61,486 nucleotides of DNA from an uncultured Gammaproteobacteria bacterium (GCA_964511375.1 CAZEEW010000007.1:1-61486), one strand, 5' to 3'. Counted from the first letter of the stretch, positions 1 to 61,486 are shown. Program-made: numbers and translations. The notes: generated by a model from the sequence alone, not told the origin.

Positions 1-65
1 TAACGGCAGGCCCAACTGCTTCAAAAGTGTCTACGATGTATCTCATCTTATTCACATATACATAT

Positions 66-102
66 AAAAAATCCCCCAGAGTATTACCGTGAGGGATTTT
101 TT
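66..102 (-). terminator. possible weak hairpin terminator downstream of hup
   Basis: AAAAAATCCC (66-75) pairs with GGGATTTTTT (93-102). The loop is long (17 nt) and only 3 pairs are G:C. Confidence 0.3.
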
Positions 103-120
103 GGTTGCTTGAAGTGGGAT

Positions 121-396
121 TTACTTTAAAGAATCCTTTAAAGCCTTGCCAGCCTTGAATTTTGGAACTTTCACAGCTGGGATCTGGATCTTTTGAGAAG
201 GGTTTTGTGGATTTACACCAGTGCGAGCGGCACGAGTTTTTACGCTAAAAGCGCCAAAACCAGTCAAAACTACTTCTTCGCCTTTCTTTAAAGAGGAGGT
301 GATTAAGTCTACAAAGGTGTTTAACATGTCTTCTGCTTCACGCTTGGAGACGTTTAACTTCTCTGCTAAGGCTTGAGCTAATTCTGCTTTATTCAT
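121..396 (-). CDS. hup: HU/IHF-family nucleoid-associated DNA-binding protein
   Basis: 91-aa ORF with MNKAELAQALAEK and the GFGAFSVKTRAARTGVNPQN arm region typical of HU. Confidence 0.9.
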   Translation of the reverse strand: MNKAELAQALAEKLNVSKREAEDMLNTFVDLITSSLKKGEEVVLTGFGAFSVKTRAARTGVNPQNPSQKIQIPAVKVPKFKAGKALKDSLK

Positions 397-509
397 AGGG
401 TCACCCCCTTTCTGTATAAAGATAAGGTGCTAGTGGGCTTAAAGCCCGTATTAGCTACTTTAATTATAGCACGCTGCCCATTTTTTGGCTAGATTAACAA
501 ATAAGTTGT

Positions 510-535
510 CCACACCCCACTCGACGGGGGTGTGG
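510..535 (-). terminator. hairpin just downstream of rny
   Basis: CCACACCCC (510-518) pairs with GGGGTGTGG (527-535), a 9-bp perfect stem. The following U-tract on the minus strand is only moderate. Confidence 0.45.
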
Positions 536-541
536 AAACAA

Positions 542-2068
542 TTATTTTGCGTATTCGACCACTCGTGTTTCGCGAATTACGGTAACTCTTATTTCACCAG
601 GGTACTGTAGTTCCTGCTCGATTTTTCTTGCTACATCTTTTGCTAATTGGAAAGCCGAATAATCATCTACTTCATTTGGCTTAACAAAGATACGAACTTC
701 ACGACCGGCTTGAATGGCATATACCTTATCTATACCAGCGAAGGCTGAAGCAGTTTTTTCAATTTCTTCTAAACGAGCGACAAATTGTTCATAACTGTCT
801 TTGCGGGCACCAATTCGTGCGCCGGAAATAGCGTCCGCTGCCTTAACAATGGACGAATAAATGTTATATGGTTTGTCGTCATGGTGGGTTAATGCGGCCT
901 GAGCAACGTCTTCATCCATGTTGAATTTCTTCAAAATCATGTGGCCGATTTCTGGGTGAGAACCTTGGGTCTCCTGATCCACTGCCTTACCTAAGTCATG
1001 GAAGAAGCCGCATTTTTTTGCTTTAGCCTGGTCAAGACCTAATTCACCGGCAATGATGCCGGCAAGGTTTGCTACTTCAAGTGAGTGGTTTAAAATATTT
1101 TGACCGTAACTGGTGCGGTATTTTAAGCGACCGACAATGCTAACAAGTTTAGGGTCAAGACCGGTAACACCAAGTTTGTATAATGCTTCCTCTCCAGCTT
1201 TCTTGATATCTATTGCTAAGTCTTGTTTAGCTTTTTCAATAAACTCTTCAATACGGGCTGGTTGGATACGTCCATCAGCCATGAGTTTTTCCAAAGCTAA
1301 TTTGGCAATCTGGCGACGGATGGGGGAGAAACCCGAGATCATTATAGTCTCTGGTGTGTCGTCAATTACTAGTTCGCAGCCAGTTAGTTTCTCAATGGTT
1401 TTAATATTACGACCTTCTTTACCAATGATACGTCCTTTCATTTCATCGTTTGGCAAAGTAACGATTGAAGAAGTCGTTTCGCTGGCGTGTGAAGAGGCCA
1501 TACGTTGAATGGCGTCCATGATAATTTCCCGGGCTTTTTCCTCGAACACTTCAGAAGATTCCTTCTCTAATTTTATGATTCGCCCCATGAGATCTTCCTT
1601 GCTTTGATTTTCAACTTGTTGTAATAGTTCAGCCTTCGCTTCGTCGCGACTTAAACCAGCGACTTGTTGTAGTTTAACTACTTGTTCTTCTTTAACCTTC
1701 TCTATTTCCGTCTTAATCTGTTGAACGCGTTCGATTTTTTCTTGCAGCTTTTGTTGTTTGTCTTGAAACTCTAAGAGCTTTTGGTCAAACATACTTTCAC
1801 GCTTCTCTAATCTTTGTTGAGCAGACAGCGCATTTTGACGAATTTGTTTTTCTTCCCGTTTGGCTTCATCCAGAGTTTGAACTGCTTTTTCTTTGGCTTC
1901 CAAAATAATTTCTTGATGTTTAGTTTTAGCCTCAGTCAAAATCTTCTCAGCCTTAGCTTCTAGGGAGTTGACCTGGGCCTGAGCAATTTTCTTGCGCAGG
2001 TAGTAGCCCAAGGCTCCACCAACTACTAACCCGCCAAGGGTTAGTCCAATTGTTAAATACTCTGACAT
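542..2068 (-). CDS. rny: ribonuclease Y
   Basis: 508 aa with an N-terminal TM helix and a long E/K/Q-rich coiled coil. KH motif GRIIGKEGRNIK and HD domain (HSLEVA...FFHDLGK) are present. Confidence 0.9.
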   Translation of the reverse strand: MSEYLTIGLTLGGLVVGGALGYYLRKKIAQAQVNSLEAKAEKILTEAKTKHQEIILEAKEKAVQTLDEAKREEKQIRQNALSAQQRLEKRESMFDQKLLEFQDKQQKLQEKIERVQQIKTEIEKVKEEQVVKLQQVAGLSRDEAKAELLQQVENQSKEDLMGRIIKLEKESSEVFEEKAREIIMDAIQRMASSHASETTSSIVTLPNDEMKGRIIGKEGRNIKTIEKLTGCELVIDDTPETIMISGFSPIRRQIAKLALEKLMADGRIQPARIEEFIEKAKQDLAIDIKKAGEEALYKLGVTGLDPKLVSIVGRLKYRTSYGQNILNHSLEVANLAGIIAGELGLDQAKAKKCGFFHDLGKAVDQETQGSHPEIGHMILKKFNMDEDVAQAALTHHDDKPYNIYSSIVKAADAISGARIGARKDSYEQFVARLEEIEKTASAFAGIDKVYAIQAGREVRIFVKPNEVDDYSAFQLAKDVARKIEQELQYPGEIRVTVIRETRVVEYAK

Positions 2069-2421
2069 AATAAAAAATCCTCAAGATTGAGGAGTGTGAT
2101 GCCACCAGGCGAAAACAGTTAATTTTAGCGTAAATTAAAACACCCGAGGCGCAGAAAAGTGCGATTTTGCTTGTTTTTTTCGAAGAATTTGTTTCGAATT
2201 GTTGGTGTTCATAATTTCTTTTCCGATCGCAGACTATCCGGTTTTTGGCTAAAATATAAACTAATTTCATTCGCAGACTGGTGGGACGATCTCATCCCTC
2301 AATCATTAAAATATATTAATATAGCTATATACTAGCATAAATGGGCTAAAGTGTCAATTTGGCTACATAACGGGGCTTCTCGTCTTGCTAAATCGATGTA
2401 AATTGGTTAAACTGTTCGGGT

Positions 2422-3090
2422 ATGAAAGACTTTGTTTTAATCAATAAACCAGTCAGTTGGACCAGCTTCGATGTGGTCGCCTATATAAGGAATAGGATTC
2501 GGGCGACTAGTTCAGAAAATAGTAAGATAAAAGTTGGCCATGCTGGGACGCTTGACCCATTTGCTTCCGGCTTGCTTATCGTCGGCATTGGACGGGAAGC
2601 AACCAAAAGAATTGATGAGTTTAAGGTTTTGCCAAAGACCTATATCGCCACTATTGAGTTGGGGGCAGTTTCTGACACCTTAGATTCAACTGGTAATATT
2701 ATTCAAAAGGCTGTTCCGGAAAGCGAGCGTCCAGATTTTGAGATGATTGAAAGATTAACAAAAAAGTTTGTTGGTAAACAATTCCAAGTGCCGCCGATGT
2801 ATTCAGCCAAGAAGGTCAGTGGAAAAAGATTGTACATGCTAGCCCGGCAGGGGGAAGAAATAAAACGTGACCCCGTGGAAATCGAAATATATAATCTCAA
2901 GATTATAGATTATACTTGGCCGATCCTGAAAATCGAAGTCACTTGCTCAGCCGGTACATACATTCGTACCCTGGCGGATGATTTAGGTCGCAAATTGGGG
3001 GTCGGGGCATTCTGTAAAGAACTGATTCGTACAGCAATCGGCGATTACCATGTACAGGAGTCGGTTAGTCCAAAGGATTTTTTGCTCTAA
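2422..3090 (+). CDS. truB: tRNA pseudouridine(55) synthase TruB
   Basis: 222 aa with the catalytic-Asp motif GHAGTLDPFASGLL and typical TruB order. Confidence 0.9.
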   Translation: MKDFVLINKPVSWTSFDVVAYIRNRIRATSSENSKIKVGHAGTLDPFASGLLIVGIGREATKRIDEFKVLPKTYIATIELGAVSDTLDSTGNIIQKAVPESERPDFEMIERLTKKFVGKQFQVPPMYSAKKVSGKRLYMLARQGEEIKRDPVEIEIYNLKIIDYTWPILKIEVTCSAGTYIRTLADDLGRKLGVGAFCKELIRTAIGDYHVQESVSPKDFLL

Positions 3091-3130
3091 ATTTGACTTT
3101 TGGAACTTAAAGAGTATAATGTACGTTACT

Positions 3131-5146
3131 ATGAACGTAAGTGAACTAGCTAGACAACTCAAAATCCATCCCCAGAAGCTCTTACAAATTTTGCCTGAGT
3201 TTGGTTTTGACATCGGTGCTCGCGCTGTGAAGATTGATGACCGAGTTGCCCAGCAGGTTATCCGTTCTTGGAAGCGTATTAAATACGCACTTGAACAAAA
3301 AGATCGTGCGGAAAAAGAAAAACAAAAGGAACTAGAAAAAGAAATGCGTCGAGAGACTGGTGCCAAAGTTACGATTCCGGCTAAGTTAACTGTAAAAGAA
3401 TTCGCCGGTTTAATGCAGGTGCCAGTTAACAAGCTGATCTTAGAGTTAATGAAGAATGGCATCCTTGCTGGTCAAAACGAAAACATTGACCATGATACCG
3501 CGGTAATAGTCGCCGAAGAAATGGGTTTCCAAGTTGCTGATGGGGAAGTTGCTGACGGAGAAACAGAAACCACCGAGCATATCGCAAAATTAGAAAGTAT
3601 TTTAACGCAAAATGCAACGGTGATTCGTCCACCAGTTATTGTCGTTATGGGTCATGTTGATCACGGTAAAACAAAATTATTGGATGCTATTCGTAGCACG
3701 GATGTTGTTGCGGGTGAGGCTGGTGGTATCACCCAACATATTGGTGCTTACCAAGTAGTCTGGGCTAATCCTAATACTAAAGAAAAAAGAAAAATTACTT
3801 TTATTGATACTCCAGGCCACGAAGCCTTTACTGTTATGCGTAGCCGTGGTGCTAAGGTGGCCGATATCGCCATTTTGGTTGTCGCCGCTGATGACGGTGT
3901 TAAACCACAAACAGTTGAAGCCATTAACATTATTAAAGCGGCTAAACTACCAGCAGTTGTCGCAATTAACAAAATAGATAAAGAAGGGGCTGATCCAGAA
4001 CGTGTTAGAAATGAACTTGCCCAATACAACATTATTTCTGAAGCGTGGGGCGGTGATACACCGATGGTGGAAATTTCCGCCAAGCAGAATTTAAATATAG
4101 ATAAATTGTTAGACAATTTACTCGTCGTCGCTGATGTGCACGAAGATACCATTAAAGCTGATCCCGATCGTGCCGCTGCTGGGACGGTCATTGAAGCCCG
4201 AGTTGACAAAGGTGAAGGTCCGGTTGCAACCATCTTAGTTCAAACTGGTACTTTAAATAATAATGATCCGTTAATTATCAATGGTCAAATCTATGGTAAG
4301 GTTCGGGCCATGAAAAATTATTTAGGCGAACCAATGCCTAGCGCTTTGCCGTCAACTCCAGTACGTATTTTAGGTTTCAAAGTTGCTCCGCAAGTTGGTG
4401 ATGTCTTAGATTTAAGTCAGGCCGGAAGCGCCGTGCAGGTTGACCTGCGAGCTAAACGCACACTACAAACTGGCGCTGAACAAAAAGTTGCCCAAGCAGG
4501 AGGGGATAATGAGGAAGAGGGTAAGAAAACTCTGAATCTTGTTGTTAAGGCTGACGTGCTTGGTTCTTTAGAGGCGATTATTGGTTCATTGGAAAAGTTA
4601 AAAAACGAAGAAGTAAGCGTTAAAATCGTGGGAAAAGGTTTGGGCAATATTACTGCCGATGATGTTACCTTGGCCGAAACAACCGGCGCACAAGTTTTTG
4701 CCTTTAATGTATCTACTAGTCCAATTGCCGACGAAATGATTCGTGACCGTAATGTTGAATACAGCCAGTACCGCGTTATTTACGATCTAATAGATAAAGT
4801 CAAAGAAGATTTAACGAAACTTTTAAATCCACAAAAAATCGTGACTGAACTTGGTGTGTTTACTGTTAAAGCTATTTTCCGCACTGACAAGAATTTTATG
4901 ATTGTGGGTGGTTCAGTAGATCAAGGCAAATTACTAAAAGATTGTAAAGTACGAGTCAAGCAAAAAGGTCAGGCTGTTGGTCAAGGGAAGCTCAGCCAGT
5001 TACAGGTTGGTAAACAAAGTATGAACGAAATCCCGGCTGGAACAGAATGCGGTGTGCAGTTTGATGGTAAATTAAAGCTTGAAGTTGGTGATCAGCTGGA
5101 AGCTTACAAGGAAGAAACTAAAGAACGTAAGTTGGAATTAAGTTAA
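3131..5146 (+). CDS. infB: translation initiation factor IF-2
   Basis: GTPase motifs GHVDHGKT, DTPGH and NKID, plus an IF2-N-like start MNVSELARQL. The tracked ORF begins at 3050, inside truB. ATG 3119 is an alternative start. Confidence 0.9.
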   Translation: MNVSELARQLKIHPQKLLQILPEFGFDIGARAVKIDDRVAQQVIRSWKRIKYALEQKDRAEKEKQKELEKEMRRETGAKVTIPAKLTVKEFAGLMQVPVNKLILELMKNGILAGQNENIDHDTAVIVAEEMGFQVADGEVADGETETTEHIAKLESILTQNATVIRPPVIVVMGHVDHGKTKLLDAIRSTDVVAGEAGGITQHIGAYQVVWANPNTKEKRKITFIDTPGHEAFTVMRSRGAKVADIAILVVAADDGVKPQTVEAINIIKAAKLPAVVAINKIDKEGADPERVRNELAQYNIISEAWGGDTPMVEISAKQNLNIDKLLDNLLVVADVHEDTIKADPDRAAAGTVIEARVDKGEGPVATILVQTGTLNNNDPLIINGQIYGKVRAMKNYLGEPMPSALPSTPVRILGFKVAPQVGDVLDLSQAGSAVQVDLRAKRTLQTGAEQKVAQAGGDNEEEGKKTLNLVVKADVLGSLEAIIGSLEKLKNEEVSVKIVGKGLGNITADDVTLAETTGAQVFAFNVSTSPIADEMIRDRNVEYSQYRVIYDLIDKVKEDLTKLLNPQKIVTELGVFTVKAIFRTDKNFMIVGGSVDQGKLLKDCKVRVKQKGQAVGQGKLSQLQVGKQSMNEIPAGTECGVQFDGKLKLEVGDQLEAYKEETKERKLELS

Positions 5147-5203
5147 ATTTTGAGAAGTGGGGGAATTGTATTTCATTATTTCTTAATATTTAACTTTTTT
5201 AAT

Positions 5204-5527
5204 ATGGAGCATACTTTTACTGATGCTAATTTTAAAGAAGAGGTGTTGTCTTCTTCCACTCCGGTATTTGTAGATTTTTGGGCACCTTGGTGTGGCCCTT
5301 GTCAGATGATGGGTCCAATTGTTGAGACTATGGCGGAAGAATATGCTGGTAAAAATATTAAAATTGGCAAATTGAATGTGGATGAAAACAATGATACTGC
5401 TAGCCAATACAATGTCATGAGTATCCCGACTTTTCTTCTCTTTAAGGATGGTCAAGTGGTTGACCAAGTAGTTGGGGGCGTACAAAAGGAACGTCTCCAA
5501 GAAATGATCAACAAATACATCTCTTAA
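5204..5527 (+). CDS. trxA: thioredoxin
   Basis: WCGPC active site and a ~107-aa thioredoxin fold from ATG 5204 (MEHTFTDANF). The upstream part of the tracked ORF looks non-coding. Confidence 0.9.
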   Translation: MEHTFTDANFKEEVLSSSTPVFVDFWAPWCGPCQMMGPIVETMAEEYAGKNIKIGKLNVDENNDTASQYNVMSIPTFLLFKDGQVVDQVVGGVQKERLQEMINKYIS

Positions 5528-5547
5528 TTATTTTTAACCTTGCTTCT

Positions 5548-6498
5548 ATGCACAAAGGTTTAAAAATTGGTCTGGGGCTTGTTGTCCTAGTAGTTTTAGT
5601 ATTGGTCGTTGGCACTGCTACAAAATATGTTGTACGTCTCGGAGAGGCTGTTGAAGAAAGTCAATTCTATGCCTATGACACGGACAGTGGTTTAACTGAA
5701 TCAGCGGGGGGAGTCTCTTTTGGTGTTAGCCCAAAAGCTAGTGTGCCACCCTCTGCCAGAGAGGGATATAAAGTAGGGGCGCAACCAGGGGACGATGGAG
5801 CAAGGAACGAAGCAATAGAGCGTTTAATAATAAAGTCAGCGGAAGTCGCGGTAGTGGTTGAAGATGTGCCAGCAGCTGTTAAAATAGTTAGTGACTATGC
5901 TGAGAAAAACGGTGGTTTTGTTGTTACGAGTAATGTATATAAAAGTGGCATCTCCCCTGTTGGTCGTATTAAGATTCGCATCCCAGTTAATAAGTTTGAT
6001 GAGGGTTTAAATAATTTGAAGTCAATAGGCGAAGTGCAGAGCCAAAGTATCGATGGCGAGGATGTGACAGAACAATATGTCGACCTCGAAGCACGACTCC
6101 GAAATATGCGCGCGAGCGAAAGTCAATTTTTAAAGATATTATCTCAAGCAACGAAAATTACTGACATCTTGGCTGTTCAATCAGAATTGAATCGTGTGCG
6201 TTTAGATATTGAGAGTATGGAAGGGAAAATGAAGTTCTTACGACAGAGTGCAGATTTGTCTAGTATTGAAGTTAGTCTTTCCACTGATCCAGATAACTTA
6301 CCAGCCTTTGAAGATAAAAATACGTGGAAACCTTTAGCGGTTCTAAAAAATGCTGTTCGTGGTTTGTTAGGTTTTGGCAAAGGGTTAGTTAATGTTTTGA
6401 TCTGGCTGGTTGTCTTTATCCCTCTTTGGTTATTAATCGCTTTAATTATTTGGGTTGTTGTGCGTCAGTACAATAAAAGGAGAGCTAATCGAATTTAA
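5548..6498 (+). CDS. membrane-anchored protein, DUF4349-like
   Basis: 316 aa with N- and C-terminal TM helices. The central region with coiled-coil stretches resembles the DUF4349 family from memory; not verified. Confidence 0.5.
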   Translation: MHKGLKIGLGLVVLVVLVLVVGTATKYVVRLGEAVEESQFYAYDTDSGLTESAGGVSFGVSPKASVPPSAREGYKVGAQPGDDGARNEAIERLIIKSAEVAVVVEDVPAAVKIVSDYAEKNGGFVVTSNVYKSGISPVGRIKIRIPVNKFDEGLNNLKSIGEVQSQSIDGEDVTEQYVDLEARLRNMRASESQFLKILSQATKITDILAVQSELNRVRLDIESMEGKMKFLRQSADLSSIEVSLSTDPDNLPAFEDKNTWKPLAVLKNAVRGLLGFGKGLVNVLIWLVVFIPLWLLIALIIWVVVRQYNKRRANRI

Positions 6499-6500
6499 CT

Positions 6501-7742
6501 ATGTCAGAAAGTGCTTTTGCTAATGCTTTAACTCAGTTGGAGAAGTCAGCCAAGATTTTGAATCTGCCAGCTTCTGTCCATGATCAGTTAAAACAACCGC
6601 AGCGTTTGTTAACTGTTTCTATTCCAGTTCGGATGGATAATGGTTCTTTGCGAGTGTTTACTGGGTACCGCAGTCAATACAACAACGCCCGTGGTCCTTT
6701 TAAGGGAGGTATTCGTTATCACTGGAATGTTTCAGAAGATGAAGTAAAAGCACTGTCTTTTTGGATGACGATGAAATGCGCAACAGTTGGAATTCCGTTG
6801 GGTGGAGGTAAGGGGGGAGTCATTGTAAATCCGAAAGAACTGTCTAAAGGTGAATTAGAGCGTCTTTCTCGCGGATATATTCAAGCCCTTTACAAATATC
6901 TAGGGCCTACTGAAGATGTGCCGGCCCCGGATGTATATACCACACCAGAAATAATGGGCTGGATGCTAGATGAATACGAAAAACTAGTTGGTCATCATGC
7001 ACCAGGCATGATCACTGGTAAGCCCCTGTCTATTGGTGGTTCAGCTGGACGCGGTTTCTCAACTGCACAAGGTGGTGTTTATGTCCTTGAAGAAGCAATG
7101 GCCAAATTAGGAAAGAAAAGAGAAGAAACCACAGTTGCAATCCAGGGCTTTGGTAATGCTGGTAGTTTCATGGCCAAAATTTTAAACGATCTTGGTTACA
7201 AGATTGTAGCTGTGAGTGATTCTCGTGGTGGTGTAAAATCTGAAACAAAATTAGATATTACTGCCCTGTCTAAGTTTAAAGAGGAAACTGGTGGGGTTAG
7301 TTCTTTCCCTGGTACCGACTCCGTGTCTAATGATGAACTTTTGGAATTAGACGTAGATGTTTTGATCCCCGCCGCCTTAGAGAATCAGATCACTGCCGCC
7401 AATGCAGATAAAGTAAAAGCTAAGATCGTGGCCGAATTGGCTAATGGCCCGACCACTCCTGAAGCTGACGATATATTATTCCGTAATGGTGTCTTACTAA
7501 TCCCAGATATCTTAACCAATGCTGGTGGTGTAACTGTTTCATACTTTGAGCAAGTACAGAATGCTTACAATCATTATTGGACTGAAGAAGAGGTTTTGAC
7601 TAAATTAAAAAAGATCATGGTTGATTCCTTCCAAGCGATTTGGGAAAAGAAAGAAAAATACCAAATTGACCTGCGTACGGCCGCTTTTGTTCTTGCGGTC
7701 GAGCGGGTGGCTAACGCTATGAAGGACCGGGGGAGAGGATAA
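6501..7742 (+). CDS. gdhA: Glu/Leu/Phe/Val-family glutamate dehydrogenase
   Basis: 413 aa with GPFKGGIRYH, the catalytic-Lys region GGGKGG and the Rossmann motif GFGNAG. Confidence 0.85.
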   Translation: MSESAFANALTQLEKSAKILNLPASVHDQLKQPQRLLTVSIPVRMDNGSLRVFTGYRSQYNNARGPFKGGIRYHWNVSEDEVKALSFWMTMKCATVGIPLGGGKGGVIVNPKELSKGELERLSRGYIQALYKYLGPTEDVPAPDVYTTPEIMGWMLDEYEKLVGHHAPGMITGKPLSIGGSAGRGFSTAQGGVYVLEEAMAKLGKKREETTVAIQGFGNAGSFMAKILNDLGYKIVAVSDSRGGVKSETKLDITALSKFKEETGGVSSFPGTDSVSNDELLELDVDVLIPAALENQITAANADKVKAKIVAELANGPTTPEADDILFRNGVLLIPDILTNAGGVTVSYFEQVQNAYNHYWTEEEVLTKLKKIMVDSFQAIWEKKEKYQIDLRTAAFVLAVERVANAMKDRGRG

Positions 7743-7756
7743 GAGAGAAAAAATAA

Positions 7757-7789
7757 CCCTGCACCAGAGAAGTGCAGGGTTTTGTTTTT
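7757..7789 (+). terminator. intrinsic terminator of gdh
   Basis: CCCTGCAC (7757-7764) pairs with GTGCAGGG (7772-7779), followed by TTTTGTTTTT. Confidence 0.75.
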
Positions 7790-7915
7790 ACGGGTACAGG
7801 GTCTCGTCAGTAGAGACCCTGGAACTCATGGGTAGGCGCGAGTTACGCGCTGGACTAATCAAGCACTGGGCTTGATCAATCACTTTGCACGCTTGACTCA
7901 AGCGGCCTACCGGGA
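7790..7915. other. GC-rich multi-hairpin element (candidate small RNA or leuS leader)
   Basis: Four nested or adjacent perfect stems; see the finding for this region. Strand and identity are unknown. Confidence 0.3.
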
Positions 7916-8041
7916 AAATATCGTAAAGATAACTGACAACCTTATTTAGACATGCTTTTACAAATTTGTCTAGATTCTAATGTGGATACTTGCTTTTTAG
8001 GCCTAGTTTGGGTAAGATACTTTTACTTGAATGCTAAAATT

Positions 8042-10897
8042 ATGAAGAAATACAATCCAAAAGATATTGAAAAAAAATGGCAAAAGTACTGGGAAGACCA
8101 GGGCACTTTTAAGGTTAAAGAAGTTTCAGATAAGCAAAAGTTTTATGGCTTAATCGAATTTCCATATCCCTCTGGGGCTGGCTTACATGTTGGTCATCCT
8201 CGTCCATTTACTGCTATGGACGTTATTTCCCGTAAGAAAAGAATGGAAGAATACAATGTTTTATTCCCGATTGGTTTTGACGCCTTTGGATTGCCAACCG
8301 AAAATTTTGCTATTAAGACCGGCCGTCCTCCCAAAGAGGTAACGGCAGAAAACATCGCCACTTTTACCCGTCAGTTAAAGATGCTCGGTTTTTCTTTTGA
8401 TTGGTCTCGTGCTGTCGATACCACTGATCCGAAATACTACAAGTGGACTCAATGGATATTCCTACAATTTTTCAAGCACGGTTTAGCTTACAAAAAAGCT
8501 ATGCCGATTAATTGGTGTCCAAGTTGTAAAATCGGTCTTGCGAATGAAGAAGTGGTGGATGGAAAATGCGAACGATGTGGTACACCAGTTGAGCGAAAGA
8601 ATAAAGAACAGTGGATGTTGGCTATTACTAAATATGCAGATAAATTATTAGAAGGTTTAAAGACTGTTAATTACATTGAGCGTGCTAAAGTCCAGCAAGA
8701 AAATTGGATTGGGAAAAGCGAGGGCGCACTTGTTAGGTTTGCTGTTAACGGTAAAGACATAAAAACTTTTGAAGTTTTCACAACTCGCCCGGATACCTTG
8801 TTTGGTGCTACATATATGGTTATTGCCCCGGAACATGAGTTAATAACCAAAGAAAAAGATTTAATTACCAATTTTTCTGAAGTTGAAAAATATATATCTG
8901 AAGCAAAGGCTAAGTCTGACCTGGAACGGACTGATTTAGCTAAAGAGAAAACCGGAGTTGAATTAAAAGGAATAAGAGCAATTAATCCAGTAAACAATGA
9001 AGAATTGCCAATTTTTGTGGCTGACTATGTTTTAGCTAGTTACGGTACTGGTGCAATTATGGCCGTGCCAGCACATGATGAAAGAGATAATGAGTTTGCA
9101 AGAAAATTTAATCTCCCGATTAAACCAGTCGTCATTCCTTTGTTTGAAGAACTTTCTGGTCAAGATGCTATACGGGAAGATAAAGAAACTGTTACCCGCC
9201 ACAATGCCTACATGTTTTTAAAACATCATACGGAAGATAAGTACCTTTGTTTAGATTGGGAGAAATATGGTTGGCATTCGGGTATCATTGGTGGGATCGA
9301 TGAGGGCGAAGACCCAATTGTTGCTGCTGTGCGTGAAATCCAGGAAGAAACTGGTTACCAAAATGTTAGATTTGTTAAGAGAATTGGCTACGGCCATCGC
9401 AATCACTTTTTTGCCGCTCATAAAGATGTTAATCGTTATGCTTTAGGTGAGGACATGCTGTTTGAACTTGTAAATGATGAGAAATTAGAAACAAAAGAAG
9501 AGCATACTAAGAACCACAAACCAGTTTGGGTAGAAGCAAAAAAAATGCGTGAGTTTCTCAACATGCCTAACTTTTTGTACATGTGGGATATTTTAGAAGG
9601 CAAAAGAAGCGAGTGTTTTAGTGATAACGGCATTGCAGTGAATTCTGGCTTTTTAAACGAATTAAAAACCCCGGAAGCTAAAGAGAAAATAATTGCCTGG
9701 CTTGAAGAAAATGGTTTTGGCCAGAAAGAAGTGCAATACAGACTTCGCGATTGGGTATTCTCACGTCAACGCTATTGGGGCGAACCGATCCCCTTGGTCA
9801 ATTGTAGTAAATGTGGTTGGGTGCCAGTCCCAGAAAAAGAACTTCCTCTTACTTTACCAGAAGTAGAGCGTTACGAACCAACTGATACTGGTGAATCTCC
9901 ACTGGCCGCGATTGAAGACTGGGTAAAAACCACCTGTCCCAAGTGTGGCCACGAAGCCAGACGTGAAACTGACACCATGCCTAACTGGGCGGGCTCAAGT
10001 TGGTATTTCTTAAGATACTGTGATCCGGACAATGATCAAGAATTTTGTTCAATGGAGAAATTAAAATACTGGATGCCGGTTGATTGGTACAATGGCGGGA
10101 TGGAACACACGGTTTTGCACTTGTTATATTCCCGTTTCTGGAATCAATTTTTATTTGATCTTGGCCTAGTTCCAGCCTTTGAACCATATACAAAACGTAC
10201 TTCCCACGGGATGATCCTGGCTAAAGGTGGAGAGAAGATGAGTAAATCAAAAGGCAATGTGGTTAATCCAGATGAAATGGTGGAACAATTTGGTACTGAT
10301 GCCCTTCGAACATATATTATGTTCATGGGTCCTTTTGACCAAGCTGTCGAGTGGGACACTAATGGTCTAATTGGTGTTCGACGTTTCCTAGATCGTGTTT
10401 ACACCCTAAGTGAAAAAGTAAAAGACACGGGAAGCGATTCTTTTACCACGTTATTGCACCAGACGATTAGGAAAGTTACCGAAGATATTGATGAGATGCG
10501 CTTTAATACGGCTATTGCCAAACTCATGGAATTAACCAATGAAATGGTTAAAGCAGAAACAATTGGAAAAGCCGAGTGGGAAAGCTTCTTAAAGTTATTG
10601 TCTCCCTTTGCTCCTCATCTTGCCGAAGAGTTGTGGAATGAACTTGGCCATGAGAAAACAATTGCCTATGAGCCTTGGCCTAAATTTGACCTTGAGCTGG
10701 CTAAAGAAAAAGAGATTACCCTGGCAGTGCAAATTAACGGCAAATTAAGAGACACAATTGTCGTGGTTCCGGAGATTGAGGATGAGGAAGCTAAACAATT
10801 AGCTCTCCGTAGTGAAAAAGTCCAGAAGTGGTTGGAGGGTAAAGAACCGAAAAAAGTCATCTATGTCAAAGGAAAATTGGTAAGTATCGTGGTTTAG
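8042..10897 (+). CDS. leuS: leucine--tRNA ligase carrying an internal Nudix-domain insertion
   Basis: HIGH-type motif LHVGHP, CP1 editing motif TTRPDTLFGAT, AVPAHDERD, YRLRDWVFSRQRYWGEPIP and KMSKS. Start taken at ATG 8042 (MKKYNPKDIEKKW). Confidence 0.92.
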   Translation: MKKYNPKDIEKKWQKYWEDQGTFKVKEVSDKQKFYGLIEFPYPSGAGLHVGHPRPFTAMDVISRKKRMEEYNVLFPIGFDAFGLPTENFAIKTGRPPKEVTAENIATFTRQLKMLGFSFDWSRAVDTTDPKYYKWTQWIFLQFFKHGLAYKKAMPINWCPSCKIGLANEEVVDGKCERCGTPVERKNKEQWMLAITKYADKLLEGLKTVNYIERAKVQQENWIGKSEGALVRFAVNGKDIKTFEVFTTRPDTLFGATYMVIAPEHELITKEKDLITNFSEVEKYISEAKAKSDLERTDLAKEKTGVELKGIRAINPVNNEELPIFVADYVLASYGTGAIMAVPAHDERDNEFARKFNLPIKPVVIPLFEELSGQDAIREDKETVTRHNAYMFLKHHTEDKYLCLDWEKYGWHSGIIGGIDEGEDPIVAAVREIQEETGYQNVRFVKRIGYGHRNHFFAAHKDVNRYALGEDMLFELVNDEKLETKEEHTKNHKPVWVEAKKMREFLNMPNFLYMWDILEGKRSECFSDNGIAVNSGFLNELKTPEAKEKIIAWLEENGFGQKEVQYRLRDWVFSRQRYWGEPIPLVNCSKCGWVPVPEKELPLTLPEVERYEPTDTGESPLAAIEDWVKTTCPKCGHEARRETDTMPNWAGSSWYFLRYCDPDNDQEFCSMEKLKYWMPVDWYNGGMEHTVLHLLYSRFWNQFLFDLGLVPAFEPYTKRTSHGMILAKGGEKMSKSKGNVVNPDEMVEQFGTDALRTYIMFMGPFDQAVEWDTNGLIGVRRFLDRVYTLSEKVKDTGSDSFTTLLHQTIRKVTEDIDEMRFNTAIAKLMELTNEMVKAETIGKAEWESFLKLLSPFAPHLAEELWNELGHEKTIAYEPWPKFDLELAKEKEITLAVQINGKLRDTIVVVPEIEDEEAKQLALRSEKVQKWLEGKEPKKVIYVKGKLVSIVV

Positions 10898-10902
10898 TGG
10901 TT

Positions 10903-12465
10903 ATGAAGGAGGGGATCAATAATATTATCTATTCAAAAAGCAGAACATTTTTATGGTTCTGCTTTTCTTTTATCTTAGGCATTGCTCTCTCGTCAGGAAT
11001 ATATTTAGATCGAGAGTATTTGTTTTTTCTCACGCTTATTTTATTAGTTGCGGTCCTCTTGGTTATATATAATTTTCATTCGCTAAAGTACCGTTTCTTC
11101 GCACTGACCTTACTATTTGTTACGCTTGGAGTCATTCGTTTTGTTTTAAGTCAACCGGTTATTACCGATAAACACATTGCCTATTATAACGAGCAAAAAT
11201 TAAGTTTAGTGGGTAAAGTTGTCGAAGAACCGGAATTTAAGCTTGAAGATAGCGTATATATCGTTGAAGCACAAGATATCCCAAAGTGGAAAAAAGCAGC
11301 GAAAGGGAGAATTATGGTCCGGGCTTCAATTTATCCAGAATACCAGTATGGCGATGTAATAAGTATTTATTGTAAATTACAAAAACCGAAAAACAGTGAA
11401 GAATTTAACTATGCCAATTATTTAGCGAGACAGAAAATATTTTCACTTTGCTATTATCCTGAAATAAGTAAAACCAAAAGCGGGGAGGGGAATGTTTTAA
11501 AATCTGTGATTTTTTCTTGGAAAAGTTCATTGAACAACAAGGTCAATGAGCTCTGGCCAGAACCAGAATCTAGCTTGATGGCTGGTTTATTATATGGCGC
11601 CCGAAGTGGATTTACCAAAGAACTGTCCGATAATTTTAGTAAAGTCGGTATTACTCACATTGTGGCTGTCTCTGGTTATAACATTAGTATAGTGGCCACC
11701 TTCCTTATGTCTCTGTTCATTGCTATCGGTCTTTATCGCCGCCAAGCGTTTTGGTTTGCAGTCCTGGGCATTATTCTTTTTGTAATATTTACTGGTGCCT
11801 CGGCCTCGGTCGTCCGGGCCGGGATTATGGGTATTCTGGTGCTACTCGCTAACCAATTAGGGCGATTGTCCCGCATTGGTAATGTCTTAGTATTTACCGC
11901 TGCCGTAATGTTACTCTTTAATCCCTGGATATTACTCTGGGACGCAGGGTTCCAGTTGTCTTTTCTTGCCACTCTAGGATTGGTATACATTTCACCAATA
12001 CTACAAGAAAAGATTTTGAAAAAGAAAATATTTTCTAAATTTTCGAGCCATAGTTGGTTCGCGGCCTTAAGCGAAATACTAATTTCTACTCTTTCCGCCA
12101 TTATTTCTACTTTACCACTAATATTATTTCAATTTGGTCGACTTTCACTCATCGCTCCAATTGCCAACATTTTAGTGCTCTGGTTAATACCCTGGCTCAT
12201 GTTACTTGGTTTTGTTAGTGTTATTTTGTCATTTGTATTTTTCCCGCTGGGGCAACTAATCGCCTGGATAGCTGGAATAGGGTTAAGATACATAATATTT
12301 ATTACCGAATACTTTGGCAACAAAAATTGGGCAGCCATGCCAATACAAATTAATCTTACGATTCTAATTTTTTCATACACAGTATTAATTTATTACGTCA
12401 TTCAATTCCACAAAGACAAGAATTTAGACCGTAGTATAGGGCAGTTGTCAACGGTTGATAGGTAA
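10903..12465 (+). CDS. comEC: ComEC/Rec2-family competence channel protein (lacks the metallo-beta-lactamase domain)
   Basis: Polytopic membrane protein with an N-terminal OB-like region and then the competence domain (GITHIVAVSGYNISIV, SASVVRAGIMG). GTG 10897 is an alternative start. Confidence 0.75.
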   Translation: MKEGINNIIYSKSRTFLWFCFSFILGIALSSGIYLDREYLFFLTLILLVAVLLVIYNFHSLKYRFFALTLLFVTLGVIRFVLSQPVITDKHIAYYNEQKLSLVGKVVEEPEFKLEDSVYIVEAQDIPKWKKAAKGRIMVRASIYPEYQYGDVISIYCKLQKPKNSEEFNYANYLARQKIFSLCYYPEISKTKSGEGNVLKSVIFSWKSSLNNKVNELWPEPESSLMAGLLYGARSGFTKELSDNFSKVGITHIVAVSGYNISIVATFLMSLFIAIGLYRRQAFWFAVLGIILFVIFTGASASVVRAGIMGILVLLANQLGRLSRIGNVLVFTAAVMLLFNPWILLWDAGFQLSFLATLGLVYISPILQEKILKKKIFSKFSSHSWFAALSEILISTLSAIISTLPLILFQFGRLSLIAPIANILVLWLIPWLMLLGFVSVILSFVFFPLGQLIAWIAGIGLRYIIFITEYFGNKNWAAMPIQINLTILIFSYTVLIYYVIQFHKDKNLDRSIGQLSTVDR

Positions 12466-12482
12466 GGTAGAATAGGTTTACT

Positions 12483-13106
12483 ATGCCTAAAACTAAAGTA
12501 AAAATAATGGCCTCAGCCCCAGGATATGACCTAGCGTCGCTTGGCTACGACAAAAAAGAGAAATATTTAAACAGCTTTGAACAAGGCCAGGTTTTGGGAA
12601 TGATGGGTGATCTGGCTGGTAAAAAGGTCCTGGATGTTGGTGCTGGTACCGGCCGTTTAGCGATTGAGCTTGCCCGCCTGGGTGCAGAAGTAATCGCCCT
12701 AGATGTTTCCGGTAGTATGCTTCGGGTCTTGGAACAAAAAGCTCGGAAGGCTGGTATCAAAATTAATACCGTTGTCGGCGATGCTGAAAATTTAGACTTT
12801 CCCGACCATTCTTTCGACTGGATTATTTCAACCTTTGTGATCGTCCACCTCAAAGACCCAAAGTATTTTTTCATCGAAGCCTACCGCGTACTGAAAGACG
12901 GCGGAAAGTTATTGGTTACCAACATCAACCAAAAAGAACCGCCAGATGTGAAAACTGCAGAGGGGACAATTAAAATCGAGTCGTACTACCACCGGCCAGA
13001 GAAAATTAAAGAAGAGTTAAAAGAACTGGCTTTTGGTATTGAAACCGAAAAAATTATTAAAGAAAAAGAGGTTTGGGTTAACCAAATTATCATCGCTCAA
13101 AAATAA
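12483..13106 (+). CDS. class I SAM-dependent methyltransferase
   Basis: Motif I VLDVGAGTGRLA followed by an acidic residue in VIALDVS. 207 aa. Confidence 0.75.
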   Translation: MPKTKVKIMASAPGYDLASLGYDKKEKYLNSFEQGQVLGMMGDLAGKKVLDVGAGTGRLAIELARLGAEVIALDVSGSMLRVLEQKARKAGIKINTVVGDAENLDFPDHSFDWIISTFVIVHLKDPKYFFIEAYRVLKDGGKLLVTNINQKEPPDVKTAEGTIKIESYYHRPEKIKEELKELAFGIETEKIIKEKEVWVNQIIIAQK

Positions 13107-13951
13107 TGGAGGCAAAATATAAACTTCTTACTGCCATAGGTATACTAGTCGCTATCGCTGCTGGTATATTAGTGTATATTTATATCTTGTCTTCGCGACA
13201 CGAATTCAAAGTTACTGTTTTTGACATTGGACAAGGTGATGCTGCCTTGATTGAATTTGAGACCGGTGAGCAAATGTTGGTAGATTGTGGTAAGGACAAA
13301 AAGATTTTATCTAAACTCGGTAAAGCCCTGCCTTTTTATGATCGAGAAATTGATTACCTTTTAATTACCCATTATGACAGCGATCACTATGGTGGGTGCA
13401 CTGATGTATTACGTCGGTACAAAATTAAAAAGGTGGTGGACAATGGTCTTAAGAAAAAAGGTGATCCCTATTTTATCGACTTTGATCATTATCTCCAAAA
13501 TGAGAAAGTTGAGTACATCGCCGCTAAGGCCGGGTTGGTTTGGCAGATCGGTAAGGAGAAAGTTAAATTCTATTCTCCGAGTGAAGAATATGGGATGGAT
13601 CCGGAAGGTCACAACGAACATTCATTGGTTTTTAAATTGACAAGAGAAGATAAAGACTGGTTATTCATGGGTGACGCGGGAATTCCCTTAGAAAAGAAGA
13701 TAATCGAAAAATATTGCGGGGAAGGAATAAATTGTCCATTGCAAGACATTGAAGTATTGAAGGCTGGTCATCACGGCAGCGATACTTCTTCTAGTGAAGA
13801 GTTTCTAGAGCTAGTCCAACCAGAAGAAACGGTTATCTCAGTTGGCAAGAATTCTTTCGGTCATCCGTCATTACGGGTAACACGAAAAATCGAAAGAGTG
13901 AATTCCAAGATTTTGCGTACAGATGAGACCGGTGATATAATATACCATTAG
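13106..13951 (+). CDS. membrane-anchored metallo-beta-lactamase-fold protein, ComEC C-terminal-domain-like
   Basis: N-terminal TM helix, DIGQGDA, THYDSDHYGG and KAGHHGSDTSSS. These match the ComEC beta-lactamase-like domain pattern. Confidence 0.7.
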   Translation: MEAKYKLLTAIGILVAIAAGILVYIYILSSRHEFKVTVFDIGQGDAALIEFETGEQMLVDCGKDKKILSKLGKALPFYDREIDYLLITHYDSDHYGGCTDVLRRYKIKKVVDNGLKKKGDPYFIDFDHYLQNEKVEYIAAKAGLVWQIGKEKVKFYSPSEEYGMDPEGHNEHSLVFKLTREDKDWLFMGDAGIPLEKKIIEKYCGEGINCPLQDIEVLKAGHHGSDTSSSEEFLELVQPEETVISVGKNSFGHPSLRVTRKIERVNSKILRTDETGDIIYH

Positions 13952-13953
13952 AT

Positions 13954-14571
13954 ATGGTCAAATTACTACCACTCATTTTCGTCTTAAGTTTATTATTACC
14001 GCTTTCTGCTAAGGCAGCGGTTGTTGATACCGACCAAGATGGTTTAGCCGACGAATTAGAATTACAGCTTGGCACTTTAACGTACAACCCAGACATGGAC
14101 GGAGATGGTTATAAAGACGGAGAAGAAGTAGAGAATGGGTATAATCCCTTTAAGGGAGGTGGTGACAAGGGCTTAGCTCGCCGTGTTGAAGTAGATCTTT
14201 CTACCCAGCAAGCGCACTATTTTTTAAATAACGTCAAAATTGCATCCATTCCAGTTTCCACTGGCTTACGGGGGATGGATACTCCAAAAGGAGAGTTTAA
14301 GATCATGCGTAAATTGCCGGTTCATCTATATGCTGGGCGTGGGTATTATTTACCAAACACCAAATGGAATCTGGAATTTAAACGTGGGTATTATCTACAT
14401 GGCGCTTATTGGCACAACCAGTTTGGCATTCGCCCGATGAGTCATGGTTGTGTAAATATTGGTTATAAAAATGCGGAGAAGATATATAAATTTTTAAAAG
14501 TGGGGGACACAGTTAAGGTATATGGCACTACTCCGAAAGGGAAAATTGCACAAGCTAAAGTAACTTCTTAA
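13954..14571 (+). CDS. L,D-transpeptidase (YkuD fold) with N-terminal Ca-binding-type Asp repeats
   Basis: Signal peptide, DTDQDGLAD and DMDGDGYKDGEE repeats, and catalytic HG...SHGCVNI. Confidence 0.8.
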   Translation: MVKLLPLIFVLSLLLPLSAKAAVVDTDQDGLADELELQLGTLTYNPDMDGDGYKDGEEVENGYNPFKGGGDKGLARRVEVDLSTQQAHYFLNNVKIASIPVSTGLRGMDTPKGEFKIMRKLPVHLYAGRGYYLPNTKWNLEFKRGYYLHGAYWHNQFGIRPMSHGCVNIGYKNAEKIYKFLKVGDTVKVYGTTPKGKIAQAKVTS

Positions 14572-14625
14572 AAGTGTCAAGGTGGCTAAATTTTTTATTA
14601 TAAAATTAATTTTAATTCATAATAT

Positions 14626-16311
14626 ATGAAGGCAAAAAACATCTTGTATGCTCTTCCCCTAGTTGTATTGGGTTGGGGCTTGTTTATCTTGGGAGGAGAA
14701 GAAGTTTTAGCGGCAAATCCCGCGACGCGTCCGTACTTGCAGGTCATAACCTCGGCTGACAAAATCACTGATCAACAGGTTGTTACTGTCACCGCTCTCG
14801 CTGCCACCTATGAAGGCCAGCCGGTAGATAGATTTCAAATGAAAATTGGTAGTACTAGTTATAAGTGTCTAAGTACATATTTTTGCCAACAGACTGTTGG
14901 TCCGTTTAGTGTGACTAAGCCAACCTGGGTTGGTTATGAAATAACTGCAATTGATGTACAGGGCAAAAATAATGAATCTCGCAGAACTGCCACTGGTCGT
15001 TTCTTGGTAACTCCCACCAAAAAAGATACACAAAAGCCTGTCTTTACCAAAATTACTACTTCTAACCACCAGCTTTCTCCTGGTGAAAGTTTTGCTTTAG
15101 AAATTACCACCAAAGATAATAAGGGGATAGCTAAAATAGATATTTTGCTTGATGGAAATCTTCTGAAAACTTGTGCAAACGAAAAAGTATGTGGAACAAC
15201 TGCCGGTCCTTTTACGACCGAGGATGTAGGAGAACATGCTTACACTTTCATTGTAACTGATACTGACGGTAATTATATTAAACCCTGGGGAAAATTTTGG
15301 GTCCGATCTTCAACCCAGCCTGCTGCAGCCAGAGGGGTAGACAACGAGGCGCCACAAGTGCGAGTAACAGGGCAATTAAGACTTTCTCAAACTAGAGAAG
15401 GGGGTCAGGGTTATGAAATAAAAGCGAATGCCACAGATAATAGTGGGCGGATTGCCCGAACAGAAATCTACATTACTGAAGTTGGACAACCAATGGGGAA
15501 CCCAGTGTTTACCTGCGGAGCCAAACCCTCTCCCTCTGGTTGTTTAGAATCCGGGAATGCTGATCTCATGTTTAACAAGCGTTACGCTTACCAGGCATAT
15601 GCGTATGATGAGGCTGGTAATCGAGGCATGTCTATGATGTATTATTTTGACATACCATCTTTTGACGAAACTTTACCACAGGTTATTTTAATCCCGAGCA
15701 AAGACAACCTACAACTAGGTGACAAAGTTACTCTAACCGCTCGTGCAACAGATAATTACGGTGTGAATAGAATCGAAATAAGAAAGTTCGGCTTGGATAC
15801 TGTTAAGCAGTGTGATGGGATAAACAATGGAGTAAGCACCTGCAGCTATACAGATGGACCATTAACGGTAGGAGAACATAAGTATGACGCCACAGCCTAT
15901 GACGCCGCTGGCAACCAAGCTTGGAGTGGTTGGGTAGTTCTAAGAGTCGGGAGTAATAATACTAATCCTACCCCCACCACTCCGGTAGGGAATGATACTG
16001 AAGCTCCGGTAGTTTCTGTTGAGGCTGAACCCAATAGTTCTAATAGTCCAGAAGGCCATGGTTATGTTTATACCATTCGAGCTACAGATAATAGCGGAGC
16101 AGTGGCTAACATGGAATTCTTTATCGCGGCCGAAGGTCAAGAGTTCAGCCAAACCCCAACTATGACTTGCGGCAGAGCACAAAATCCACATTCCTGTGGC
16201 AATATTGGCTATTTGCCAGGTGGGCGTAATTATTACTACCAAGCCAAAGCCTATGATGATGCTGGTAATATTGGTTACTCACCGCGAAGCTTTTTTTGGA
16301 TGCCAAACTAA
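14626..16311 (+). CDS. secreted repeat protein with Ig-like/cadherin-like modules
   Basis: Signal peptide and recurring ATDNxG and AYDxAGN motif pairs with Cys-x(6-10)-Cys loops. Confidence 0.5.
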   Translation: MKAKNILYALPLVVLGWGLFILGGEEVLAANPATRPYLQVITSADKITDQQVVTVTALAATYEGQPVDRFQMKIGSTSYKCLSTYFCQQTVGPFSVTKPTWVGYEITAIDVQGKNNESRRTATGRFLVTPTKKDTQKPVFTKITTSNHQLSPGESFALEITTKDNKGIAKIDILLDGNLLKTCANEKVCGTTAGPFTTEDVGEHAYTFIVTDTDGNYIKPWGKFWVRSSTQPAAARGVDNEAPQVRVTGQLRLSQTREGGQGYEIKANATDNSGRIARTEIYITEVGQPMGNPVFTCGAKPSPSGCLESGNADLMFNKRYAYQAYAYDEAGNRGMSMMYYFDIPSFDETLPQVILIPSKDNLQLGDKVTLTARATDNYGVNRIEIRKFGLDTVKQCDGINNGVSTCSYTDGPLTVGEHKYDATAYDAAGNQAWSGWVVLRVGSNNTNPTPTTPVGNDTEAPVVSVEAEPNSSNSPEGHGYVYTIRATDNSGAVANMEFFIAAEGQEFSQTPTMTCGRAQNPHSCGNIGYLPGGRNYYYQAKAYDDAGNIGYSPRSFFWMPN

Positions 16312-16349
16312 TCCATAGTACGAGTGTTGTCTAGTTGTTTTTTATTAAC

Positions 16350-16378
16350 TTGACAGTAAAATATACTCATGGTATACT
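16350..16378 (+). promoter_or_regulatory. near-consensus sigma70-type promoter
   Basis: TTGACA (16350-16355), a 17-nt spacer whose last three nt TGg (16370-16372) extend the -10, and -10 hexamer TATACT (16373-16378). Confidence 0.55.
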
Positions 16379-16391
16379 TTTTACCATGATA

Positions 16392-16418
16392 GGCGCTTCC
16401 ATACGAAGCCGCCTTTTT
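16392..16418 (+). terminator. bulged intrinsic terminator/attenuator upstream of nusA
   Basis: GGCGCTTC (16392-16399) pairs with GAAGC-C-GCC (16405-16413) with one bulged C, followed by TTTTT. Confidence 0.55.
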
Positions 16419-16446
16419 ACTAAGTAATATTTAAATATATATTGGT

Positions 16447-17646
16447 ATGTCAGAAATTACCAAAGCCATCCAAGCTTTATGCGACGAAAAGGGTTTGTCA
16501 TATGAAGCAGTTTTAGAAACTATTGAGTCGGCACTCGCGGCTGCTTTCCGCAAGGACTTCGGCAATAAGCAACAAAATATTAAGGTTAAGTTTGACCCAG
16601 ATACTGCTAACATGCAGGCCTGGGATGTTAAGACGGTTGTTGAAGATATTGATGAAGAAGTTTTGTTAAACGCTCAGGAAGAATTGGCCGTTCGCCGTGA
16701 AAAAGCGCGCGAAGAGAATCGTGAGTTAACCGAGGAAGAAACTGCTGATTTACCTCGTTTTAACCCGAAGACAGAAATAATGTTAAGCGAAGCAGAAAAG
16801 ATTGAGAAAAAAGCTAATCTCGGCGATGTATTAGAAATTCCCCTGGAAATTCCTGGTTCTTTTGGTCGCATGGCTGCTCAAACTGCTAAACAGGTTATTA
16901 TCCAGAAAATTCGTGAAGCCGAGCGTGGTATGGTGTTTGAAGATTTTAAACAACATGAAAAACAAATCATTGTTGGTACCATTCAACGCGTCGAAGGTCG
17001 TAAGGTTTTGGTAGATATTGGTAAAGTTACGGCTGTGCTGCCTTCGAGCGAACAAATCCGACGTGAAAACTATCGTCCAGGCAGCCGCATGAAATTTTAT
17101 GTGGTTTCGGTCGAAATGACTAGCCGCGGACCTGAGATTATTTTATCTCGTGCCAACAAGGAAATGGTAAAAGAAATTTTCCGTCAGGAAATCCCTGAAG
17201 TTGAAGATGGAACTATTGAAATTAAAGGTGTAGCTCGTGATGCCGGTTATCGCTCAAAGGTGGCAGTATCGACAACTGATGAAAATCTTGACCCTATTGG
17301 TTCCTGTATTGGACAACGTGGTAGTCGTATTAATACTATTATTGAAGAACTAGGTGGAGAAAAGGTGGATGTTGTTCAGTACAATGATAAAGCTGAGCAA
17401 TATGTTGCTAATTCCTTATCTCCAGCTAAAGTGCTCCGCGTAGAATTAAACGCCGTAGAACAGAGCGCTGATGTCTATGTTGCTCCTGATCAGTTTTCCT
17501 TGGCTATCGGCCGTTCTGGTCAGAATGTTCGTTTAGCTTCAGAATTAACTGAATGGAAATTAAATGTTAAAGAAGAAGGTGGAGCGCAAGTGGTTTCAAG
17601 TGAAGAATTGGTTGAAGCAGCTGAATCCGAAGAGGAAGCCGAGTAA
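16447..17646 (+). CDS. nusA: transcription termination/antitermination factor NusA
   Basis: 399 aa with an N-terminal domain, S1 and two KH regions (GSCIGQRGSRIN, LAIGRSGQNVRLA) and an acidic tail. Confidence 0.9.
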   Translation: MSEITKAIQALCDEKGLSYEAVLETIESALAAAFRKDFGNKQQNIKVKFDPDTANMQAWDVKTVVEDIDEEVLLNAQEELAVRREKAREENRELTEEETADLPRFNPKTEIMLSEAEKIEKKANLGDVLEIPLEIPGSFGRMAAQTAKQVIIQKIREAERGMVFEDFKQHEKQIIVGTIQRVEGRKVLVDIGKVTAVLPSSEQIRRENYRPGSRMKFYVVSVEMTSRGPEIILSRANKEMVKEIFRQEIPEVEDGTIEIKGVARDAGYRSKVAVSTTDENLDPIGSCIGQRGSRINTIIEELGGEKVDVVQYNDKAEQYVANSLSPAKVLRVELNAVEQSADVYVAPDQFSLAIGRSGQNVRLASELTEWKLNVKEEGGAQVVSSEELVEAAESEEEAE

Positions 17647-17677
17647 AAAACTTAATTTTTTCAGTTAACCACAATTT

Positions 17678-18454
17678 ATGATTTCTTCTTTTTTCCATGC
17701 TATTCTCTATCAGCCAATGTATAACTTGTTGGTTGGTCTCTATAACATTTTACCGGGTCATGACGTCGGCCTAGTAATTTTGGTATTAACAATCATTATC
17801 CGTCTCGTTGTTTACCCATTAACCTCCAAGTCCATTAAATCCCAGAAGTCTTTACAGGAATTGCAGCCTAAGATGGCCGAGATTAAGGAAAAGTATAAGA
17901 CCGATCAACAAAAGCAGGCGCAGGCAATTATGGAGTTATATAAGAACAATAAAGTTAATCCGTTTGCATCTTGTTTGCCGTTACTTATCCAGCTGCCGAT
18001 CTTGATTGCCTTGTATTGGGTGCTCCGCGATGCGTTGGCTTCTAAAAATATTGCTAATGAACTTTACCCATTTATTGCGAACCCCGGTACAATTAATCCG
18101 GTTTCTCTAGGACTGTTTAATTTACAACAGCCAAATTTCATTTTGGCTATTTTAGCTGGTGCTGCTCAGTTTATTCAAACGAAGATGTTGATGAGGAAGA
18201 CCCCGCCAAAGCAAGCTGGAGCGGGCGGCAAGGATGAAAACATGATGGCGATGATGAATAAGCAGATGTTGTATTTCATGCCGATTATGACGGTTGTGAT
18301 CGGTATTTCTCTTCCAGCCGGTTTGACTTTGTACTGGTTTTGGAGCACCATACTAATGGCTTTACAACAGTGGATTTTACTTCGTAAGAATAAGGAAACA
18401 GTCGGACCGTCTAATGTAATTGAAGGAAAAATTGAAGAGCCCGATAAAAAATAA
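17678..18454 (+). CDS. yidC: membrane protein insertase YidC (short form)
   Basis: 258 aa, polytopic, with KSQKSLQELQPKM..IKEKYK, NPFASCLPLLIQLPI and LTLYWF motifs. Confidence 0.85.
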   Translation: MISSFFHAILYQPMYNLLVGLYNILPGHDVGLVILVLTIIIRLVVYPLTSKSIKSQKSLQELQPKMAEIKEKYKTDQQKQAQAIMELYKNNKVNPFASCLPLLIQLPILIALYWVLRDALASKNIANELYPFIANPGTINPVSLGLFNLQQPNFILAILAGAAQFIQTKMLMRKTPPKQAGAGGKDENMMAMMNKQMLYFMPIMTVVIGISLPAGLTLYWFWSTILMALQQWILLRKNKETVGPSNVIEGKIEEPDKK

Positions 18455-18765
18455 TGGATATGCAGATTAATATCAAAAAATTACTTTTATTACCGGTATT
18501 TACCGAGAGTGGGACACGTCTCGGGAAAATTGGTGATGTAGTTTTTGATATTGACCATCATACTGTGTGGCATTATGTGGTTAATTCTGGTGGGCTTATG
18601 AATAAAGATATGTATCTGGTTCGTCCGATCCAGGTTAGATCCATCACTTTAGAAAAGATGATTGTGGAAGATAATGTGACCAAGGAACCAGCCAAAGAAA
18701 AAGCTTTGCCAGCAACTAAACCAGCCGAAACACTTGGTAATATTATGCCAAGAGAAGACTCTTAA
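18454..18765 (+). CDS. PRC-barrel-like domain protein
   Basis: 103 aa. V.TESGTRLGKIGDVVFD resembles the PRC-barrel signature. Translationally coupled to yidC. Confidence 0.45.
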   Translation: MDMQINIKKLLLLPVFTESGTRLGKIGDVVFDIDHHTVWHYVVNSGGLMNKDMYLVRPIQVRSITLEKMIVEDNVTKEPAKEKALPATKPAETLGNIMPREDS

Positions 18766-18771
18766 TGTTGT

Positions 18772-19563
18772 ATGTTTTTTTCTAATCGAGAAATTAAGAC
18801 TAAACCCCAGGAAGCGGATAATGTTATTGATCTTGATTCTCGGAGAAAGGCACAAGAGGAAAGAAAACAACAGGACAAATTACAAAAGGAAAAAAATGAG
18901 GCGATTCAGTTTATCCGCGATACCGGGGGATCATTTTCTGCTGAAGTGAAAGGTAAAACTTTGGGTGTGGAGATAGTTAATCGCGATATGGTTGAGGAGA
19001 TATTCACTTTGGTAGAAAAACCAGCTCTTGAAACCGAAGCTGAGCGTCGAAAAGGATTAGTCGACGAATTACAAAACGCGGCGAATGACGAAGAGATCAA
19101 GGCGGCTAAGGTCAAGGGTCAGGAGATCGTACGAGAAACTTCGTTACGCATTAAGGGTTATCTTGAGCTTTACAATTTGTTTATGTCCATGTGTGACGGT
19201 TTTGATACAATTGGTGCGAATAATGTTACCAGAATGCTTAGATTAAAATCTGGTGGGGAAAACTATTTACAAGATTGGTACCCAACAGAATTTAGAAAGA
19301 ACGATTTGAATCAATACAATAATCGACCCGATCGTGGGTTAGACTATTATTTTGTTTTATCACCGGCCAATTTAAATAAATTTTATGACACATTCAAAAA
19401 GAGCCGTGGATCAACAAGTGTAGTCAAAACCGGCTGGGGTTTCCAGGCGGAAATAAATGGTATCCAGATGGCTTTTATGTCTCCAGGAGAAAGAGCGGTA
19501 AAACTTGACGCCGCGAACGATGATGAGCCTCAAGAAAAAAGCCCCGAAGAATTTGCTGCCTAG
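18772..19563 (+). CDS. hypothetical protein
   Basis: 263-aa ORF in the operon context with protein-like composition. No motif recognised. Confidence 0.5.
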   Translation: MFFSNREIKTKPQEADNVIDLDSRRKAQEERKQQDKLQKEKNEAIQFIRDTGGSFSAEVKGKTLGVEIVNRDMVEEIFTLVEKPALETEAERRKGLVDELQNAANDEEIKAAKVKGQEIVRETSLRIKGYLELYNLFMSMCDGFDTIGANNVTRMLRLKSGGENYLQDWYPTEFRKNDLNQYNNRPDRGLDYYFVLSPANLNKFYDTFKKSRGSTSVVKTGWGFQAEINGIQMAFMSPGERAVKLDAANDDEPQEKSPEEFAA

Positions 19564-19576
19564 TTAATTAATAACT

Positions 19577-20545
19577 ATGGTCTTTGAAAGAGATTTAACC
19601 GAAAGCATAGTCAAAACCCTAAATTACTTCGATATTTTTTCCTATCCTCTTACCAAAGAGGAACTTTTTTATTATCTTTGGCAACCGCCAAGTGGTGTAA
19701 ATTACATAACCTTCGTAGCCTTTTTAGACGATCATAAAGGAAACAATCGCTGGGAAGAAAAGTGGGGTTTCTTTTATCTTAAAGGCAAAGAAGAGAATGT
19801 CGAGAAAAGACGTGAGCGTCAGCTGGAAAGTATCCTAAAGTTAAAAGTTGCTACTCGAGCCGCTAAAAAATTGCGTAACATTCCGTTCTTAAAAGCAATT
19901 TTCGTTTGTAACACTGTCGCGGCTAATCAGGCGAATGAAGATAGTGATATAGATTTTTTTATCGTTTCCGCAAAAAATCGGCTTTGGATTGTCCGCTTTT
20001 TCGCAAATCTTATCTTACGTCTTTGGGGATTACGTACTTATGGTCATAAAATGCGCAACCGTATTTGTTTGTCTTTTTTTGTGGATGAAGACAACTTGGA
20101 TCTTAAACCCCTAAGTGTCTCAAATCCAGACATCCATTTTATTTATTGGCTTATCCAAATGATTCCCTTGTTTGATCTCAATCAAATTGCGACAAAATTT
20201 AAAACTCATAATCGCTGGGTGGCCGAGTACATCCCCAATTATTTTGACCGCCCGGTTGCCAAATTTTTAAATGAAGTTAAAGTGAACTCTCTTAGCAAGA
20301 TTTGGCGTCGGTTTTGGGAAATCGCTTGGCAGGGGAGTTACGGCGAATATGTTGAATCGGAAACCTACAAACTGCAGCTTTTGAAGTTGCCATTAGCAGT
20401 TAAGGATGCAGCCGAGAAAGGAGATAAAGGGGTAGTTATTAGTAAAGGGGTAATAAAGCTTCATGAAGAAGATAGCCGAAAACGAATTCTGAATCAGTGG
20501 TTAGAAACCCTTACTACTTTAAATAAAGAAGAATATGTTGAATAA
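19577..20545 (+). CDS. hypothetical protein, possible nucleotidyltransferase fold
   Basis: 322 aa. NEDSDIDFFIV resembles the DxD of the pol-beta-type NTase fold. The call is weak. Confidence 0.35.
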   Translation: MVFERDLTESIVKTLNYFDIFSYPLTKEELFYYLWQPPSGVNYITFVAFLDDHKGNNRWEEKWGFFYLKGKEENVEKRRERQLESILKLKVATRAAKKLRNIPFLKAIFVCNTVAANQANEDSDIDFFIVSAKNRLWIVRFFANLILRLWGLRTYGHKMRNRICLSFFVDEDNLDLKPLSVSNPDIHFIYWLIQMIPLFDLNQIATKFKTHNRWVAEYIPNYFDRPVAKFLNEVKVNSLSKIWRRFWEIAWQGSYGEYVESETYKLQLLKLPLAVKDAAEKGDKGVVISKGVIKLHEEDSRKRILNQWLETLTTLNKEEYVE

Positions 20546-21869
20546 AATTGTTAATTACCTAATACTTTTGTTGGTATTTTTCTTCCCCTGGCAAACACGT
20601 TGGATTTACCACGAAGATTATCTATTAGGGTTCAGTAATGAATATGGCACCTTAAGTTTTTATGGTACAGAAATTTTACTTTGGATTATTGTTATTCTTT
20701 TTATTATTAATAATTTTTTAAATAAAAATTTTATTGCTTTAGTGAAAGAAAGAGGAATCAATAGGCCAGTCGTTCGGCGCATGGCTCTCTTTGTGATTGT
20801 TTTAATCTGGTTGTATATAATTTGGTATTTTAGTTTAAACAGAGAAATTACTTTACAATTTTATAATCGTCTATTTGCTGCGGTCGTGTTTGGTATAATT
20901 GTTTACATACAAATTTTAAAGGAATCTTTAAATAAAGTTTTTGTACTTTTTTCATTATGGCTTAGTGCTGTAGTCCAGGGTATACTTGGTGTCTGGCAAT
21001 TCTTTAACCAGGGAATTAGCGCAAATAAGTGGTTGGGCTTATCGGAAACTCTGCCTAGTACTTTGGGTGTAAATGTCATAGAAACTGCTGGCGAGCGTTG
21101 GCTTCGCGCTTATGGTAGTTTGGGTGGACCAAACCCCTTAGGTATTTTTTTGGCTGGAGGTTTAGTTTTAGGCATGATTTTGTACTATGTTTTTCGTGAA
21201 TCGAAGGTTAGGATTTTGGTAATCTTCGGTAACCTAGTGATTCTCTCTGGATTGTTTTTTACTTTTTCGCGTGGCGCATGGTTGGCGGGAGTAGTTGGGA
21301 TGGTTGTGTTTGCTTCTGCCCTTCTTTTTGCTAAAAGGGAAATCAGCCAAAGTTTGAGAGAAAAAGTTTGTCTTTTATTTAAAGTCGGTTTACCATTTGT
21401 GGCTTTATTATTTTTTTTAAATTTTTTGTTTAATCCATTAGTTGCTACTCGCTTAACCTTACAAGGACGATTAGAAGAAAAATCTATGACTTCAAGGGCG
21501 AGTCAGATTAGTGAATGGAAGATTGTCTATAAACGAAACAAACTGGTCGGAGTCGGGCCGGGTAGCTATACGCGTTACCTGGCCAAAGAGGGGATTGGTG
21601 ATAAATTTAAGTTACCAGTTCACAATACTTATTTATTGGTCTTAGTGGAGATGGGTACAGTTTTTGCCTTCGGTTTATTTTTTGGATTAGGATATTTACT
21701 GTTTAAAATACTCAAACAAAATCCTCTTTACCTTCCTCCACTGGTTACTCTCCTTGTTGCGGCTAGTTTTGAACATTGGCCTTGGAGTCTGTTCCCTGGG
21801 CTTTTATTCACATCTCTTCTTTTCTCTGTATCTTTAAGTAAGTCAATGTCGAAAAAAATGGCTATTTAA
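20535..21869 (+). CDS. O-antigen ligase/Wzy-like polytopic membrane protein
   Basis: 444 aa with about 10 or more TM segments and the FTFSRGAWLAG motif typical of the Wzy_C family. Confidence 0.7.
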   Translation: MLNKIVNYLILLLVFFFPWQTRWIYHEDYLLGFSNEYGTLSFYGTEILLWIIVILFIINNFLNKNFIALVKERGINRPVVRRMALFVIVLIWLYIIWYFSLNREITLQFYNRLFAAVVFGIIVYIQILKESLNKVFVLFSLWLSAVVQGILGVWQFFNQGISANKWLGLSETLPSTLGVNVIETAGERWLRAYGSLGGPNPLGIFLAGGLVLGMILYYVFRESKVRILVIFGNLVILSGLFFTFSRGAWLAGVVGMVVFASALLFAKREISQSLREKVCLLFKVGLPFVALLFFLNFLFNPLVATRLTLQGRLEEKSMTSRASQISEWKIVYKRNKLVGVGPGSYTRYLAKEGIGDKFKLPVHNTYLLVLVEMGTVFAFGLFFGLGYLLFKILKQNPLYLPPLVTLLVAASFEHWPWSLFPGLLFTSLLFSVSLSKSMSKKMAI

Positions 21870-21880
21870 GCCATTTTTTC
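21853..21880 (+). terminator. A/T-flanked hairpin overlapping the end of the ligase gene
   Basis: AAAAAATGGC pairs with GCCATTTTTT around the loop TATTTAA. Confidence 0.5.
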
Positions 21881-21909
21881 TTGTGGATAGTCCAGGGGTG
21901 GATATCCTC

Positions 21910-21937
21910 TTGACAGCTCCTAATTTTCTTGTAAAAT
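21910..21937 (+). promoter_or_regulatory. groESL promoter
   Basis: TTGACA (21910-21915), a 16-nt spacer and TAAAAT (21932-21937). Confidence 0.55.
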
Positions 21938-21947
21938 GATTAAGCGA

Positions 21948-21974
21948 TTATCACTCGAAATAATAGAGTGATAA
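21948..21974 (+). promoter_or_regulatory. CIRCE-type (HrcA) operator
   Basis: TTATCACTC-N9-GAGTGATAA compared with consensus TTAGCACTC-N9-GAGTGCTAA. It sits between the promoter and groES. Confidence 0.75.
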
Positions 21975-22004
21975 TATCTTAATAAATAACTTAATACATC
22001 GTCT

Positions 22005-22289
22005 ATGATTAAACCAATCGGTGACCGTGTTTTGGTCAAACCAGCTAAGGAGGAAGAAGTAACTGCCTCTGGCATTGTTTTGCCAGCAACAGTAGATAAA
22101 GAAAAAAAGGCGGAGGGCGAAATTGTAGCTTTAGGTAATGGTGAAGATCTCGCTAAACTTAATTTAAAGGTTGGCGATCGAGTGATCTTTGAAAAATGGG
22201 GCGGAGAAGAGGTAAAAGTTGGTAAAGGTTCGGAAGAGGTCGAGTACAAGATTTTACCTCATGATAAAATTCTTGCAATTGTTGAATAA
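22005..22289 (+). CDS. groES: co-chaperonin GroES
   Basis: 94 aa with MIKPIGDRVLVKP and a mobile-loop region. Confidence 0.95.
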   Translation: MIKPIGDRVLVKPAKEEEVTASGIVLPATVDKEKKAEGEIVALGNGEDLAKLNLKVGDRVIFEKWGGEEVKVGKGSEEVEYKILPHDKILAIVE

Positions 22290-22294
22290 TCTAA

Positions 22295-23950
<1,656 letters not shown>

Positions 23951-23977
23951 TAAACTCAATAAACTTAAAAAAAGAAA

Positions 23978-24003
23978 AGACCCATCATGGGTCTATTCTT
24001 TTG
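23978..24003 (+). terminator. groEL intrinsic terminator
   Basis: AGACCCA-TCA-TGGGTCT hairpin (23978-23994) followed by a T-rich tract. Confidence 0.7.
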
Positions 24004-24012
24004 TATAGATAG

Positions 24013-24041
24013 TTGTCAAGGCCACAAGATTAAGGTAAAAT
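24013..24041 (+). promoter_or_regulatory. putative promoter
   Basis: TTGTCA (24013-24018), a 17-nt spacer and TAAAAT (24036-24041). Confidence 0.4.
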
Positions 24042-24077
24042 AACCTAACTGGTTAGTAAATGATTAAGTAAAAATTT

Positions 24078-24575
24078 ATGGTAGAAATGGTAGTCAATTT
24101 TTTTTCCTCCTTCCCTCATTGGCTCGGCACCTTGCTCATGGCAATGACTCCGATAGGAGAATTAAGACTTTCTTTGCCAGTCGCAATTTTGGCTTACAAG
24201 ATGCCGATTTGGTCCGCGTTGTTCTGGTCAGTGGTTGGTAATATGATTCCCATCACTATTATCCTTTTGTTTGTAGATAAGTTCCATCGCTGGATTGAAA
24301 AGAAAAGTGGGTTTATTGCTAGCTCGTGGTTAAAATACTTAGACCGGGCACAAAAGAAATTCGACAACAAACAATACGAAAAGTATGGTTTGCTTGCCTT
24401 AGCTATTTTTGTCGGTGTACCTCTGCCTATAACCGGTGCTTGGACTGGTGCGGTCATTGCTTTTCTACTAGCTTTACCTTTTAAAAAAGCCTGGATTGCA
24501 ATTTTGGCTGGGGTGATCATGTCTGCAACGATAATTTTGCTTGTAAGCCTAGGAGCAAACCAAATAATTAACTAA
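24078..24575 (+). CDS. small membrane protein, small multidrug-export-like (COG2426-like)
   Basis: 165 aa with 4-5 TM helices. TPIGELRLSLPVAI resembles that family from memory. Confidence 0.45.
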   Translation: MVEMVVNFFSSFPHWLGTLLMAMTPIGELRLSLPVAILAYKMPIWSALFWSVVGNMIPITIILLFVDKFHRWIEKKSGFIASSWLKYLDRAQKKFDNKQYEKYGLLALAIFVGVPLPITGAWTGAVIAFLLALPFKKAWIAILAGVIMSATIILLVSLGANQIIN

Positions 24576-24577
24576 GT

Positions 24578-25654
24578 ATGACGACTGACAGATTGGGAAT
24601 ACTAAAAGAAAGAATACAAAGAACTACTGATCTGCTTCGGTTAGATAAACTTCAAGAAAAGAAAGTGCAGCTAGAGGGAGAGATGAACGCCCCGGATTTT
24701 TGGTCTAATCAAGAACGTGCCCAAGCCATAAGCCAGGATTATGAGAGTATCCGGAGTGAAATTGAAAAATGGACTGATCTTGAAACCAAAGTAAATAGTC
24801 TAATTGAACTTGCCGAATCTGGAGATAGTTCTTTGGAGGAAGAGATTAGTAAGCAGACGGAAGAATTAGAAAAAGAATTTACCTCTTACGAGTTCTATTT
24901 GTTTCTAAATGGACCTTATGACGAACGGAGTGCTATTATTGCTTTACATGCGGGAACCGGTGGCACCGAAGCACAAGATTGGACTGAAATGTTGCTTCGC
25001 ATGTATCTCCGTTTTGCCGAAAAACAAAGTTGGAAAACGCGTGTCATTGATGAGTCGCGGGGTGGTGAAGCAGGCTATAAGTCGGTTATGGTTGAAATTA
25101 AAGGCCGCTACGCCTATGGCTATCTAAAAAGCGAACACGGTGTTCACCGCTTAGTTCGTATCTCTCCGTTTGACGCTGAGAAAATGCGCCACACCTCTTT
25201 TGCTTTAGTGGAAGTTATGCCAGAATTAGATGAGAGTGTAGAATTCAATCTCGATCCTAAGGATTTACGTATTGATACTTTTATGAGCGGTGGTAAAGGT
25301 GGACAAAGTGTCAATACCACTTATTCCGCTGTTCGCATTGTCCACATTCCAACCGGTATTACTGTGTCTTGTCAGAACGAGCGATCGCAGCAGCAAAATA
25401 AGGAAACCGCCTTGAAAGTTTTGAAAGCTAAATTGCTCCGTCTACAAGAAGAGCAGCAGGCTAAAGAGCGCCAAGAGCTACGTGGTGAGTACAAGTCAGC
25501 TGAATGGGGGAACCAGATAAGGTCCTATGTGCTCCATCCTTACCACCTGGTGAAAGATCATCGGACAGAATATGAAACTAGTGACCCGGAGACAGTTTTG
25601 GATGGCGATCTTAAATCTTTTAGCGAAGCCTATTTAAAATGGCTTAAGGAATAG
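24578..25654 (+). CDS. prfB: peptide chain release factor 2
   Basis: SPF tripeptide (RISPFDA) and GGQ (SGGKGGQSVNTT). A single uninterrupted frame. Confidence 0.9.
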   Translation: MTTDRLGILKERIQRTTDLLRLDKLQEKKVQLEGEMNAPDFWSNQERAQAISQDYESIRSEIEKWTDLETKVNSLIELAESGDSSLEEEISKQTEELEKEFTSYEFYLFLNGPYDERSAIIALHAGTGGTEAQDWTEMLLRMYLRFAEKQSWKTRVIDESRGGEAGYKSVMVEIKGRYAYGYLKSEHGVHRLVRISPFDAEKMRHTSFALVEVMPELDESVEFNLDPKDLRIDTFMSGGKGGQSVNTTYSAVRIVHIPTGITVSCQNERSQQQNKETALKVLKAKLLRLQEEQQAKERQELRGEYKSAEWGNQIRSYVLHPYHLVKDHRTEYETSDPETVLDGDLKSFSEAYLKWLKE

Positions 25655-25662
25655 TTCTTGTT

Positions 25663-26262
25663 ATGAAAATTTACCAACCCAATCAAATTCAAGAGATCAC
25701 TCACTGCTTATTACATGGCCAAACAGCCGTTTTTCCAACTGAAACTTCCTATGGTTTAGGTTGTGATGCCAGGAATGTCGAAGCAGTGGAAAAGATTTTT
25801 GCTATTAAAGGCAGAGAAAAAACTAAGTCTTTGCTTGTTATTGTGCCTAGTGTTGCAGTTGCTCGAGAATACTTGGAATGGAATGACAAACTGGAAGAAC
25901 TGGCGCATAAGCATTGGCCCGGTCCATTAACTGTTGTATCTCGCGCTTTGACCGGGAAATTACCGCCCGGGGTTGTTTCCTCTGAAGGCACTTTGGCCTT
26001 ACGGGTTACCGGAGACATTTGGTTGCAAAGCTTAACTACTAATCTCGGCGAACCTTTGGTAGGTACTTCTGCGAACATTAGCGGTGCCCCACAGGAAATT
26101 TATAAACTTGAGGAAGTGCAACAAGAATTTTTAGGACAAGAAATAAAGCCAGATTTAATTGTCGAGGGGGGAGTTTTACCGAAAAATTTACCTACAACTA
26201 TTGTAAGCGTCATTGGCGGCGAATTAAAGATTTTAAGACAAGGAGAATTAAAATTAGACTAA
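25663..26262 (+). CDS. tsaC: L-threonylcarbamoyladenylate synthase (Sua5/YrdC/YwlC family)
   Basis: 199 aa with FPTETSYGLGCDA, KGREKTKSL, LALRV and TSANISG motifs. Confidence 0.85.
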   Translation: MKIYQPNQIQEITHCLLHGQTAVFPTETSYGLGCDARNVEAVEKIFAIKGREKTKSLLVIVPSVAVAREYLEWNDKLEELAHKHWPGPLTVVSRALTGKLPPGVVSSEGTLALRVTGDIWLQSLTTNLGEPLVGTSANISGAPQEIYKLEEVQQEFLGQEIKPDLIVEGGVLPKNLPTTIVSVIGGELKILRQGELKLD

Positions 26263-26267
26263 TTTCT

Positions 26268-27425
26268 ATGAGCAAGCTATTGGGGGCGGTGGTTTTGCAT
26301 AAGCATTGGATAATTATAGGAACAATTTTTTTGTTCATGTCCGGTGGTATTTTTTATTCCTGGCACGATTCGGTTTTAGCTATTGAAAGCGCTACTGTTA
26401 TTGATCTGTCTATTCAGCCAGAAAAAGAGGTGCGGTATAAGATACCGAGACAGACTGTGAAGGGCTTGTATGTTACGGCTTACTCGGCTGGAAATAAAGC
26501 AAAAATGGACTCCTTAATTAAGTTAATTGATGAAACTGAACTCAATGCTGTGGTTATCGACATCAAAGATTATAGCGGCAAGGTGTTGTATAATAGCCAG
26601 CATCCGCTCGTTGTTGAAAAGAAATTAAAAAGAGACCAGCTTGGTAATGTGCGTGCGCTTTTGAAAAAACTTCATGAGCATAATATTTATACCATTGCTC
26701 GGCAAACAGTTTTTCAAGATCCGCTCTTAGCAGAAGCTAAACCAACTTTCGCAATTAAATCTAAATCCGGTGGTCTTTGGCGTGATCATAAGGGATTGGC
26801 TTGGGTTGATCCGACTAGGGTAGAAGTTTGGCAATACAATGTTGAAATTGCGAAAGAGGCGATTAACTTAGGTTTTGATGAAATTAACTTTGATTATGTC
26901 CGTTTTCCATCCGACGGTGACATGTCTAGTGTTGTTTACACCACAAAGAATAAGACAAAATACCAGGTGATGGCCGATTTTTATAAATACCTAAGTGATA
27001 GTTTAAAAGATGAACCCGCTTGGATTTCTATTGATATGTTTGGTCTCGTTATGGAAAGCAAGGGTACAAATGATATGTCCATTGGTCAGCGTTTAGTGGA
27101 TGCGGTTGACCAAGTGGATTATATATGTCCTATGATGTATCCCTCTCATTATCCGTCTGGGTATATTGGTTTAGATAATCCGGCCGAATATCCAGCCAAA
27201 GTTTTTGCTAATGGCCTGAAGAAAGGCCTGCCCGCTTTTAAAGATAAGCGAGCTGAAGTTCGTCCGTGGATCCAAGCCTTTAATATCGGTGCAGTTTATG
27301 ATGGGACTAAAATTCGTGCCCAGATAGATACAATTGAAAAATATACCAATGCTGGTTGGTTAATGTGGAATGCTGCTAATCGCTATAGCAGTGCTGGTTT
27401 AAAGAAAGACTTCTACACAGAATAA
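26268..27425 (+). CDS. membrane-anchored putative glycoside-hydrolase-like TIM-barrel protein (DUF4015/COG1306-like)
   Basis: 385 aa with VKGLYVT, NAVVIDIKD and FDEINFDYVRFP, recalled from that family; not verified. Confidence 0.5.
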   Translation: MSKLLGAVVLHKHWIIIGTIFLFMSGGIFYSWHDSVLAIESATVIDLSIQPEKEVRYKIPRQTVKGLYVTAYSAGNKAKMDSLIKLIDETELNAVVIDIKDYSGKVLYNSQHPLVVEKKLKRDQLGNVRALLKKLHEHNIYTIARQTVFQDPLLAEAKPTFAIKSKSGGLWRDHKGLAWVDPTRVEVWQYNVEIAKEAINLGFDEINFDYVRFPSDGDMSSVVYTTKNKTKYQVMADFYKYLSDSLKDEPAWISIDMFGLVMESKGTNDMSIGQRLVDAVDQVDYICPMMYPSHYPSGYIGLDNPAEYPAKVFANGLKKGLPAFKDKRAEVRPWIQAFNIGAVYDGTKIRAQIDTIEKYTNAGWLMWNAANRYSSAGLKKDFYTE

Positions 27426-27442
27426 GTAGGCTTGACTTCTTG

Positions 27443-27506
27443 TGTTATTCTAATAAATATGCTATTATTAGAATAGCGCAATATATTATTCTAAACCTTA
27501 GAATAA
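27443..27506 (+). promoter_or_regulatory. extended -10 promoter plus two palindromic operator-like sites upstream of fic
   Basis: TGtTATTCT (27443-27451). IR1 is TATTCTAATA / TATTAGAATA (27446-27455 / 27466-27475). IR2 is TTATTCTAA-ACC-TTAGAATAA (27486-27506). Confidence 0.45.
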
Positions 27507-27533
27507 GAAAAACCTTTGTTCTACTCATTAAAT

Positions 27534-28634
27534 ATGTCAGTAAAACCACATAATTTGGCCATATTGCCAATAAAAATCGATTACGACCAACTTATCGGCA
27601 AAATCACCGAGGCACACCGTGCAATTGCTAGTCTGGATTCTCTTCTTAATGCCCTGCCTAATCCGGCCCTGCTTGGGAGAACCATGCAAACCAAAGAAGC
27701 TGTGGAGAGCTCTAAAATTGAAGGTACAGAGGCCACAATCAATGAAGTGTTGGAATATGAAGCGGTGGCAGAAAAAAAAGATAACACCACCAAGACCAAA
27801 GATATAAACGAGGTCTTAAATTATCGCCAGGCTTTGGATTTGGGTGTAAAAAGTTTAGAAACTTTGCCTTTGTCGGAAAATTTAATAAAAAAATTGCATG
27901 CCACTTTATTAAAATCCGGTCGTGGCGCCAACAAAGCCCCTGGCGAGTTTAGGAAAATACAAGTTTACATCGGTAGACCTGGTGCGAGCATCGAAAATGC
28001 GTCATATGTACCGCCGCCAGCTAATGAAATTGTGTCGTTATTTAGCAATCTTGAAAAATATTTAAACTCCAACGAAGAAAAAGACAAACTTGTACAAATT
28101 GCTATTGCCCATTATCAGTTTGAAGCCATTCATCCTTTTCTCGATGGCAATGGCCGTGTAGGTCGATTGATCATCTCGTTATTTTTGTATGACAAAAAAT
28201 TGTTGTCTTACCCATTCCTTTATCTAAGTGAGTTCTTCGAAGAGCACCGACAATATTATTATGAATTGTTGCGTGGGGTAAGCGAAAAAAGAGATTGGAC
28301 CAGTTGGATAAAATTTTTTTTAGAAGCACTACGTATACAAGCTAACAAGGCGGAATCAACAGGCAAAGAAATTTTGAAATTACACGCCGGTCTTAAAGAA
28401 AAAATTACTGAGATTAATTCAATCTATGCCGGTAATTTGTTAGATGCTATTTTTATTCGCCCTATTTTTACCACTGCCAGTTTACGAAAATATGTTAAAA
28501 TAAAAAATACGCAGACTTTTTTTAGTTTGATTAAAAAATTCGTAAACGCTGGGATTCTAAAGGAAGCAAATCCGGAAAAACAGCGTAATAAAATTTATTC
28601 TTTCCCGGAGCTAATAAAACTGCTTAATAAGTAA
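27534..28634 (+). CDS. fic: Fic-family protein (AMPylase-type) with C-terminal winged-helix-like region
   Basis: Fic motif HPFLDGNGRVGR. Start taken at ATG 27534 (MSVKPHN); the tracked ORF starts at TTG 27516. Confidence 0.85.
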   Translation: MSVKPHNLAILPIKIDYDQLIGKITEAHRAIASLDSLLNALPNPALLGRTMQTKEAVESSKIEGTEATINEVLEYEAVAEKKDNTTKTKDINEVLNYRQALDLGVKSLETLPLSENLIKKLHATLLKSGRGANKAPGEFRKIQVYIGRPGASIENASYVPPPANEIVSLFSNLEKYLNSNEEKDKLVQIAIAHYQFEAIHPFLDGNGRVGRLIISLFLYDKKLLSYPFLYLSEFFEEHRQYYYELLRGVSEKRDWTSWIKFFLEALRIQANKAESTGKEILKLHAGLKEKITEINSIYAGNLLDAIFIRPIFTTASLRKYVKIKNTQTFFSLIKKFVNAGILKEANPEKQRNKIYSFPELIKLLNK

Positions 28635-28677
28635 TATATTTAAGGAATACTGAAATATCAGGTGAGCTTGAAACAAT

Positions 28678-29520
28678 ATGTCATATTTTCTTACTCCCTC
28701 GGAAATTCAATCGCTCTGTCAAAAATACGGTTTACGACCATCGAAAGACTATGGACAAAACTACCTTGTCAATCCTTTGCCTTTAGGTGAAATGGTTGAA
28801 GCCGGAGAAGTGTCGAGAGACGATGTGATAATAGAAGTCGGCCCTGGTTTTGGAGTTTTAACCTTTAGTCTTGTAGAAACAGCTAAAGAAGTTGTTGCTT
28901 TTGAGATTGAAAAAAAGTTAGAGCCGTACTGGCAGAAAAAAGTTAAAGAATTAGAATTAAATAATTTGGAAATAATTTGGGGGAATTTCCTACATTCATC
29001 CAAAGAACATCTGCAGGATATTGGGAAATATAAAGTAATTGCTAATATTCCTTACCAGATTACCTCGCCTTTAATCCGTCATTTTCTTGAAGAGTTAGAT
29101 AGCCCCCCAGAGATCTTAGTCTTAATGGTTCAAAAAGAAGTAGGGGAGAGAATTTGCGCTAAACCTGGGGACATGTCGTTATTGAGTTTGGCCGTACAAT
29201 TTTATGCCGAAGCCGAGATTGTCTCGTCCGTCCCTCGTACCTTTTTTTGGCCAGAACCTAAAGTAGATTCTGTAATTTTACGGCTTAAGAGTAAAACTAA
29301 GGCCAATTCTTCTGATGCCTCAGCTAACAAAAAGTTTTTTCACATTGCCAAAATCGGCTTCAGTCAAAAAAGAAAAAAACTTTTTAACAATCTTTTACCA
29401 CTCGTTGGTAAGGACAAAGATAAGTTACAAAATATCTTCCTAAAAACCAACCTTGACCCCAATGTTCGGGCTGAGGATCTAAACCTCGAAGAGTGGACAA
29501 GGCTCGCTAGTCATCTCTAA
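28678..29520 (+). CDS. rsmA: 16S rRNA (adenine1518/1519-N6)-dimethyltransferase
   Basis: GQNYLVNP, the SAM motif EVGPGFGVLT and NIPYQITSP. Confidence 0.9.
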   Translation: MSYFLTPSEIQSLCQKYGLRPSKDYGQNYLVNPLPLGEMVEAGEVSRDDVIIEVGPGFGVLTFSLVETAKEVVAFEIEKKLEPYWQKKVKELELNNLEIIWGNFLHSSKEHLQDIGKYKVIANIPYQITSPLIRHFLEELDSPPEILVLMVQKEVGERICAKPGDMSLLSLAVQFYAEAEIVSSVPRTFFWPEPKVDSVILRLKSKTKANSSDASANKKFFHIAKIGFSQKRKKLFNNLLPLVGKDKDKLQNIFLKTNLDPNVRAEDLNLEEWTRLASHL

Positions 29521-29562
29521 CTAATAATTTTGAATTATCCACTTACTCTCCAGTCTATTTTG

Positions 29563-29571
29563 TGTTATACT
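29563..29571 (+). promoter_or_regulatory. extended -10 promoter element ahead of the 29609/giant-gene pair
   Basis: TGtTATACT, within the recurring TGTGKTATWMT motif. Confidence 0.45.
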
Positions 29572-29608
29572 ATTAGCAATACAATAACACTAACTTACCT
29601 GGTATATT

Positions 29609-30274
29609 ATGCCTGACCAGGAAAATTCAAGCGTCGGTTTAACTAAAGAGCAAAAAACCGGTTTTGTCTTGCTTTTGGTTTTTGCACTTTTGGCCGTTGG
29701 TCTTGGAATAATGCAAATTAGAAATACTATTTACGGACCGTTTTCTTTAAACAAAAGCATCCCACTGTCTGTTAAGGATGAATTGGATCCAACTGTAACT
29801 TTAAAGTTTCGGGATACAGATAAAGACGGGTTAAATGATTTTGATGAAATTTATGTTTATAACACGAGCGCTTATTTATTAGACAGTGATTCCGACGGTA
29901 TTTCGGATAAATCTGAACTAGAAAAAGGCAGTGATCCGTTGTGTGCAGAAGGTAAAAGTTGTGAAGGTCCGATTATGAAAGGAGATGTTACCCTAACCAA
30001 TGGATTTGCTAGCAGTTCGTTGGCTACTTCCGGGGTTGACCCGAGTGCCGTGGCTGTCCAGCCAGTAGATTTGGCAACCATGCTACAAAATCCGGTGGAA
30101 GTGCGTAAAATGTTAGTCGAAGCCGGGATGGATGTGAAAATTTTAGACAGTATTACAGATAATGAATTGTTAGTCATGGTGGCAGAAATTTTAAACTCTA
30201 CTTCAACCATACAGAGCTTGGAAAGTATTAATAAACTTATGCCAACGAGCTCAAATAGTATTATTGGGCAATAA
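29609..30274 (+). CDS. membrane-anchored protein with thrombospondin-type-3-like Asp repeats
   Basis: 221 aa with one TM helix and DTDKDGLNDFDE and DSDSDGISDKSE repeats. Confidence 0.5.
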   Translation: MPDQENSSVGLTKEQKTGFVLLLVFALLAVGLGIMQIRNTIYGPFSLNKSIPLSVKDELDPTVTLKFRDTDKDGLNDFDEIYVYNTSAYLLDSDSDGISDKSELEKGSDPLCAEGKSCEGPIMKGDVTLTNGFASSSLATSGVDPSAVAVQPVDLATMLQNPVEVRKMLVEAGMDVKILDSITDNELLVMVAEILNSTSTIQSLESINKLMPTSSNSIIGQ

Positions 30275-30287
30275 TAATATAGTTTCT

Positions 30288-33200
30288 ATGCCAGAACGTT
30301 TTCGTCGTGCTAGCCTTGGAGCAATTTTAACCGTAATCATTTTTGTTCTAATTGGTTCTTTTGGGTTTGCTAGACCAGCCAACGCCGGGTTTCCTGTTAC
30401 TGTTTTGGCAGATTTACAATCACAGATGGAACAGGTTTACGCCATGATTAAAGAAAATTTGATGCAGGCGATTTTGCAGGGAGCAATTAATGCTGTTTCT
30501 TCCGCCATGAAGAAAATTGCCTATGATTCAGCTGTTTGGTTAGCTTCTGGCGGTAAGGGTCAGTCGCCATTTGCCCATACTAATAGCTTTGGTGACTACA
30601 TGGAAGAAGTGGCAGATGACGCTGGGGGACGGTTTATTGAAACCCTGGGCGATAGCTTGCATATGAACCTTTGTAATATCCCAGATGTTCGGGCTGATTT
30701 GAAATTAAGGATTGGTTTAAAACAGCGCTATGACCCAAGCACGGCAGTAAAAAGAGAATGTAAATTTTCTGAGTTTATAGAAAATTGGTCTTCCGGAGAT
30801 AATTGGGCAAGTCAATATGGTAGCGAAGATGCACTTTTAAAACGATTTAATGCTTCCATTGTGATGGAAGATACTGATTTCGGCATTTACTTAGATTCCG
30901 CTGTTAAACTTGATCAAACCATAACTAGACAGCAGGACGCTGCTAAGAGTGAGCGTTTGGAAGGAGGCGGTTGGAAGTCGTTAACAAGTTTAATCTCAGG
31001 AGATATTCTAACTCCTTCCCAGCAGATCCAACACGAGGCTAACGCTAATTTGCCAAGTGAACAAAACAAACGCAACGAACAACAGATTGGTTTTGCCATG
31101 GGTTCTGGTGCTTTCCAAATTATTCCCACCACACTCTCGACCTTTTTAAATACCCTGTCGAGCCAAATGTTAAAAAACTTCCAGACTAAAGGTATTTTGC
31201 CGTTTGGTATGTGTGTGGGAGGTTATGGCGGAGAACACTGTAAAGGCAATGACCCGGAATCCTACGAAGGCGCACGTGTGGGTGGACGACGAGCGGCTGA
31301 GGCATTATTCGCTGACTATCTCAACGTCAAAGTACATAGTGTTAGTGATTATCCAGTTTTAGACGAGTTTGTTGCCTGTGATGATGGCTACAACGCTTCG
31401 CCGAATAATTGTACAGTCGACCAGTCCTTTGCTAAAGCTATCGAAGAAGCGCGTTACTCTGATCCTTTGACTATTAAGCAAGCTGTAGAGCAAGGACTTC
31501 TCAATGGTTCCTGGAAGTTGATTTCTCCAAAGAACAAGGCCTTAAATAACGACAAGAATTGTCGTAACACGGCTTTTTGTTATAACAATATTAAAAAATT
31601 ACGTTTAGCCGGGATCCTACCGCTTGGTTTTGAGATCGCAGCTCTTAATGCTGATCCAGATACACCAGCTAGTTTAGATGATTATCTAAAAGGCTTCGAT
31701 GATTGTAATTATGTTGACCCGAACAACAAAGCTTTAGGTGTTTTAAATGATCAAAGCAACAAACCTTTTTGTCATTTAATTGATCCGAATTGGATTTTAA
31801 AAGTTGACTCAGCCAGATGTAACGCTAAAGTCTACGGTAATGAGGTGGCACCTAATGGTGACGGAAGCCGTATGGAAGAGTGTGTGGACATGTCGACTTG
31901 TGTTGGCTACAACCCAGATGGCTCATGTTATAGCTATGGTTATTGTTTACGAAGCCAGAATTACTGGGACTTTGATTTAGACAAATGTGATCGCCAGTAT
32001 GCTACTTGTGATGTATACTCGGATAAAAACGGAAATAGTGTTTCGTATTTGTCGCGTACTTTACAAACCGAAGATTGCACGAAAGAAAATGCTGGATGTA
32101 CAGCGTATAGTTTATTAAGAGTTGGAGGCGCTTGGATGAACCCTGTTACTCCTAGTGCCCAGGGCGCGATTACAATTTTCGGTGCCGGTGGCGGAAGTTT
32201 CCTAATACCTTCCTACGAGAATGCAGCTGTTCATTTTAATGATAGTGTCGACACAAGTTGTTCTGCGCAGTCAGCAGGATGTTCGGCTTTTAAAGTTTCT
32301 AGTTCCCAAAATACTGTTCTGTCTTTAAAAAAGGCTCCTGACTATTTGTATTGCTATGACGCTGACGTTGCTACGCGTGGTATCCAATGGCCAGTCACAT
32401 TTGCAGATCTTCAAAGAGTAAAAAATAATGCCAGTCCTGAATGCTCTAATTATACCGGTGTTTGTATTCCTAACGAAGTTGGGTGTGCTTTGTATACACC
32501 TCTCAGTTTTGTTGGCAGGGATATTCCGGGTAAATTTAAACCCGCCGAAGTTGTTAGCGGGCAGCTTGTTTGGAATGACCAGTGTGACAAAAGTTGTGTC
32601 GGCTATGATGCGTATAAGGAGATGCCTTCCACCTATGCCAGTGGTCATGATCCGGTATATATTATCCCGGGAGACGCGGCTGCTTGCCGAATTGAAGATG
32701 AAGGATGTAGTAGCTTTACTAATTTAAGTACTACCGCCGGTCAGCAAGAAAAGGTAGAATATTATTCTTATCTTCGTTCTTGTGTTAAACCTGGCCCAAA
32801 TGTTAGTCAAAAGAATTTTTATACTTATGAAGGGTCAGTTGTTGGTGGTTATCAGTTGCAAGTATTTACTTTGCAATCAGAAAATGGCGCACCAAAGTAT
32901 TCTTATCGCGATCAAGCCGAAAAAACACGCTTAGAAGCACAATGTACCCCCGAGCTGTATCGTAAAGGCCAAGCTAGCCCTGATTGTCGTCAGTTTAACG
33001 ATGAAGCGGGAAATATTTATTATGCTTTGTTATCCAAAACTATTGTTGTTTCTGACCAATGTACACCATATCGTTTGAATTCCTCAGACTTTCCACCCGG
33101 CCAATGCTACCAAAACGGGGAATACAGAGATGGTTTCTGCTATTATTATGGCCTCCCAGCTGGTGTAGAAAGCAAAGCTGGAGCAAGTCGTAGTTGTAGT

Positions 33201-36200
33201 GCGAGTGTTGAAAGCTGTCGCGCCTATAAAGGCAACTCAGCGAACAGAACCCAAAAATTATTTGAGGATACTTTTGAAGCTGGTACACCAGAAGCAGCTT
33301 TATCTGGTTGGAACCAAAGCAACGGAGGATCAATAAGCCAATCGCCAGAATCTACTCGTCGCGGTGAACATTCTTTAGGGTTTAGCGGAAACAGTAGCTT
33401 TAGTAGAACTGTAAATGTTCGTCCCGGTCGTAGTTATATCTTAAGTTTCTGGGCCAAAGGTAATTCGCCAAGTTTGAATGTTGAATTCCAAAATAGTACT
33501 GGAAATTTTGGTAGAGTTGGTGTTGGTGCGACCTGGCAGAATTATCGTTTAGGTCCAACTGAGTATACGGGCACAGCTACTTCCACCGTGATTCGGTTTA
33601 GTGTAAGTGGCAGTACCCAGGTATATGTAGATAATGTTGAGCTAGTTGAAGTAACCGACTATTTGTATTTAGTAAAAAATAAACTAACTGTTCCCGATGT
33701 TTGTGATAGTAATAAGTTAGACGACCAACCGGGCGAAGCCCTCGGGTGTTCGGCTTATCGCAGTTCGGGTACACAAAATAATGAGTTCTATCTGACTGGA
33801 TTTAGTTACTTATGCCGCGACGAAGCTTTGGGTTGTACAGCCTTGTTAGATACATATAATACAGTTGATGACCCCGGACCTTCAGCGTATAATGTCTGGT
33901 TTAGTGGTGCTGGTGGTAGCTTGGTTAAGAAGACTATTCAAGGAAAAGAATATTCTTGTCAGATTCAGGCGGGTAAAGACGGTTGTTATGTTAATATCCA
34001 AGGTGTCGAAGCATCGGTTATAGATGCTATTTCCGGAGTATCGTTTGTTACTTCTTCTCAATATATTCCCGCTGACACTCCTTCCTCTACGCCAATTTAT
34101 CTAGTTGCTAACCAGGCTGGTTCCTGTAATGCTGTGGATCTTGGTTGTACGCTTGCGGGTAAGCAAGAGTTTGGACCAAGGGGCGCCCAGTATACGACAA
34201 CTACCATTAAGAATTTACCAGCTAATTACAGTAGCTCACTTTGTACAAACGAAGCAGTGGGTTGTACTGCTTACGGGTTTAATCAAGGCACTACTTATTT
34301 CAAAGATCCGAAAATTTTTGGTAACAAGGTTTGCGAATACAAAACTGGCGTATCTGTAGATAGTGTTAAATCCAACGGGTGGTTCTGGAAGGGAGTCGGT
34401 AAGTGTTCGAATACAGCGTCCACCAATTCTTTCTGTGAGAGTGATAAAGACTGTGAAATATTTAATGCTGGACTTATTGGTGGTGCCACTTCAAAATGTC
34501 AGAATATCGGCAGCCAACCTTGTTATTCAGATTATGTTCAAAATGGTGAATATGGTTTGTGGTCTAGTGGCAACGAAGACAAATACCAGAATTTCGTTGG
34601 TGAATGCCCGTCTAGCCAGAGCTCGTGTACTGAGTTTGTTGATCATAACAAAGGAGCCAATGTCAGCTATTATTTCTTACAGAATGAAAAATTAAAAACC
34701 AAACAAGATGCTTGTCAAGGGCAAGTAAGTGAAAAACTCGGTTGTATTTTACTGGATCAAACTGATCAGCCAAGTAAATACTGGAGTACGGCCTCTACCT
34801 ACCTCCTAAGTGAAAAGAACGGTTTTGCCTCAGTTACCCCTGACTCAACAGGTACGAAGGATGCAAACTTGATTGTGAAGGTTACTCAGAATCGTAAGTG
34901 TGCTGAGTGGTTGGCTTGCAACAGTTCGCAAACTGTATTTGATCCTGACACTAATTCATACAAAGAGGTTTGTATTGATTTAGGGATCTGTAACAAAGCT
35001 CAATTGAGCGACACTATTATCGGCCAGTGTGCTAGTTGGGTTGACACTAGCAAAGCAGATAGCTCCGGACAAGTTATTAAGAACAAAATGTTAACTAATA
35101 ATGGCAGTGGATATAACTATCTACGTCGTGACGTGTCTTTCTACGGAAAAGACTTTACTGGTTACAGTTTGTTTAATAGTTACCAAATTGATGATTTGTC
35201 TTCTAGCCCAATCGGTAGTAAAGGTTTAGGCTTTAAAATTAATAACACCACCTACGTGTCTCCATCAAATGCTTCTACTACAGTCGCCTCCTCTTGCCGT
35301 GGTTATCCCGAGCCTTTCTCACCATTTCCTTTTGAAGCCAAATTTAATTCACAGATAGCTCCGAGAACTTGTTCGGAAGGAGAAAATTGTGATTGCTCTT
35401 ATACAAAAGGAGTATTTGGAGACAGTAATGAAACAATAGAAAAGTATTATTCTCTTGGAAAAGTATTTGGCCCTGAAGGCGTTTGTCGTGGCGGATTAGA
35501 TGTTGAGGGTGGTTCAAAAGATGGGTTGGCATGTTTAAGCAATGAAGACTGTCTTGACGATAGGATTATTGTAAAAGATTACCTTGGTATTGCTGCTACG
35601 GCCTCGAACGGAACTTGTATGCAAAGACGAAAAGAAGAAAGCAAGAAGTACACGGGCTGGCAAGGTTACTGCTTAGATTTTAATGCTAATACCGCTCACT
35701 GTGACTTGTGGTTTCCTATAGATACGCCATCAAATTCAGTTAACAGGTACAATTTATTTTCTTCTGCTGGTTATTTACCTGCTGACTCCTCAGGCAAGTA
35801 TTGGTGTCTACAGGCAAAAGGTAATTCAAATATAGGTACAGGAAACGGTTCTTATAAGTACACTACTCGAGTAGATGATAATTATTTATTGAATCAATAC
35901 TTCTGGGATTATTGGGCTTCTTCAAACGATTGGAATATGGTAATTCCAAGATCACAGCATGTTAGAAAGACGTGGGTTGATATTGAAATACCTGCCAACG
36001 AACAAGAAAACAAACTTCATTACTCAGAGATTGTCGCGGTAGGAATCGAGCCTACTTCAAGGGTCGGTGGAACAGATCGTTTTAAATCAGAAATATTCAT
36101 ATTTAGAGACCAGCAAGTCAATGGAAAACAAATAGATAGGGGGGTGTATTGGGCCAGCCCGCTGGAAATAACGTTGAACGGAGATTTGGTTATGGAGTTC

Positions 36201-38624
36201 TTTTGGCAAGAAAATCTATCTTCAGAACGACCGTCTTTTGAAGCCTTTAATCTTTCAAAGTGTAATTTGTATAGCGATATAGAAGGCGAAGATTATAACG
36301 CCATGGGTATGAGGTTGATCTTTGACGGAAATACAGGACTTCTTAAGAAATTTTGGTCGAAAAGCTGTGACGCTTCTGCTAAGTCAGGTGGTATCAAGGT
36401 CAAATTAAATGTTTATCTCACAGAAGTTTGTGAGGACGTAAGAAAAGTTGTTGATACAGAAAGTACTGATGCAAAAAACGAGCCATTCGGTATTAAGGCT
36501 AAAGCTCGAACCGATAGAATATGGAAGAATAGTAAATATAAATTAGGTGGTGATCCCGAAGCTTCTGTTTTGTCCCTTTCCTACGATCAGATGTTCACGC
36601 CGTTTGGTTCTTTTAACCGGGATAAAGATCCAAATATTACAAGTTTGAAAACCTATCTTAATGCGGCTACATCAAAAAATGATAAACCGACAATGGGAGA
36701 AAAAATAAACAGGTTATCAAATGCTGGGTACTGGCCAATTTGGTTAGCACCCGGAGGTGGTACCCCTTTAAATTGCGCCAATAAAAATGGCGGTTCGTGC
36801 GGCGGTGGCTCTTATTGTCAGGACATGCCAAACGGAGAAATAGTACCTTGTGATCCTGAAGAAAACGACGGAAGACCTTTAGTCTGTCGAGTCCCAGTAG
36901 AATCTACTTGTGAGTTGCGCCCTAATATAAATGTTTGTACAGGTGGACCAAAAAATCAACTCACATGTAATAATAACGCTGATTGTAATACGTCGGGAGT
37001 CGTGGTTACATGTCAAGAGCCCAGACGTCAAAGTGCCTGTTTGGTAGGTCTCTATGATGGAGATTTTTATAACACACGCTTGCCGTGTTCCAGTTACAAT
37101 AGTATTCTGCTAGACAATGTATTTTTAGATCGTTGGGAATCCTACGAGACCTCTGCTAACACTTGTGCAAGATATCCTCAGGTTAAGAGACTTGTAGAGG
37201 AGCTTTCAAACGGTGACAACCATGTGAACGGACTTGAAATTACTTGTGGTGTTAATGACGGCAATAAATTGATGGATACCAGTGGGCGCATACTAGATTA
37301 CAATGATACCAATACAGTGTCTGGGGTGAAGTTTTGTGGGCTTCAAGCAGAAGGAGAAAGTAATTACACTTATTATCCTACTAGGGCACAAACTTGTAAC
37401 GCGGCATCAGATTGTAGTATCACCGAGCAGTTTCTTTGTGAACCTTCAGAAAATAATGATAGAAAATTTTGTAATGGCGGACAGAGAATGGGGTATGATT
37501 GTACTGATAAGGATGATGATTACTGTCGAACTGTAATATACGATGGTATAACTTCGGTTGGGTACGCTTCTCATCGTTGTGTTAATACTGAAGGCACAGC
37601 TGGCTATTGTATTGGTGGAGAAAGGCATGGACTGGTTTGCGCCGGTAATACTGATTGTCCGGCAAAAACTTCTACTGGCATAAATGGCCAAACTATCAAC
37701 GAATATGGTGTTTGTGTTGGTAGTACCCTAGACCCGGGGAAAACGGTGCCTTCTACAAGCCCGGTTGCTCGTTCAATGGAGAGGTTATATGAATTATTTG
37801 TATCTTGGTATGGAACGTGGAAATTTGATCAGGCCACTGGAAGATACGCAGAAAATGATACAGGAGGAATTTTCGATGGAAGTATAACAACACGTACTAA
37901 TGATTACGAAACAGGATGTAATGGTAATGGTTATCCGAATGAACACGGGTGCAATAAGAATGCCAACGTTAATTATAAAAAACCAGAAATTCATGCTGTA
38001 AAAAGACCGGGTGTACAGAAGAATATATGGGGTGATGTTAACACTTTCTCGTTGAATGCTAACGATGGTAAAAAGGAAGTAAGAATTACTGGAGGCGGGG
38101 CTGTAAATCTTCAATTTTTTGCCTACGCAGACAACAATCAGATGCCTTTGACTCGTATTAAGGTTGACTGGGGCGACAGTACCTCTCCCTATATTACACA
38201 GGGTTGGTTTAAAAATCACAAATTGATCTGTAATCCAGGTAGATCATACATGTTTTGTGGAAATGGAACTAATTTTAACATGCCTTGTAAAACTACAGAC
38301 GATTGTGGAGAAAATGGAGAATGTAACTCAGAGGGTTCAGAGGCGAGGCTGTTTTTTGGGAATTCGGGTGATGCTTGTCAGGAAGGTTATTTTGAATTCA
38401 CTCATTATTATAGTTGTACTGAAGGTGGACCAGGTTGGGTGGCAAGTAGAAATCAATGTGAATTTGTGCCTCGGGTTCAGGTAATGGATAATTGGGGGTG
38501 GTGTAGCGGAAGTTGTATAACAGGCGGAGGGTGCTATAATGGAGCCCCAAAGCAGTGCGATAATACGATGTTTGTTAATGATCATTGGGTAAATTATGGT
38601 AATAAAATAATAATAAAACCTTGA
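30288..38624 (+). CDS. giant (~2778 aa) secreted Cys-rich surface protein with CBM-like and PKD-like modules
   Basis: Uninterrupted 8.3-kb frame. Signal/TM region ILTVIIFVLIGSFGFARPANA, recurring G-C-[STA]-x-[YFL] motifs, a CBM4/9-like jelly-roll (~33255-33655) and a PKD-like KVDWGDS near the C-terminus. ATG 30288 is preferred over TTG 30264. Confidence 0.8.
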   Translation: MPERFRRASLGAILTVIIFVLIGSFGFARPANAGFPVTVLADLQSQMEQVYAMIKENLMQAILQGAINAVSSAMKKIAYDSAVWLASGGKGQSPFAHTNSFGDYMEEVADDAGGRFIETLGDSLHMNLCNIPDVRADLKLRIGLKQRYDPSTAVKRECKFSEFIENWSSGDNWASQYGSEDALLKRFNASIVMEDTDFGIYLDSAVKLDQTITRQQDAAKSERLEGGGWKSLTSLISGDILTPSQQIQHEANANLPSEQNKRNEQQIGFAMGSGAFQIIPTTLSTFLNTLSSQMLKNFQTKGILPFGMCVGGYGGEHCKGNDPESYEGARVGGRRAAEALFADYLNVKVHSVSDYPVLDEFVACDDGYNASPNNCTVDQSFAKAIEEARYSDPLTIKQAVEQGLLNGSWKLISPKNKALNNDKNCRNTAFCYNNIKKLRLAGILPLGFEIAALNADPDTPASLDDYLKGFDDCNYVDPNNKALGVLNDQSNKPFCHLIDPNWILKVDSARCNAKVYGNEVAPNGDGSRMEECVDMSTCVGYNPDGSCYSYGYCLRSQNYWDFDLDKCDRQYATCDVYSDKNGNSVSYLSRTLQTEDCTKENAGCTAYSLLRVGGAWMNPVTPSAQGAITIFGAGGGSFLIPSYENAAVHFNDSVDTSCSAQSAGCSAFKVSSSQNTVLSLKKAPDYLYCYDADVATRGIQWPVTFADLQRVKNNASPECSNYTGVCIPNEVGCALYTPLSFVGRDIPGKFKPAEVVSGQLVWNDQCDKSCVGYDAYKEMPSTYASGHDPVYIIPGDAAACRIEDEGCSSFTNLSTTAGQQEKVEYYSYLRSCVKPGPNVSQKNFYTYEGSVVGGYQLQVFTLQSENGAPKYSYRDQAEKTRLEAQCTPELYRKGQASPDCRQFNDEAGNIYYALLSKTIVVSDQCTPYRLNSSDFPPGQCYQNGEYRDGFCYYYGLPAGVESKAGASRSCSASVESCRAYKGNSANRTQKLFEDTFEAGTPEAALSGWNQSNGGSISQSPESTRRGEHSLGFSGNSSFSRTVNVRPGRSYILSFWAKGNSPSLNVEFQNSTGNFGRVGVGATWQNYRLGPTEYTGTATSTVIRFSVSGSTQVYVDNVELVEVTDYLYLVKNKLTVPDVCDSNKLDDQPGEALGCSAYRSSGTQNNEFYLTGFSYLCRDEALGCTALLDTYNTVDDPGPSAYNVWFSGAGGSLVKKTIQGKEYSCQIQAGKDGCYVNIQGVEASVIDAISGVSFVTSSQYIPADTPSSTPIYLVANQAGSCNAVDLGCTLAGKQEFGPRGAQYTTTTIKNLPANYSSSLCTNEAVGCTAYGFNQGTTYFKDPKIFGNKVCEYKTGVSVDSVKSNGWFWKGVGKCSNTASTNSFCESDKDCEIFNAGLIGGATSKCQNIGSQPCYSDYVQNGEYGLWSSGNEDKYQNFVGECPSSQSSCTEFVDHNKGANVSYYFLQNEKLKTKQDACQGQVSEKLGCILLDQTDQPSKYWSTASTYLLSEKNGFASVTPDSTGTKDANLIVKVTQNRKCAEWLACNSSQTVFDPDTNSYKEVCIDLGICNKAQLSDTIIGQCASWVDTSKADSSGQVIKNKMLTNNGSGYNYLRRDVSFYGKDFTGYSLFNSYQIDDLSSSPIGSKGLGFKINNTTYVSPSNASTTVASSCRGYPEPFSPFPFEAKFNSQIAPRTCSEGENCDCSYTKGVFGDSNETIEKYYSLGKVFGPEGVCRGGLDVEGGSKDGLACLSNEDCLDDRIIVKDYLGIAATASNGTCMQRRKEESKKYTGWQGYCLDFNANTAHCDLWFPIDTPSNSVNRYNLFSSAGYLPADSSGKYWCLQAKGNSNIGTGNGSYKYTTRVDDNYLLNQYFWDYWASSNDWNMVIPRSQHVRKTWVDIEIPANEQENKLHYSEIVAVGIEPTSRVGGTDRFKSEIFIFRDQQVNGKQIDRGVYWASPLEITLNGDLVMEFFWQENLSSERPSFEAFNLSKCNLYSDIEGEDYNAMGMRLIFDGNTGLLKKFWSKSCDASAKSGGIKVKLNVYLTEVCEDVRKVVDTESTDAKNEPFGIKAKARTDRIWKNSKYKLGGDPEASVLSLSYDQMFTPFGSFNRDKDPNITSLKTYLNAATSKNDKPTMGEKINRLSNAGYWPIWLAPGGGTPLNCANKNGGSCGGGSYCQDMPNGEIVPCDPEENDGRPLVCRVPVESTCELRPNINVCTGGPKNQLTCNNNADCNTSGVVVTCQEPRRQSACLVGLYDGDFYNTRLPCSSYNSILLDNVFLDRWESYETSANTCARYPQVKRLVEELSNGDNHVNGLEITCGVNDGNKLMDTSGRILDYNDTNTVSGVKFCGLQAEGESNYTYYPTRAQTCNAASDCSITEQFLCEPSENNDRKFCNGGQRMGYDCTDKDDDYCRTVIYDGITSVGYASHRCVNTEGTAGYCIGGERHGLVCAGNTDCPAKTSTGINGQTINEYGVCVGSTLDPGKTVPSTSPVARSMERLYELFVSWYGTWKFDQATGRYAENDTGGIFDGSITTRTNDYETGCNGNGYPNEHGCNKNANVNYKKPEIHAVKRPGVQKNIWGDVNTFSLNANDGKKEVRITGGGAVNLQFFAYADNNQMPLTRIKVDWGDSTSPYITQGWFKNHKLICNPGRSYMFCGNGTNFNMPCKTTDDCGENGECNSEGSEARLFFGNSGDACQEGYFEFTHYYSCTEGGPGWVASRNQCEFVPRVQVMDNWGWCSGSCITGGGCYNGAPKQCDNTMFVNDHWVNYGNKIIIKP

Positions 38625-38633
38625 CATTAAGAA

Positions 38634-38662
38634 TAAAAAAACACCTTTAGAGGTGTTTTTTT
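38634..38662. terminator. bidirectional intrinsic terminator
   Basis: AAAAAAACACCT-TTAG-AGGTGTTTTTTT, a perfect hairpin flanked by an A-run and a T-run. Confidence 0.75.
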
Positions 38663-38707
38663 ATGTCCAAAATAATCTTTAGAGTTAAACATTGCTTTGG
38701 AGTGAGC

Positions 38708-38729
38708 GCCCGCCTTGAGGGTGGCGGGC
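38708..38729 (-). terminator. GC-rich hairpin at the 3' end of the high-GC gene
   Basis: GCCCGCC (38708-38714) pairs with GGCGGGC (38723-38729). It overlaps the TAG stop. Confidence 0.5.
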
Positions 38730-39142
38730 TACCCGTTCTTCTCGTACCAGGTCCCATCGCAGTAGGACCTGGCCGTGGGGTTGTCGGTGGGAGCACCGAA
38801 GTACTCCAGACCGTCGTTCCATCCGTAGCACAGCCACAGGCCGTCTTGCTGCAGTTCGAGCCTGCAACCAGAGGCTGGGCAGTCACCATTGTTGGTGAGG
38901 GCGAAGGAGTCGCCGGCCGACGTGATGTCGACCGGTGAGGAGGTGTCAGCGTCGCCCCCGGGGGCGACGCAGGAACGGGGGTCGTCGGCGGGGTAGTCCC
39001 CGCAGAGCGGCCCCTGATGGGTCGAATCGGCCCCGACGCGGATGTCAGAGCCGAGTTCCCCGCCGGACGATTCCGGCGAGGTCTCGCAGCCGGCCCCCGA
39101 GAGGGCCAGCGCGATGAGGGTGGCGGTGAACCAGTAGTTCAT
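38729..39142 (-). CDS. high-GC small secreted/lipoprotein-like Cys-rich protein (foreign composition)
   Basis: 137 aa from ATG 39142, preceded by the strong SD GGAGGAGGAAAG. Signal peptide MNYWFTATLIALALSGAGC. Third codon positions are almost all G/C in this frame only. Confidence 0.7.
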   Translation of the reverse strand: MNYWFTATLIALALSGAGCETSPESSGGELGSDIRVGADSTHQGPLCGDYPADDPRSCVAPGGDADTSSPVDITSAGDSFALTNNGDCPASGCRLELQQDGLWLCYGWNDGLEYFGAPTDNPTARSYCDGTWYEKNG

Positions 39143-39669
39143 CGCTTTCCTCCTCCGCAGGGCTAGACAACGCCCTGCATCAACCGTGCCGGTAGGCGAA
39201 GGGGAGGTCCCTCCGCCGTTATTCACGAAAAAGGTACAAAACATTATACACTTTTCGCAAATAACGACGGAGGTTTGTCCTCGCGACTCCTGTTCTGCTA
39301 CTTTGTTATTAGGATCTCCTTTACCTTGCGGCAAAGAAGATACCTATTTGTAAAGAACTTTTCTAGATAAAGTCTGTAAACTGGCTCTTTGTCTAAAGAA
39401 ACATTTTACAAACTATATCTTTCAAATAACTGGACAGTTTAGCACCTTTTTGTTCTTTTGTCAATGCCTTGTTAGCCAAATTTGGCTAATTATAGATAAA
39501 TTTGTTTAAACAATAAACAGCCTTAGGCCGGCTGTTAGCTAGAAAAGAAAGCTAAACCAGCCGGTCCGCACTCTTCATTTCTGACTAAGTATACTGTTGC
39601 ATATTTTTGGCTGAAATTCAAGCTATCTGTGGATAAGTTCGCTTAAAGCTTATTGTATTTAGTTAATTG

Positions 39670-39678
39670 TGGTATACT
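39670..39678 (+). promoter_or_regulatory. extended -10 promoter element
   Basis: TGgTATACT, 25 nt upstream of ATG 39703. Confidence 0.5.
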
Positions 39679-39702
39679 TTAGAAGATTAATTTGAATTAT
39701 CT

Positions 39703-40179
39703 ATGAATAAATATCCTGGATCTGGGGGGATAGAGGGTCTCATGGCACCGTCAGACAGTTCACGATTTGGTGGGAGGGTGGAGCAAGGAGAAATAGATCG
39801 TCAAAATGCCCTAGCAATGTGGAGTAGCTTTGGTGATCATGTTAGTTTGCTAAAAGAAAGGACTCAAAAGATACTGTTCAAACAATATGCGACGGTAAAA
39901 GACAGAAATGGTTGGCTAGTTACGTATAACGGGCTAATCGCTAAGTTATTGGAACTCTATTCATCTTTATCCGAAGAGAGGTATAAAAAACACCTAAAAG
40001 ACCCAGAGGCTTTAGAAAAGCGATTTGCTGTCTACAAAACAGAGGTTGCTCCATATGTTGATCAAGTTGTCAGAGTCGTTAGATCTTTGCCCGCTATAAC
40101 ATCTGATCGCATACCAGGGAGTGGGGCATCAATGAGAGGGACAAGAGGCGGGGGTAAACACCGGAAAAGTAAAGAGTAG
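39703..40179 (+). CDS. hypothetical protein
   Basis: 158 aa, helical-looking with Gly-rich ends and a basic tail. It has its own promoter and shares the terminator at 40644. Confidence 0.5.
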   Translation: MNKYPGSGGIEGLMAPSDSSRFGGRVEQGEIDRQNALAMWSSFGDHVSLLKERTQKILFKQYATVKDRNGWLVTYNGLIAKLLELYSSLSEERYKKHLKDPEALEKRFAVYKTEVAPYVDQVVRVVRSLPAITSDRIPGSGASMRGTRGGGKHRKSKE

Positions 40180-40207
40180 ACGCTGAATATAAGTTTGTAA
40201 AACTTTT

Positions 40208-40630
40208 ATGAAAGATAAGTCACCTGTTAATAAAGCCGGAATAGAGAGCTATATAACTGATCCCAAAGTCAGACGTAGTCAAGAAAGGAACAGTTCTGAG
40301 TTGGCTAATGCTGAATTTGTTGCTCGTTCTCTGGAAACTAGTCTGAATGAGCTATTTTTTTTGATCGGTCGGTATACAGGACCGGCAAAGATGACTGTTT
40401 TGCCTGAAGAGGTAAGGAGATTAGTTGCGATATTAGGAACACATGTCGCTGCTGTTCAGAGGTGGAGTAAGGAATATGACAAGAAAAGCATGGGACAGAC
40501 ATTAAGCCGGCCAGGAAGACGGTTGGGTTTAAAGAATCGAGTTGAACATTTACGAGAAGTGTATGATAGAGAAGTCAAAGGTAAATTAGAGGAAATTAGG
40601 CAGGAGCTTCTAGAGCAGACTAAAGAATAA
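40208..40630 (+). CDS. hypothetical protein
   Basis: 140-aa ORF with no recognised motif. Confidence 0.5.
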   Translation: MKDKSPVNKAGIESYITDPKVRRSQERNSSELANAEFVARSLETSLNELFFLIGRYTGPAKMTVLPEEVRRLVAILGTHVAAVQRWSKEYDKKSMGQTLSRPGRRLGLKNRVEHLREVYDREVKGKLEEIRQELLEQTKE

Positions 40631-40643
40631 AAAAGCTGTAAAT

Positions 40644-40668
40644 ACCAGGTCGCTTGGCCTGGTTTTTT
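40644..40668 (+). terminator. intrinsic terminator
   Basis: ACCAGG (40644-40649) pairs with CCTGGT (40658-40663), followed by TTTTT. Confidence 0.6.
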
Positions 40669-40713
40669 CTTATCTCATGTTATCCCCATTTTGTTGTTCT
40701 ACTAAGCAAAGTG

Positions 40714-40722
40714 TGGTATAAT
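40714..40722 (+). promoter_or_regulatory. consensus extended -10 promoter element
   Basis: TGgTATAAT. It overlaps the tracked ATG 40721, which argues for the downstream start at 40751. Confidence 0.5.
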
Positions 40723-40750
40723 GATCTCATCAATTACTCACATATTTGTT

Positions 40751-43660
40751 ATGGTTGCGGCTCTAAAAGCTAGGCTTGTCGCTTTGGGGCATTTCATCGT
40801 ACCGAAAAAACGATTAGGGATCGTTAGTTTTGTTATTGTTTTGACTCTGGCTGTATTGATTTGGGCCGGTTTAACTGAGCCAGCTCATGCTGGAGTTTTT
40901 GAAGACGTTGGTAATGCTATTGTTCATGCTTTCAGCAGTCTTTTATTTTGGATAGCTTCGCTGTTCATACGTTTGGCCGTTTTTATCCTGTCTTTTATCA
41001 TCGAAATTGCTGGTTATAACGGCTTTATTGACGCTAGAGCAGTCAATTATGGTTGGGTGATGGTTCGTGACTTAGCCAACATGTTTTTTGTTGTAGTACT
41101 TTTACTCATTGCTTTTGGTACGATTCTTGGTATTGAACAATATGAATGGAAAAAACTATTAGTAAAATTAATCTTTGCCGCCATACTCGTAAACTTCAGT
41201 CGTATTATCTGTGCCCTGATCATTGATGTTGCCCAAGTAATCATGATTACCTTTGTCAACGCAATTGCGGCCACTGCTGGTGGTAATTTTATCAATGCTT
41301 TTAGTTTAGAAAAGGTTTTACAGATCAGTCGGCAGGACGGGGCAGAAGTTGGTGCAGGAGAAGTCTTCATTGCGTCAGTTGCAGCAGTAGGTTTTAGTGT
41401 CGCAGCAATGGCCATCATGGCAGTATTCTTAGTAATTCTTTTGGGACGCATGATCACTCTGTGGGTGGCGATCGTATTTTCACCAATCGCCTTTGTCTTA
41501 AATGTTATTCCACAAACTAATAAATATGCTAGTCAGTGGTGGAGTGAATTTAACAATAACGTCATTGTTGGTCCGGTTGTGGTTTTCTTTTTGTGGTTGT
41601 CCTTTGTCACTGTAGGTAGCGGAGACATCCATACGGAAATAAGTGAGAACAGCGCTTCGACACAAAAGATTTCCACTACAGAAGGAGGCACTTCGGGGGC
41701 AGACGCAGTTGGTGGAGAATCGGCTGGTTTGAGTCGTGCTATGGACTGGAACCAGATGGCAAATTTTGCTGTGGCCTTAGGTATTTTAATTGTCGGTGCT
41801 AAGGTGGCCGGACAGCTTGGTGCTACTGGCGCCAGCAGTCTTCAAAAGGCAGCTAATTTAGGTGTTAAAGCCGCTGCCCTAGCTGGCGGTGCAGTAGCAG
41901 CCAAGTGGGCTTATAAAACAGGCAAGAAAGGATTGGGTAAGGCAGGAGATTTTGCTCTAAAAAAGATGCCGATAGTCGGGAAAGAATCTTGGGACAGGAG
42001 GGGGAGAGCTATTAAAGCAATGGTGGGCGAGCAGCTAGGAAAAGTTCAAGCAAGAAGAAATAAAAAATCTTCGGATTTACTTAAAATTGCTTATGACAAA
42101 GACGGTAAGTATTCATGGTGGCAAAGAAAGAAGGCCCGTGCCCGGTTATTAGGAGCCACTGGTTCTTTTAAAGAAAAAATGGTAAAGGATAGAGAAGAGG
42201 TTGCAAAATTGCAGGCAGATGTTGCGCAATATGAAATTAGTACCACATCATCACCTGTCGGCCAAAGAAAACTACAGAGAGCCGAGGATAAGCGTAGGAG
42301 TGAGCTTCGAGCAGAAAAAAAGAAGGCGCAATATGCAGCCTCATCAGAGGATGAGGCTACGGAGAGAGCGAAACGTGTAGGTGAAATTTTTGATAGTCAT
42401 GTAGGACTTAGAAACGCAAAAAGTGCATTCGATCAGGCTAAGAGGGTCGGAGATAGAGATGGTATGCGGGCTGCCCAAGAAGAAATTGATCGAGCGACTG
42501 AAGAAGTTGAAAGCCAAATAAGAAACACGGAGTTAAATGGTAAGAAACTGACAAAAAGAGATATTTCTAACTATCAGAAGGTCAAAACTGCCCAAGATGC
42601 AGCTGCTGTCTCAGAAAACATTACAGATAATCTAGATGTACAAAAACAAAAAGGAAGTTACCGCGCTAAAGCGACAGAAGCAAGAAAGAGAGGAGAGTAT
42701 TTACGAGCTGGTTTGGCCGATCAACAAGCCGGTACTGTTGAACTGAATAAATTGAAAGAAGTTTTCAAATCTGGTGAATTGGGGTCAAATGAAAGGGCAA
42801 TTTTAGCTGCACAATTAATGCAACAAATTGTCGCTACCAGAAACCCGCCTGGTGGGGGTGCGGTTGATCAACAAAAATTAGCGAAGTTAATTAAACAAAA
42901 AGATGCTCTTAACGATTTAAACTCAACTCTAGGTGCTTATGATTGGCAGAAAGAAGAGGAAGAAGAATTAAGAGCTTTAGGTTGGAATGAGCCTTTAACA
43001 TTGGGGAATGCTGGAAGGCGATTTTTGTCTAGGAAACTAGGTAGAATAGTTCCACAAGATCAAGAGGATGCTGCCCAGGCAGAATATAGAAATTTAGTGG
43101 GTGAAAGTGAATATAGAATTAGAATGAGACAGCTTGGTGCACATGCTAAAAATCAGATGGCGCAGGGTACTGCCGGAGCTTATGTTTTCAATGAAACGCC
43201 AGATGTAGCTCCAGACGGATCTTTGACTGGTTTAAAAAATTATGAACCCGGTCCTACTACAGAGGCTGGTATATTAGCAACAATGCGTGGTTGGCATGAG
43301 TCCGGTGATCTAGAACCAAGAAAGATGAAACAAGCAATAGGATCACGTCAGCTGGGACCAAATGGTAGAAATGTTCTGATAAATATCAGCACCGAGGAAG
43401 CTCGCACGAACGCTGCTCTTTTTGGACCTTACACTATCACTAATGTATCAAGCAAATCTGAATTGCCTTCTATCGGTGACCTTAACGGCGCAGAATTAAA
43501 TGATGCAGAATTAGAAGCCCAGCTAAAGTTTTATGCTAAACAAGCCGCTGATGAGAGAGCCTTCACGATGCTTTGTAAAAAGCTTGATAAAGTTTTAGAC
43601 AGAAATCATTTTGATGAGGCAAGATTGCATGGTGTGTGGAACACACGTAACACAGTCTAA
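40751..43660 (+). CDS. polytopic membrane protein, VirB6/TrbL-like N-terminal half plus long charged coiled-coil C-terminal half
   Basis: Signal-like AHA|G site and about 8 TM segments in the first ~380 aa, followed by ~590 aa that are K/E/A/R-rich. The position is ahead of PrgI/VirB4-like genes. The tracked start is 40721. Confidence 0.4.
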   Translation: MVAALKARLVALGHFIVPKKRLGIVSFVIVLTLAVLIWAGLTEPAHAGVFEDVGNAIVHAFSSLLFWIASLFIRLAVFILSFIIEIAGYNGFIDARAVNYGWVMVRDLANMFFVVVLLLIAFGTILGIEQYEWKKLLVKLIFAAILVNFSRIICALIIDVAQVIMITFVNAIAATAGGNFINAFSLEKVLQISRQDGAEVGAGEVFIASVAAVGFSVAAMAIMAVFLVILLGRMITLWVAIVFSPIAFVLNVIPQTNKYASQWWSEFNNNVIVGPVVVFFLWLSFVTVGSGDIHTEISENSASTQKISTTEGGTSGADAVGGESAGLSRAMDWNQMANFAVALGILIVGAKVAGQLGATGASSLQKAANLGVKAAALAGGAVAAKWAYKTGKKGLGKAGDFALKKMPIVGKESWDRRGRAIKAMVGEQLGKVQARRNKKSSDLLKIAYDKDGKYSWWQRKKARARLLGATGSFKEKMVKDREEVAKLQADVAQYEISTTSSPVGQRKLQRAEDKRRSELRAEKKKAQYAASSEDEATERAKRVGEIFDSHVGLRNAKSAFDQAKRVGDRDGMRAAQEEIDRATEEVESQIRNTELNGKKLTKRDISNYQKVKTAQDAAAVSENITDNLDVQKQKGSYRAKATEARKRGEYLRAGLADQQAGTVELNKLKEVFKSGELGSNERAILAAQLMQQIVATRNPPGGGAVDQQKLAKLIKQKDALNDLNSTLGAYDWQKEEEEELRALGWNEPLTLGNAGRRFLSRKLGRIVPQDQEDAAQAEYRNLVGESEYRIRMRQLGAHAKNQMAQGTAGAYVFNETPDVAPDGSLTGLKNYEPGPTTEAGILATMRGWHESGDLEPRKMKQAIGSRQLGPNGRNVLINISTEEARTNAALFGPYTITNVSSKSELPSIGDLNGAELNDAELEAQLKFYAKQAADERAFTMLCKKLDKVLDRNHFDEARLHGVWNTRNTV

Positions 43661-43667
43661 TTAGTAT

Positions 43668-44537
43668 ATGTTTATAAGTAAACTAGATCTATCACCACAG
43701 GAGCTGGATGAGAAAGAGTCTGAGTTTAAGAAGATGGTTCTTGACCCAGAATCTGAATTTGAGCTTTACACAGAGTTGAAGAATTTTTTTAATTCAAATG
43801 AAAATAAAAGAAATCAAAATTTCGAACATACTTATTGGAGATGGTATTGCAAGCTCTCGTGGGAAAGACTTAATGCTATGGGCCCTGAAGAGGTGTTAGA
43901 TTTAGTGCGCCAGCAAATTCCAACTGCTTTGAAGCTCGGTTTTCAAATCGATAAAGAGATAATGATGTATTTGAGTGTTAATTATTACTTTGATTTTGAA
44001 AAACTCTCATCTTACTTTATTTCTCTCCAAAGAGAGTTTCTTGAGTCGAAAGCTGTAATAGGGAAAGAGGGGGAAATAACCGTAAGTCTGGCAGACATAA
44101 TTAAAGACTGGGACAATCAGGGGGATAGAGATGAGTCGCTTTATTTAGCAGAACATTTGGGGAGATTAAAAAAAATATTTTTCCCAGTGCAAGAAGCTGG
44201 GTTTTATAAGTACTATGATGAGCAAGAGAAAGTCGTAAAAAATTTTCAAAACCTGCTGGAGTTATTCTTGTATATAACTGAAGATGAAATATGGCAGGTT
44301 TTAGATCTGTTTCTTCATCGAGAAAGAGTTTCTGTAACAAACAGTAATACCGCCTCGAAACTACCTCTTTTCTCTGGTGATAGTATTAAGGAAAAAGTTT
44401 TCAAAGACAATGTCACAGATCCGCGGCTAATTCTAGAGCGTTTGCAACAACTTGCTGAACAATATAACGACCCCGCAATCCTCGAAATGTACTACTACGA
44501 TGAAGCCGAAGGTAAGTTTAAATGGAAAAATGAATAA
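43668..44537 (+). CDS. hypothetical protein
   Basis: 289-aa soluble-looking protein, tightly packed in the operon. Confidence 0.5.
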   Translation: MFISKLDLSPQELDEKESEFKKMVLDPESEFELYTELKNFFNSNENKRNQNFEHTYWRWYCKLSWERLNAMGPEEVLDLVRQQIPTALKLGFQIDKEIMMYLSVNYYFDFEKLSSYFISLQREFLESKAVIGKEGEITVSLADIIKDWDNQGDRDESLYLAEHLGRLKKIFFPVQEAGFYKYYDEQEKVVKNFQNLLELFLYITEDEIWQVLDLFLHRERVSVTNSNTASKLPLFSGDSIKEKVFKDNVTDPRLILERLQQLAEQYNDPAILEMYYYDEAEGKFKWKNE

Positions 44538-44539
44538 AT

Positions 44540-45730
44540 ATGGCTGACAGTGTGCAAAAACAAATAATGGTAACGGTAAAAAAGCCAGATGGTACTTTCG
44601 TTAAAGTGCCACTTTCGGAATTAAAAAAACCAGCATCTGCTCCGCCAAGTCCTAAGACTGAAGTACCTGCCCAAAAGGCTGCCGATCCATTTAAACCAGT
44701 GGTTACTAATAATATTTTGGTTGCCCCAGTTTCCGCTTCGCCTAAGTCAACGATGCCAGTTAATAAGCCTAAGCTTTCTCGGGAAGACTTTTCTTCGCCT
44801 TTGGAAGATGTAGTAGCAGAAGATGTTTCGTTGAGAACAGCGCTATCGCGTATCGATCAAGCGGAAGAAGTGATGAAGAGATTATCTTTTAAAGTTCCCC
44901 AGGATTATATAAATCGTCTTCGTAGTATTGTCCAATTACGCTTAAAAGATGTGCGTGGCGAAAGAGAAACTAAAGAAATGGTTCTGCGGTCGATTAAAGA
45001 TGGGGGGTTGGGTTTAACATCGCCGCAGGCTGAAGAATTACTTAGTGCTTGTAATAAAGTCTCCAATGTAAAAAATGAAGGTGTAGAGATTAAGAATATT
45101 AAAGATTTAAAAAGGTCTTTGCCTAAGTCCCTGGCGGCTAGTCTCCCAATGGTAGAGTCAAGTGAAATACCAGAAAAATATTCTCCTCCCGGAGTTCCTG
45201 CTAATTCAACTCCCTTTAATTCATTTGTTCATGATCCAAAAACTGCGTCTGGAGTAAAGGCCACGATTTTAAGTAAAGAAGAAAAATTTTTACCGGTTGA
45301 AAAAGCAGCGCCGATTGCTGCGGCTATTTCATCTAGCAAAAGAGAACAGTCTCGCCCGCAGTTCAACATCTCTAGTACCCAGGCACCGCGCGCCATGCAA
45401 GATATTGTTAGTACAGAAAAAGTCATGGGGCCAGTTGAAGAACTGAAATATGTTAGTCTTACCGATTTTCGTCGTTTGTCGAAAAATCCCGTTGAGGCTG
45501 CGAAACGGTTGGGACAAAAATTTGTTAATCTGAAAGAAGAATCGTATTTGTTGTTTCTACAGGCCCTGAGTGCTTGGAGAACTAGTCCGTTATTTCAAGA
45601 TTATCTCCGGGCTGTCTTAATTTCTCTACAAAAGGGCATCCCGTTGGAAGCGGTTGTTACGGGAAACACAGAAAATATTCAATTTCCTGAAATCCAGGCA
45701 TTAATAGAAATGGAAAAAGAATTAAATTAA
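44540..45730 (+). CDS. hypothetical protein with Pro-rich linker
   Basis: 396-aa ORF, 2 nt after the preceding stop. Confidence 0.5.
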   Translation: MADSVQKQIMVTVKKPDGTFVKVPLSELKKPASAPPSPKTEVPAQKAADPFKPVVTNNILVAPVSASPKSTMPVNKPKLSREDFSSPLEDVVAEDVSLRTALSRIDQAEEVMKRLSFKVPQDYINRLRSIVQLRLKDVRGERETKEMVLRSIKDGGLGLTSPQAEELLSACNKVSNVKNEGVEIKNIKDLKRSLPKSLAASLPMVESSEIPEKYSPPGVPANSTPFNSFVHDPKTASGVKATILSKEEKFLPVEKAAPIAAAISSSKREQSRPQFNISSTQAPRAMQDIVSTEKVMGPVEELKYVSLTDFRRLSKNPVEAAKRLGQKFVNLKEESYLLFLQALSAWRTSPLFQDYLRAVLISLQKGIPLEAVVTGNTENIQFPEIQALIEMEKELN

Positions 45731-45731
45731 T

Positions 45732-46175
45732 ATGGCTGAACAAAATCAATTCGTGGTCCCACAATTTATTGATGTAGAAGACAAAATTTTTGGTCCCATT
45801 ACCACGCGCCAGTTTATTATCCTCCTTTGCGCTGGATTAATTCTGTTTGTCTCTTACAAATTAGCAGATACTGTATTGTTTATTTTTCTTCTTGCTCTTA
45901 TCGGCGGCTTTGCACTTGTCTTAGCATTTGTTAAAATAAACGGACAAGCTTTTCATCTTTTTCTTTTAAATATTTTCCAAACCATGCGTCGACCCAGTCG
46001 AAGATTATGGAATAAATTCTACTCCAAAGAAGAATTAGAAGAACTACGTAAAATGGATAAGGTAGAAGTAGTAGAAAAAGCCAAAGTGGTCAAACAACTG
46101 TCATATAACCGTCTCCGTGATTTATCTCTAACCGTTAATACTGGAGGTTACTATAAACCAGAGGATAACGTCTAA
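45732..46175 (+). CDS. PrgI-family (VirB3-like) small membrane protein
   Basis: VPQFIDVEDKIFGPITTRQFIILL followed by two TM helices. This is the pattern I associate with PrgI/VirB3 of Gram-positive-type T4SS. Confidence 0.55.
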   Translation: MAEQNQFVVPQFIDVEDKIFGPITTRQFIILLCAGLILFVSYKLADTVLFIFLLALIGGFALVLAFVKINGQAFHLFLLNIFQTMRRPSRRLWNKFYSKEELEELRKMDKVEVVEKAKVVKQLSYNRLRDLSLTVNTGGYYKPEDNV

Positions 46176-46184
46176 CTAATTACT

Positions 46185-46871
46185 ATGAAGAACAAGTCAG
46201 TGGAAAAAAAGAAAAATTCTTTACCCTCCACCCAGAGCCATTTGCCAATTGGTGAAGTAAAACAGGACACCTTAGTTATGAAAGATGGTACGCTCCGAGC
46301 GGTGTTGTTAGTTTCGAGTATTAACTTTGCTTTAAAAAACGATGATGAACAAAGTGCAATCATTTCCGCTTATGTTTCCTTTTTAAATTCTTTAGATCAT
46401 CCGTTGCAGGTTGTAATCCAGTCACGACAGTTACATATTAAGCCTTACTTAAATACATTGGTGGAGAAGGAAAGGCAACAGACCAACGAGCTTTTACGAG
46501 CACAGATTGCGGACTACCGCTCCTTTGTAGCGGAATTGGTGGACCTTGGGAAAATTATGAGTAAGCAGTTCTTTGTTATCGTACCATACGATCCTTTGTC
46601 TAATAAGAAGAAAGGTTTTTTCAATCGGTTTGGCGAGGTTTTAAACCCCATAAAAATTGTTAAGTTAAAAGAAGAAAAATTTTTGGAACGGAAAAAAGAT
46701 TTGGACACACGTGTTCGTTTGGTGGAATCAGGATTAACAAACATGGGTCTGGAAGTGGTGCGCTTAGACACACAGTCTCTAATTGAACTAATGTACTCGA
46801 CATATAACCCGGATATTGCGTTGTCAGAGCCGTTGGCTCCCCTTGAAAAAATGCAAGTAGAAAATATCTAA
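46185..46871 (+). CDS. VirB4 N-terminal-domain-like protein (apparently split from the ATPase)
   Basis: LPIGEVKQDTLVMKDGTLRAVLLVSSINFALKNDDEQSAIISAYVSFLNSLDHPLQVVIQSR resembles the N-terminus of Gram-positive VirB4/PrgJ-type proteins from memory. Confidence 0.4.
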   Translation: MKNKSVEKKKNSLPSTQSHLPIGEVKQDTLVMKDGTLRAVLLVSSINFALKNDDEQSAIISAYVSFLNSLDHPLQVVIQSRQLHIKPYLNTLVEKERQQTNELLRAQIADYRSFVAELVDLGKIMSKQFFVIVPYDPLSNKKKGFFNRFGEVLNPIKIVKLKEEKFLERKKDLDTRVRLVESGLTNMGLEVVRLDTQSLIELMYSTYNPDIALSEPLAPLEKMQVENI

Positions 46872-46876
46872 ATATT

Positions 46877-48748
46877 ATGGCTTTTAAACCCGGCAATACA
46901 ATCAAAGATAATAATCCCCGTGTTAGTCTTTTACAGAAAGAGAAAGGCAAGTTGGCTGAAGAATCATCCGAAGAGCTACTAACTTTAGAAGAAGAGCGCA
47001 TCTATCGTGAAGGCACTGTTTCGATCCGCGACCTCATGGCTCCGGCCTCTTTTAACGTTGAACCAAGCTTCTTGCAACTGGGAGATGTTTTTGCACGTAC
47101 TATCTTTGTAATTAGCTACCCTCGCTACATCTCGATTGGCTGGAGTTCGCCAGTAATTAACTTGTCCGTAACCATGGACATCTCCATGTTCTTTTATCCC
47201 GTAAAGTCCGGTGTTATATTAAAGCAATTAAAAAACAAAGTTGGTGCACTGGAAGCCCAGATTTCTGCCGATACTGAAAAGGGCGCGCCGCGTGACCCAA
47301 TTCGTGAAACAGCGCTCCGGGATATTGAAGGGTTACGAGATGACTTAACCCAAGGCATCGAACACTTTTTTCAGTTTTCTTTTTATGTGACCTTATATGC
47401 TAAAAGCAAAGCAGAGTTAGACCAGATTAGTGAAGATGTTGAGAATATCTTTGGTGGTAAGTTGATCTATAGCCGTAAAGTATTGTTCCAATCCGAACAG
47501 GGTTTTAATTCCACCCTGCCACTCGCGAACGACGAACTGATGATTGCCTTTAACATGAACTCGTCACCGATTGCAGCTTCCTTCCCTTTTATTTCCGCGG
47601 AATTAACCTCGGACGAAGGAATTTTGTATGGTATTAATCGACATAACAATAGTCTAATTCTGTTTGATCGTTTTTCCTTACAAAATGCCAACATGGTTGT
47701 TTTTGCTACCTCGGGCGCTGGTAAAAGTTACGCGATTAAATTGGAGATTTTACGTAGCATGATGATGGGTACGGATGTTATTGTTATTGATCCAGAGATG
47801 GAATACAAACATTTGTGTGACGCGGTTGGCGGAACGTACATCAACATCTCGCTTTCGTCAGAAAGTAAAGTCAATCCTTTTGATTTACCCCGGCCAATGG
47901 GCCAAGAAGTTTCTGTTGAAGACATTATCCGTGGCGCTGTTATTACGGTAAAAGGTTTGCTACGTATCATGTTGGGGGGTATTACTACCGAAGAGGATTC
48001 TATCATTGACCGCGCTTTAATTGAAACCTATGCTAAAAAGGATATTACAGCCGATGCTGATTTATCTGTAGTAACACCGCCCATAATGCAAGATTTGCAA
48101 GAAGTTTTAGAAGGTATGGAGGGTTCAAGTGATTTGGTCCTTAAGCTCAAAAAATATACCGACGGTACCTTTAGTGGTTTGTTTAATTCGCCAACTAACG
48201 TGGATACCAAAAACCAGTTGGTAGTATTTAGTGTCCGTGATCTGGAAGACGAATTACGACCCTTAGCAATTTATGCTATTGTTAACTATATTTGGAATGT
48301 TGTTCGCTCTGAGCGCAAAAAACGTATCCTAGTCATTGATGAAGCTTGGTGGCTTATGCAACACGAAGATTCCGCTCGTTTCATCTACGCTCTTGTTAAG
48401 CGTTGTCGTAAATACTATCTCGGTGTTACAACTATTACCCAAGATGTTAACGATTTCTTGCGCTCACAATATGGTCAAGCTATTGTGACCAACTCAGCTT
48501 TGCAAATGCTTCTTCGTCAGTCACCAGCCTCGGTAGACATGATTCAAAAAGTATTTCTATTAACAGACAGTGAAAAATATTTGTTACTTGAGAGCGGAGT
48601 GGGTGAAGGAATCTTCTTTGCCGGGTTGAAACATGCAGCGATTAAAGTAGTTGCTTCATATACTGAAGATCAGCTAGTCACCACTAACCCGCAGCAGTTA
48701 TTAGAAATTGAAAAAGCAAAAAAAGATTTTGAAGAGCAGATGGGTTAA
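46877..48748 (+). CDS. VirB4/TraC/PrgJ-type type IV secretion ATPase
   Basis: Walker A FATSGAGKSY and Walker B RILVIDEAWWLM, with ITQDVNDF downstream. 623 aa. Confidence 0.8.
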   Translation: MAFKPGNTIKDNNPRVSLLQKEKGKLAEESSEELLTLEEERIYREGTVSIRDLMAPASFNVEPSFLQLGDVFARTIFVISYPRYISIGWSSPVINLSVTMDISMFFYPVKSGVILKQLKNKVGALEAQISADTEKGAPRDPIRETALRDIEGLRDDLTQGIEHFFQFSFYVTLYAKSKAELDQISEDVENIFGGKLIYSRKVLFQSEQGFNSTLPLANDELMIAFNMNSSPIAASFPFISAELTSDEGILYGINRHNNSLILFDRFSLQNANMVVFATSGAGKSYAIKLEILRSMMMGTDVIVIDPEMEYKHLCDAVGGTYINISLSSESKVNPFDLPRPMGQEVSVEDIIRGAVITVKGLLRIMLGGITTEEDSIIDRALIETYAKKDITADADLSVVTPPIMQDLQEVLEGMEGSSDLVLKLKKYTDGTFSGLFNSPTNVDTKNQLVVFSVRDLEDELRPLAIYAIVNYIWNVVRSERKKRILVIDEAWWLMQHEDSARFIYALVKRCRKYYLGVTTITQDVNDFLRSQYGQAIVTNSALQMLLRQSPASVDMIQKVFLLTDSEKYLLLESGVGEGIFFAGLKHAAIKVVASYTEDQLVTTNPQQLLEIEKAKKDFEEQMG

Positions 48749-48765
48749 TATATTAAGTTTAAATT

Positions 48766-49362
48766 ATGTTATCTCTACGTACTCGTTTATTTATTTTCCT
48801 AAGTGTCCTAGTTTTAGTAATCTTGGGTATAAGTATTGCCTTACTTATCGCCCGAAAAGGAAAAGATGGTGATACAACAGCGCCGACCAGTACTGTTAAT
48901 ATTATCGGCAGTGATCAAATTCAGAACTTCAATAATTCCCAAACTCAAATTAGAGAAGTTCCCGTTGGTACACCAATTAAACCGGTTACTTCAGAAGAGA
49001 CGGAAAGGAACGCTGCAAAGAATCTAGCCCGTATTTTTGTTGAGCGCTACGGATCGTATTCAACTGACAGTAATTATGACAATATTCGTGATCTAGAGAG
49101 CATCTCAACACCGAACTTGTGGGCAACATTAAAAACTCGCATTGGTCGTCCCATTACCGGTGAATATTCTGGTTCTTTAGCCCGTGTGTACACTAGCGAA
49201 GTGAAGGAATTTGTAGGGGGCAATGCATTGGCTGAAGTCAGATTAGTGCAAGAAACAGAGAAGAATGGTGTAACCACAGAAACGAGATACGTTTCCGAAG
49301 TTAAACTAGCTAAAGTAGGGACAAATTGGCTAGTAGATAGTTTTACCTGGGTAAAACAGTAA
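48766..49362 (+). CDS. membrane-anchored hypothetical protein
   Basis: 198 aa with a single N-terminal TM helix. Confidence 0.5.
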   Translation: MLSLRTRLFIFLSVLVLVILGISIALLIARKGKDGDTTAPTSTVNIIGSDQIQNFNNSQTQIREVPVGTPIKPVTSEETERNAAKNLARIFVERYGSYSTDSNYDNIRDLESISTPNLWATLKTRIGRPITGEYSGSLARVYTSEVKEFVGGNALAEVRLVQETEKNGVTTETRYVSEVKLAKVGTNWLVDSFTWVKQ

Positions 49363-49366
49363 AAAG

Positions 49367-50074
49367 ATGTGGGGAGGGATTAAACAATTTTTTAAAGAAT
49401 CGTTGTTCCCAGTTTTTTGTTTAGAATGTGGTAAAGAAGGGGACTGGTGGTGCAAAGATTGTTTAAAAAAAGAAAAAGTTGGTATATTTTGCTGCCCGGT
49501 TTGTCACAAAGAAACAGCTAATGGAAAAACTTGTTTAGAATGTCAAGCCGCTACTTTTTTAGATGGAATGGTAGCGGTTTTTAATTATGAGGATAGTAGC
49601 CCGGTCAGTCAGTTAGTCCATCACTTTAAATATTCTTTTGCTGTGGATATCCAGTTACTGTGGGCAAAAGTAATTGCGATTAGCTTTTCCTCGATCTTTC
49701 AAAGTCTTGTTCAAGATCGGCTAGTCGTACCTGTACCTCTTTATTCTAAGCGTAAACGGGAAAGAGGGTTTAACCAAAGTGAGATTATTGCTCGTATTAT
49801 TAAAGAAAATGGGCAAACTTGCGGCGTGGAGTATGGTGAATATCTCCAACGTACTAAACCAACTACACAACAGGTTAAGTTGACCAAAGAAGAGCGGGAA
49901 AGAAATGTATATAATGCCTTTTCTATTATTCCGACAGCATTGCATAAGAAACAGATTGTACTTGTTGATGACGTTTTTACTACAGGCGCTACTATGAATG
50001 AGTGTGCTAGAGTCCTGAAAGAAAATGGCGCACAAGAAGTCTGGGGTTTTGCTTTGGCGCGTGGCAAAGGTTAG
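49367..50074 (+). CDS. comF: ComF-family protein (phosphoribosyltransferase-like, N-terminal Zn finger)
   Basis: CLECG..CKDC..CPVC..CLEC cysteine pairs and the PRTase loop VLVDDVFTTGATM. Confidence 0.8.
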   Translation: MWGGIKQFFKESLFPVFCLECGKEGDWWCKDCLKKEKVGIFCCPVCHKETANGKTCLECQAATFLDGMVAVFNYEDSSPVSQLVHHFKYSFAVDIQLLWAKVIAISFSSIFQSLVQDRLVVPVPLYSKRKRERGFNQSEIIARIIKENGQTCGVEYGEYLQRTKPTTQQVKLTKEERERNVYNAFSIIPTALHKKQIVLVDDVFTTGATMNECARVLKENGAQEVWGFALARGKG

Positions 50075-50075
50075 G

Positions 50076-50103
50076 TTGACATTTTTCTTAATTTTGCTAC
50101 AAT
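50076..50103 (+). promoter_or_regulatory. tRNA-Ser promoter
   Basis: TTGACA (50076-50081), a 16-nt spacer and TACAAT (50098-50103), about 30 nt before the tRNA. Confidence 0.55.
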
Positions 50104-51749
50104 TAGTCCACCTTAAGAGACATAAAACTCTTATGGAGAGGTGGCTGAGTTGGTCGAAAGCGGCACACTGCTAATGTGTTATACAGCCTTAAAACTGTAT
50201 CGAGGGTTCGAATCCCTCCCTCTCCGCCAGATGTCCAAGTTAGAACCTTAGAATCATCAAGGGTTTCCGAACCTTTTGAAGGCTTCGGAGGGTCGAACTT
50301 AGACAATTGTAAATCCATGAGAACATCAAAGACTGGCGTCCAGATAGGCGTCAGTTTTTGGTTTTTAACCGTGAACCCATCAAAGCAAAGCTTCAAGATT
50401 GTGCGTTTTTGGTAGATACCACCCTTTTGGAATACCTTGTCTGCATGATCCGTAAAGTCCAGTAACTCATTAAACTTCTGAACGAATTTGTCAGACTTAC
50501 CCTCGAGCTCAGATAGACGGTCCTGATACATTTCCTTCTCCTTTAAAAGCTCATCCTGAATCTTTATAAAGACCTCTGCATCAATGATGCGTTTTGAACG
50601 ATCCATGACGATATTGCGAATTTGTTGCTGGATTCTGACTAACTCCTGCTTGAGACTTTTTCGTTCTTTTTCCTCCTGCTCAAGCCTTTCTTTTGCAAAG
50701 AATTGGAAATAAGAATCAAGCACCTTTTTGAACTTATCCGGTAACTGGACTCGTGACAAATAGGTCACTGCTTGCTCCTCGATTTGCTCAGATCGAATGT
50801 ATTTCTTTTCCGGACAGTGTGGATCACGGCGATGACTGCAATTGTAGTAAAGATGACCTTTTTTGACCTGACCACTCAACATAGAACCGCAATAAGCACA
50901 CCTCATGAACCCAGTAAGAGGAAAAGTGTGCTTGCGAGACCTGTCGGCGTAATGATTATGCTGGGCGATAATCTCTTGAACATCATCGAATGCTTTCTTT
51001 GTGATCAATGGTGGAAAGTTTGCCTGATTGGTAGCTGATCGAGTTTTTATAAGACCATAGTAGATGGTGTTTTGAAGCATTCTCTCGACATTCTTTTTTG
51101 AAATGTTTTTGCCTGATTTACTTTTGAGACCACGCTTGGCCAACTCGTCTCGGAGCGTGTAATAAGAGAACTTGCCGGTTGCGTACAGATCAAAAGCCAT
51201 CTTCACATAAGGTGCCCTGATATTATCCACTATAAGAGATTTGGTCTTTTTATCATTCGTATATCCAATTGGTGCATATCCCGGAAACCTACCACGCTCT
51301 ACGGCCTCTTTAAGGCCTTTCCTGACCTCCCAGCTGATGTTTTGAGATGTCCATTGAGCAATCGAAGCCATGATGTTTTCGACCAGCTCACCGGAAAAAG
51401 ACTCATCGAACTGCTCAACAACCGAGATGACTTTACAGTCGTGCTTTTTGAGCATCATTTTAATGGCGGCGTAGTCTGCCACATTTCGGCACATACGATC
51501 CAATTTGTGAACCAAGATCACATCAACCTTATTGTCTGTCTTCGCACGATGAAGCATTTTCTGAAGCTGTGGACGATCGGTGGTTCTTGCCGATTCACCC
51601 TTTTCTTCGTAGACACCATCGGGAAGTAAACTCCAATGGCGATCCATTCCATATTTCTGGCACGCTTTGACTTGTGCCGGAATACTCAATTCTCGTTCGG
51701 CCTGACGAGAGGTAGAAACACGGCCGTAAATTAAATAATTTGTACTCAT
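50103..51749 (-). CDS. large serine recombinase/integrase (C-terminal ~42 codons run antisense through the tRNA-Ser gene and its promoter)
   Basis: Catalytic YGRVSTSRQ, a recombinase domain, the zinc ribbon CAYCGS...YYNCSH...HCPEK and a coiled coil. The ORF has no stop until 50103. Confidence 0.85.
   Translation of the reverse strand: MSTNYLIYGRVSTSRQAERELSIPAQVKACQKYGMDRHWSLLPDGVYEEKGESARTTDRPQLQKMLHRAKTDNKVDVILVHKLDRMCRNVADYAAIKMMLKKHDCKVISVVEQFDESFSGELVENIMASIAQWTSQNISWEVRKGLKEAVERGRFPGYAPIGYTNDKKTKSLIVDNIRAPYVKMAFDLYATGKFSYYTLRDELAKRGLKSKSGKNISKKNVERMLQNTIYYGLIKTRSATNQANFPPLITKKAFDDVQEIIAQHNHYADRSRKHTFPLTGFMRCAYCGSMLSGQVKKGHLYYNCSHRRDPHCPEKKYIRSEQIEEQAVTYLSRVQLPDKFKKVLDSYFQFFAKERLEQEEKERKSLKQELVRIQQQIRNIVMDRSKRIIDAEVFIKIQDELLKEKEMYQDRLSELEGKSDKFVQKFNELLDFTDHADKVFQKGGIYQKRTILKLCFDGFTVKNQKLTPIWTPVFDVLMDLQLSKFDPPKPSKGSETLDDSKVLTWTSGGEGGIRTLDTVLRLYNTLAVCRFRPTQPPLHKSFMSLKVD
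50135..50229 (+). tRNA. tRNA-Ser (anticodon GCU), class II long variable arm, CCA encoded
   Basis: Hand fold: acceptor GGAGAGG/CCTCTCC, D stem GCT/AGC, anticodon stem GCACA/TGTGT and loop CTGCTAA. The variable arm is ATACAG/CTGTAT, the T arm is GAGGG-TTCGAAT-CCCTC, the discriminator is G and CCA follows. Confidence 0.92.
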
Positions 51750-51794
51750 AATGTTTGCTATAAAAAACAGCAGGGCTCTTGGCGAGCCCTGGGG

Positions 51795-52541
51795 TTAGTA
51801 TTTTTTTATGTGATAAATTAACCGACCTATTAACTTGGCATCTCTGCCCGAATAACTTTTTTTGAAACCATGCTCGCTGGTGACGATTTCCAAGAAGTCA
51901 CCACGCTTCTTGTAGTGAGTCATCAACAAACCATCTGGCGTGGAAAGCACGACAATGTCTCCGTCATTAACTTCAATATCCGCATCTAGCATAATCAGGT
52001 CGCCTGCGATTATGCTTGCTTCCGGAAATTGAATATCGGAAACACGAACACCGAAAATTCTATGCCCTCTGACTATTCCATTTTTCGGTATAAAAATAAA
52101 TTCATCGGCGTGCTTCAAATGCAGATCAAGGTCTTCAACTGGAATGGAACTGAATAGTGGCATTTTATAATGAGCCACCTCATCAGCGGTGATCGTCTTT
52201 TTTAACTCCTCTAAACCTGCCTCCAGTTTGTGAGTCATCTCTTCGACACGCTTCTCGCCAGCATCTTTGATGTTGAATTTGTAGTCACTTGAGATACTGA
52301 CTTTATGAATCTTGGATTCGGTCCACTGTTTTCTTAATTCTTCCTCAGAAACCTCGTAGGCGTTGGCCAAAACGGCCAACTGTTTCTGGGAAGGGAGCCG
52401 GGTGTCGTTTTCCAACTGGGAAATATAGCTAGCAGAAAAGCCAAGGCGATCAGCGATATCCTTGGCCGTCCATTTATTAGTTTCTCTTTGTTTTTTTAGA
52501 TATGAGCCAAATGACATATTTTTTATAATTAATTTATCCAC
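51795..52541 (-). CDS. CI/LexA-like repressor (XRE HTH plus S24-like C-terminal domain)
   Basis: GTG start. HTH region WTAKDIADRLGFSASYISQLEND. The C-terminus aligns by eye to the LexA/CI S24 domain (GDLIMLD..NDGDIVV). Confidence 0.75.
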   Translation of the reverse strand: MDKLIIKNMSFGSYLKKQRETNKWTAKDIADRLGFSASYISQLENDTRLPSQKQLAVLANAYEVSEEELRKQWTESKIHKVSISSDYKFNIKDAGEKRVEEMTHKLEAGLEELKKTITADEVAHYKMPLFSSIPVEDLDLHLKHADEFIFIPKNGIVRGHRIFGVRVSDIQFPEASIIAGDLIMLDADIEVNDGDIVVLSTPDGLLMTHYKKRGDFLEIVTSEHGFKKSYSGRDAKLIGRLIYHIKKY

Positions 52542-52584
52542 TGCTTAATTCCATCTTAGTATAGTATAGCAAATCTGTAAAGAT

Positions 52585-52645
52585 TAAGCAAATATGCTTA
52601 TCCACATTAACACTGATTGACGAATTAAGCAAAATTGCTTAATAT
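52585..52645. promoter_or_regulatory. divergent switch region with two palindromic operators and the cro promoter
   Basis: TAAGCA-AATA-TGCTTA (52585-52600) and TTAAGCA-AAAT-TGCTTAA (52625-52642). The second sits between TTGACG (52617-52622) and TAATAT (52640-52645). Confidence 0.55.
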
Positions 52646-52669
52646 GACTATAGAGGTCTAAATAAGACA

Positions 52670-52882
52670 ATGAATATGAAAAAAACGCCAACCAACATTC
52701 GACTGAGGGAACTTAGAATCGAGAAAGGGCTAACGCAATACAAACTAGCCCGCATTCTTGGTTTTAAGCATAACACAGCGATCAGTCGATATGAGACCGG
52801 TAGAAAACGGCCTAACTTGGAAACCGCCCAGAGAATTGCCCTAGCGTTGGGGGTGAAAGTAGAAGATATTTTTTTGCCTTAG
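52670..52882 (+). CDS. Cro/XRE-family HTH regulator
   Basis: 70 aa with LRIEKGLTQYKLARILGFKHNTAISRYETG. Divergent from the repressor. Confidence 0.75.
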   Translation: MNMKKTPTNIRLRELRIEKGLTQYKLARILGFKHNTAISRYETGRKRPNLETAQRIALALGVKVEDIFLP

Positions 52883-52960
52883 AAGTTAAGCAATTTTGCT
52901 AAACCAAAGAGGTGTGTGAGGTCAATAAAAGTGTGAGGTCACTCTTATGAACCAAACCAC

Positions 52961-53239
52961 ATGTCCAAACCAACAAAGGATGAGGAAGCTCTTATTGAGC
53001 TTACCAAAAATGCCTTGTCTGATGTTCTTGGCCGAGAGCCGAGCAAGCAAGAAGTTTGGCGTGTCCATGCTGGCTTCAAACGCATGGCATTCATGCTGTT
53101 GGAGCATTTGGATCACATCAAAAAATATGAGAATCAAAATCTTGATGACGAGGATCTTCTGCAGGATAGCCAAGAGGTTGAATCGAAAACCTTTGACGAG
53201 GAAGTTTCTCTTGGCGAGGAGAGAGGCAATATTGAATAG
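52961..53239 (+). CDS. hypothetical acidic protein
   Basis: 92 aa. It has the most protein-like composition of three overlapping ORFs here. A possible 34-aa TTG-started ORF (53232-53336) follows, with a GGAGAGAGG RBS. Confidence 0.4.
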   Translation: MSKPTKDEEALIELTKNALSDVLGREPSKQEVWRVHAGFKRMAFMLLEHLDHIKKYENQNLDDEDLLQDSQEVESKTFDEEVSLGEERGNIE

Positions 53240-53436
53240 CTTCACAATCGGTGAACTTGAAAATCCGATAACCGCACAAAGCGTCCGGGAGGCTCTTGAA
53301 AATATAGACAAAGCGTTAGTCAAGGCGAAGCTATAGACCGCACATCCCTCTCCTCTTAATGGGTGGTGACATTGAGAGGAGCGATGAGGCGCGATCTCAG
53401 AGTCTGGTCAACTCGCACGCCTATATTTTCATTGCC

Positions 53437-54003
53437 ATGCAAGACGAAAAAGCAAAAGTCAGAGATGTCCGGAATGGCGATTGGTATTGGATTAGTAAAG
53501 TAGTCCTTGATGAATACGGAAAGAAAATCCAACCAATCGGCATTGCCATATACAACTGTTTGGCGGAGTACGCCAATCAGGAGGGTTTTTGTTTTCCATC
53601 ACACAAACACATAGCTGAAAAAATAGGATCGAGTATTTCAAGTGTGCAAAGAGGTATACGAATTCTTATCAAACTTGGACTGATCAGCAAGAAGCGAAAG
53701 CGACTCCACAATGTGTACTACCTGTTGAAAATAGATAGGTCAGATAGACCGAACTCAAAACAGATCGGTCAGTCAGACCAGCACATCGGTCATATAGACC
53801 GGTCGGATCGGTCCATGGGAACTACTAACAATAATAAATATAAATATTTAAATAAAAAGAATTACGAGCAACTTCAAAATTTCAAAGAACTAAGGTCGAT
53901 GTTAGCCGAGAAAATGTCCATTGACGGAGCAAAGATCAAAATTATTGATGGCAAAAAGCATCTATGGACTGGCCGAGGATGGGAGGCGGTCGAGGATACT
54001 TAG
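53437..54003 (+). CDS. winged-helix/HTH replication-initiator-like protein
   Basis: FPSHKHIAEKIGSSISSVQRGIRILIKLGLI looks like a wHTH. A low-complexity DRSDR linker is encoded by iteron-like DNA. Start taken at ATG 53437. Confidence 0.5.
   Translation: MQDEKAKVRDVRNGDWYWISKVVLDEYGKKIQPIGIAIYNCLAEYANQEGFCFPSHKHIAEKIGSSISSVQRGIRILIKLGLISKKRKRLHNVYYLLKIDRSDRPNSKQIGQSDQHIGHIDRSDRSMGTTNNNKYKYLNKKNYEQLQNFKELRSMLAEKMSIDGAKIKIIDGKKHLWTGRGWEAVEDT
53735..53858. repeat. iteron-like repeats plus A/T tract (candidate origin inside the rep-like gene)
   Basis: ATCGGTC at 53764, 53785 and 53807; ATAGGTC at 53735; ATAGACC at 53744 and 53794. A pure A/T run follows at 53830-53858. Confidence 0.4.
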
Positions 54004-54012
54004 ATTGCCTTG

Positions 54013-54040
54013 AAGTTCGGGAGTGGTCGAGCCCGGACTT
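54013..54040 (+). terminator. hairpin after the rep-like gene
   Basis: AAGTTCGGG pairs with CCCGGACTT with one G:U pair, followed by a T-rich sequence. Confidence 0.4.
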
Positions 54041-54109
54041 TGATTGTTCGTTTATTAATAATTTATGATCGAGGATTTCTAAAATAGAAACCTTAAGAAA
54101 AAAAACAGT

Positions 54110-54400
54110 ATGGACAAAGATGAATCAAATGTCGGCAATTGTCCTCATTGCACGAAAATAATCTTTCGTGATGCGGTGTTCAATTCCGAGGCGGTATTTG
54201 TGACCCGTTGTCCCCACTGTCAGAAACCCGTAAAAGTGTGCATACGAAAAAGAGTGGAAATAATACTTCTCCCGTTGGATGATCGAAAAGGAAAAGACAA
54301 TACCGGGATAACCAAGCTGACCATTATTGTCTTTGTCCTGTATCTTCCAGCCCTTAGTACTTTATCGAATTGTTTGGATCTCTTTGACGGATTGATCTGA
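54110..54400 (+). CDS. small zinc-ribbon protein with C-terminal hydrophobic segment
   Basis: 96 aa with CPHC...CPHC pairs. Convergent with the minus-strand operon. Confidence 0.35.
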   Translation: MDKDESNVGNCPHCTKIIFRDAVFNSEAVFVTRCPHCQKPVKVCIRKRVEIILLPLDDRKGKDNTGITKLTIIVFVLYLPALSTLSNCLDLFDGLI

Positions 54401-54478
54401 CTAAAACAACCCCACAATGCAAAAGGAGCCCTTTTTGAGCCCCTTTTTTGCCGTTTGTTTGCCCTTGTGGCGAGCTTT

Positions 54479-54655
54479 CTACAGATCTTCCGACAATTCC
54501 ACCGCATCATCCTCATCAAGACTGTATTCCTCCATAATTTCCTGAACATGCTCGGCTTCTTCCTTGTCGAGATCGTGACTTTCCATTAACTCCGCCACCT
54601 CTTCGGTGGGAGCATCATCACCCCGTTCTTCGTTATTTTCAAAATCATCCGCCAT
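54479..54655 (-). CDS. 58-aa hyperacidic protein (not in the ORF track)
   Basis: Hand translation gives MADDFENNEERGDDAPTEEVAELMESHDLDKEEAEHVQEIMEEYSLDEDDAVELSEDL, with 26 D/E and 2 K/R. The ATG lies 1 nt after the nuclease stop. Confidence 0.5.
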   Translation of the reverse strand: MADDFENNEERGDDAPTEEVAELMESHDLDKEEAEHVQEIMEEYSLDEDDAVELSEDL

Positions 54656-54656
54656 A

Positions 54657-55409
54657 TTACTTTTTAGAATTTATTGTTTTTATATAATTGCAGTAATCAC
54701 AATCAGGACTAGCTTCTGGTATCTCCAGACTATTCAAGCATGTATGTGCCTTTATCAGAGTTTTCTCAACCCAAGAATCATCGCCCTCATAAGGGATTAA
54801 TGTGATATCAAATTCCAGCTTGCCATCAAACGCCTTGCGGTCAGTTTGACCGTTACAGTAAACAAAATATCCGGTATTAGAAACCTTGTAACCATTTTGT
54901 CTCAAGAGCCACTGGTAGACTTCCATCTGCCTCTTATAGCCATCCTGCCAGTCCTTGTTTAATTCGGTAATGTCCTCCTCCTTAGATGTGGATTTGTAAT
55001 CAACAACAATGTATTCGCCCTTAGAATTAATCCAAAGATCATCGATCGCACCAAAGACGAGAAAATTCGTCAGAGGATGCAGATGTTGAATGCCGGTAAA
55101 GTTATGTCGCCATTTGTCCAGATCTGCATGAGCAACCGGTTGGGCATCAACGCCGTATTTTTTAATCAATGGGTGCTTTGTGCCATTCGCACGATGAATA
55201 TCGAATTCTAATTTTAAGAGATGGTCGACAGCCGAATTTAATGCAAAAGGAAATCCCGGTGGCCTACCGACACCGAGTTTGCGATCGTAATAAAAGCATC
55301 TCGGACAACTAATAAACAGATCAATCTTTGATCGTGATAATTTAAAAGGCTCATCAATTTTTGAATCGTATAGACCCCTGACTCTTTGTGCTGTGTAGTA
55401 TTCCGACAT
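54657..55409 (-). CDS. Cas4/RecB-like PD-(D/E)XK nuclease with Cys cluster
   Basis: GAIDDL ... IVVDYKST (D...D-x-K core). An N-terminal CPRC plus a C-terminal C..C-x2-C arrangement resembles the Cas4/AddB Fe-S nuclease family. Confidence 0.65.
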   Translation of the reverse strand: MSEYYTAQRVRGLYDSKIDEPFKLSRSKIDLFISCPRCFYYDRKLGVGRPPGFPFALNSAVDHLLKLEFDIHRANGTKHPLIKKYGVDAQPVAHADLDKWRHNFTGIQHLHPLTNFLVFGAIDDLWINSKGEYIVVDYKSTSKEEDITELNKDWQDGYKRQMEVYQWLLRQNGYKVSNTGYFVYCNGQTDRKAFDGKLEFDITLIPYEGDDSWVEKTLIKAHTCLNSLEIPEASPDCDYCNYIKTINSKK

Positions 55410-55410
55410 A

Positions 55411-58386
55411 TTATATTTGACTTCTTATTGAGATTTGATATTTCTTTTTTCTTTTTGCGAACGCAGGTTCGCCACCCTCAAGTATGTTACAAACTTGTTC
55501 GATTATTCCATCCTCAAATTTTTCAACTTCCACATCAGGAATTTTTCTTGCTTGATCCTCAAGAGAGCCAGAGCAATATTCGAGTTTTGGTGTTCGTTTG
55601 CCATTATAGTTTGCGACAACTATCTGTTCTGCGTCAGTGTTTACAACAAGGTTGGGGTTGTGTGTAACCATTATAATCTGTCTGTATTGTTTCCTGTCTC
55701 TAAAATACTCAATTAAATCCCTGTACACAGAAAGATTATCAAGATTTTCTTCAGGTTGATCGATAATTAATGGTCTGTAATCAGCCTCGTCAATTTTTAG
55801 ATATAAAATTAAAAGGATAATCCCTTTTTGCCCGGGTGATAGCAAATATAGATCAGTGTCGTCAAATTTAAGTGAGGAAATAATCTCAAAGTAGGTAGGG
55901 TCAAAAAGCCAATTAAAGAAATCCTCAAGATTATGGTTTTCTCTTAATTGATCCTCAATAAGAATCTCTTTCTCCTCGAATATTGAAAAATTATCCAAGG
56001 TCGCTTTTAATTTTGTCTCCAGAATAGATAAATCAAATTCATGTCTTATGAACTCATCCGAATGTTCACTAAGAACCTTTTTTAAGCTGTCAATTTCTCT
56101 GAAATTTCCTTTGCGTGATCTGTCGATAATATCAAGACCTGCTTTGTTTTGAAGCTCGAGTCGATAATTAATCTGTGCTTCAAAAACCAATTTTTTATCA
56201 GTATCTGTTCCTGCCAAAAGTGAATCTTGCAAAGGTTTATATAACTCTTCCATTTTAGATTTTTCACTTTTAAGCAACTCAAAATAAGCACTATAAGTCT
56301 CAAAGCGTTCTTTTTCTAAGCGTTCTTTTTCCGGAGTCGACTCTAATTTTATACGAGCAATTTCTCCATCGATTGCTTTAATAGAGCTCTCTACGGTTAG
56401 GATGGTTTTCTTTTGTTGTTGGTATTTTAATTTTGTGGTTTCAAAAGCCCTTGTTTCTTTTTGCTTATCTTCTATGCCTTTATTTAATTCCTGTAAATTA
56501 ATAAAAGGTAATTCGGATTCTTCGATAGATAGTAATATCGCAACCTCTTTCTTTTCTCCTTGCCTGATCGTTTTAAGCTGTTCGGCAATTGCATTTTTTT
56601 CCGCATCAAGAGCCTTTTTGATAGCATCCTCATCAAAGGTGACATCAAATACGCTTGATTCCGATATATCTAAACCAGTAAGCAAAACACCAATTTCATC
56701 CTTAAATTCTTTAATTTTAGATTTAAAAATTTTAACTTTAGTTTCAACATCATTAATCTTATTTAGCTTGCCCTGAAGTTCTACTATTTTCGTCTCAAAC
56801 TTTTTCTTTACTTCGGATAGCTTGGCAAGTTCTTCTTGACCCTTTTTGTCCTCGGCTGGCAATTCTGGCAAGCTCTTATTTAATCGTTCGAGTTCAGCCT
56901 TCTTTTCTCCGAGCTGTTTTTCTTTCTCTGGTAAATTTCTAAGTATTGATACAAGGTCACCAATTTTGTGATTAATTTCGTGAATTTTTTCTACAACCTG
57001 TTCTTTTTCATATTTAAAACCACTAAGTATCCGGGTTCTTAATTCGTCAAAATCAGATGCTCCCATCCTTTCCGTATCGTCAAGTTTTTGAAAAATAACA
57101 TTTTCAATCTGCTTCTGTAATTTTTCACTATTACGATGAGAACAAAGATCTTCAACCGCTCCCTGTGGTAAATACTGGACAAGTCCCTGATCCTCTGTAA
57201 GCTTACCAACTTCAAATTCTGTCAGTGATCCGTCTACCCAGTCAATTTTAATTTTAGTTCCAGCTATGGAATTTTTATGTTTTGAGGCTTTCTTTAAAAA
57301 TGCATCCTCGCTGTTATCTTTACTGCCTGCTCCATAAGCTATTGCTTCAGCTAAGGCTGATTTACCTGATCCACGCCCTCCAATAACCGTGATTAAGTCA
57401 CGATTTAATTCCAACTCAAAGTTATCAGCAAACCATCTATTAGATTGAGGAATTGATATCTTTTTTATTACCTTGTGGTCGGGCTTAAGATTGGGAGGGG
57501 TATCGCCTATAAAAACTCTAGCATCGGGTTCGTTGAGTACTTGCTTGAGACCTGCGAATGTCGGATCAGCCTTAACCCAAAGCATCGATTGACCGACACG
57601 GTCGAGTTTGTGTGCGTCAGAGGAATGCAAAACAATATTATTTAATTTATTTGTTTCTAAGTCCTGACGGTTTTCGCTTATTTTGGATGGATCATCAAGA
57701 GAAGTAAGACAAAAATTTGCAGAATTTATCAAATCTCTTTTTTCAACAGCTGATTGATCCCATCGCGAATGATCCCATTCGGAATAACCTATTGCAGTTA
57801 CAAATTTTCCGGTAAAACAATTTTTATTTAATAATCCATAGATTGCATCTCGGTCATAGGTAATATTATCAAACCCTACCTCAAGGTCTGTCTTACTGTG
57901 TACGGTATTTCCTGTTGGAGCCGCCGCTTTAATTTGCTTACCAAGATCTTCCAAGGATCGTCTTGTCGGGGTTTGTTCCCATTTAGTGTTATCTTCTATT
58001 TTGTATCCACTTGAAAGACAATTTAAAAGCTGATCTCGAATATCTTGTATGCTAACACTAGGATCAAATAATACATGAAAATTGTGTCTGCGCGTATTAT
58101 TAGCTGTTCCGCTAAAAGTGTTTAGTCTAAACTCTATATTTGGAATTAATAATTCAATGTTTGAAAATTCACTCCTTCTTGTAAGTAGATATTCATACCC
58201 ATCACAAAATAAATAATCGGTGACTGCGATTACCTTTACTTCGGGAGGCAATGACGCTATTTTTAATATAAACGCATCCCAGACAGCCTTTGTGTCTCCG
58301 CCGTATTCTTGGATTATAGATTTTGGAGTGTGAACATGGAGGTCCCACTTTCGCCACTCTGATCCTTTTGGGTATGGATTACTCAT
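55411..58386 (-). CDS. PHP-domain phosphoesterase fused to a Rad50/SbcC-like ABC ATPase with inserted coiled coil
   Basis: PHP motifs WDLHVHTP, HNFHVLF and HSSDAH in aa 1-~290. Walker A GGRGSGKS (57358-57381). An E/K-rich coiled coil spans ~aa 440-800. Signature-like LSPGQKG, Walker B LIIDQPEE (55747-55770) and H-loop MVTHN follow. Confidence 0.75.
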   Translation of the reverse strand: MSNPYPKGSEWRKWDLHVHTPKSIIQEYGGDTKAVWDAFILKIASLPPEVKVIAVTDYLFCDGYEYLLTRRSEFSNIELLIPNIEFRLNTFSGTANNTRRHNFHVLFDPSVSIQDIRDQLLNCLSSGYKIEDNTKWEQTPTRRSLEDLGKQIKAAAPTGNTVHSKTDLEVGFDNITYDRDAIYGLLNKNCFTGKFVTAIGYSEWDHSRWDQSAVEKRDLINSANFCLTSLDDPSKISENRQDLETNKLNNIVLHSSDAHKLDRVGQSMLWVKADPTFAGLKQVLNEPDARVFIGDTPPNLKPDHKVIKKISIPQSNRWFADNFELELNRDLITVIGGRGSGKSALAEAIAYGAGSKDNSEDAFLKKASKHKNSIAGTKIKIDWVDGSLTEFEVGKLTEDQGLVQYLPQGAVEDLCSHRNSEKLQKQIENVIFQKLDDTERMGASDFDELRTRILSGFKYEKEQVVEKIHEINHKIGDLVSILRNLPEKEKQLGEKKAELERLNKSLPELPAEDKKGQEELAKLSEVKKKFETKIVELQGKLNKINDVETKVKIFKSKIKEFKDEIGVLLTGLDISESSVFDVTFDEDAIKKALDAEKNAIAEQLKTIRQGEKKEVAILLSIEESELPFINLQELNKGIEDKQKETRAFETTKLKYQQQKKTILTVESSIKAIDGEIARIKLESTPEKERLEKERFETYSAYFELLKSEKSKMEELYKPLQDSLLAGTDTDKKLVFEAQINYRLELQNKAGLDIIDRSRKGNFREIDSLKKVLSEHSDEFIRHEFDLSILETKLKATLDNFSIFEEKEILIEDQLRENHNLEDFFNWLFDPTYFEIISSLKFDDTDLYLLSPGQKGIILLILYLKIDEADYRPLIIDQPEENLDNLSVYRDLIEYFRDRKQYRQIIMVTHNPNLVVNTDAEQIVVANYNGKRTPKLEYCSGSLEDQARKIPDVEVEKFEDGIIEQVCNILEGGEPAFAKRKKKYQISIRSQI

Positions 58387-58391
58387 ATATT

Positions 58392-61300
58392 TTATTCGTT
58401 ACCCCAATCCTTGCACAAGACTTCGGCTTGCTCTAAAACAGTCTTTGTGGCTTGTTCTTGTTTATCTGGCGGATAACCGTATTTATTTAGTAATTTCTTA
58501 ACATAGACACGAAGCTTGGCTCGAACCTGCTCTTTTAGCGTCCAGTCAATCGTGGTATTTTTGCGTAACATAGCAACCAATTCCTGAGCAATCTTTTTGA
58601 GAGTATCGTCTCCAATTTCCATAATCGCACTGTCGTTCTCACAAAGAGCATCGTAAAAAGCAATCTCGTCCTCTGTAAGATTTAATTCATTACCTCGTTC
58701 TTTTTCTTCCCGAATCTTTTTTGCCAACTCTACTAATTCAGCAATCACTTGAGCCGCCTCAATGGTTTGGTTTTGGTATTTTTTAATTGTCTCCTCAAGC
58801 ATCTTCACGAATGATCGAGATTTGACCAAATATTTCCTCTGCATTGTTCGAATCTCGTCATTCAAAAGTTTCTTCAATAATTCAAGAGCAATATTTTTGT
58901 GCTCAAGATTACGAACCTCTTCCAAGAATTCATCAGACAAGACTGCGATATTGGGAGATTTTAATCCGGCCGCATCAAAGACATTGACGACCTCATCAGA
59001 AACAACAGCATTGGATACAATCTGTTTGATTGCCTGATCATAGTCTTCCTCTGTCGGTCCGCCTTGGCCACCATTTTGATCAAATTTGCGGATAACAGCA
59101 CTGACGGCCTGAAAGAACGCCACATCATCCCTGATTTGCAGTGATTCATCGCTAGGAACAGCCAATGAGAAAGCATGAGATAATTCAGTAACAGCTTTAA
59201 GATATCGTTCTTTGCCCTTATCGAGACTCAAGACATAATCCATTGCACCAGAAATGACTCTTGTCTTTTCTGAAGCTTTGGATGAGAAATAAGCTGAATA
59301 ATCAAATTGATGATACAAAGCTTTGACGATCTCATATTTTTCCAACATGACTGAAACTGCTTCCTCCTGCGGAATAGTAGGAGTTTCCTTGTCGTTATCA
59401 GCATAATAAGAAAGGGCTTCTTTGAGGGAGGGAGCAATACCAAGATAGTCCACGATCAGACCGCCTTGCTTGTCTTTATAAATACGATTCACACGAGCGA
59501 TAGCCTGCATAAGTCCATGACCCTGCATTGGCTTATCGATATACATCGTATGTAGGATGGGCACATCAAAGCCGGTAAGCCACATATCACGGACGATCAC
59601 AAACTTGAGATCGTTCTTCGGATCTTTCATTCTTTTAGCAATAAGCTCTCGTTCGTCTTTAGTGTGGATGTGTTTTTGGAAATTTGCCGGATCACTGGCA
59701 GAGCCGGTCATCACAACTTTTATAAAACCTTTATTGATATCATCGCTGTGCCATTGTGGGCGAAGTTTGATAATTTCATCATACAGCTCAACCGCAATTC
59801 TTCGGCTCATAGATACAAACATACCTTTGCCCTCCATTGCGTCACGGCGAGCTTCAAAGTGATCAACTACATCTTTGGCGATCAGCTTGATGCGTTTATC
59901 AGAACCAACCATTGCTTCCAGCCGAGCCCATTTGCTTTTTAGCTTTTCTTTTTTCGCAACTTCTTCGCCCTCAGTCAATTCTTCAAACTCAGTATCAATG
60001 TGTGGCTTTTCCGATTCGGACAACTGGATTTTTGCCAAGCGTGCTTCGTAATAAATTGGAACAGTGGCATGATCCTCAACCGCACGAGAAATATCATAGA
60101 CATCAACATATTCTCCAAAGACTGCTCTGGTATTCTTATCGGATAATTCAATGGGAGTACCAGTAAAGCCGATAAAGGATGCACTTGGCAAAGCATCGTG
60201 CATATGACGAGCAAAGCCATCAATAAAATCATATTGACTTCGATGGGCTTCATCGGCAATCACGACAATGTTGCGTCTGTCGGACAATAGCGGATGTTTT
60301 TCGTCTTTATTTTCTGGGAGGAATTTTTGAATGGTGGTAAATATAACACCGCCGGAAGCAACACTTAATAATTTCTTAAGATCAGCTCGGTCTTGTGCCT
60401 GTGTGGGAGTTTGGCGAAGTAATTCATGACAGTTAGAGAACACGCCAAACAACTGATCATCAAGATCATTGCGGTCTGTAAGAATGACGAGCGTAGGGTT
60501 ATCTAATACCTGAATAATTTTGCCAGCATAAAATACCATTGTCAGAGATTTGCCAGAACCTTGAGTATGCCAAACAACGCCAGCCCTGCGGTCGCCTTTT
60601 TCTGAAGTGGCATCGATAGTTTTGACTATTGCTTTATTGGTAGCGTGATATTGGTGATAAGCTGCGAGTTTTTTAATTGTGGTTTCTCCGTCAGTTTCAA
60701 AGACGATAAAATTCTTTGCGATATCCAATAGATGGTTTTTGGTAAATACTCCCTTGATCAAAATTTCCATCTCCGGAATAGAAGCCGGAGCAACAGTTTC
60801 TCCGTCTATGGTTCGCCATTTCATAAAGCGTTCCATATTTGCCGTAAGCGAGCCGATGCGACTATCAATGCCATCACTGATTATACAAAGGGCATTATAA
60901 GTAAAAAGAGAAGGGATGTCTGACTTATAAGTTTGAATCTGATTGAAAGCATTTTTGACTGTGGCGTTAATATCGGCTGGATTTTTTAATTCAAACACAG
61001 CCAAGGGCAAGCCGTTAATAAAAATAACGACATCTGGACGGCGGTTGTGGTTATTTTCAATGACAGTATATTGATTGACCGCCAACCAGTCGTTATTTGA
61101 TAAATTCTTATGATCTACAAGATACACTTTGTCGCCGGCAATAGAGCCGTCATCACGGCGATACTCAACATCAACACCTTCGGCCAGCATTCTATGAAAA
61201 GCGTGATTTGTTTCCAAAAGACTCGGATTAGAATAAGCAACATTAATAACTTTTTTAATAGCATCCTCTTGGGCGTCTCGTGGAATATCGGGATTGATTG

Positions 61301-61475
61301 CTGAAACAGCGGATCGTAATCTGCCGATCAAAACAATATCTTTATACGACTCACGCTCTGGCGATTCACCATCAGGAGCAATGTTCGGTCCAAAGACAAT
61401 TCCAAAACCCAGCTCCTCAAGCCATTCGAGGGTTGCGTTTTCCAAATCTGATTCTGTGTATTTGTAGTTAGTCAT
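58392..61475 (-). CDS. hsdR: type I restriction enzyme R subunit
   Basis: 1027 aa. N-terminal PD-(D/E)XK region [19 protein letters not shown] and SF2 helicase motifs ([17 protein letters not shown]) are present. Confidence 0.9.
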
Positions 61476-61486
61476 AATTATTTTGA

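Follow-up and report, generated by a model that had tools for sequence, protein, structure and literature searches.

The four closely spaced minus-strand genes at the end of the DNA stretch analysed here (61,486 nucleotides, referred to as the window) are very probably a mosaic, made up of separable modules carried by an integrative element, and not one new system. They encode the type I restriction subunit HsdR, a TrlF-family protein, a standalone Cas4/AddB-type nuclease and a hyperacidic peptide, and among the loci compared the window alone carries all four together. As a whole, the explanation we favour, and regard as on balance probable, is that of a mosaic defence cargo arm belonging to a serine-integrase element inserted at tRNA-Ser, combined with a finishing-nuclease mechanism in which TrlF and the nuclease would act behind R-M.

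A cargo arm on an integrative element at tRNA-Ser

The features of the element and of its cargo arm are listed in the order in which they lie in the window.

50103..51749, minus strand: large serine integrase, ORF end overlapping the tRNA-Ser gene (Pfam Resolvase, Recombinase, Zn_ribbon_recom; PHROG_95 integrase, 340 bits)
50135..50229, plus strand: tRNA-Ser(gct), integration site and element boundary (ARAGORN)
51795..52541, minus strand: CI-like repressor with HTH and S24 peptidase-like domain (Pfam HTH_3/HTH_31, weak Peptidase_S24; PHROG repressor and UmuD-like)
52670..52882, plus strand: Cro-like HTH regulator (PHROG transcriptional regulator families)
53359..54003, plus strand: replication-initiator / HTH_36 protein (Pfam HTH_36, PHROG replication-initiation families)
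54110..54400, plus strand: 96-aa Cys-rich (Zn-ribbon-like) ORF, convergent with the cargo operon, backbone gene (ORF listing; conserved in the element family)
54479..54655, minus strand: hyperacidic peptide, 58 aa, last gene of the cargo arm (composition, homologues, pN/pS)
54657..55409, minus strand: standalone Cas4/AddB-type PD-(D/E)XK nuclease, 250 aa (PF12705, motifs, fold)
55411..58386, minus strand: TrlF-family protein, 991 aa, PHP-like domain and SMC/Rad50-like ABC ATPase (NF045780, motifs, AF2)
58392..61475, minus strand: hsdR, type I restriction enzyme R subunit, 1027 aa, intact (TIGR00348, Pfam, PADLOC)

An integrated element beside a tRNA had been proposed in a preliminary description of this DNA, and the gene content agrees with it: the tRNA-Ser gene abuts the serine integrase, accompanied by the CI-like, Cro-like and replication genes. 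Homology to sister elements starts at 50197-50199, inside tRNA-Ser, and these elements also abut tRNA-Ser or tRNA-Asp.

The preliminary description had further placed four minus-strand ORFs in a row with gaps of 5, 1 and 1 nt. The ORF listing contains all four at these positions and with these gaps, the junctions reading TAA-aatat-ATG (hsdR/TrlF), TAA-t-ATG (TrlF/nuclease) and TAA-t-ATG (nuclease/acidic ORF). The translational chaining that had been read into this arrangement does not hold up, as 15 of the 35 other same-strand neighbour pairs of the window are equally tight (gap of at most 5 nt; median 8 nt). Because such gaps are background in this genome, spacing alone is no proof of functional coupling. 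Promoter and terminator scans of the locus performed no better than on shuffled sequence; the cargo arm forms one co-directional array that is probably co-transcribed.

Identity of the four genes

The assignment of the first gene as a type I R subunit is confirmed by a score of 635 bits against TIGR00348 (cut-off 285), by 1153 bits with the PADLOC REase_I model and by the full set of HsdR domains in Pfam (HSDR_N, SWI2_SNF2, T1R_D3-like and T1RH-like_C), so that the nuclease, SF2 motor and C-terminal domains expected of a type I R subunit are all found. It is the only type I R-M gene within the window, its start lying 11 nt from the window edge, and an exact search with the HsdR protein retrieved no contig; in the related loci L001 and L111, hsdM-hsdS are located upstream of hsdR.

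The 991-aa protein is not unrecognised. It is a full-length member of a curated family related to the validated defence protein Ppl, matching NCBIfam NF045780 (TrlF) with 594.7 bits (cut-off 350) over residues 7-984, with the entire model aligned (positions 1-944 of 944), while it remains below the cut-off of the Spaf_1101 family NF045781 (165.9 against 475 bits). Its proposed architecture, a PHP phosphoesterase fused to a Rad50-like ATPase, is borne out directly for the ATPase. The ABC head is interrupted by a coiled coil some 280 residues long (helices at approximately 445-723 in the AF2 model, pLDDT 82) and features the invariant motifs Walker A GGRGSGKS, Q407 (Q-loop), the LSPGQ signature, DQPE (Walker B) and H908 (H-loop); this motif set and the coiled coil between the head halves place the protein among the SMC/Rad50-type ABC ATPases. 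Foldseek searches with the model retrieve SMC, Rad50, JetC, MukB, RecN and AriA at probability 1.0, and profile comparison against the PDB yields Rad50 and AriA (E ~1e-6).

For the predicted N-terminal PHP-like phosphoesterase domain (approximately residues 1-305), the support comes from motifs and collinearity with Ppl, not from a PHP HMM. The PHP-type motifs WDLHxHT (DLHVHT), E84, H103 and SDAH are invariant, and the Ppl model matches the end of the domain at E ~4e-8 in 13/13 sequences, the C-terminal head being collinear as well. PF02811 gave no match and none of the PHP HMMs was significant; PHP_C matches weakly (E = 0.005-0.03), as do E. coli RNase AM and YcdX in hhalign comparisons across motifs I-III (E ~0.02). 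Motif II reads TDY in the window's clade, with Tyr replacing the canonical His. Divergent TrlF alleles carry canonical ITDH and G(I/V)E, and the alleles of L116 and L118 have lost the metal ligands.

The description of the third gene product as a PD-(D/E)XK nuclease with a Cas4-like Cys cluster agrees with its PF12705 match (50.9 bits, cut-off 22), its motifs GAIDD, VVDYK and QMEVY, and its invariant CxxC...C...CxxC cysteines. Foldseek matches include AdnAB, AddB, MGME1, RecE, Cas4 and EXO5 (E ~1e-4, probability 0.99-1.0), in line with membership in the RecB/Cas4/AddB clan of the PD-(D/E)XK superfamily; by the RecB-clan criterion of conserved cysteines, the Cys cluster provides candidate Fe-S ligands. 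The nuclease has more than 8000 homologues, the best 120 of which are 78-98% identical, and belongs to a large, highly conserved Patescibacteria family. The model for CRISPR-associated Cas4 (TIGR00372) scores 31.5 bits, below its cut-off of 65, and no cas genes adjoin the nuclease, either in this window or at any of the 93 related loci inspected.

The last gene encodes 58 residues, 26 of them D/E (44.8%, matching the 45 percent Asp/Glu reported before) and two K/R. No family match was obtained with Pfam, PADLOC, NCBIfam or PHROG profiles. Its homologues form 26 clusters with pN/pS values of 0.08-0.32, which identifies the acidic ORF as a real gene.

Separable modules in sister elements and related loci

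Comparison of the window with the sister element L008 reveals a single common block of 8.2 kb with 81% identity, which runs from 50199 to 58387 and ends at the TrlF start codon. In L008, the position of hsdR is taken by a HinP1I-type type II R-M system and a Ymh gene. HsdR, lying outside the block, is a module separate from the rest of the cargo. With L024, the window has the backbone and the nuclease alone in common, the TrlF allele of L024 being 26% identical to the window's. Sequence identities indicate that the histories of TrlF and nuclease disagree: between L001 and L024 they amount to 33% for TrlF and 94% for the nuclease, and between the window and L010 to 82% and 61%. The four genes, put forward earlier as a candidate defence module, do not form a conserved unit, either here, since hsdR falls outside the L008 block and TrlF is found behind any R-M type or none, or in the neighbourhood counts, where the nuclease accompanies TrlF in a minority of cases and the acidic peptide tracks the backbone; the comparative samples are small, comprising tens of loci, several of them from one element family.

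The surroundings of TrlF were compared in 15 close relatives that had been sampled independently (identity of 60% or more). In nine of these, R-M genes precede TrlF in the same direction, either immediately or separated from it by a single small gene. They are of type I in L001, L007 and L111, HsdR-like with MTase-S fusions in L114 and L115, of type II in L005 and L008, of type IIG in L010 and of type III in L004. On proteobacterial plasmids, TrlF occurs as a solitary unit in surroundings rich in defence genes and recombinases. Specificity of TrlF for type I R-M is therefore rejected, as it also stands behind type II, IIG and III systems or without R-M. The strong association with R-M operons fits the earlier idea of an R-M-linked accessory nuclease-ATPase, but it could also reflect joint residence in defence islands and not functional coupling.

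TrlF and the nuclease are immediate neighbours, 1-6 nt apart, in the window and in seven further loci (L001, L008, L010, L024, L036, L047 and L118), where TrlF alleles can be as little as 25-33% identical to each other. TrlF is found upstream in about 3/23 nuclease-anchored loci of the defence-associated clade, far over random expectation, and in L007 a different PD-(D/E)XK-type protein (DUF2779) occupies the nuclease position after TrlF. These observations speak for a dedicated two-gene defence system independent of R-M, analogous to Lamassu, PARIS and Gabija, with TrlF as sensor or motor and the PD-(D/E)XK protein as effector. We nevertheless consider such a system improbable. The nuclease stands behind TrlF in 3/23 independently sampled TrlF loci, most TrlF genes being without it, among them those of L003, L005, L006, L007 and L009, whose products are 66-76% identical to the window's; in L116, TrlF is followed directly by the acidic peptide. 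Most copies of the nuclease have other partners: the upstream gene encodes TrlF in L024, L036, L047 and L118, and elsewhere a UvrD/AddA-like helicase, a HerA-like ATPase, reverse transcriptases, MmeI-type enzymes or HsdR. Moreover, the two histories are discordant and TrlF has a predicted nuclease-type domain of its own, as does the single-gene Ppl. The nuclease is an optional partner for TrlF as well as for many other defence genes.

The nuclease and the acidic peptide might also serve element maintenance or counter-defence and not host defence, the nuclease as an exonuclease for element recombination and end processing or as a conserved anchor for cassette exchange, and the peptide as a DNA-mimic anti-restriction protein or a regulator. 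In support of this, the nuclease stays with the backbone while the surrounding genes change (window, L008, L024 and L118), its PHROG matches are to exonuclease and Cas4-like families and to one family without known function, and it is present on 5 IMG/VR contigs; its distant copies lie amid housekeeping genes, pointing to a general activity in DNA metabolism. The peptide is similar in composition to DNA-mimic proteins, and it tracks the element backbone and no particular cargo gene. It is the last cargo gene, abutting the same backbone genes, with the 96-aa Cys-rich gene next to it, in L008, L116, L118 and L120, and the gene preceding it encodes the nuclease in L008, TrlF alone in L116 and an S49 peptidase in L118 and L120. 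In L121, an S49 peptidase comes after the peptide, and the backbone genes of the other four loci are not seen. We give maintenance or counter-defence the same low probability as the two-gene system. R-M and defence families dominate the neighbours in the 25 loci whose nuclease is closest to the window's, and the nuclease sits inside co-directional arrays with defence genes on both sides in unrelated contexts (R-M and trypsin; R-M, reverse transcriptase and TIR). In addition, a search of 50,697 sequenced phage genomes yielded no match for the nuclease, it occurs together with TrlF in the non-Patescibacteria MAGs L001 and L010, and the DNA-mimic role is drawn from the composition of a peptide that matches no family.

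That all four genes are one dedicated four-component system chained to type I restriction, as first suggested and in line with their co-directional order and close spacing and with the same order in L001 (hsdM-hsdS-hsdR-TrlF-nuclease), is hardly credible and largely refuted by the comparative data, considering that such gaps are the genome norm, that L008, the closest cassette relative, is without hsdR, that the hsdR of L001 is distant from the window's (140 bits), that the acidic peptide accompanies 2/88 nuclease loci and does without the nuclease in L116, and that no other locus has all four genes.

A possible finishing layer behind restriction

Ppl, to which TrlF is related, was reportedly introduced by Gao et al. 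in 2020 as a single-gene anti-phage system. It is reported to be an ssDNA 3'-5' exonuclease that is inhibited by NTPs and activated by 3'-OH DNA ends (review PMC12904381). TrlF resembles Ppl in its two-part build, a predicted N-terminal PHP-type domain and a C-terminal ABC-type NTPase, and in being mostly a solitary gene in defence-rich regions; it differs by its long Rad50-like coiled coil and in that TrlF of the window's clade is as a rule attached to R-M operons. With the Ppl model NF042955 it gives partial matches of 98.5 bits, so far under the equivalog cut-off of 1000 that the TrlF family must be distinct from Ppl, a relative and not a member. The PADLOC Ppl model reaches 81 bits, at the C-terminus only.

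In the mosaic explanation that we favour, a prophage-like integrative element with a large serine integrase resides in tRNA-Ser of a Patescibacteria (probably Saccharibacteria-like) genome, its cargo arm having presumably been put together by recombination from type I R-M, TrlF, the standalone nuclease and the backbone acidic protein. Restriction would cut incoming unmodified DNA. By analogy with Ppl, TrlF may then sense and clamp the new DNA ends via its ABC/coiled-coil part and degrade 3' ends with its PHP domain, and the Cas4-like nuclease, where present, might process the complementary strand, as would be in keeping with its Cas4/AddB/RecE clan. Together they could act as a portable layer of nucleases that finishes the work of R-M or backs it up. 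We offer this mechanistic part as a tentative proposal, conceivable but somewhat doubtful.

A wider version, which we judge rather unlikely, would turn the TrlF family as such into R-M-coupled 'finishers' and the nuclease into an exchangeable partner and recombination anchor. DNA ends from any upstream restriction type would activate a Ppl-like PHP exonuclease, itself controlled by a clamp of the Rad50-like ABC type. The other strand would be resected by the conserved standalone Cas4-like nuclease as a common end-processing partner, and the gene of this nuclease may also be a homologous-recombination anchor for swapping neighbouring defence cassettes. If this were true, small-genome bacteria, for example Patescibacteria, would gain a portable stage for RecBCD/AddAB-like degradation, carried along with R-M systems by integrative elements.

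Relation to known systems

The only TrlF paper concerns the Photorhabdus temperature restriction locus trlR-trlF-trlG, the phenotype of which was mapped to trlG, with none attributable to trlF (PMC7554251). The window protein belongs to the same family, scoring above the NF045780 cut-off over its full length. The operon is a different one, in that the window is without TrlG (AlbA_2 and HATPase_c_4) and the small regulator TrlR and that hsdR and the PD-(D/E)XK nuclease are the neighbours of TrlF instead.

In Hudaiberdiev et al. 2017 (PMC5704561), solo Cas4 genes are described as abundant in CPR bacteria, adjoining R-M genes and helicases, and an ancillary defence role is proposed for standalone Cas4-like pfam12705 nucleases of CPR/DPANN and of defence loci. 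Standalone Cas4 in CPR and its adjacency to R-M have thus been known since 2017. The window nuclease is like these solo Cas4 proteins in being standalone, in its Cys cluster and in having no CRISPR link, and differs in scoring below the Cas4 model cut-off; the recurrent TrlF pairing and the extreme conservation of the nuclease amid changing neighbours are absent from the portion of that paper considered here.

The preliminary description was right that this is none of Gabija, Lamassu, PARIS and Septu. The PADLOC scores of the ATPase are weak or partial (LmuB 13.8, AriA 31 (partial), GajA 13.4 and PtuA 13.1 bits), and no TOPRIM, UvrD or HNH partner was detected among the four genes with Pfam and PADLOC. 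TrlF resembles Mre11-Rad50/SbcCD in that an ABC ATPase of Rad50/SMC-like type, with its coiled coil, is joined to a predicted metal-dependent phosphoesterase nuclease, with the difference that a PHP-type phosphoesterase is fused to the ATPase in place of a separate Mre11/SbcD calcineurin-like subunit. With AddAB/AdnAB/RecBCD the window has in common, by its fold matches, the RecB/AddB-type Fe-S PD-(D/E)XK nuclease clan; it has no helicase subunit, and its genes are part of a defence array carried by a mobile element. Accessory genes in or near type I R-M loci are exemplified by the Campylobacter rlo genes and PrrC/RloC. The arrangement in the window is alike in placing a non-R-M defence or accessory gene within an hsd operon, but TrlF is not tied to type I and also follows type II, IIG and III systems.

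A compact gene array in the cargo arm of an integrative element

The ORF table reproduces exactly the four minus-strand genes of the preliminary description, with the same coordinates and with gaps of 5, 1 and 1 nt between successive genes:

58392-61475, minus strand, hsdR (1027 aa)
55411-58386, minus strand, TrlF-family gene (991 aa)
54657-55409, minus strand, nuclease gene (250 aa)
54479-54655, minus strand, acidic peptide ORF (58 aa)

All three junctions read TAA-n-ATG and are devoid of an obvious Shine-Dalgarno sequence. The close spacing had been taken as a sign that the genes are translationally chained; this argument carries little weight because such gaps are usual in this compact genome, where 15 of the 35 other same-strand neighbour pairs in the window are likewise separated by 5 nt or less (median 8 nt), and tight spacing was therefore rejected as an indication of coupling. 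A scan of 53900-61486 for promoters and terminators gave no signal better than that in shuffled sequence, and co-transcription of the array is assumed here.

The array is followed by a set of phage-like genes that ends at a tRNA gene:

between tRNA-Ser and the acidic ORF, 96-aa Cys-rich ORF
between tRNA-Ser and the acidic ORF, replication initiator (HTH_36)
between tRNA-Ser and the acidic ORF, 92-aa ORF
between tRNA-Ser and the acidic ORF, Cro-like HTH protein
between tRNA-Ser and the acidic ORF, CI-like repressor (HTH and S24 peptidase-like domain)
50103-51749, minus strand, large serine integrase, the ORF end overlapping tRNA-Ser
50135-50229, tRNA-Ser(gct), called by ARAGORN

The integrase ORF enters the antisense of tRNA-Ser(gct) by about 95 nt, and the tRNA sequence encodes the final integrase residues. 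Homology to sister elements begins at 50197-50199, within the tRNA, which would place the attachment site in its 3' part. The sister elements have the same set of backbone genes and adjoin tRNA-Ser or tRNA-Asp. Because the backbone is common to elements at these tRNA genes, the four genes are, by this comparison, the cargo arm of a prophage-like integrative element, and the serine integrase and phage-like backbone at tRNA-Ser(gct) bear out the earlier notion of an integrated element beside a tRNA. The replication-initiator ORF is overlapped at its 3' end by a 99-nt tRNA-Leu(tag) that ARAGORN called at 53961-54059; none was called in the sister elements L008, L024, L116 and L118, so this tRNA may be a false positive. 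The host part of the window contains a 2786-aa ORF on the plus strand (30264-38624).

Domain analysis of the encoded proteins

The first gene encodes an intact type I restriction R subunit, as had been proposed: it scores 635 bits against TIGR00348 (cut-off 285) and 1153 bits against the PADLOC model REase_I, and carries the Pfam domains HSDR_N, SWI2_SNF2, T1R_D3-like and T1RH-like_C. A look-up of the exact HsdR sequence, meant to reveal adjoining hsdM/hsdS genes, matched no record.

The 991-aa protein matches NF045780, the curated NCBIfam equivalog 'TrlF family AAA-like ATPase', with 594.7 bits (cut-off 350) over residues 7-984, which identifies it by family as a full-length TrlF member. The name originates from trlR-trlF-trlG, the temperature restriction locus of Photorhabdus, where TrlF is annotated as a histidinol phosphatase and none of the phenotypes mapped to it (PMC7554251). 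The window protein scores 166 bits with the Spaf_1101 model and 98.5 bits with that of Ppl_antiphage (cut-off 1000), in both cases below threshold, and was assigned to none of Ppl, Spaf_1101, Lamassu, PARIS, Gabija and Septu; the latter four were ruled out by weak, partial PADLOC scores and missing partner genes, in agreement with the preliminary description. The ATPase does belong to a named family, which is related to the validated Ppl.

When 27 homologues (45-89% identical) are aligned, the ABC motifs of TrlF are invariant (Walker A GGRGSGKS, Q407, signature LSPGQ, Walker B DQPE, H908). In an AF2 model (pLDDT 82) the N-terminal domain is of beta/alpha type and long helices at approximately 445-723 divide the ABC head; with this model Foldseek retrieves SMC heads that include coiled coil, Rad50, JetC, MukB, RecN and AriA. 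A profile search of PDB sequences returned Rad50 and AriA (E ~1e-6), and a single-sequence search returned SMC matches that were marginal only. Motifs, model and fold matches thus agree with the earlier description of a Rad50-like coiled-coil ABC ATPase. No TrlF relatives were found in a scan of IMG/VR.

Within the N-terminal 300 residues, WDLHxHT, E84, H103 and SDAH are invariant in the same 27 homologues. A weak match to Pfam PHP_C (E = 0.005-0.03) covers the SDAH motif, hhalign against RNase AM and YcdX, two genuine PHP proteins of E. coli, aligns motifs I-III (E ~0.02), and residues 251-304 are collinear with positions 199-252 of the Ppl model in 13 of 13 sequences (E ~4e-8). Motif II reads TDY in the TrlF clade of the window; in divergent alleles the canonical ITDH and G(I/V)E motifs are present. 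Neither the full protein nor the isolated domain, the latter searched up to E = 10, gave a significant Pfam PHP match. A fold search with the whole chain mostly matched the ABC head, masking the PHP part, and a PDB sequence search with the N-terminal domain returned nothing useful. The PHP domain named in the preliminary description is hence supported by its motifs and the collinear Ppl match, while no PHP HMM matches significantly. Two 961-aa TrlF alleles of sister elements (L116, 3112-5997; L118, 1387-4272) have DLQTQT in place of DLHxHT and SDAR in place of SDAH while retaining a Walker A-like GGKSTGKS, and may be PHP-inactive variants.

The 250-aa protein scores 50.9 bits against PF12705 and 31-35 bits against Cas4 models, under the cut-offs of the latter. 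It carries the motifs GAIDD, VVDYK and QMEVY, and the cysteines CxxC...C...CxxC are invariant. Its AF2 model (pLDDT 74, pTM 0.76) matches the nuclease domains of AdnAB and AddB as well as MGME1, RecE, Cas4, EXO5 and ACE1 with probabilities of 0.99-1.0 and modest TM; PDB sequence searches gave nothing useful. By family the protein is a PD-(D/E)XK nuclease, and the Cas4-like Cys cluster noted earlier is retained. The family is large and unusually conserved, comprising at least 8000 proteins at E <= 0.001, of which the best 120 are 78-98% identical, and 382 representatives at E <= 1e-30 after clustering at 50% identity; nearly all named homologues among the matches listed are from Patescibacteria. 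Standalone Cas4-clan proteins are over-represented in CPR bacteria, where they adjoin R-M genes and an ancillary role at defence loci has been suggested for them (PMC5704561), and the window nuclease is of the same kind. Two long family members were noted, P0241 (749 aa) and P0322 (858 aa); two matched stretches in P0241 suggest a tandem or fused form.

With 26 Asp/Glu among its 58 residues (44.8%) and only 2 Lys/Arg, the acidic peptide has the composition reported before. It has 26 homologue clusters, a pN/pS of 0.08-0.32 among five copies and, in these copies, a C-terminal core some 40 residues long that hardly varies, by which it qualifies as a genuine gene. No profile library searched contained a matching family; the automatic JGI name 'CdvB/Snf7' was set aside as probably a low-complexity artefact. 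The core in the window, L008, L116, L118 and L121, PTEEVxELMxxHDLDKEEAEHVxEhMEE(Y)GLDEDDAVEL, resembles a pair of short helix-hairpin 'LDxxEA' repeats.

Related loci combine the genes as separate modules

We compared 23 TrlF-anchored loci (10 genome loci, 5 contig look-ups and 8 plasmids) and 93 nuclease-bearing loci, their genes called with a simple greedy ORF caller; the TrlF/nuclease loci number in the tens, and several of them come from one element family. The closest relative, L008 on a Saccharibacteria chromosome, encodes a TrlF 94% identical to that of the window, and both have in common one 8.2-kb DNA block of 81% identity that extends from 50199, in the tRNA, to 58387, at the TrlF start codon. 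L008 carries a Dcm-type methylase, R.HinP1I and a Ymh-family gene in the hsdR position; the alignment thus places hsdR outside the conserved block.

Among the 15 close relatives of TrlF (at least 60% identical), 9 have an R-M module co-directionally upstream, adjacent to TrlF or separated from it by one small gene. These modules are of type I (L001, L007, L111), HsdR-like helicase with MTase-S fusion (L114, L115), type II (BsuBI/PstI in L005, HinP1I in L008), SNF2 helicase with MmeI-type IIG (L010) and SNF2 helicase with type III (L004). In the other close relatives, and in all 8 copies on proteobacterial plasmids (26-30% identical), TrlF is a transcription unit of its own, surrounded by recombinases and various defence genes (CBASS cyclase, AbiEii, NACHT, RES, caspase-like, ABC-3C and GIY-YIG). 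As the R-M system upstream of TrlF can be of any type or missing, the link of TrlF is with R-M generally and not with HsdR. On the Azotobacter chroococcum plasmid pAcX50c (L107, 1-4697) a PD-(D/E)XK gene lies between hsdM and hsdS of a type I R-M operon situated about 2.3 kb upstream of a solitary TrlF, with TA pairs, NACHT and RES nearby.

The nuclease gene lies directly 3' of TrlF in only 3 of the 23 TrlF-anchored loci (L001, L008, L010), and a DUF2779 protein takes its position in L007, which points to a facultative partner. Approached from the nuclease, a TrlF-family gene is upstream in L024, L036 (NF045780 scores of 495 and 473 bits, respectively) and L047, with L118 as a fourth case. Its other upstream neighbours are MmeI-type enzymes with SNF2/PLD helicase, DUF4268, type III R-M with reverse transcriptase, UvrD/AddA-like helicase, HerA-like anti-phage ATPase, BPTD_3080 restriction enzyme and hsdR; downstream are trypsin-like protease, TIR protein or S49 peptidase. 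When the loci are divided by how closely their nuclease resembles that of the window, R-M and defence families dominate the neighbours in the 25 loci scoring at least 450 bits (ResIII 10, DEAD 6, SWI2_SNF2 4, Eco57I 4, N6_Mtase 4, AAA_21 4, N6_N4_Mtase 3, RVT_1 3), whereas the 46 loci below 420 bits have mostly housekeeping neighbours (gyrB, cyclophilin, dehydrogenases, aminotransferases); in L085 (1255-5274), for example, a distant homologue sits right behind an intein-containing gyrB. Two further arrangements were observed. L018 (3843-10051) has type III R-M (Mod and Res), reverse transcriptase, nuclease and TIR_2 in tight, co-directional order with 5-nt gaps at the nuclease, and L012 (1504-9853) has SNF2/PLD helicase, MmeI-type IIG, nuclease and trypsin-like protease, also co-directional, with an AbiEii gene farther downstream and a faint portal-like match upstream.

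That TrlF and the nuclease form a dedicated two-gene pair is unlikely: their adjacency recurs across very divergent TrlF alleles, but many TrlF loci lack the nuclease, many nuclease loci lack TrlF, and the two genes have discordant histories. L001 and L024 share 33% identity in TrlF (a 136-aa local match) and 94% in the nuclease, the window and L036 share 25% and 76%, and the window and L010 share 82% and 61%. Only the element backbone and the nuclease are common to L024 and the window, which together with the discordant identities argues that recombination has brought the pair together anew and that the two genes were not passed on as a unit.

The acidic peptide is found 3' of 2 of the 88 other nuclease genes (L008, L029). 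In L008, L116, L118 and L120 it is the final gene before the 96-aa/HTH_36/Cro/CI/integrase backbone, and it is preceded by the nuclease in L008, a TrlF allele without nuclease in L116 and L117, an S49 peptidase in L118 and L120, and an unrelated 203-aa gene in L121, where the S49 peptidase follows it and this backbone was not seen. The peptide thus tracks the element backbone and not any cargo gene; as a nuclease-specific partner or antitoxin it was rejected, being found without the nuclease in L116.

We consider it similarly improbable that the nuclease and the acidic peptide serve element maintenance or counter-defence, the former in recombination or as an anchor for cassette exchange, the latter as a DNA mimic. 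The nuclease does match exonuclease and Cas4-like families of PHROG and accompanies the backbone, yet defence genes flank it in unrelated contexts, and tblastn against 50,697 sequenced phage genomes gave no match. The single four-gene module of the preliminary description is essentially refuted, as the comparative evidence from these sequences (exchanged hsdR outside the block, facultative nuclease, discordant histories, backbone-linked peptide) says that the four genes are not one system.

Restriction cleavage as a possible source of DNA ends for TrlF

The nearest characterised relative, Ppl, has an architecture like that of TrlF, although TrlF does not reach its equivalog cut-off. In Ppl, NTPs bound to the PHP exonuclease and NTPase domains are inhibitory, nucleotide depletion lifts the inhibition, and the trigger is 3'-OH ends cut by phage homing endonucleases (review PMC12904381). 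Considering the Ppl-like architecture, the Rad50-like coiled-coil head and the usual place 3' of R-M operons, we infer by analogy, as the most economical model, that restriction cleavage supplies DNA ends, which TrlF would recognise and degrade, while the Cas4/AddB-type nuclease, where present, would handle the opposite strand. This model comes close to the R-M accessory or back-up nuclease suggested initially, with TrlF acting as an independent module instead of within a four-gene complex. The proposed action would be functionally similar to that of SbcCD/Mre11-Rad50 together with an AddB-type nuclease, and also to that of RecBCD, which acts after restriction in E. coli. A literature search found no statement on RecBCD/AddAB absence in CPR bacteria.

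Within the literature searched, we did not find described the strong linkage of TrlF to R-M operons of any type, the recurrent, facultative pairing of TrlF with a Cas4-like nuclease, or the striking conservation of this nuclease amid changing neighbours. The locus itself is a fresh combination of known kinds of parts and not a novel system type. Its main interest is a testable proposal, namely that end-sensing nucleases of the Ppl kind would be fed by R-M cleavage. If the coupling were true, restriction, and not only phage homing endonucleases, would be a natural source of DNA ends for Ppl-like proteins, the widespread TrlF family would have a function, and the locus could show how ultra-small Patescibacteria finish destroying restricted DNA. 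The comparative data further depict serine-integrase elements on which defence cargo is swapped one cassette at a time around a conserved nuclease gene.
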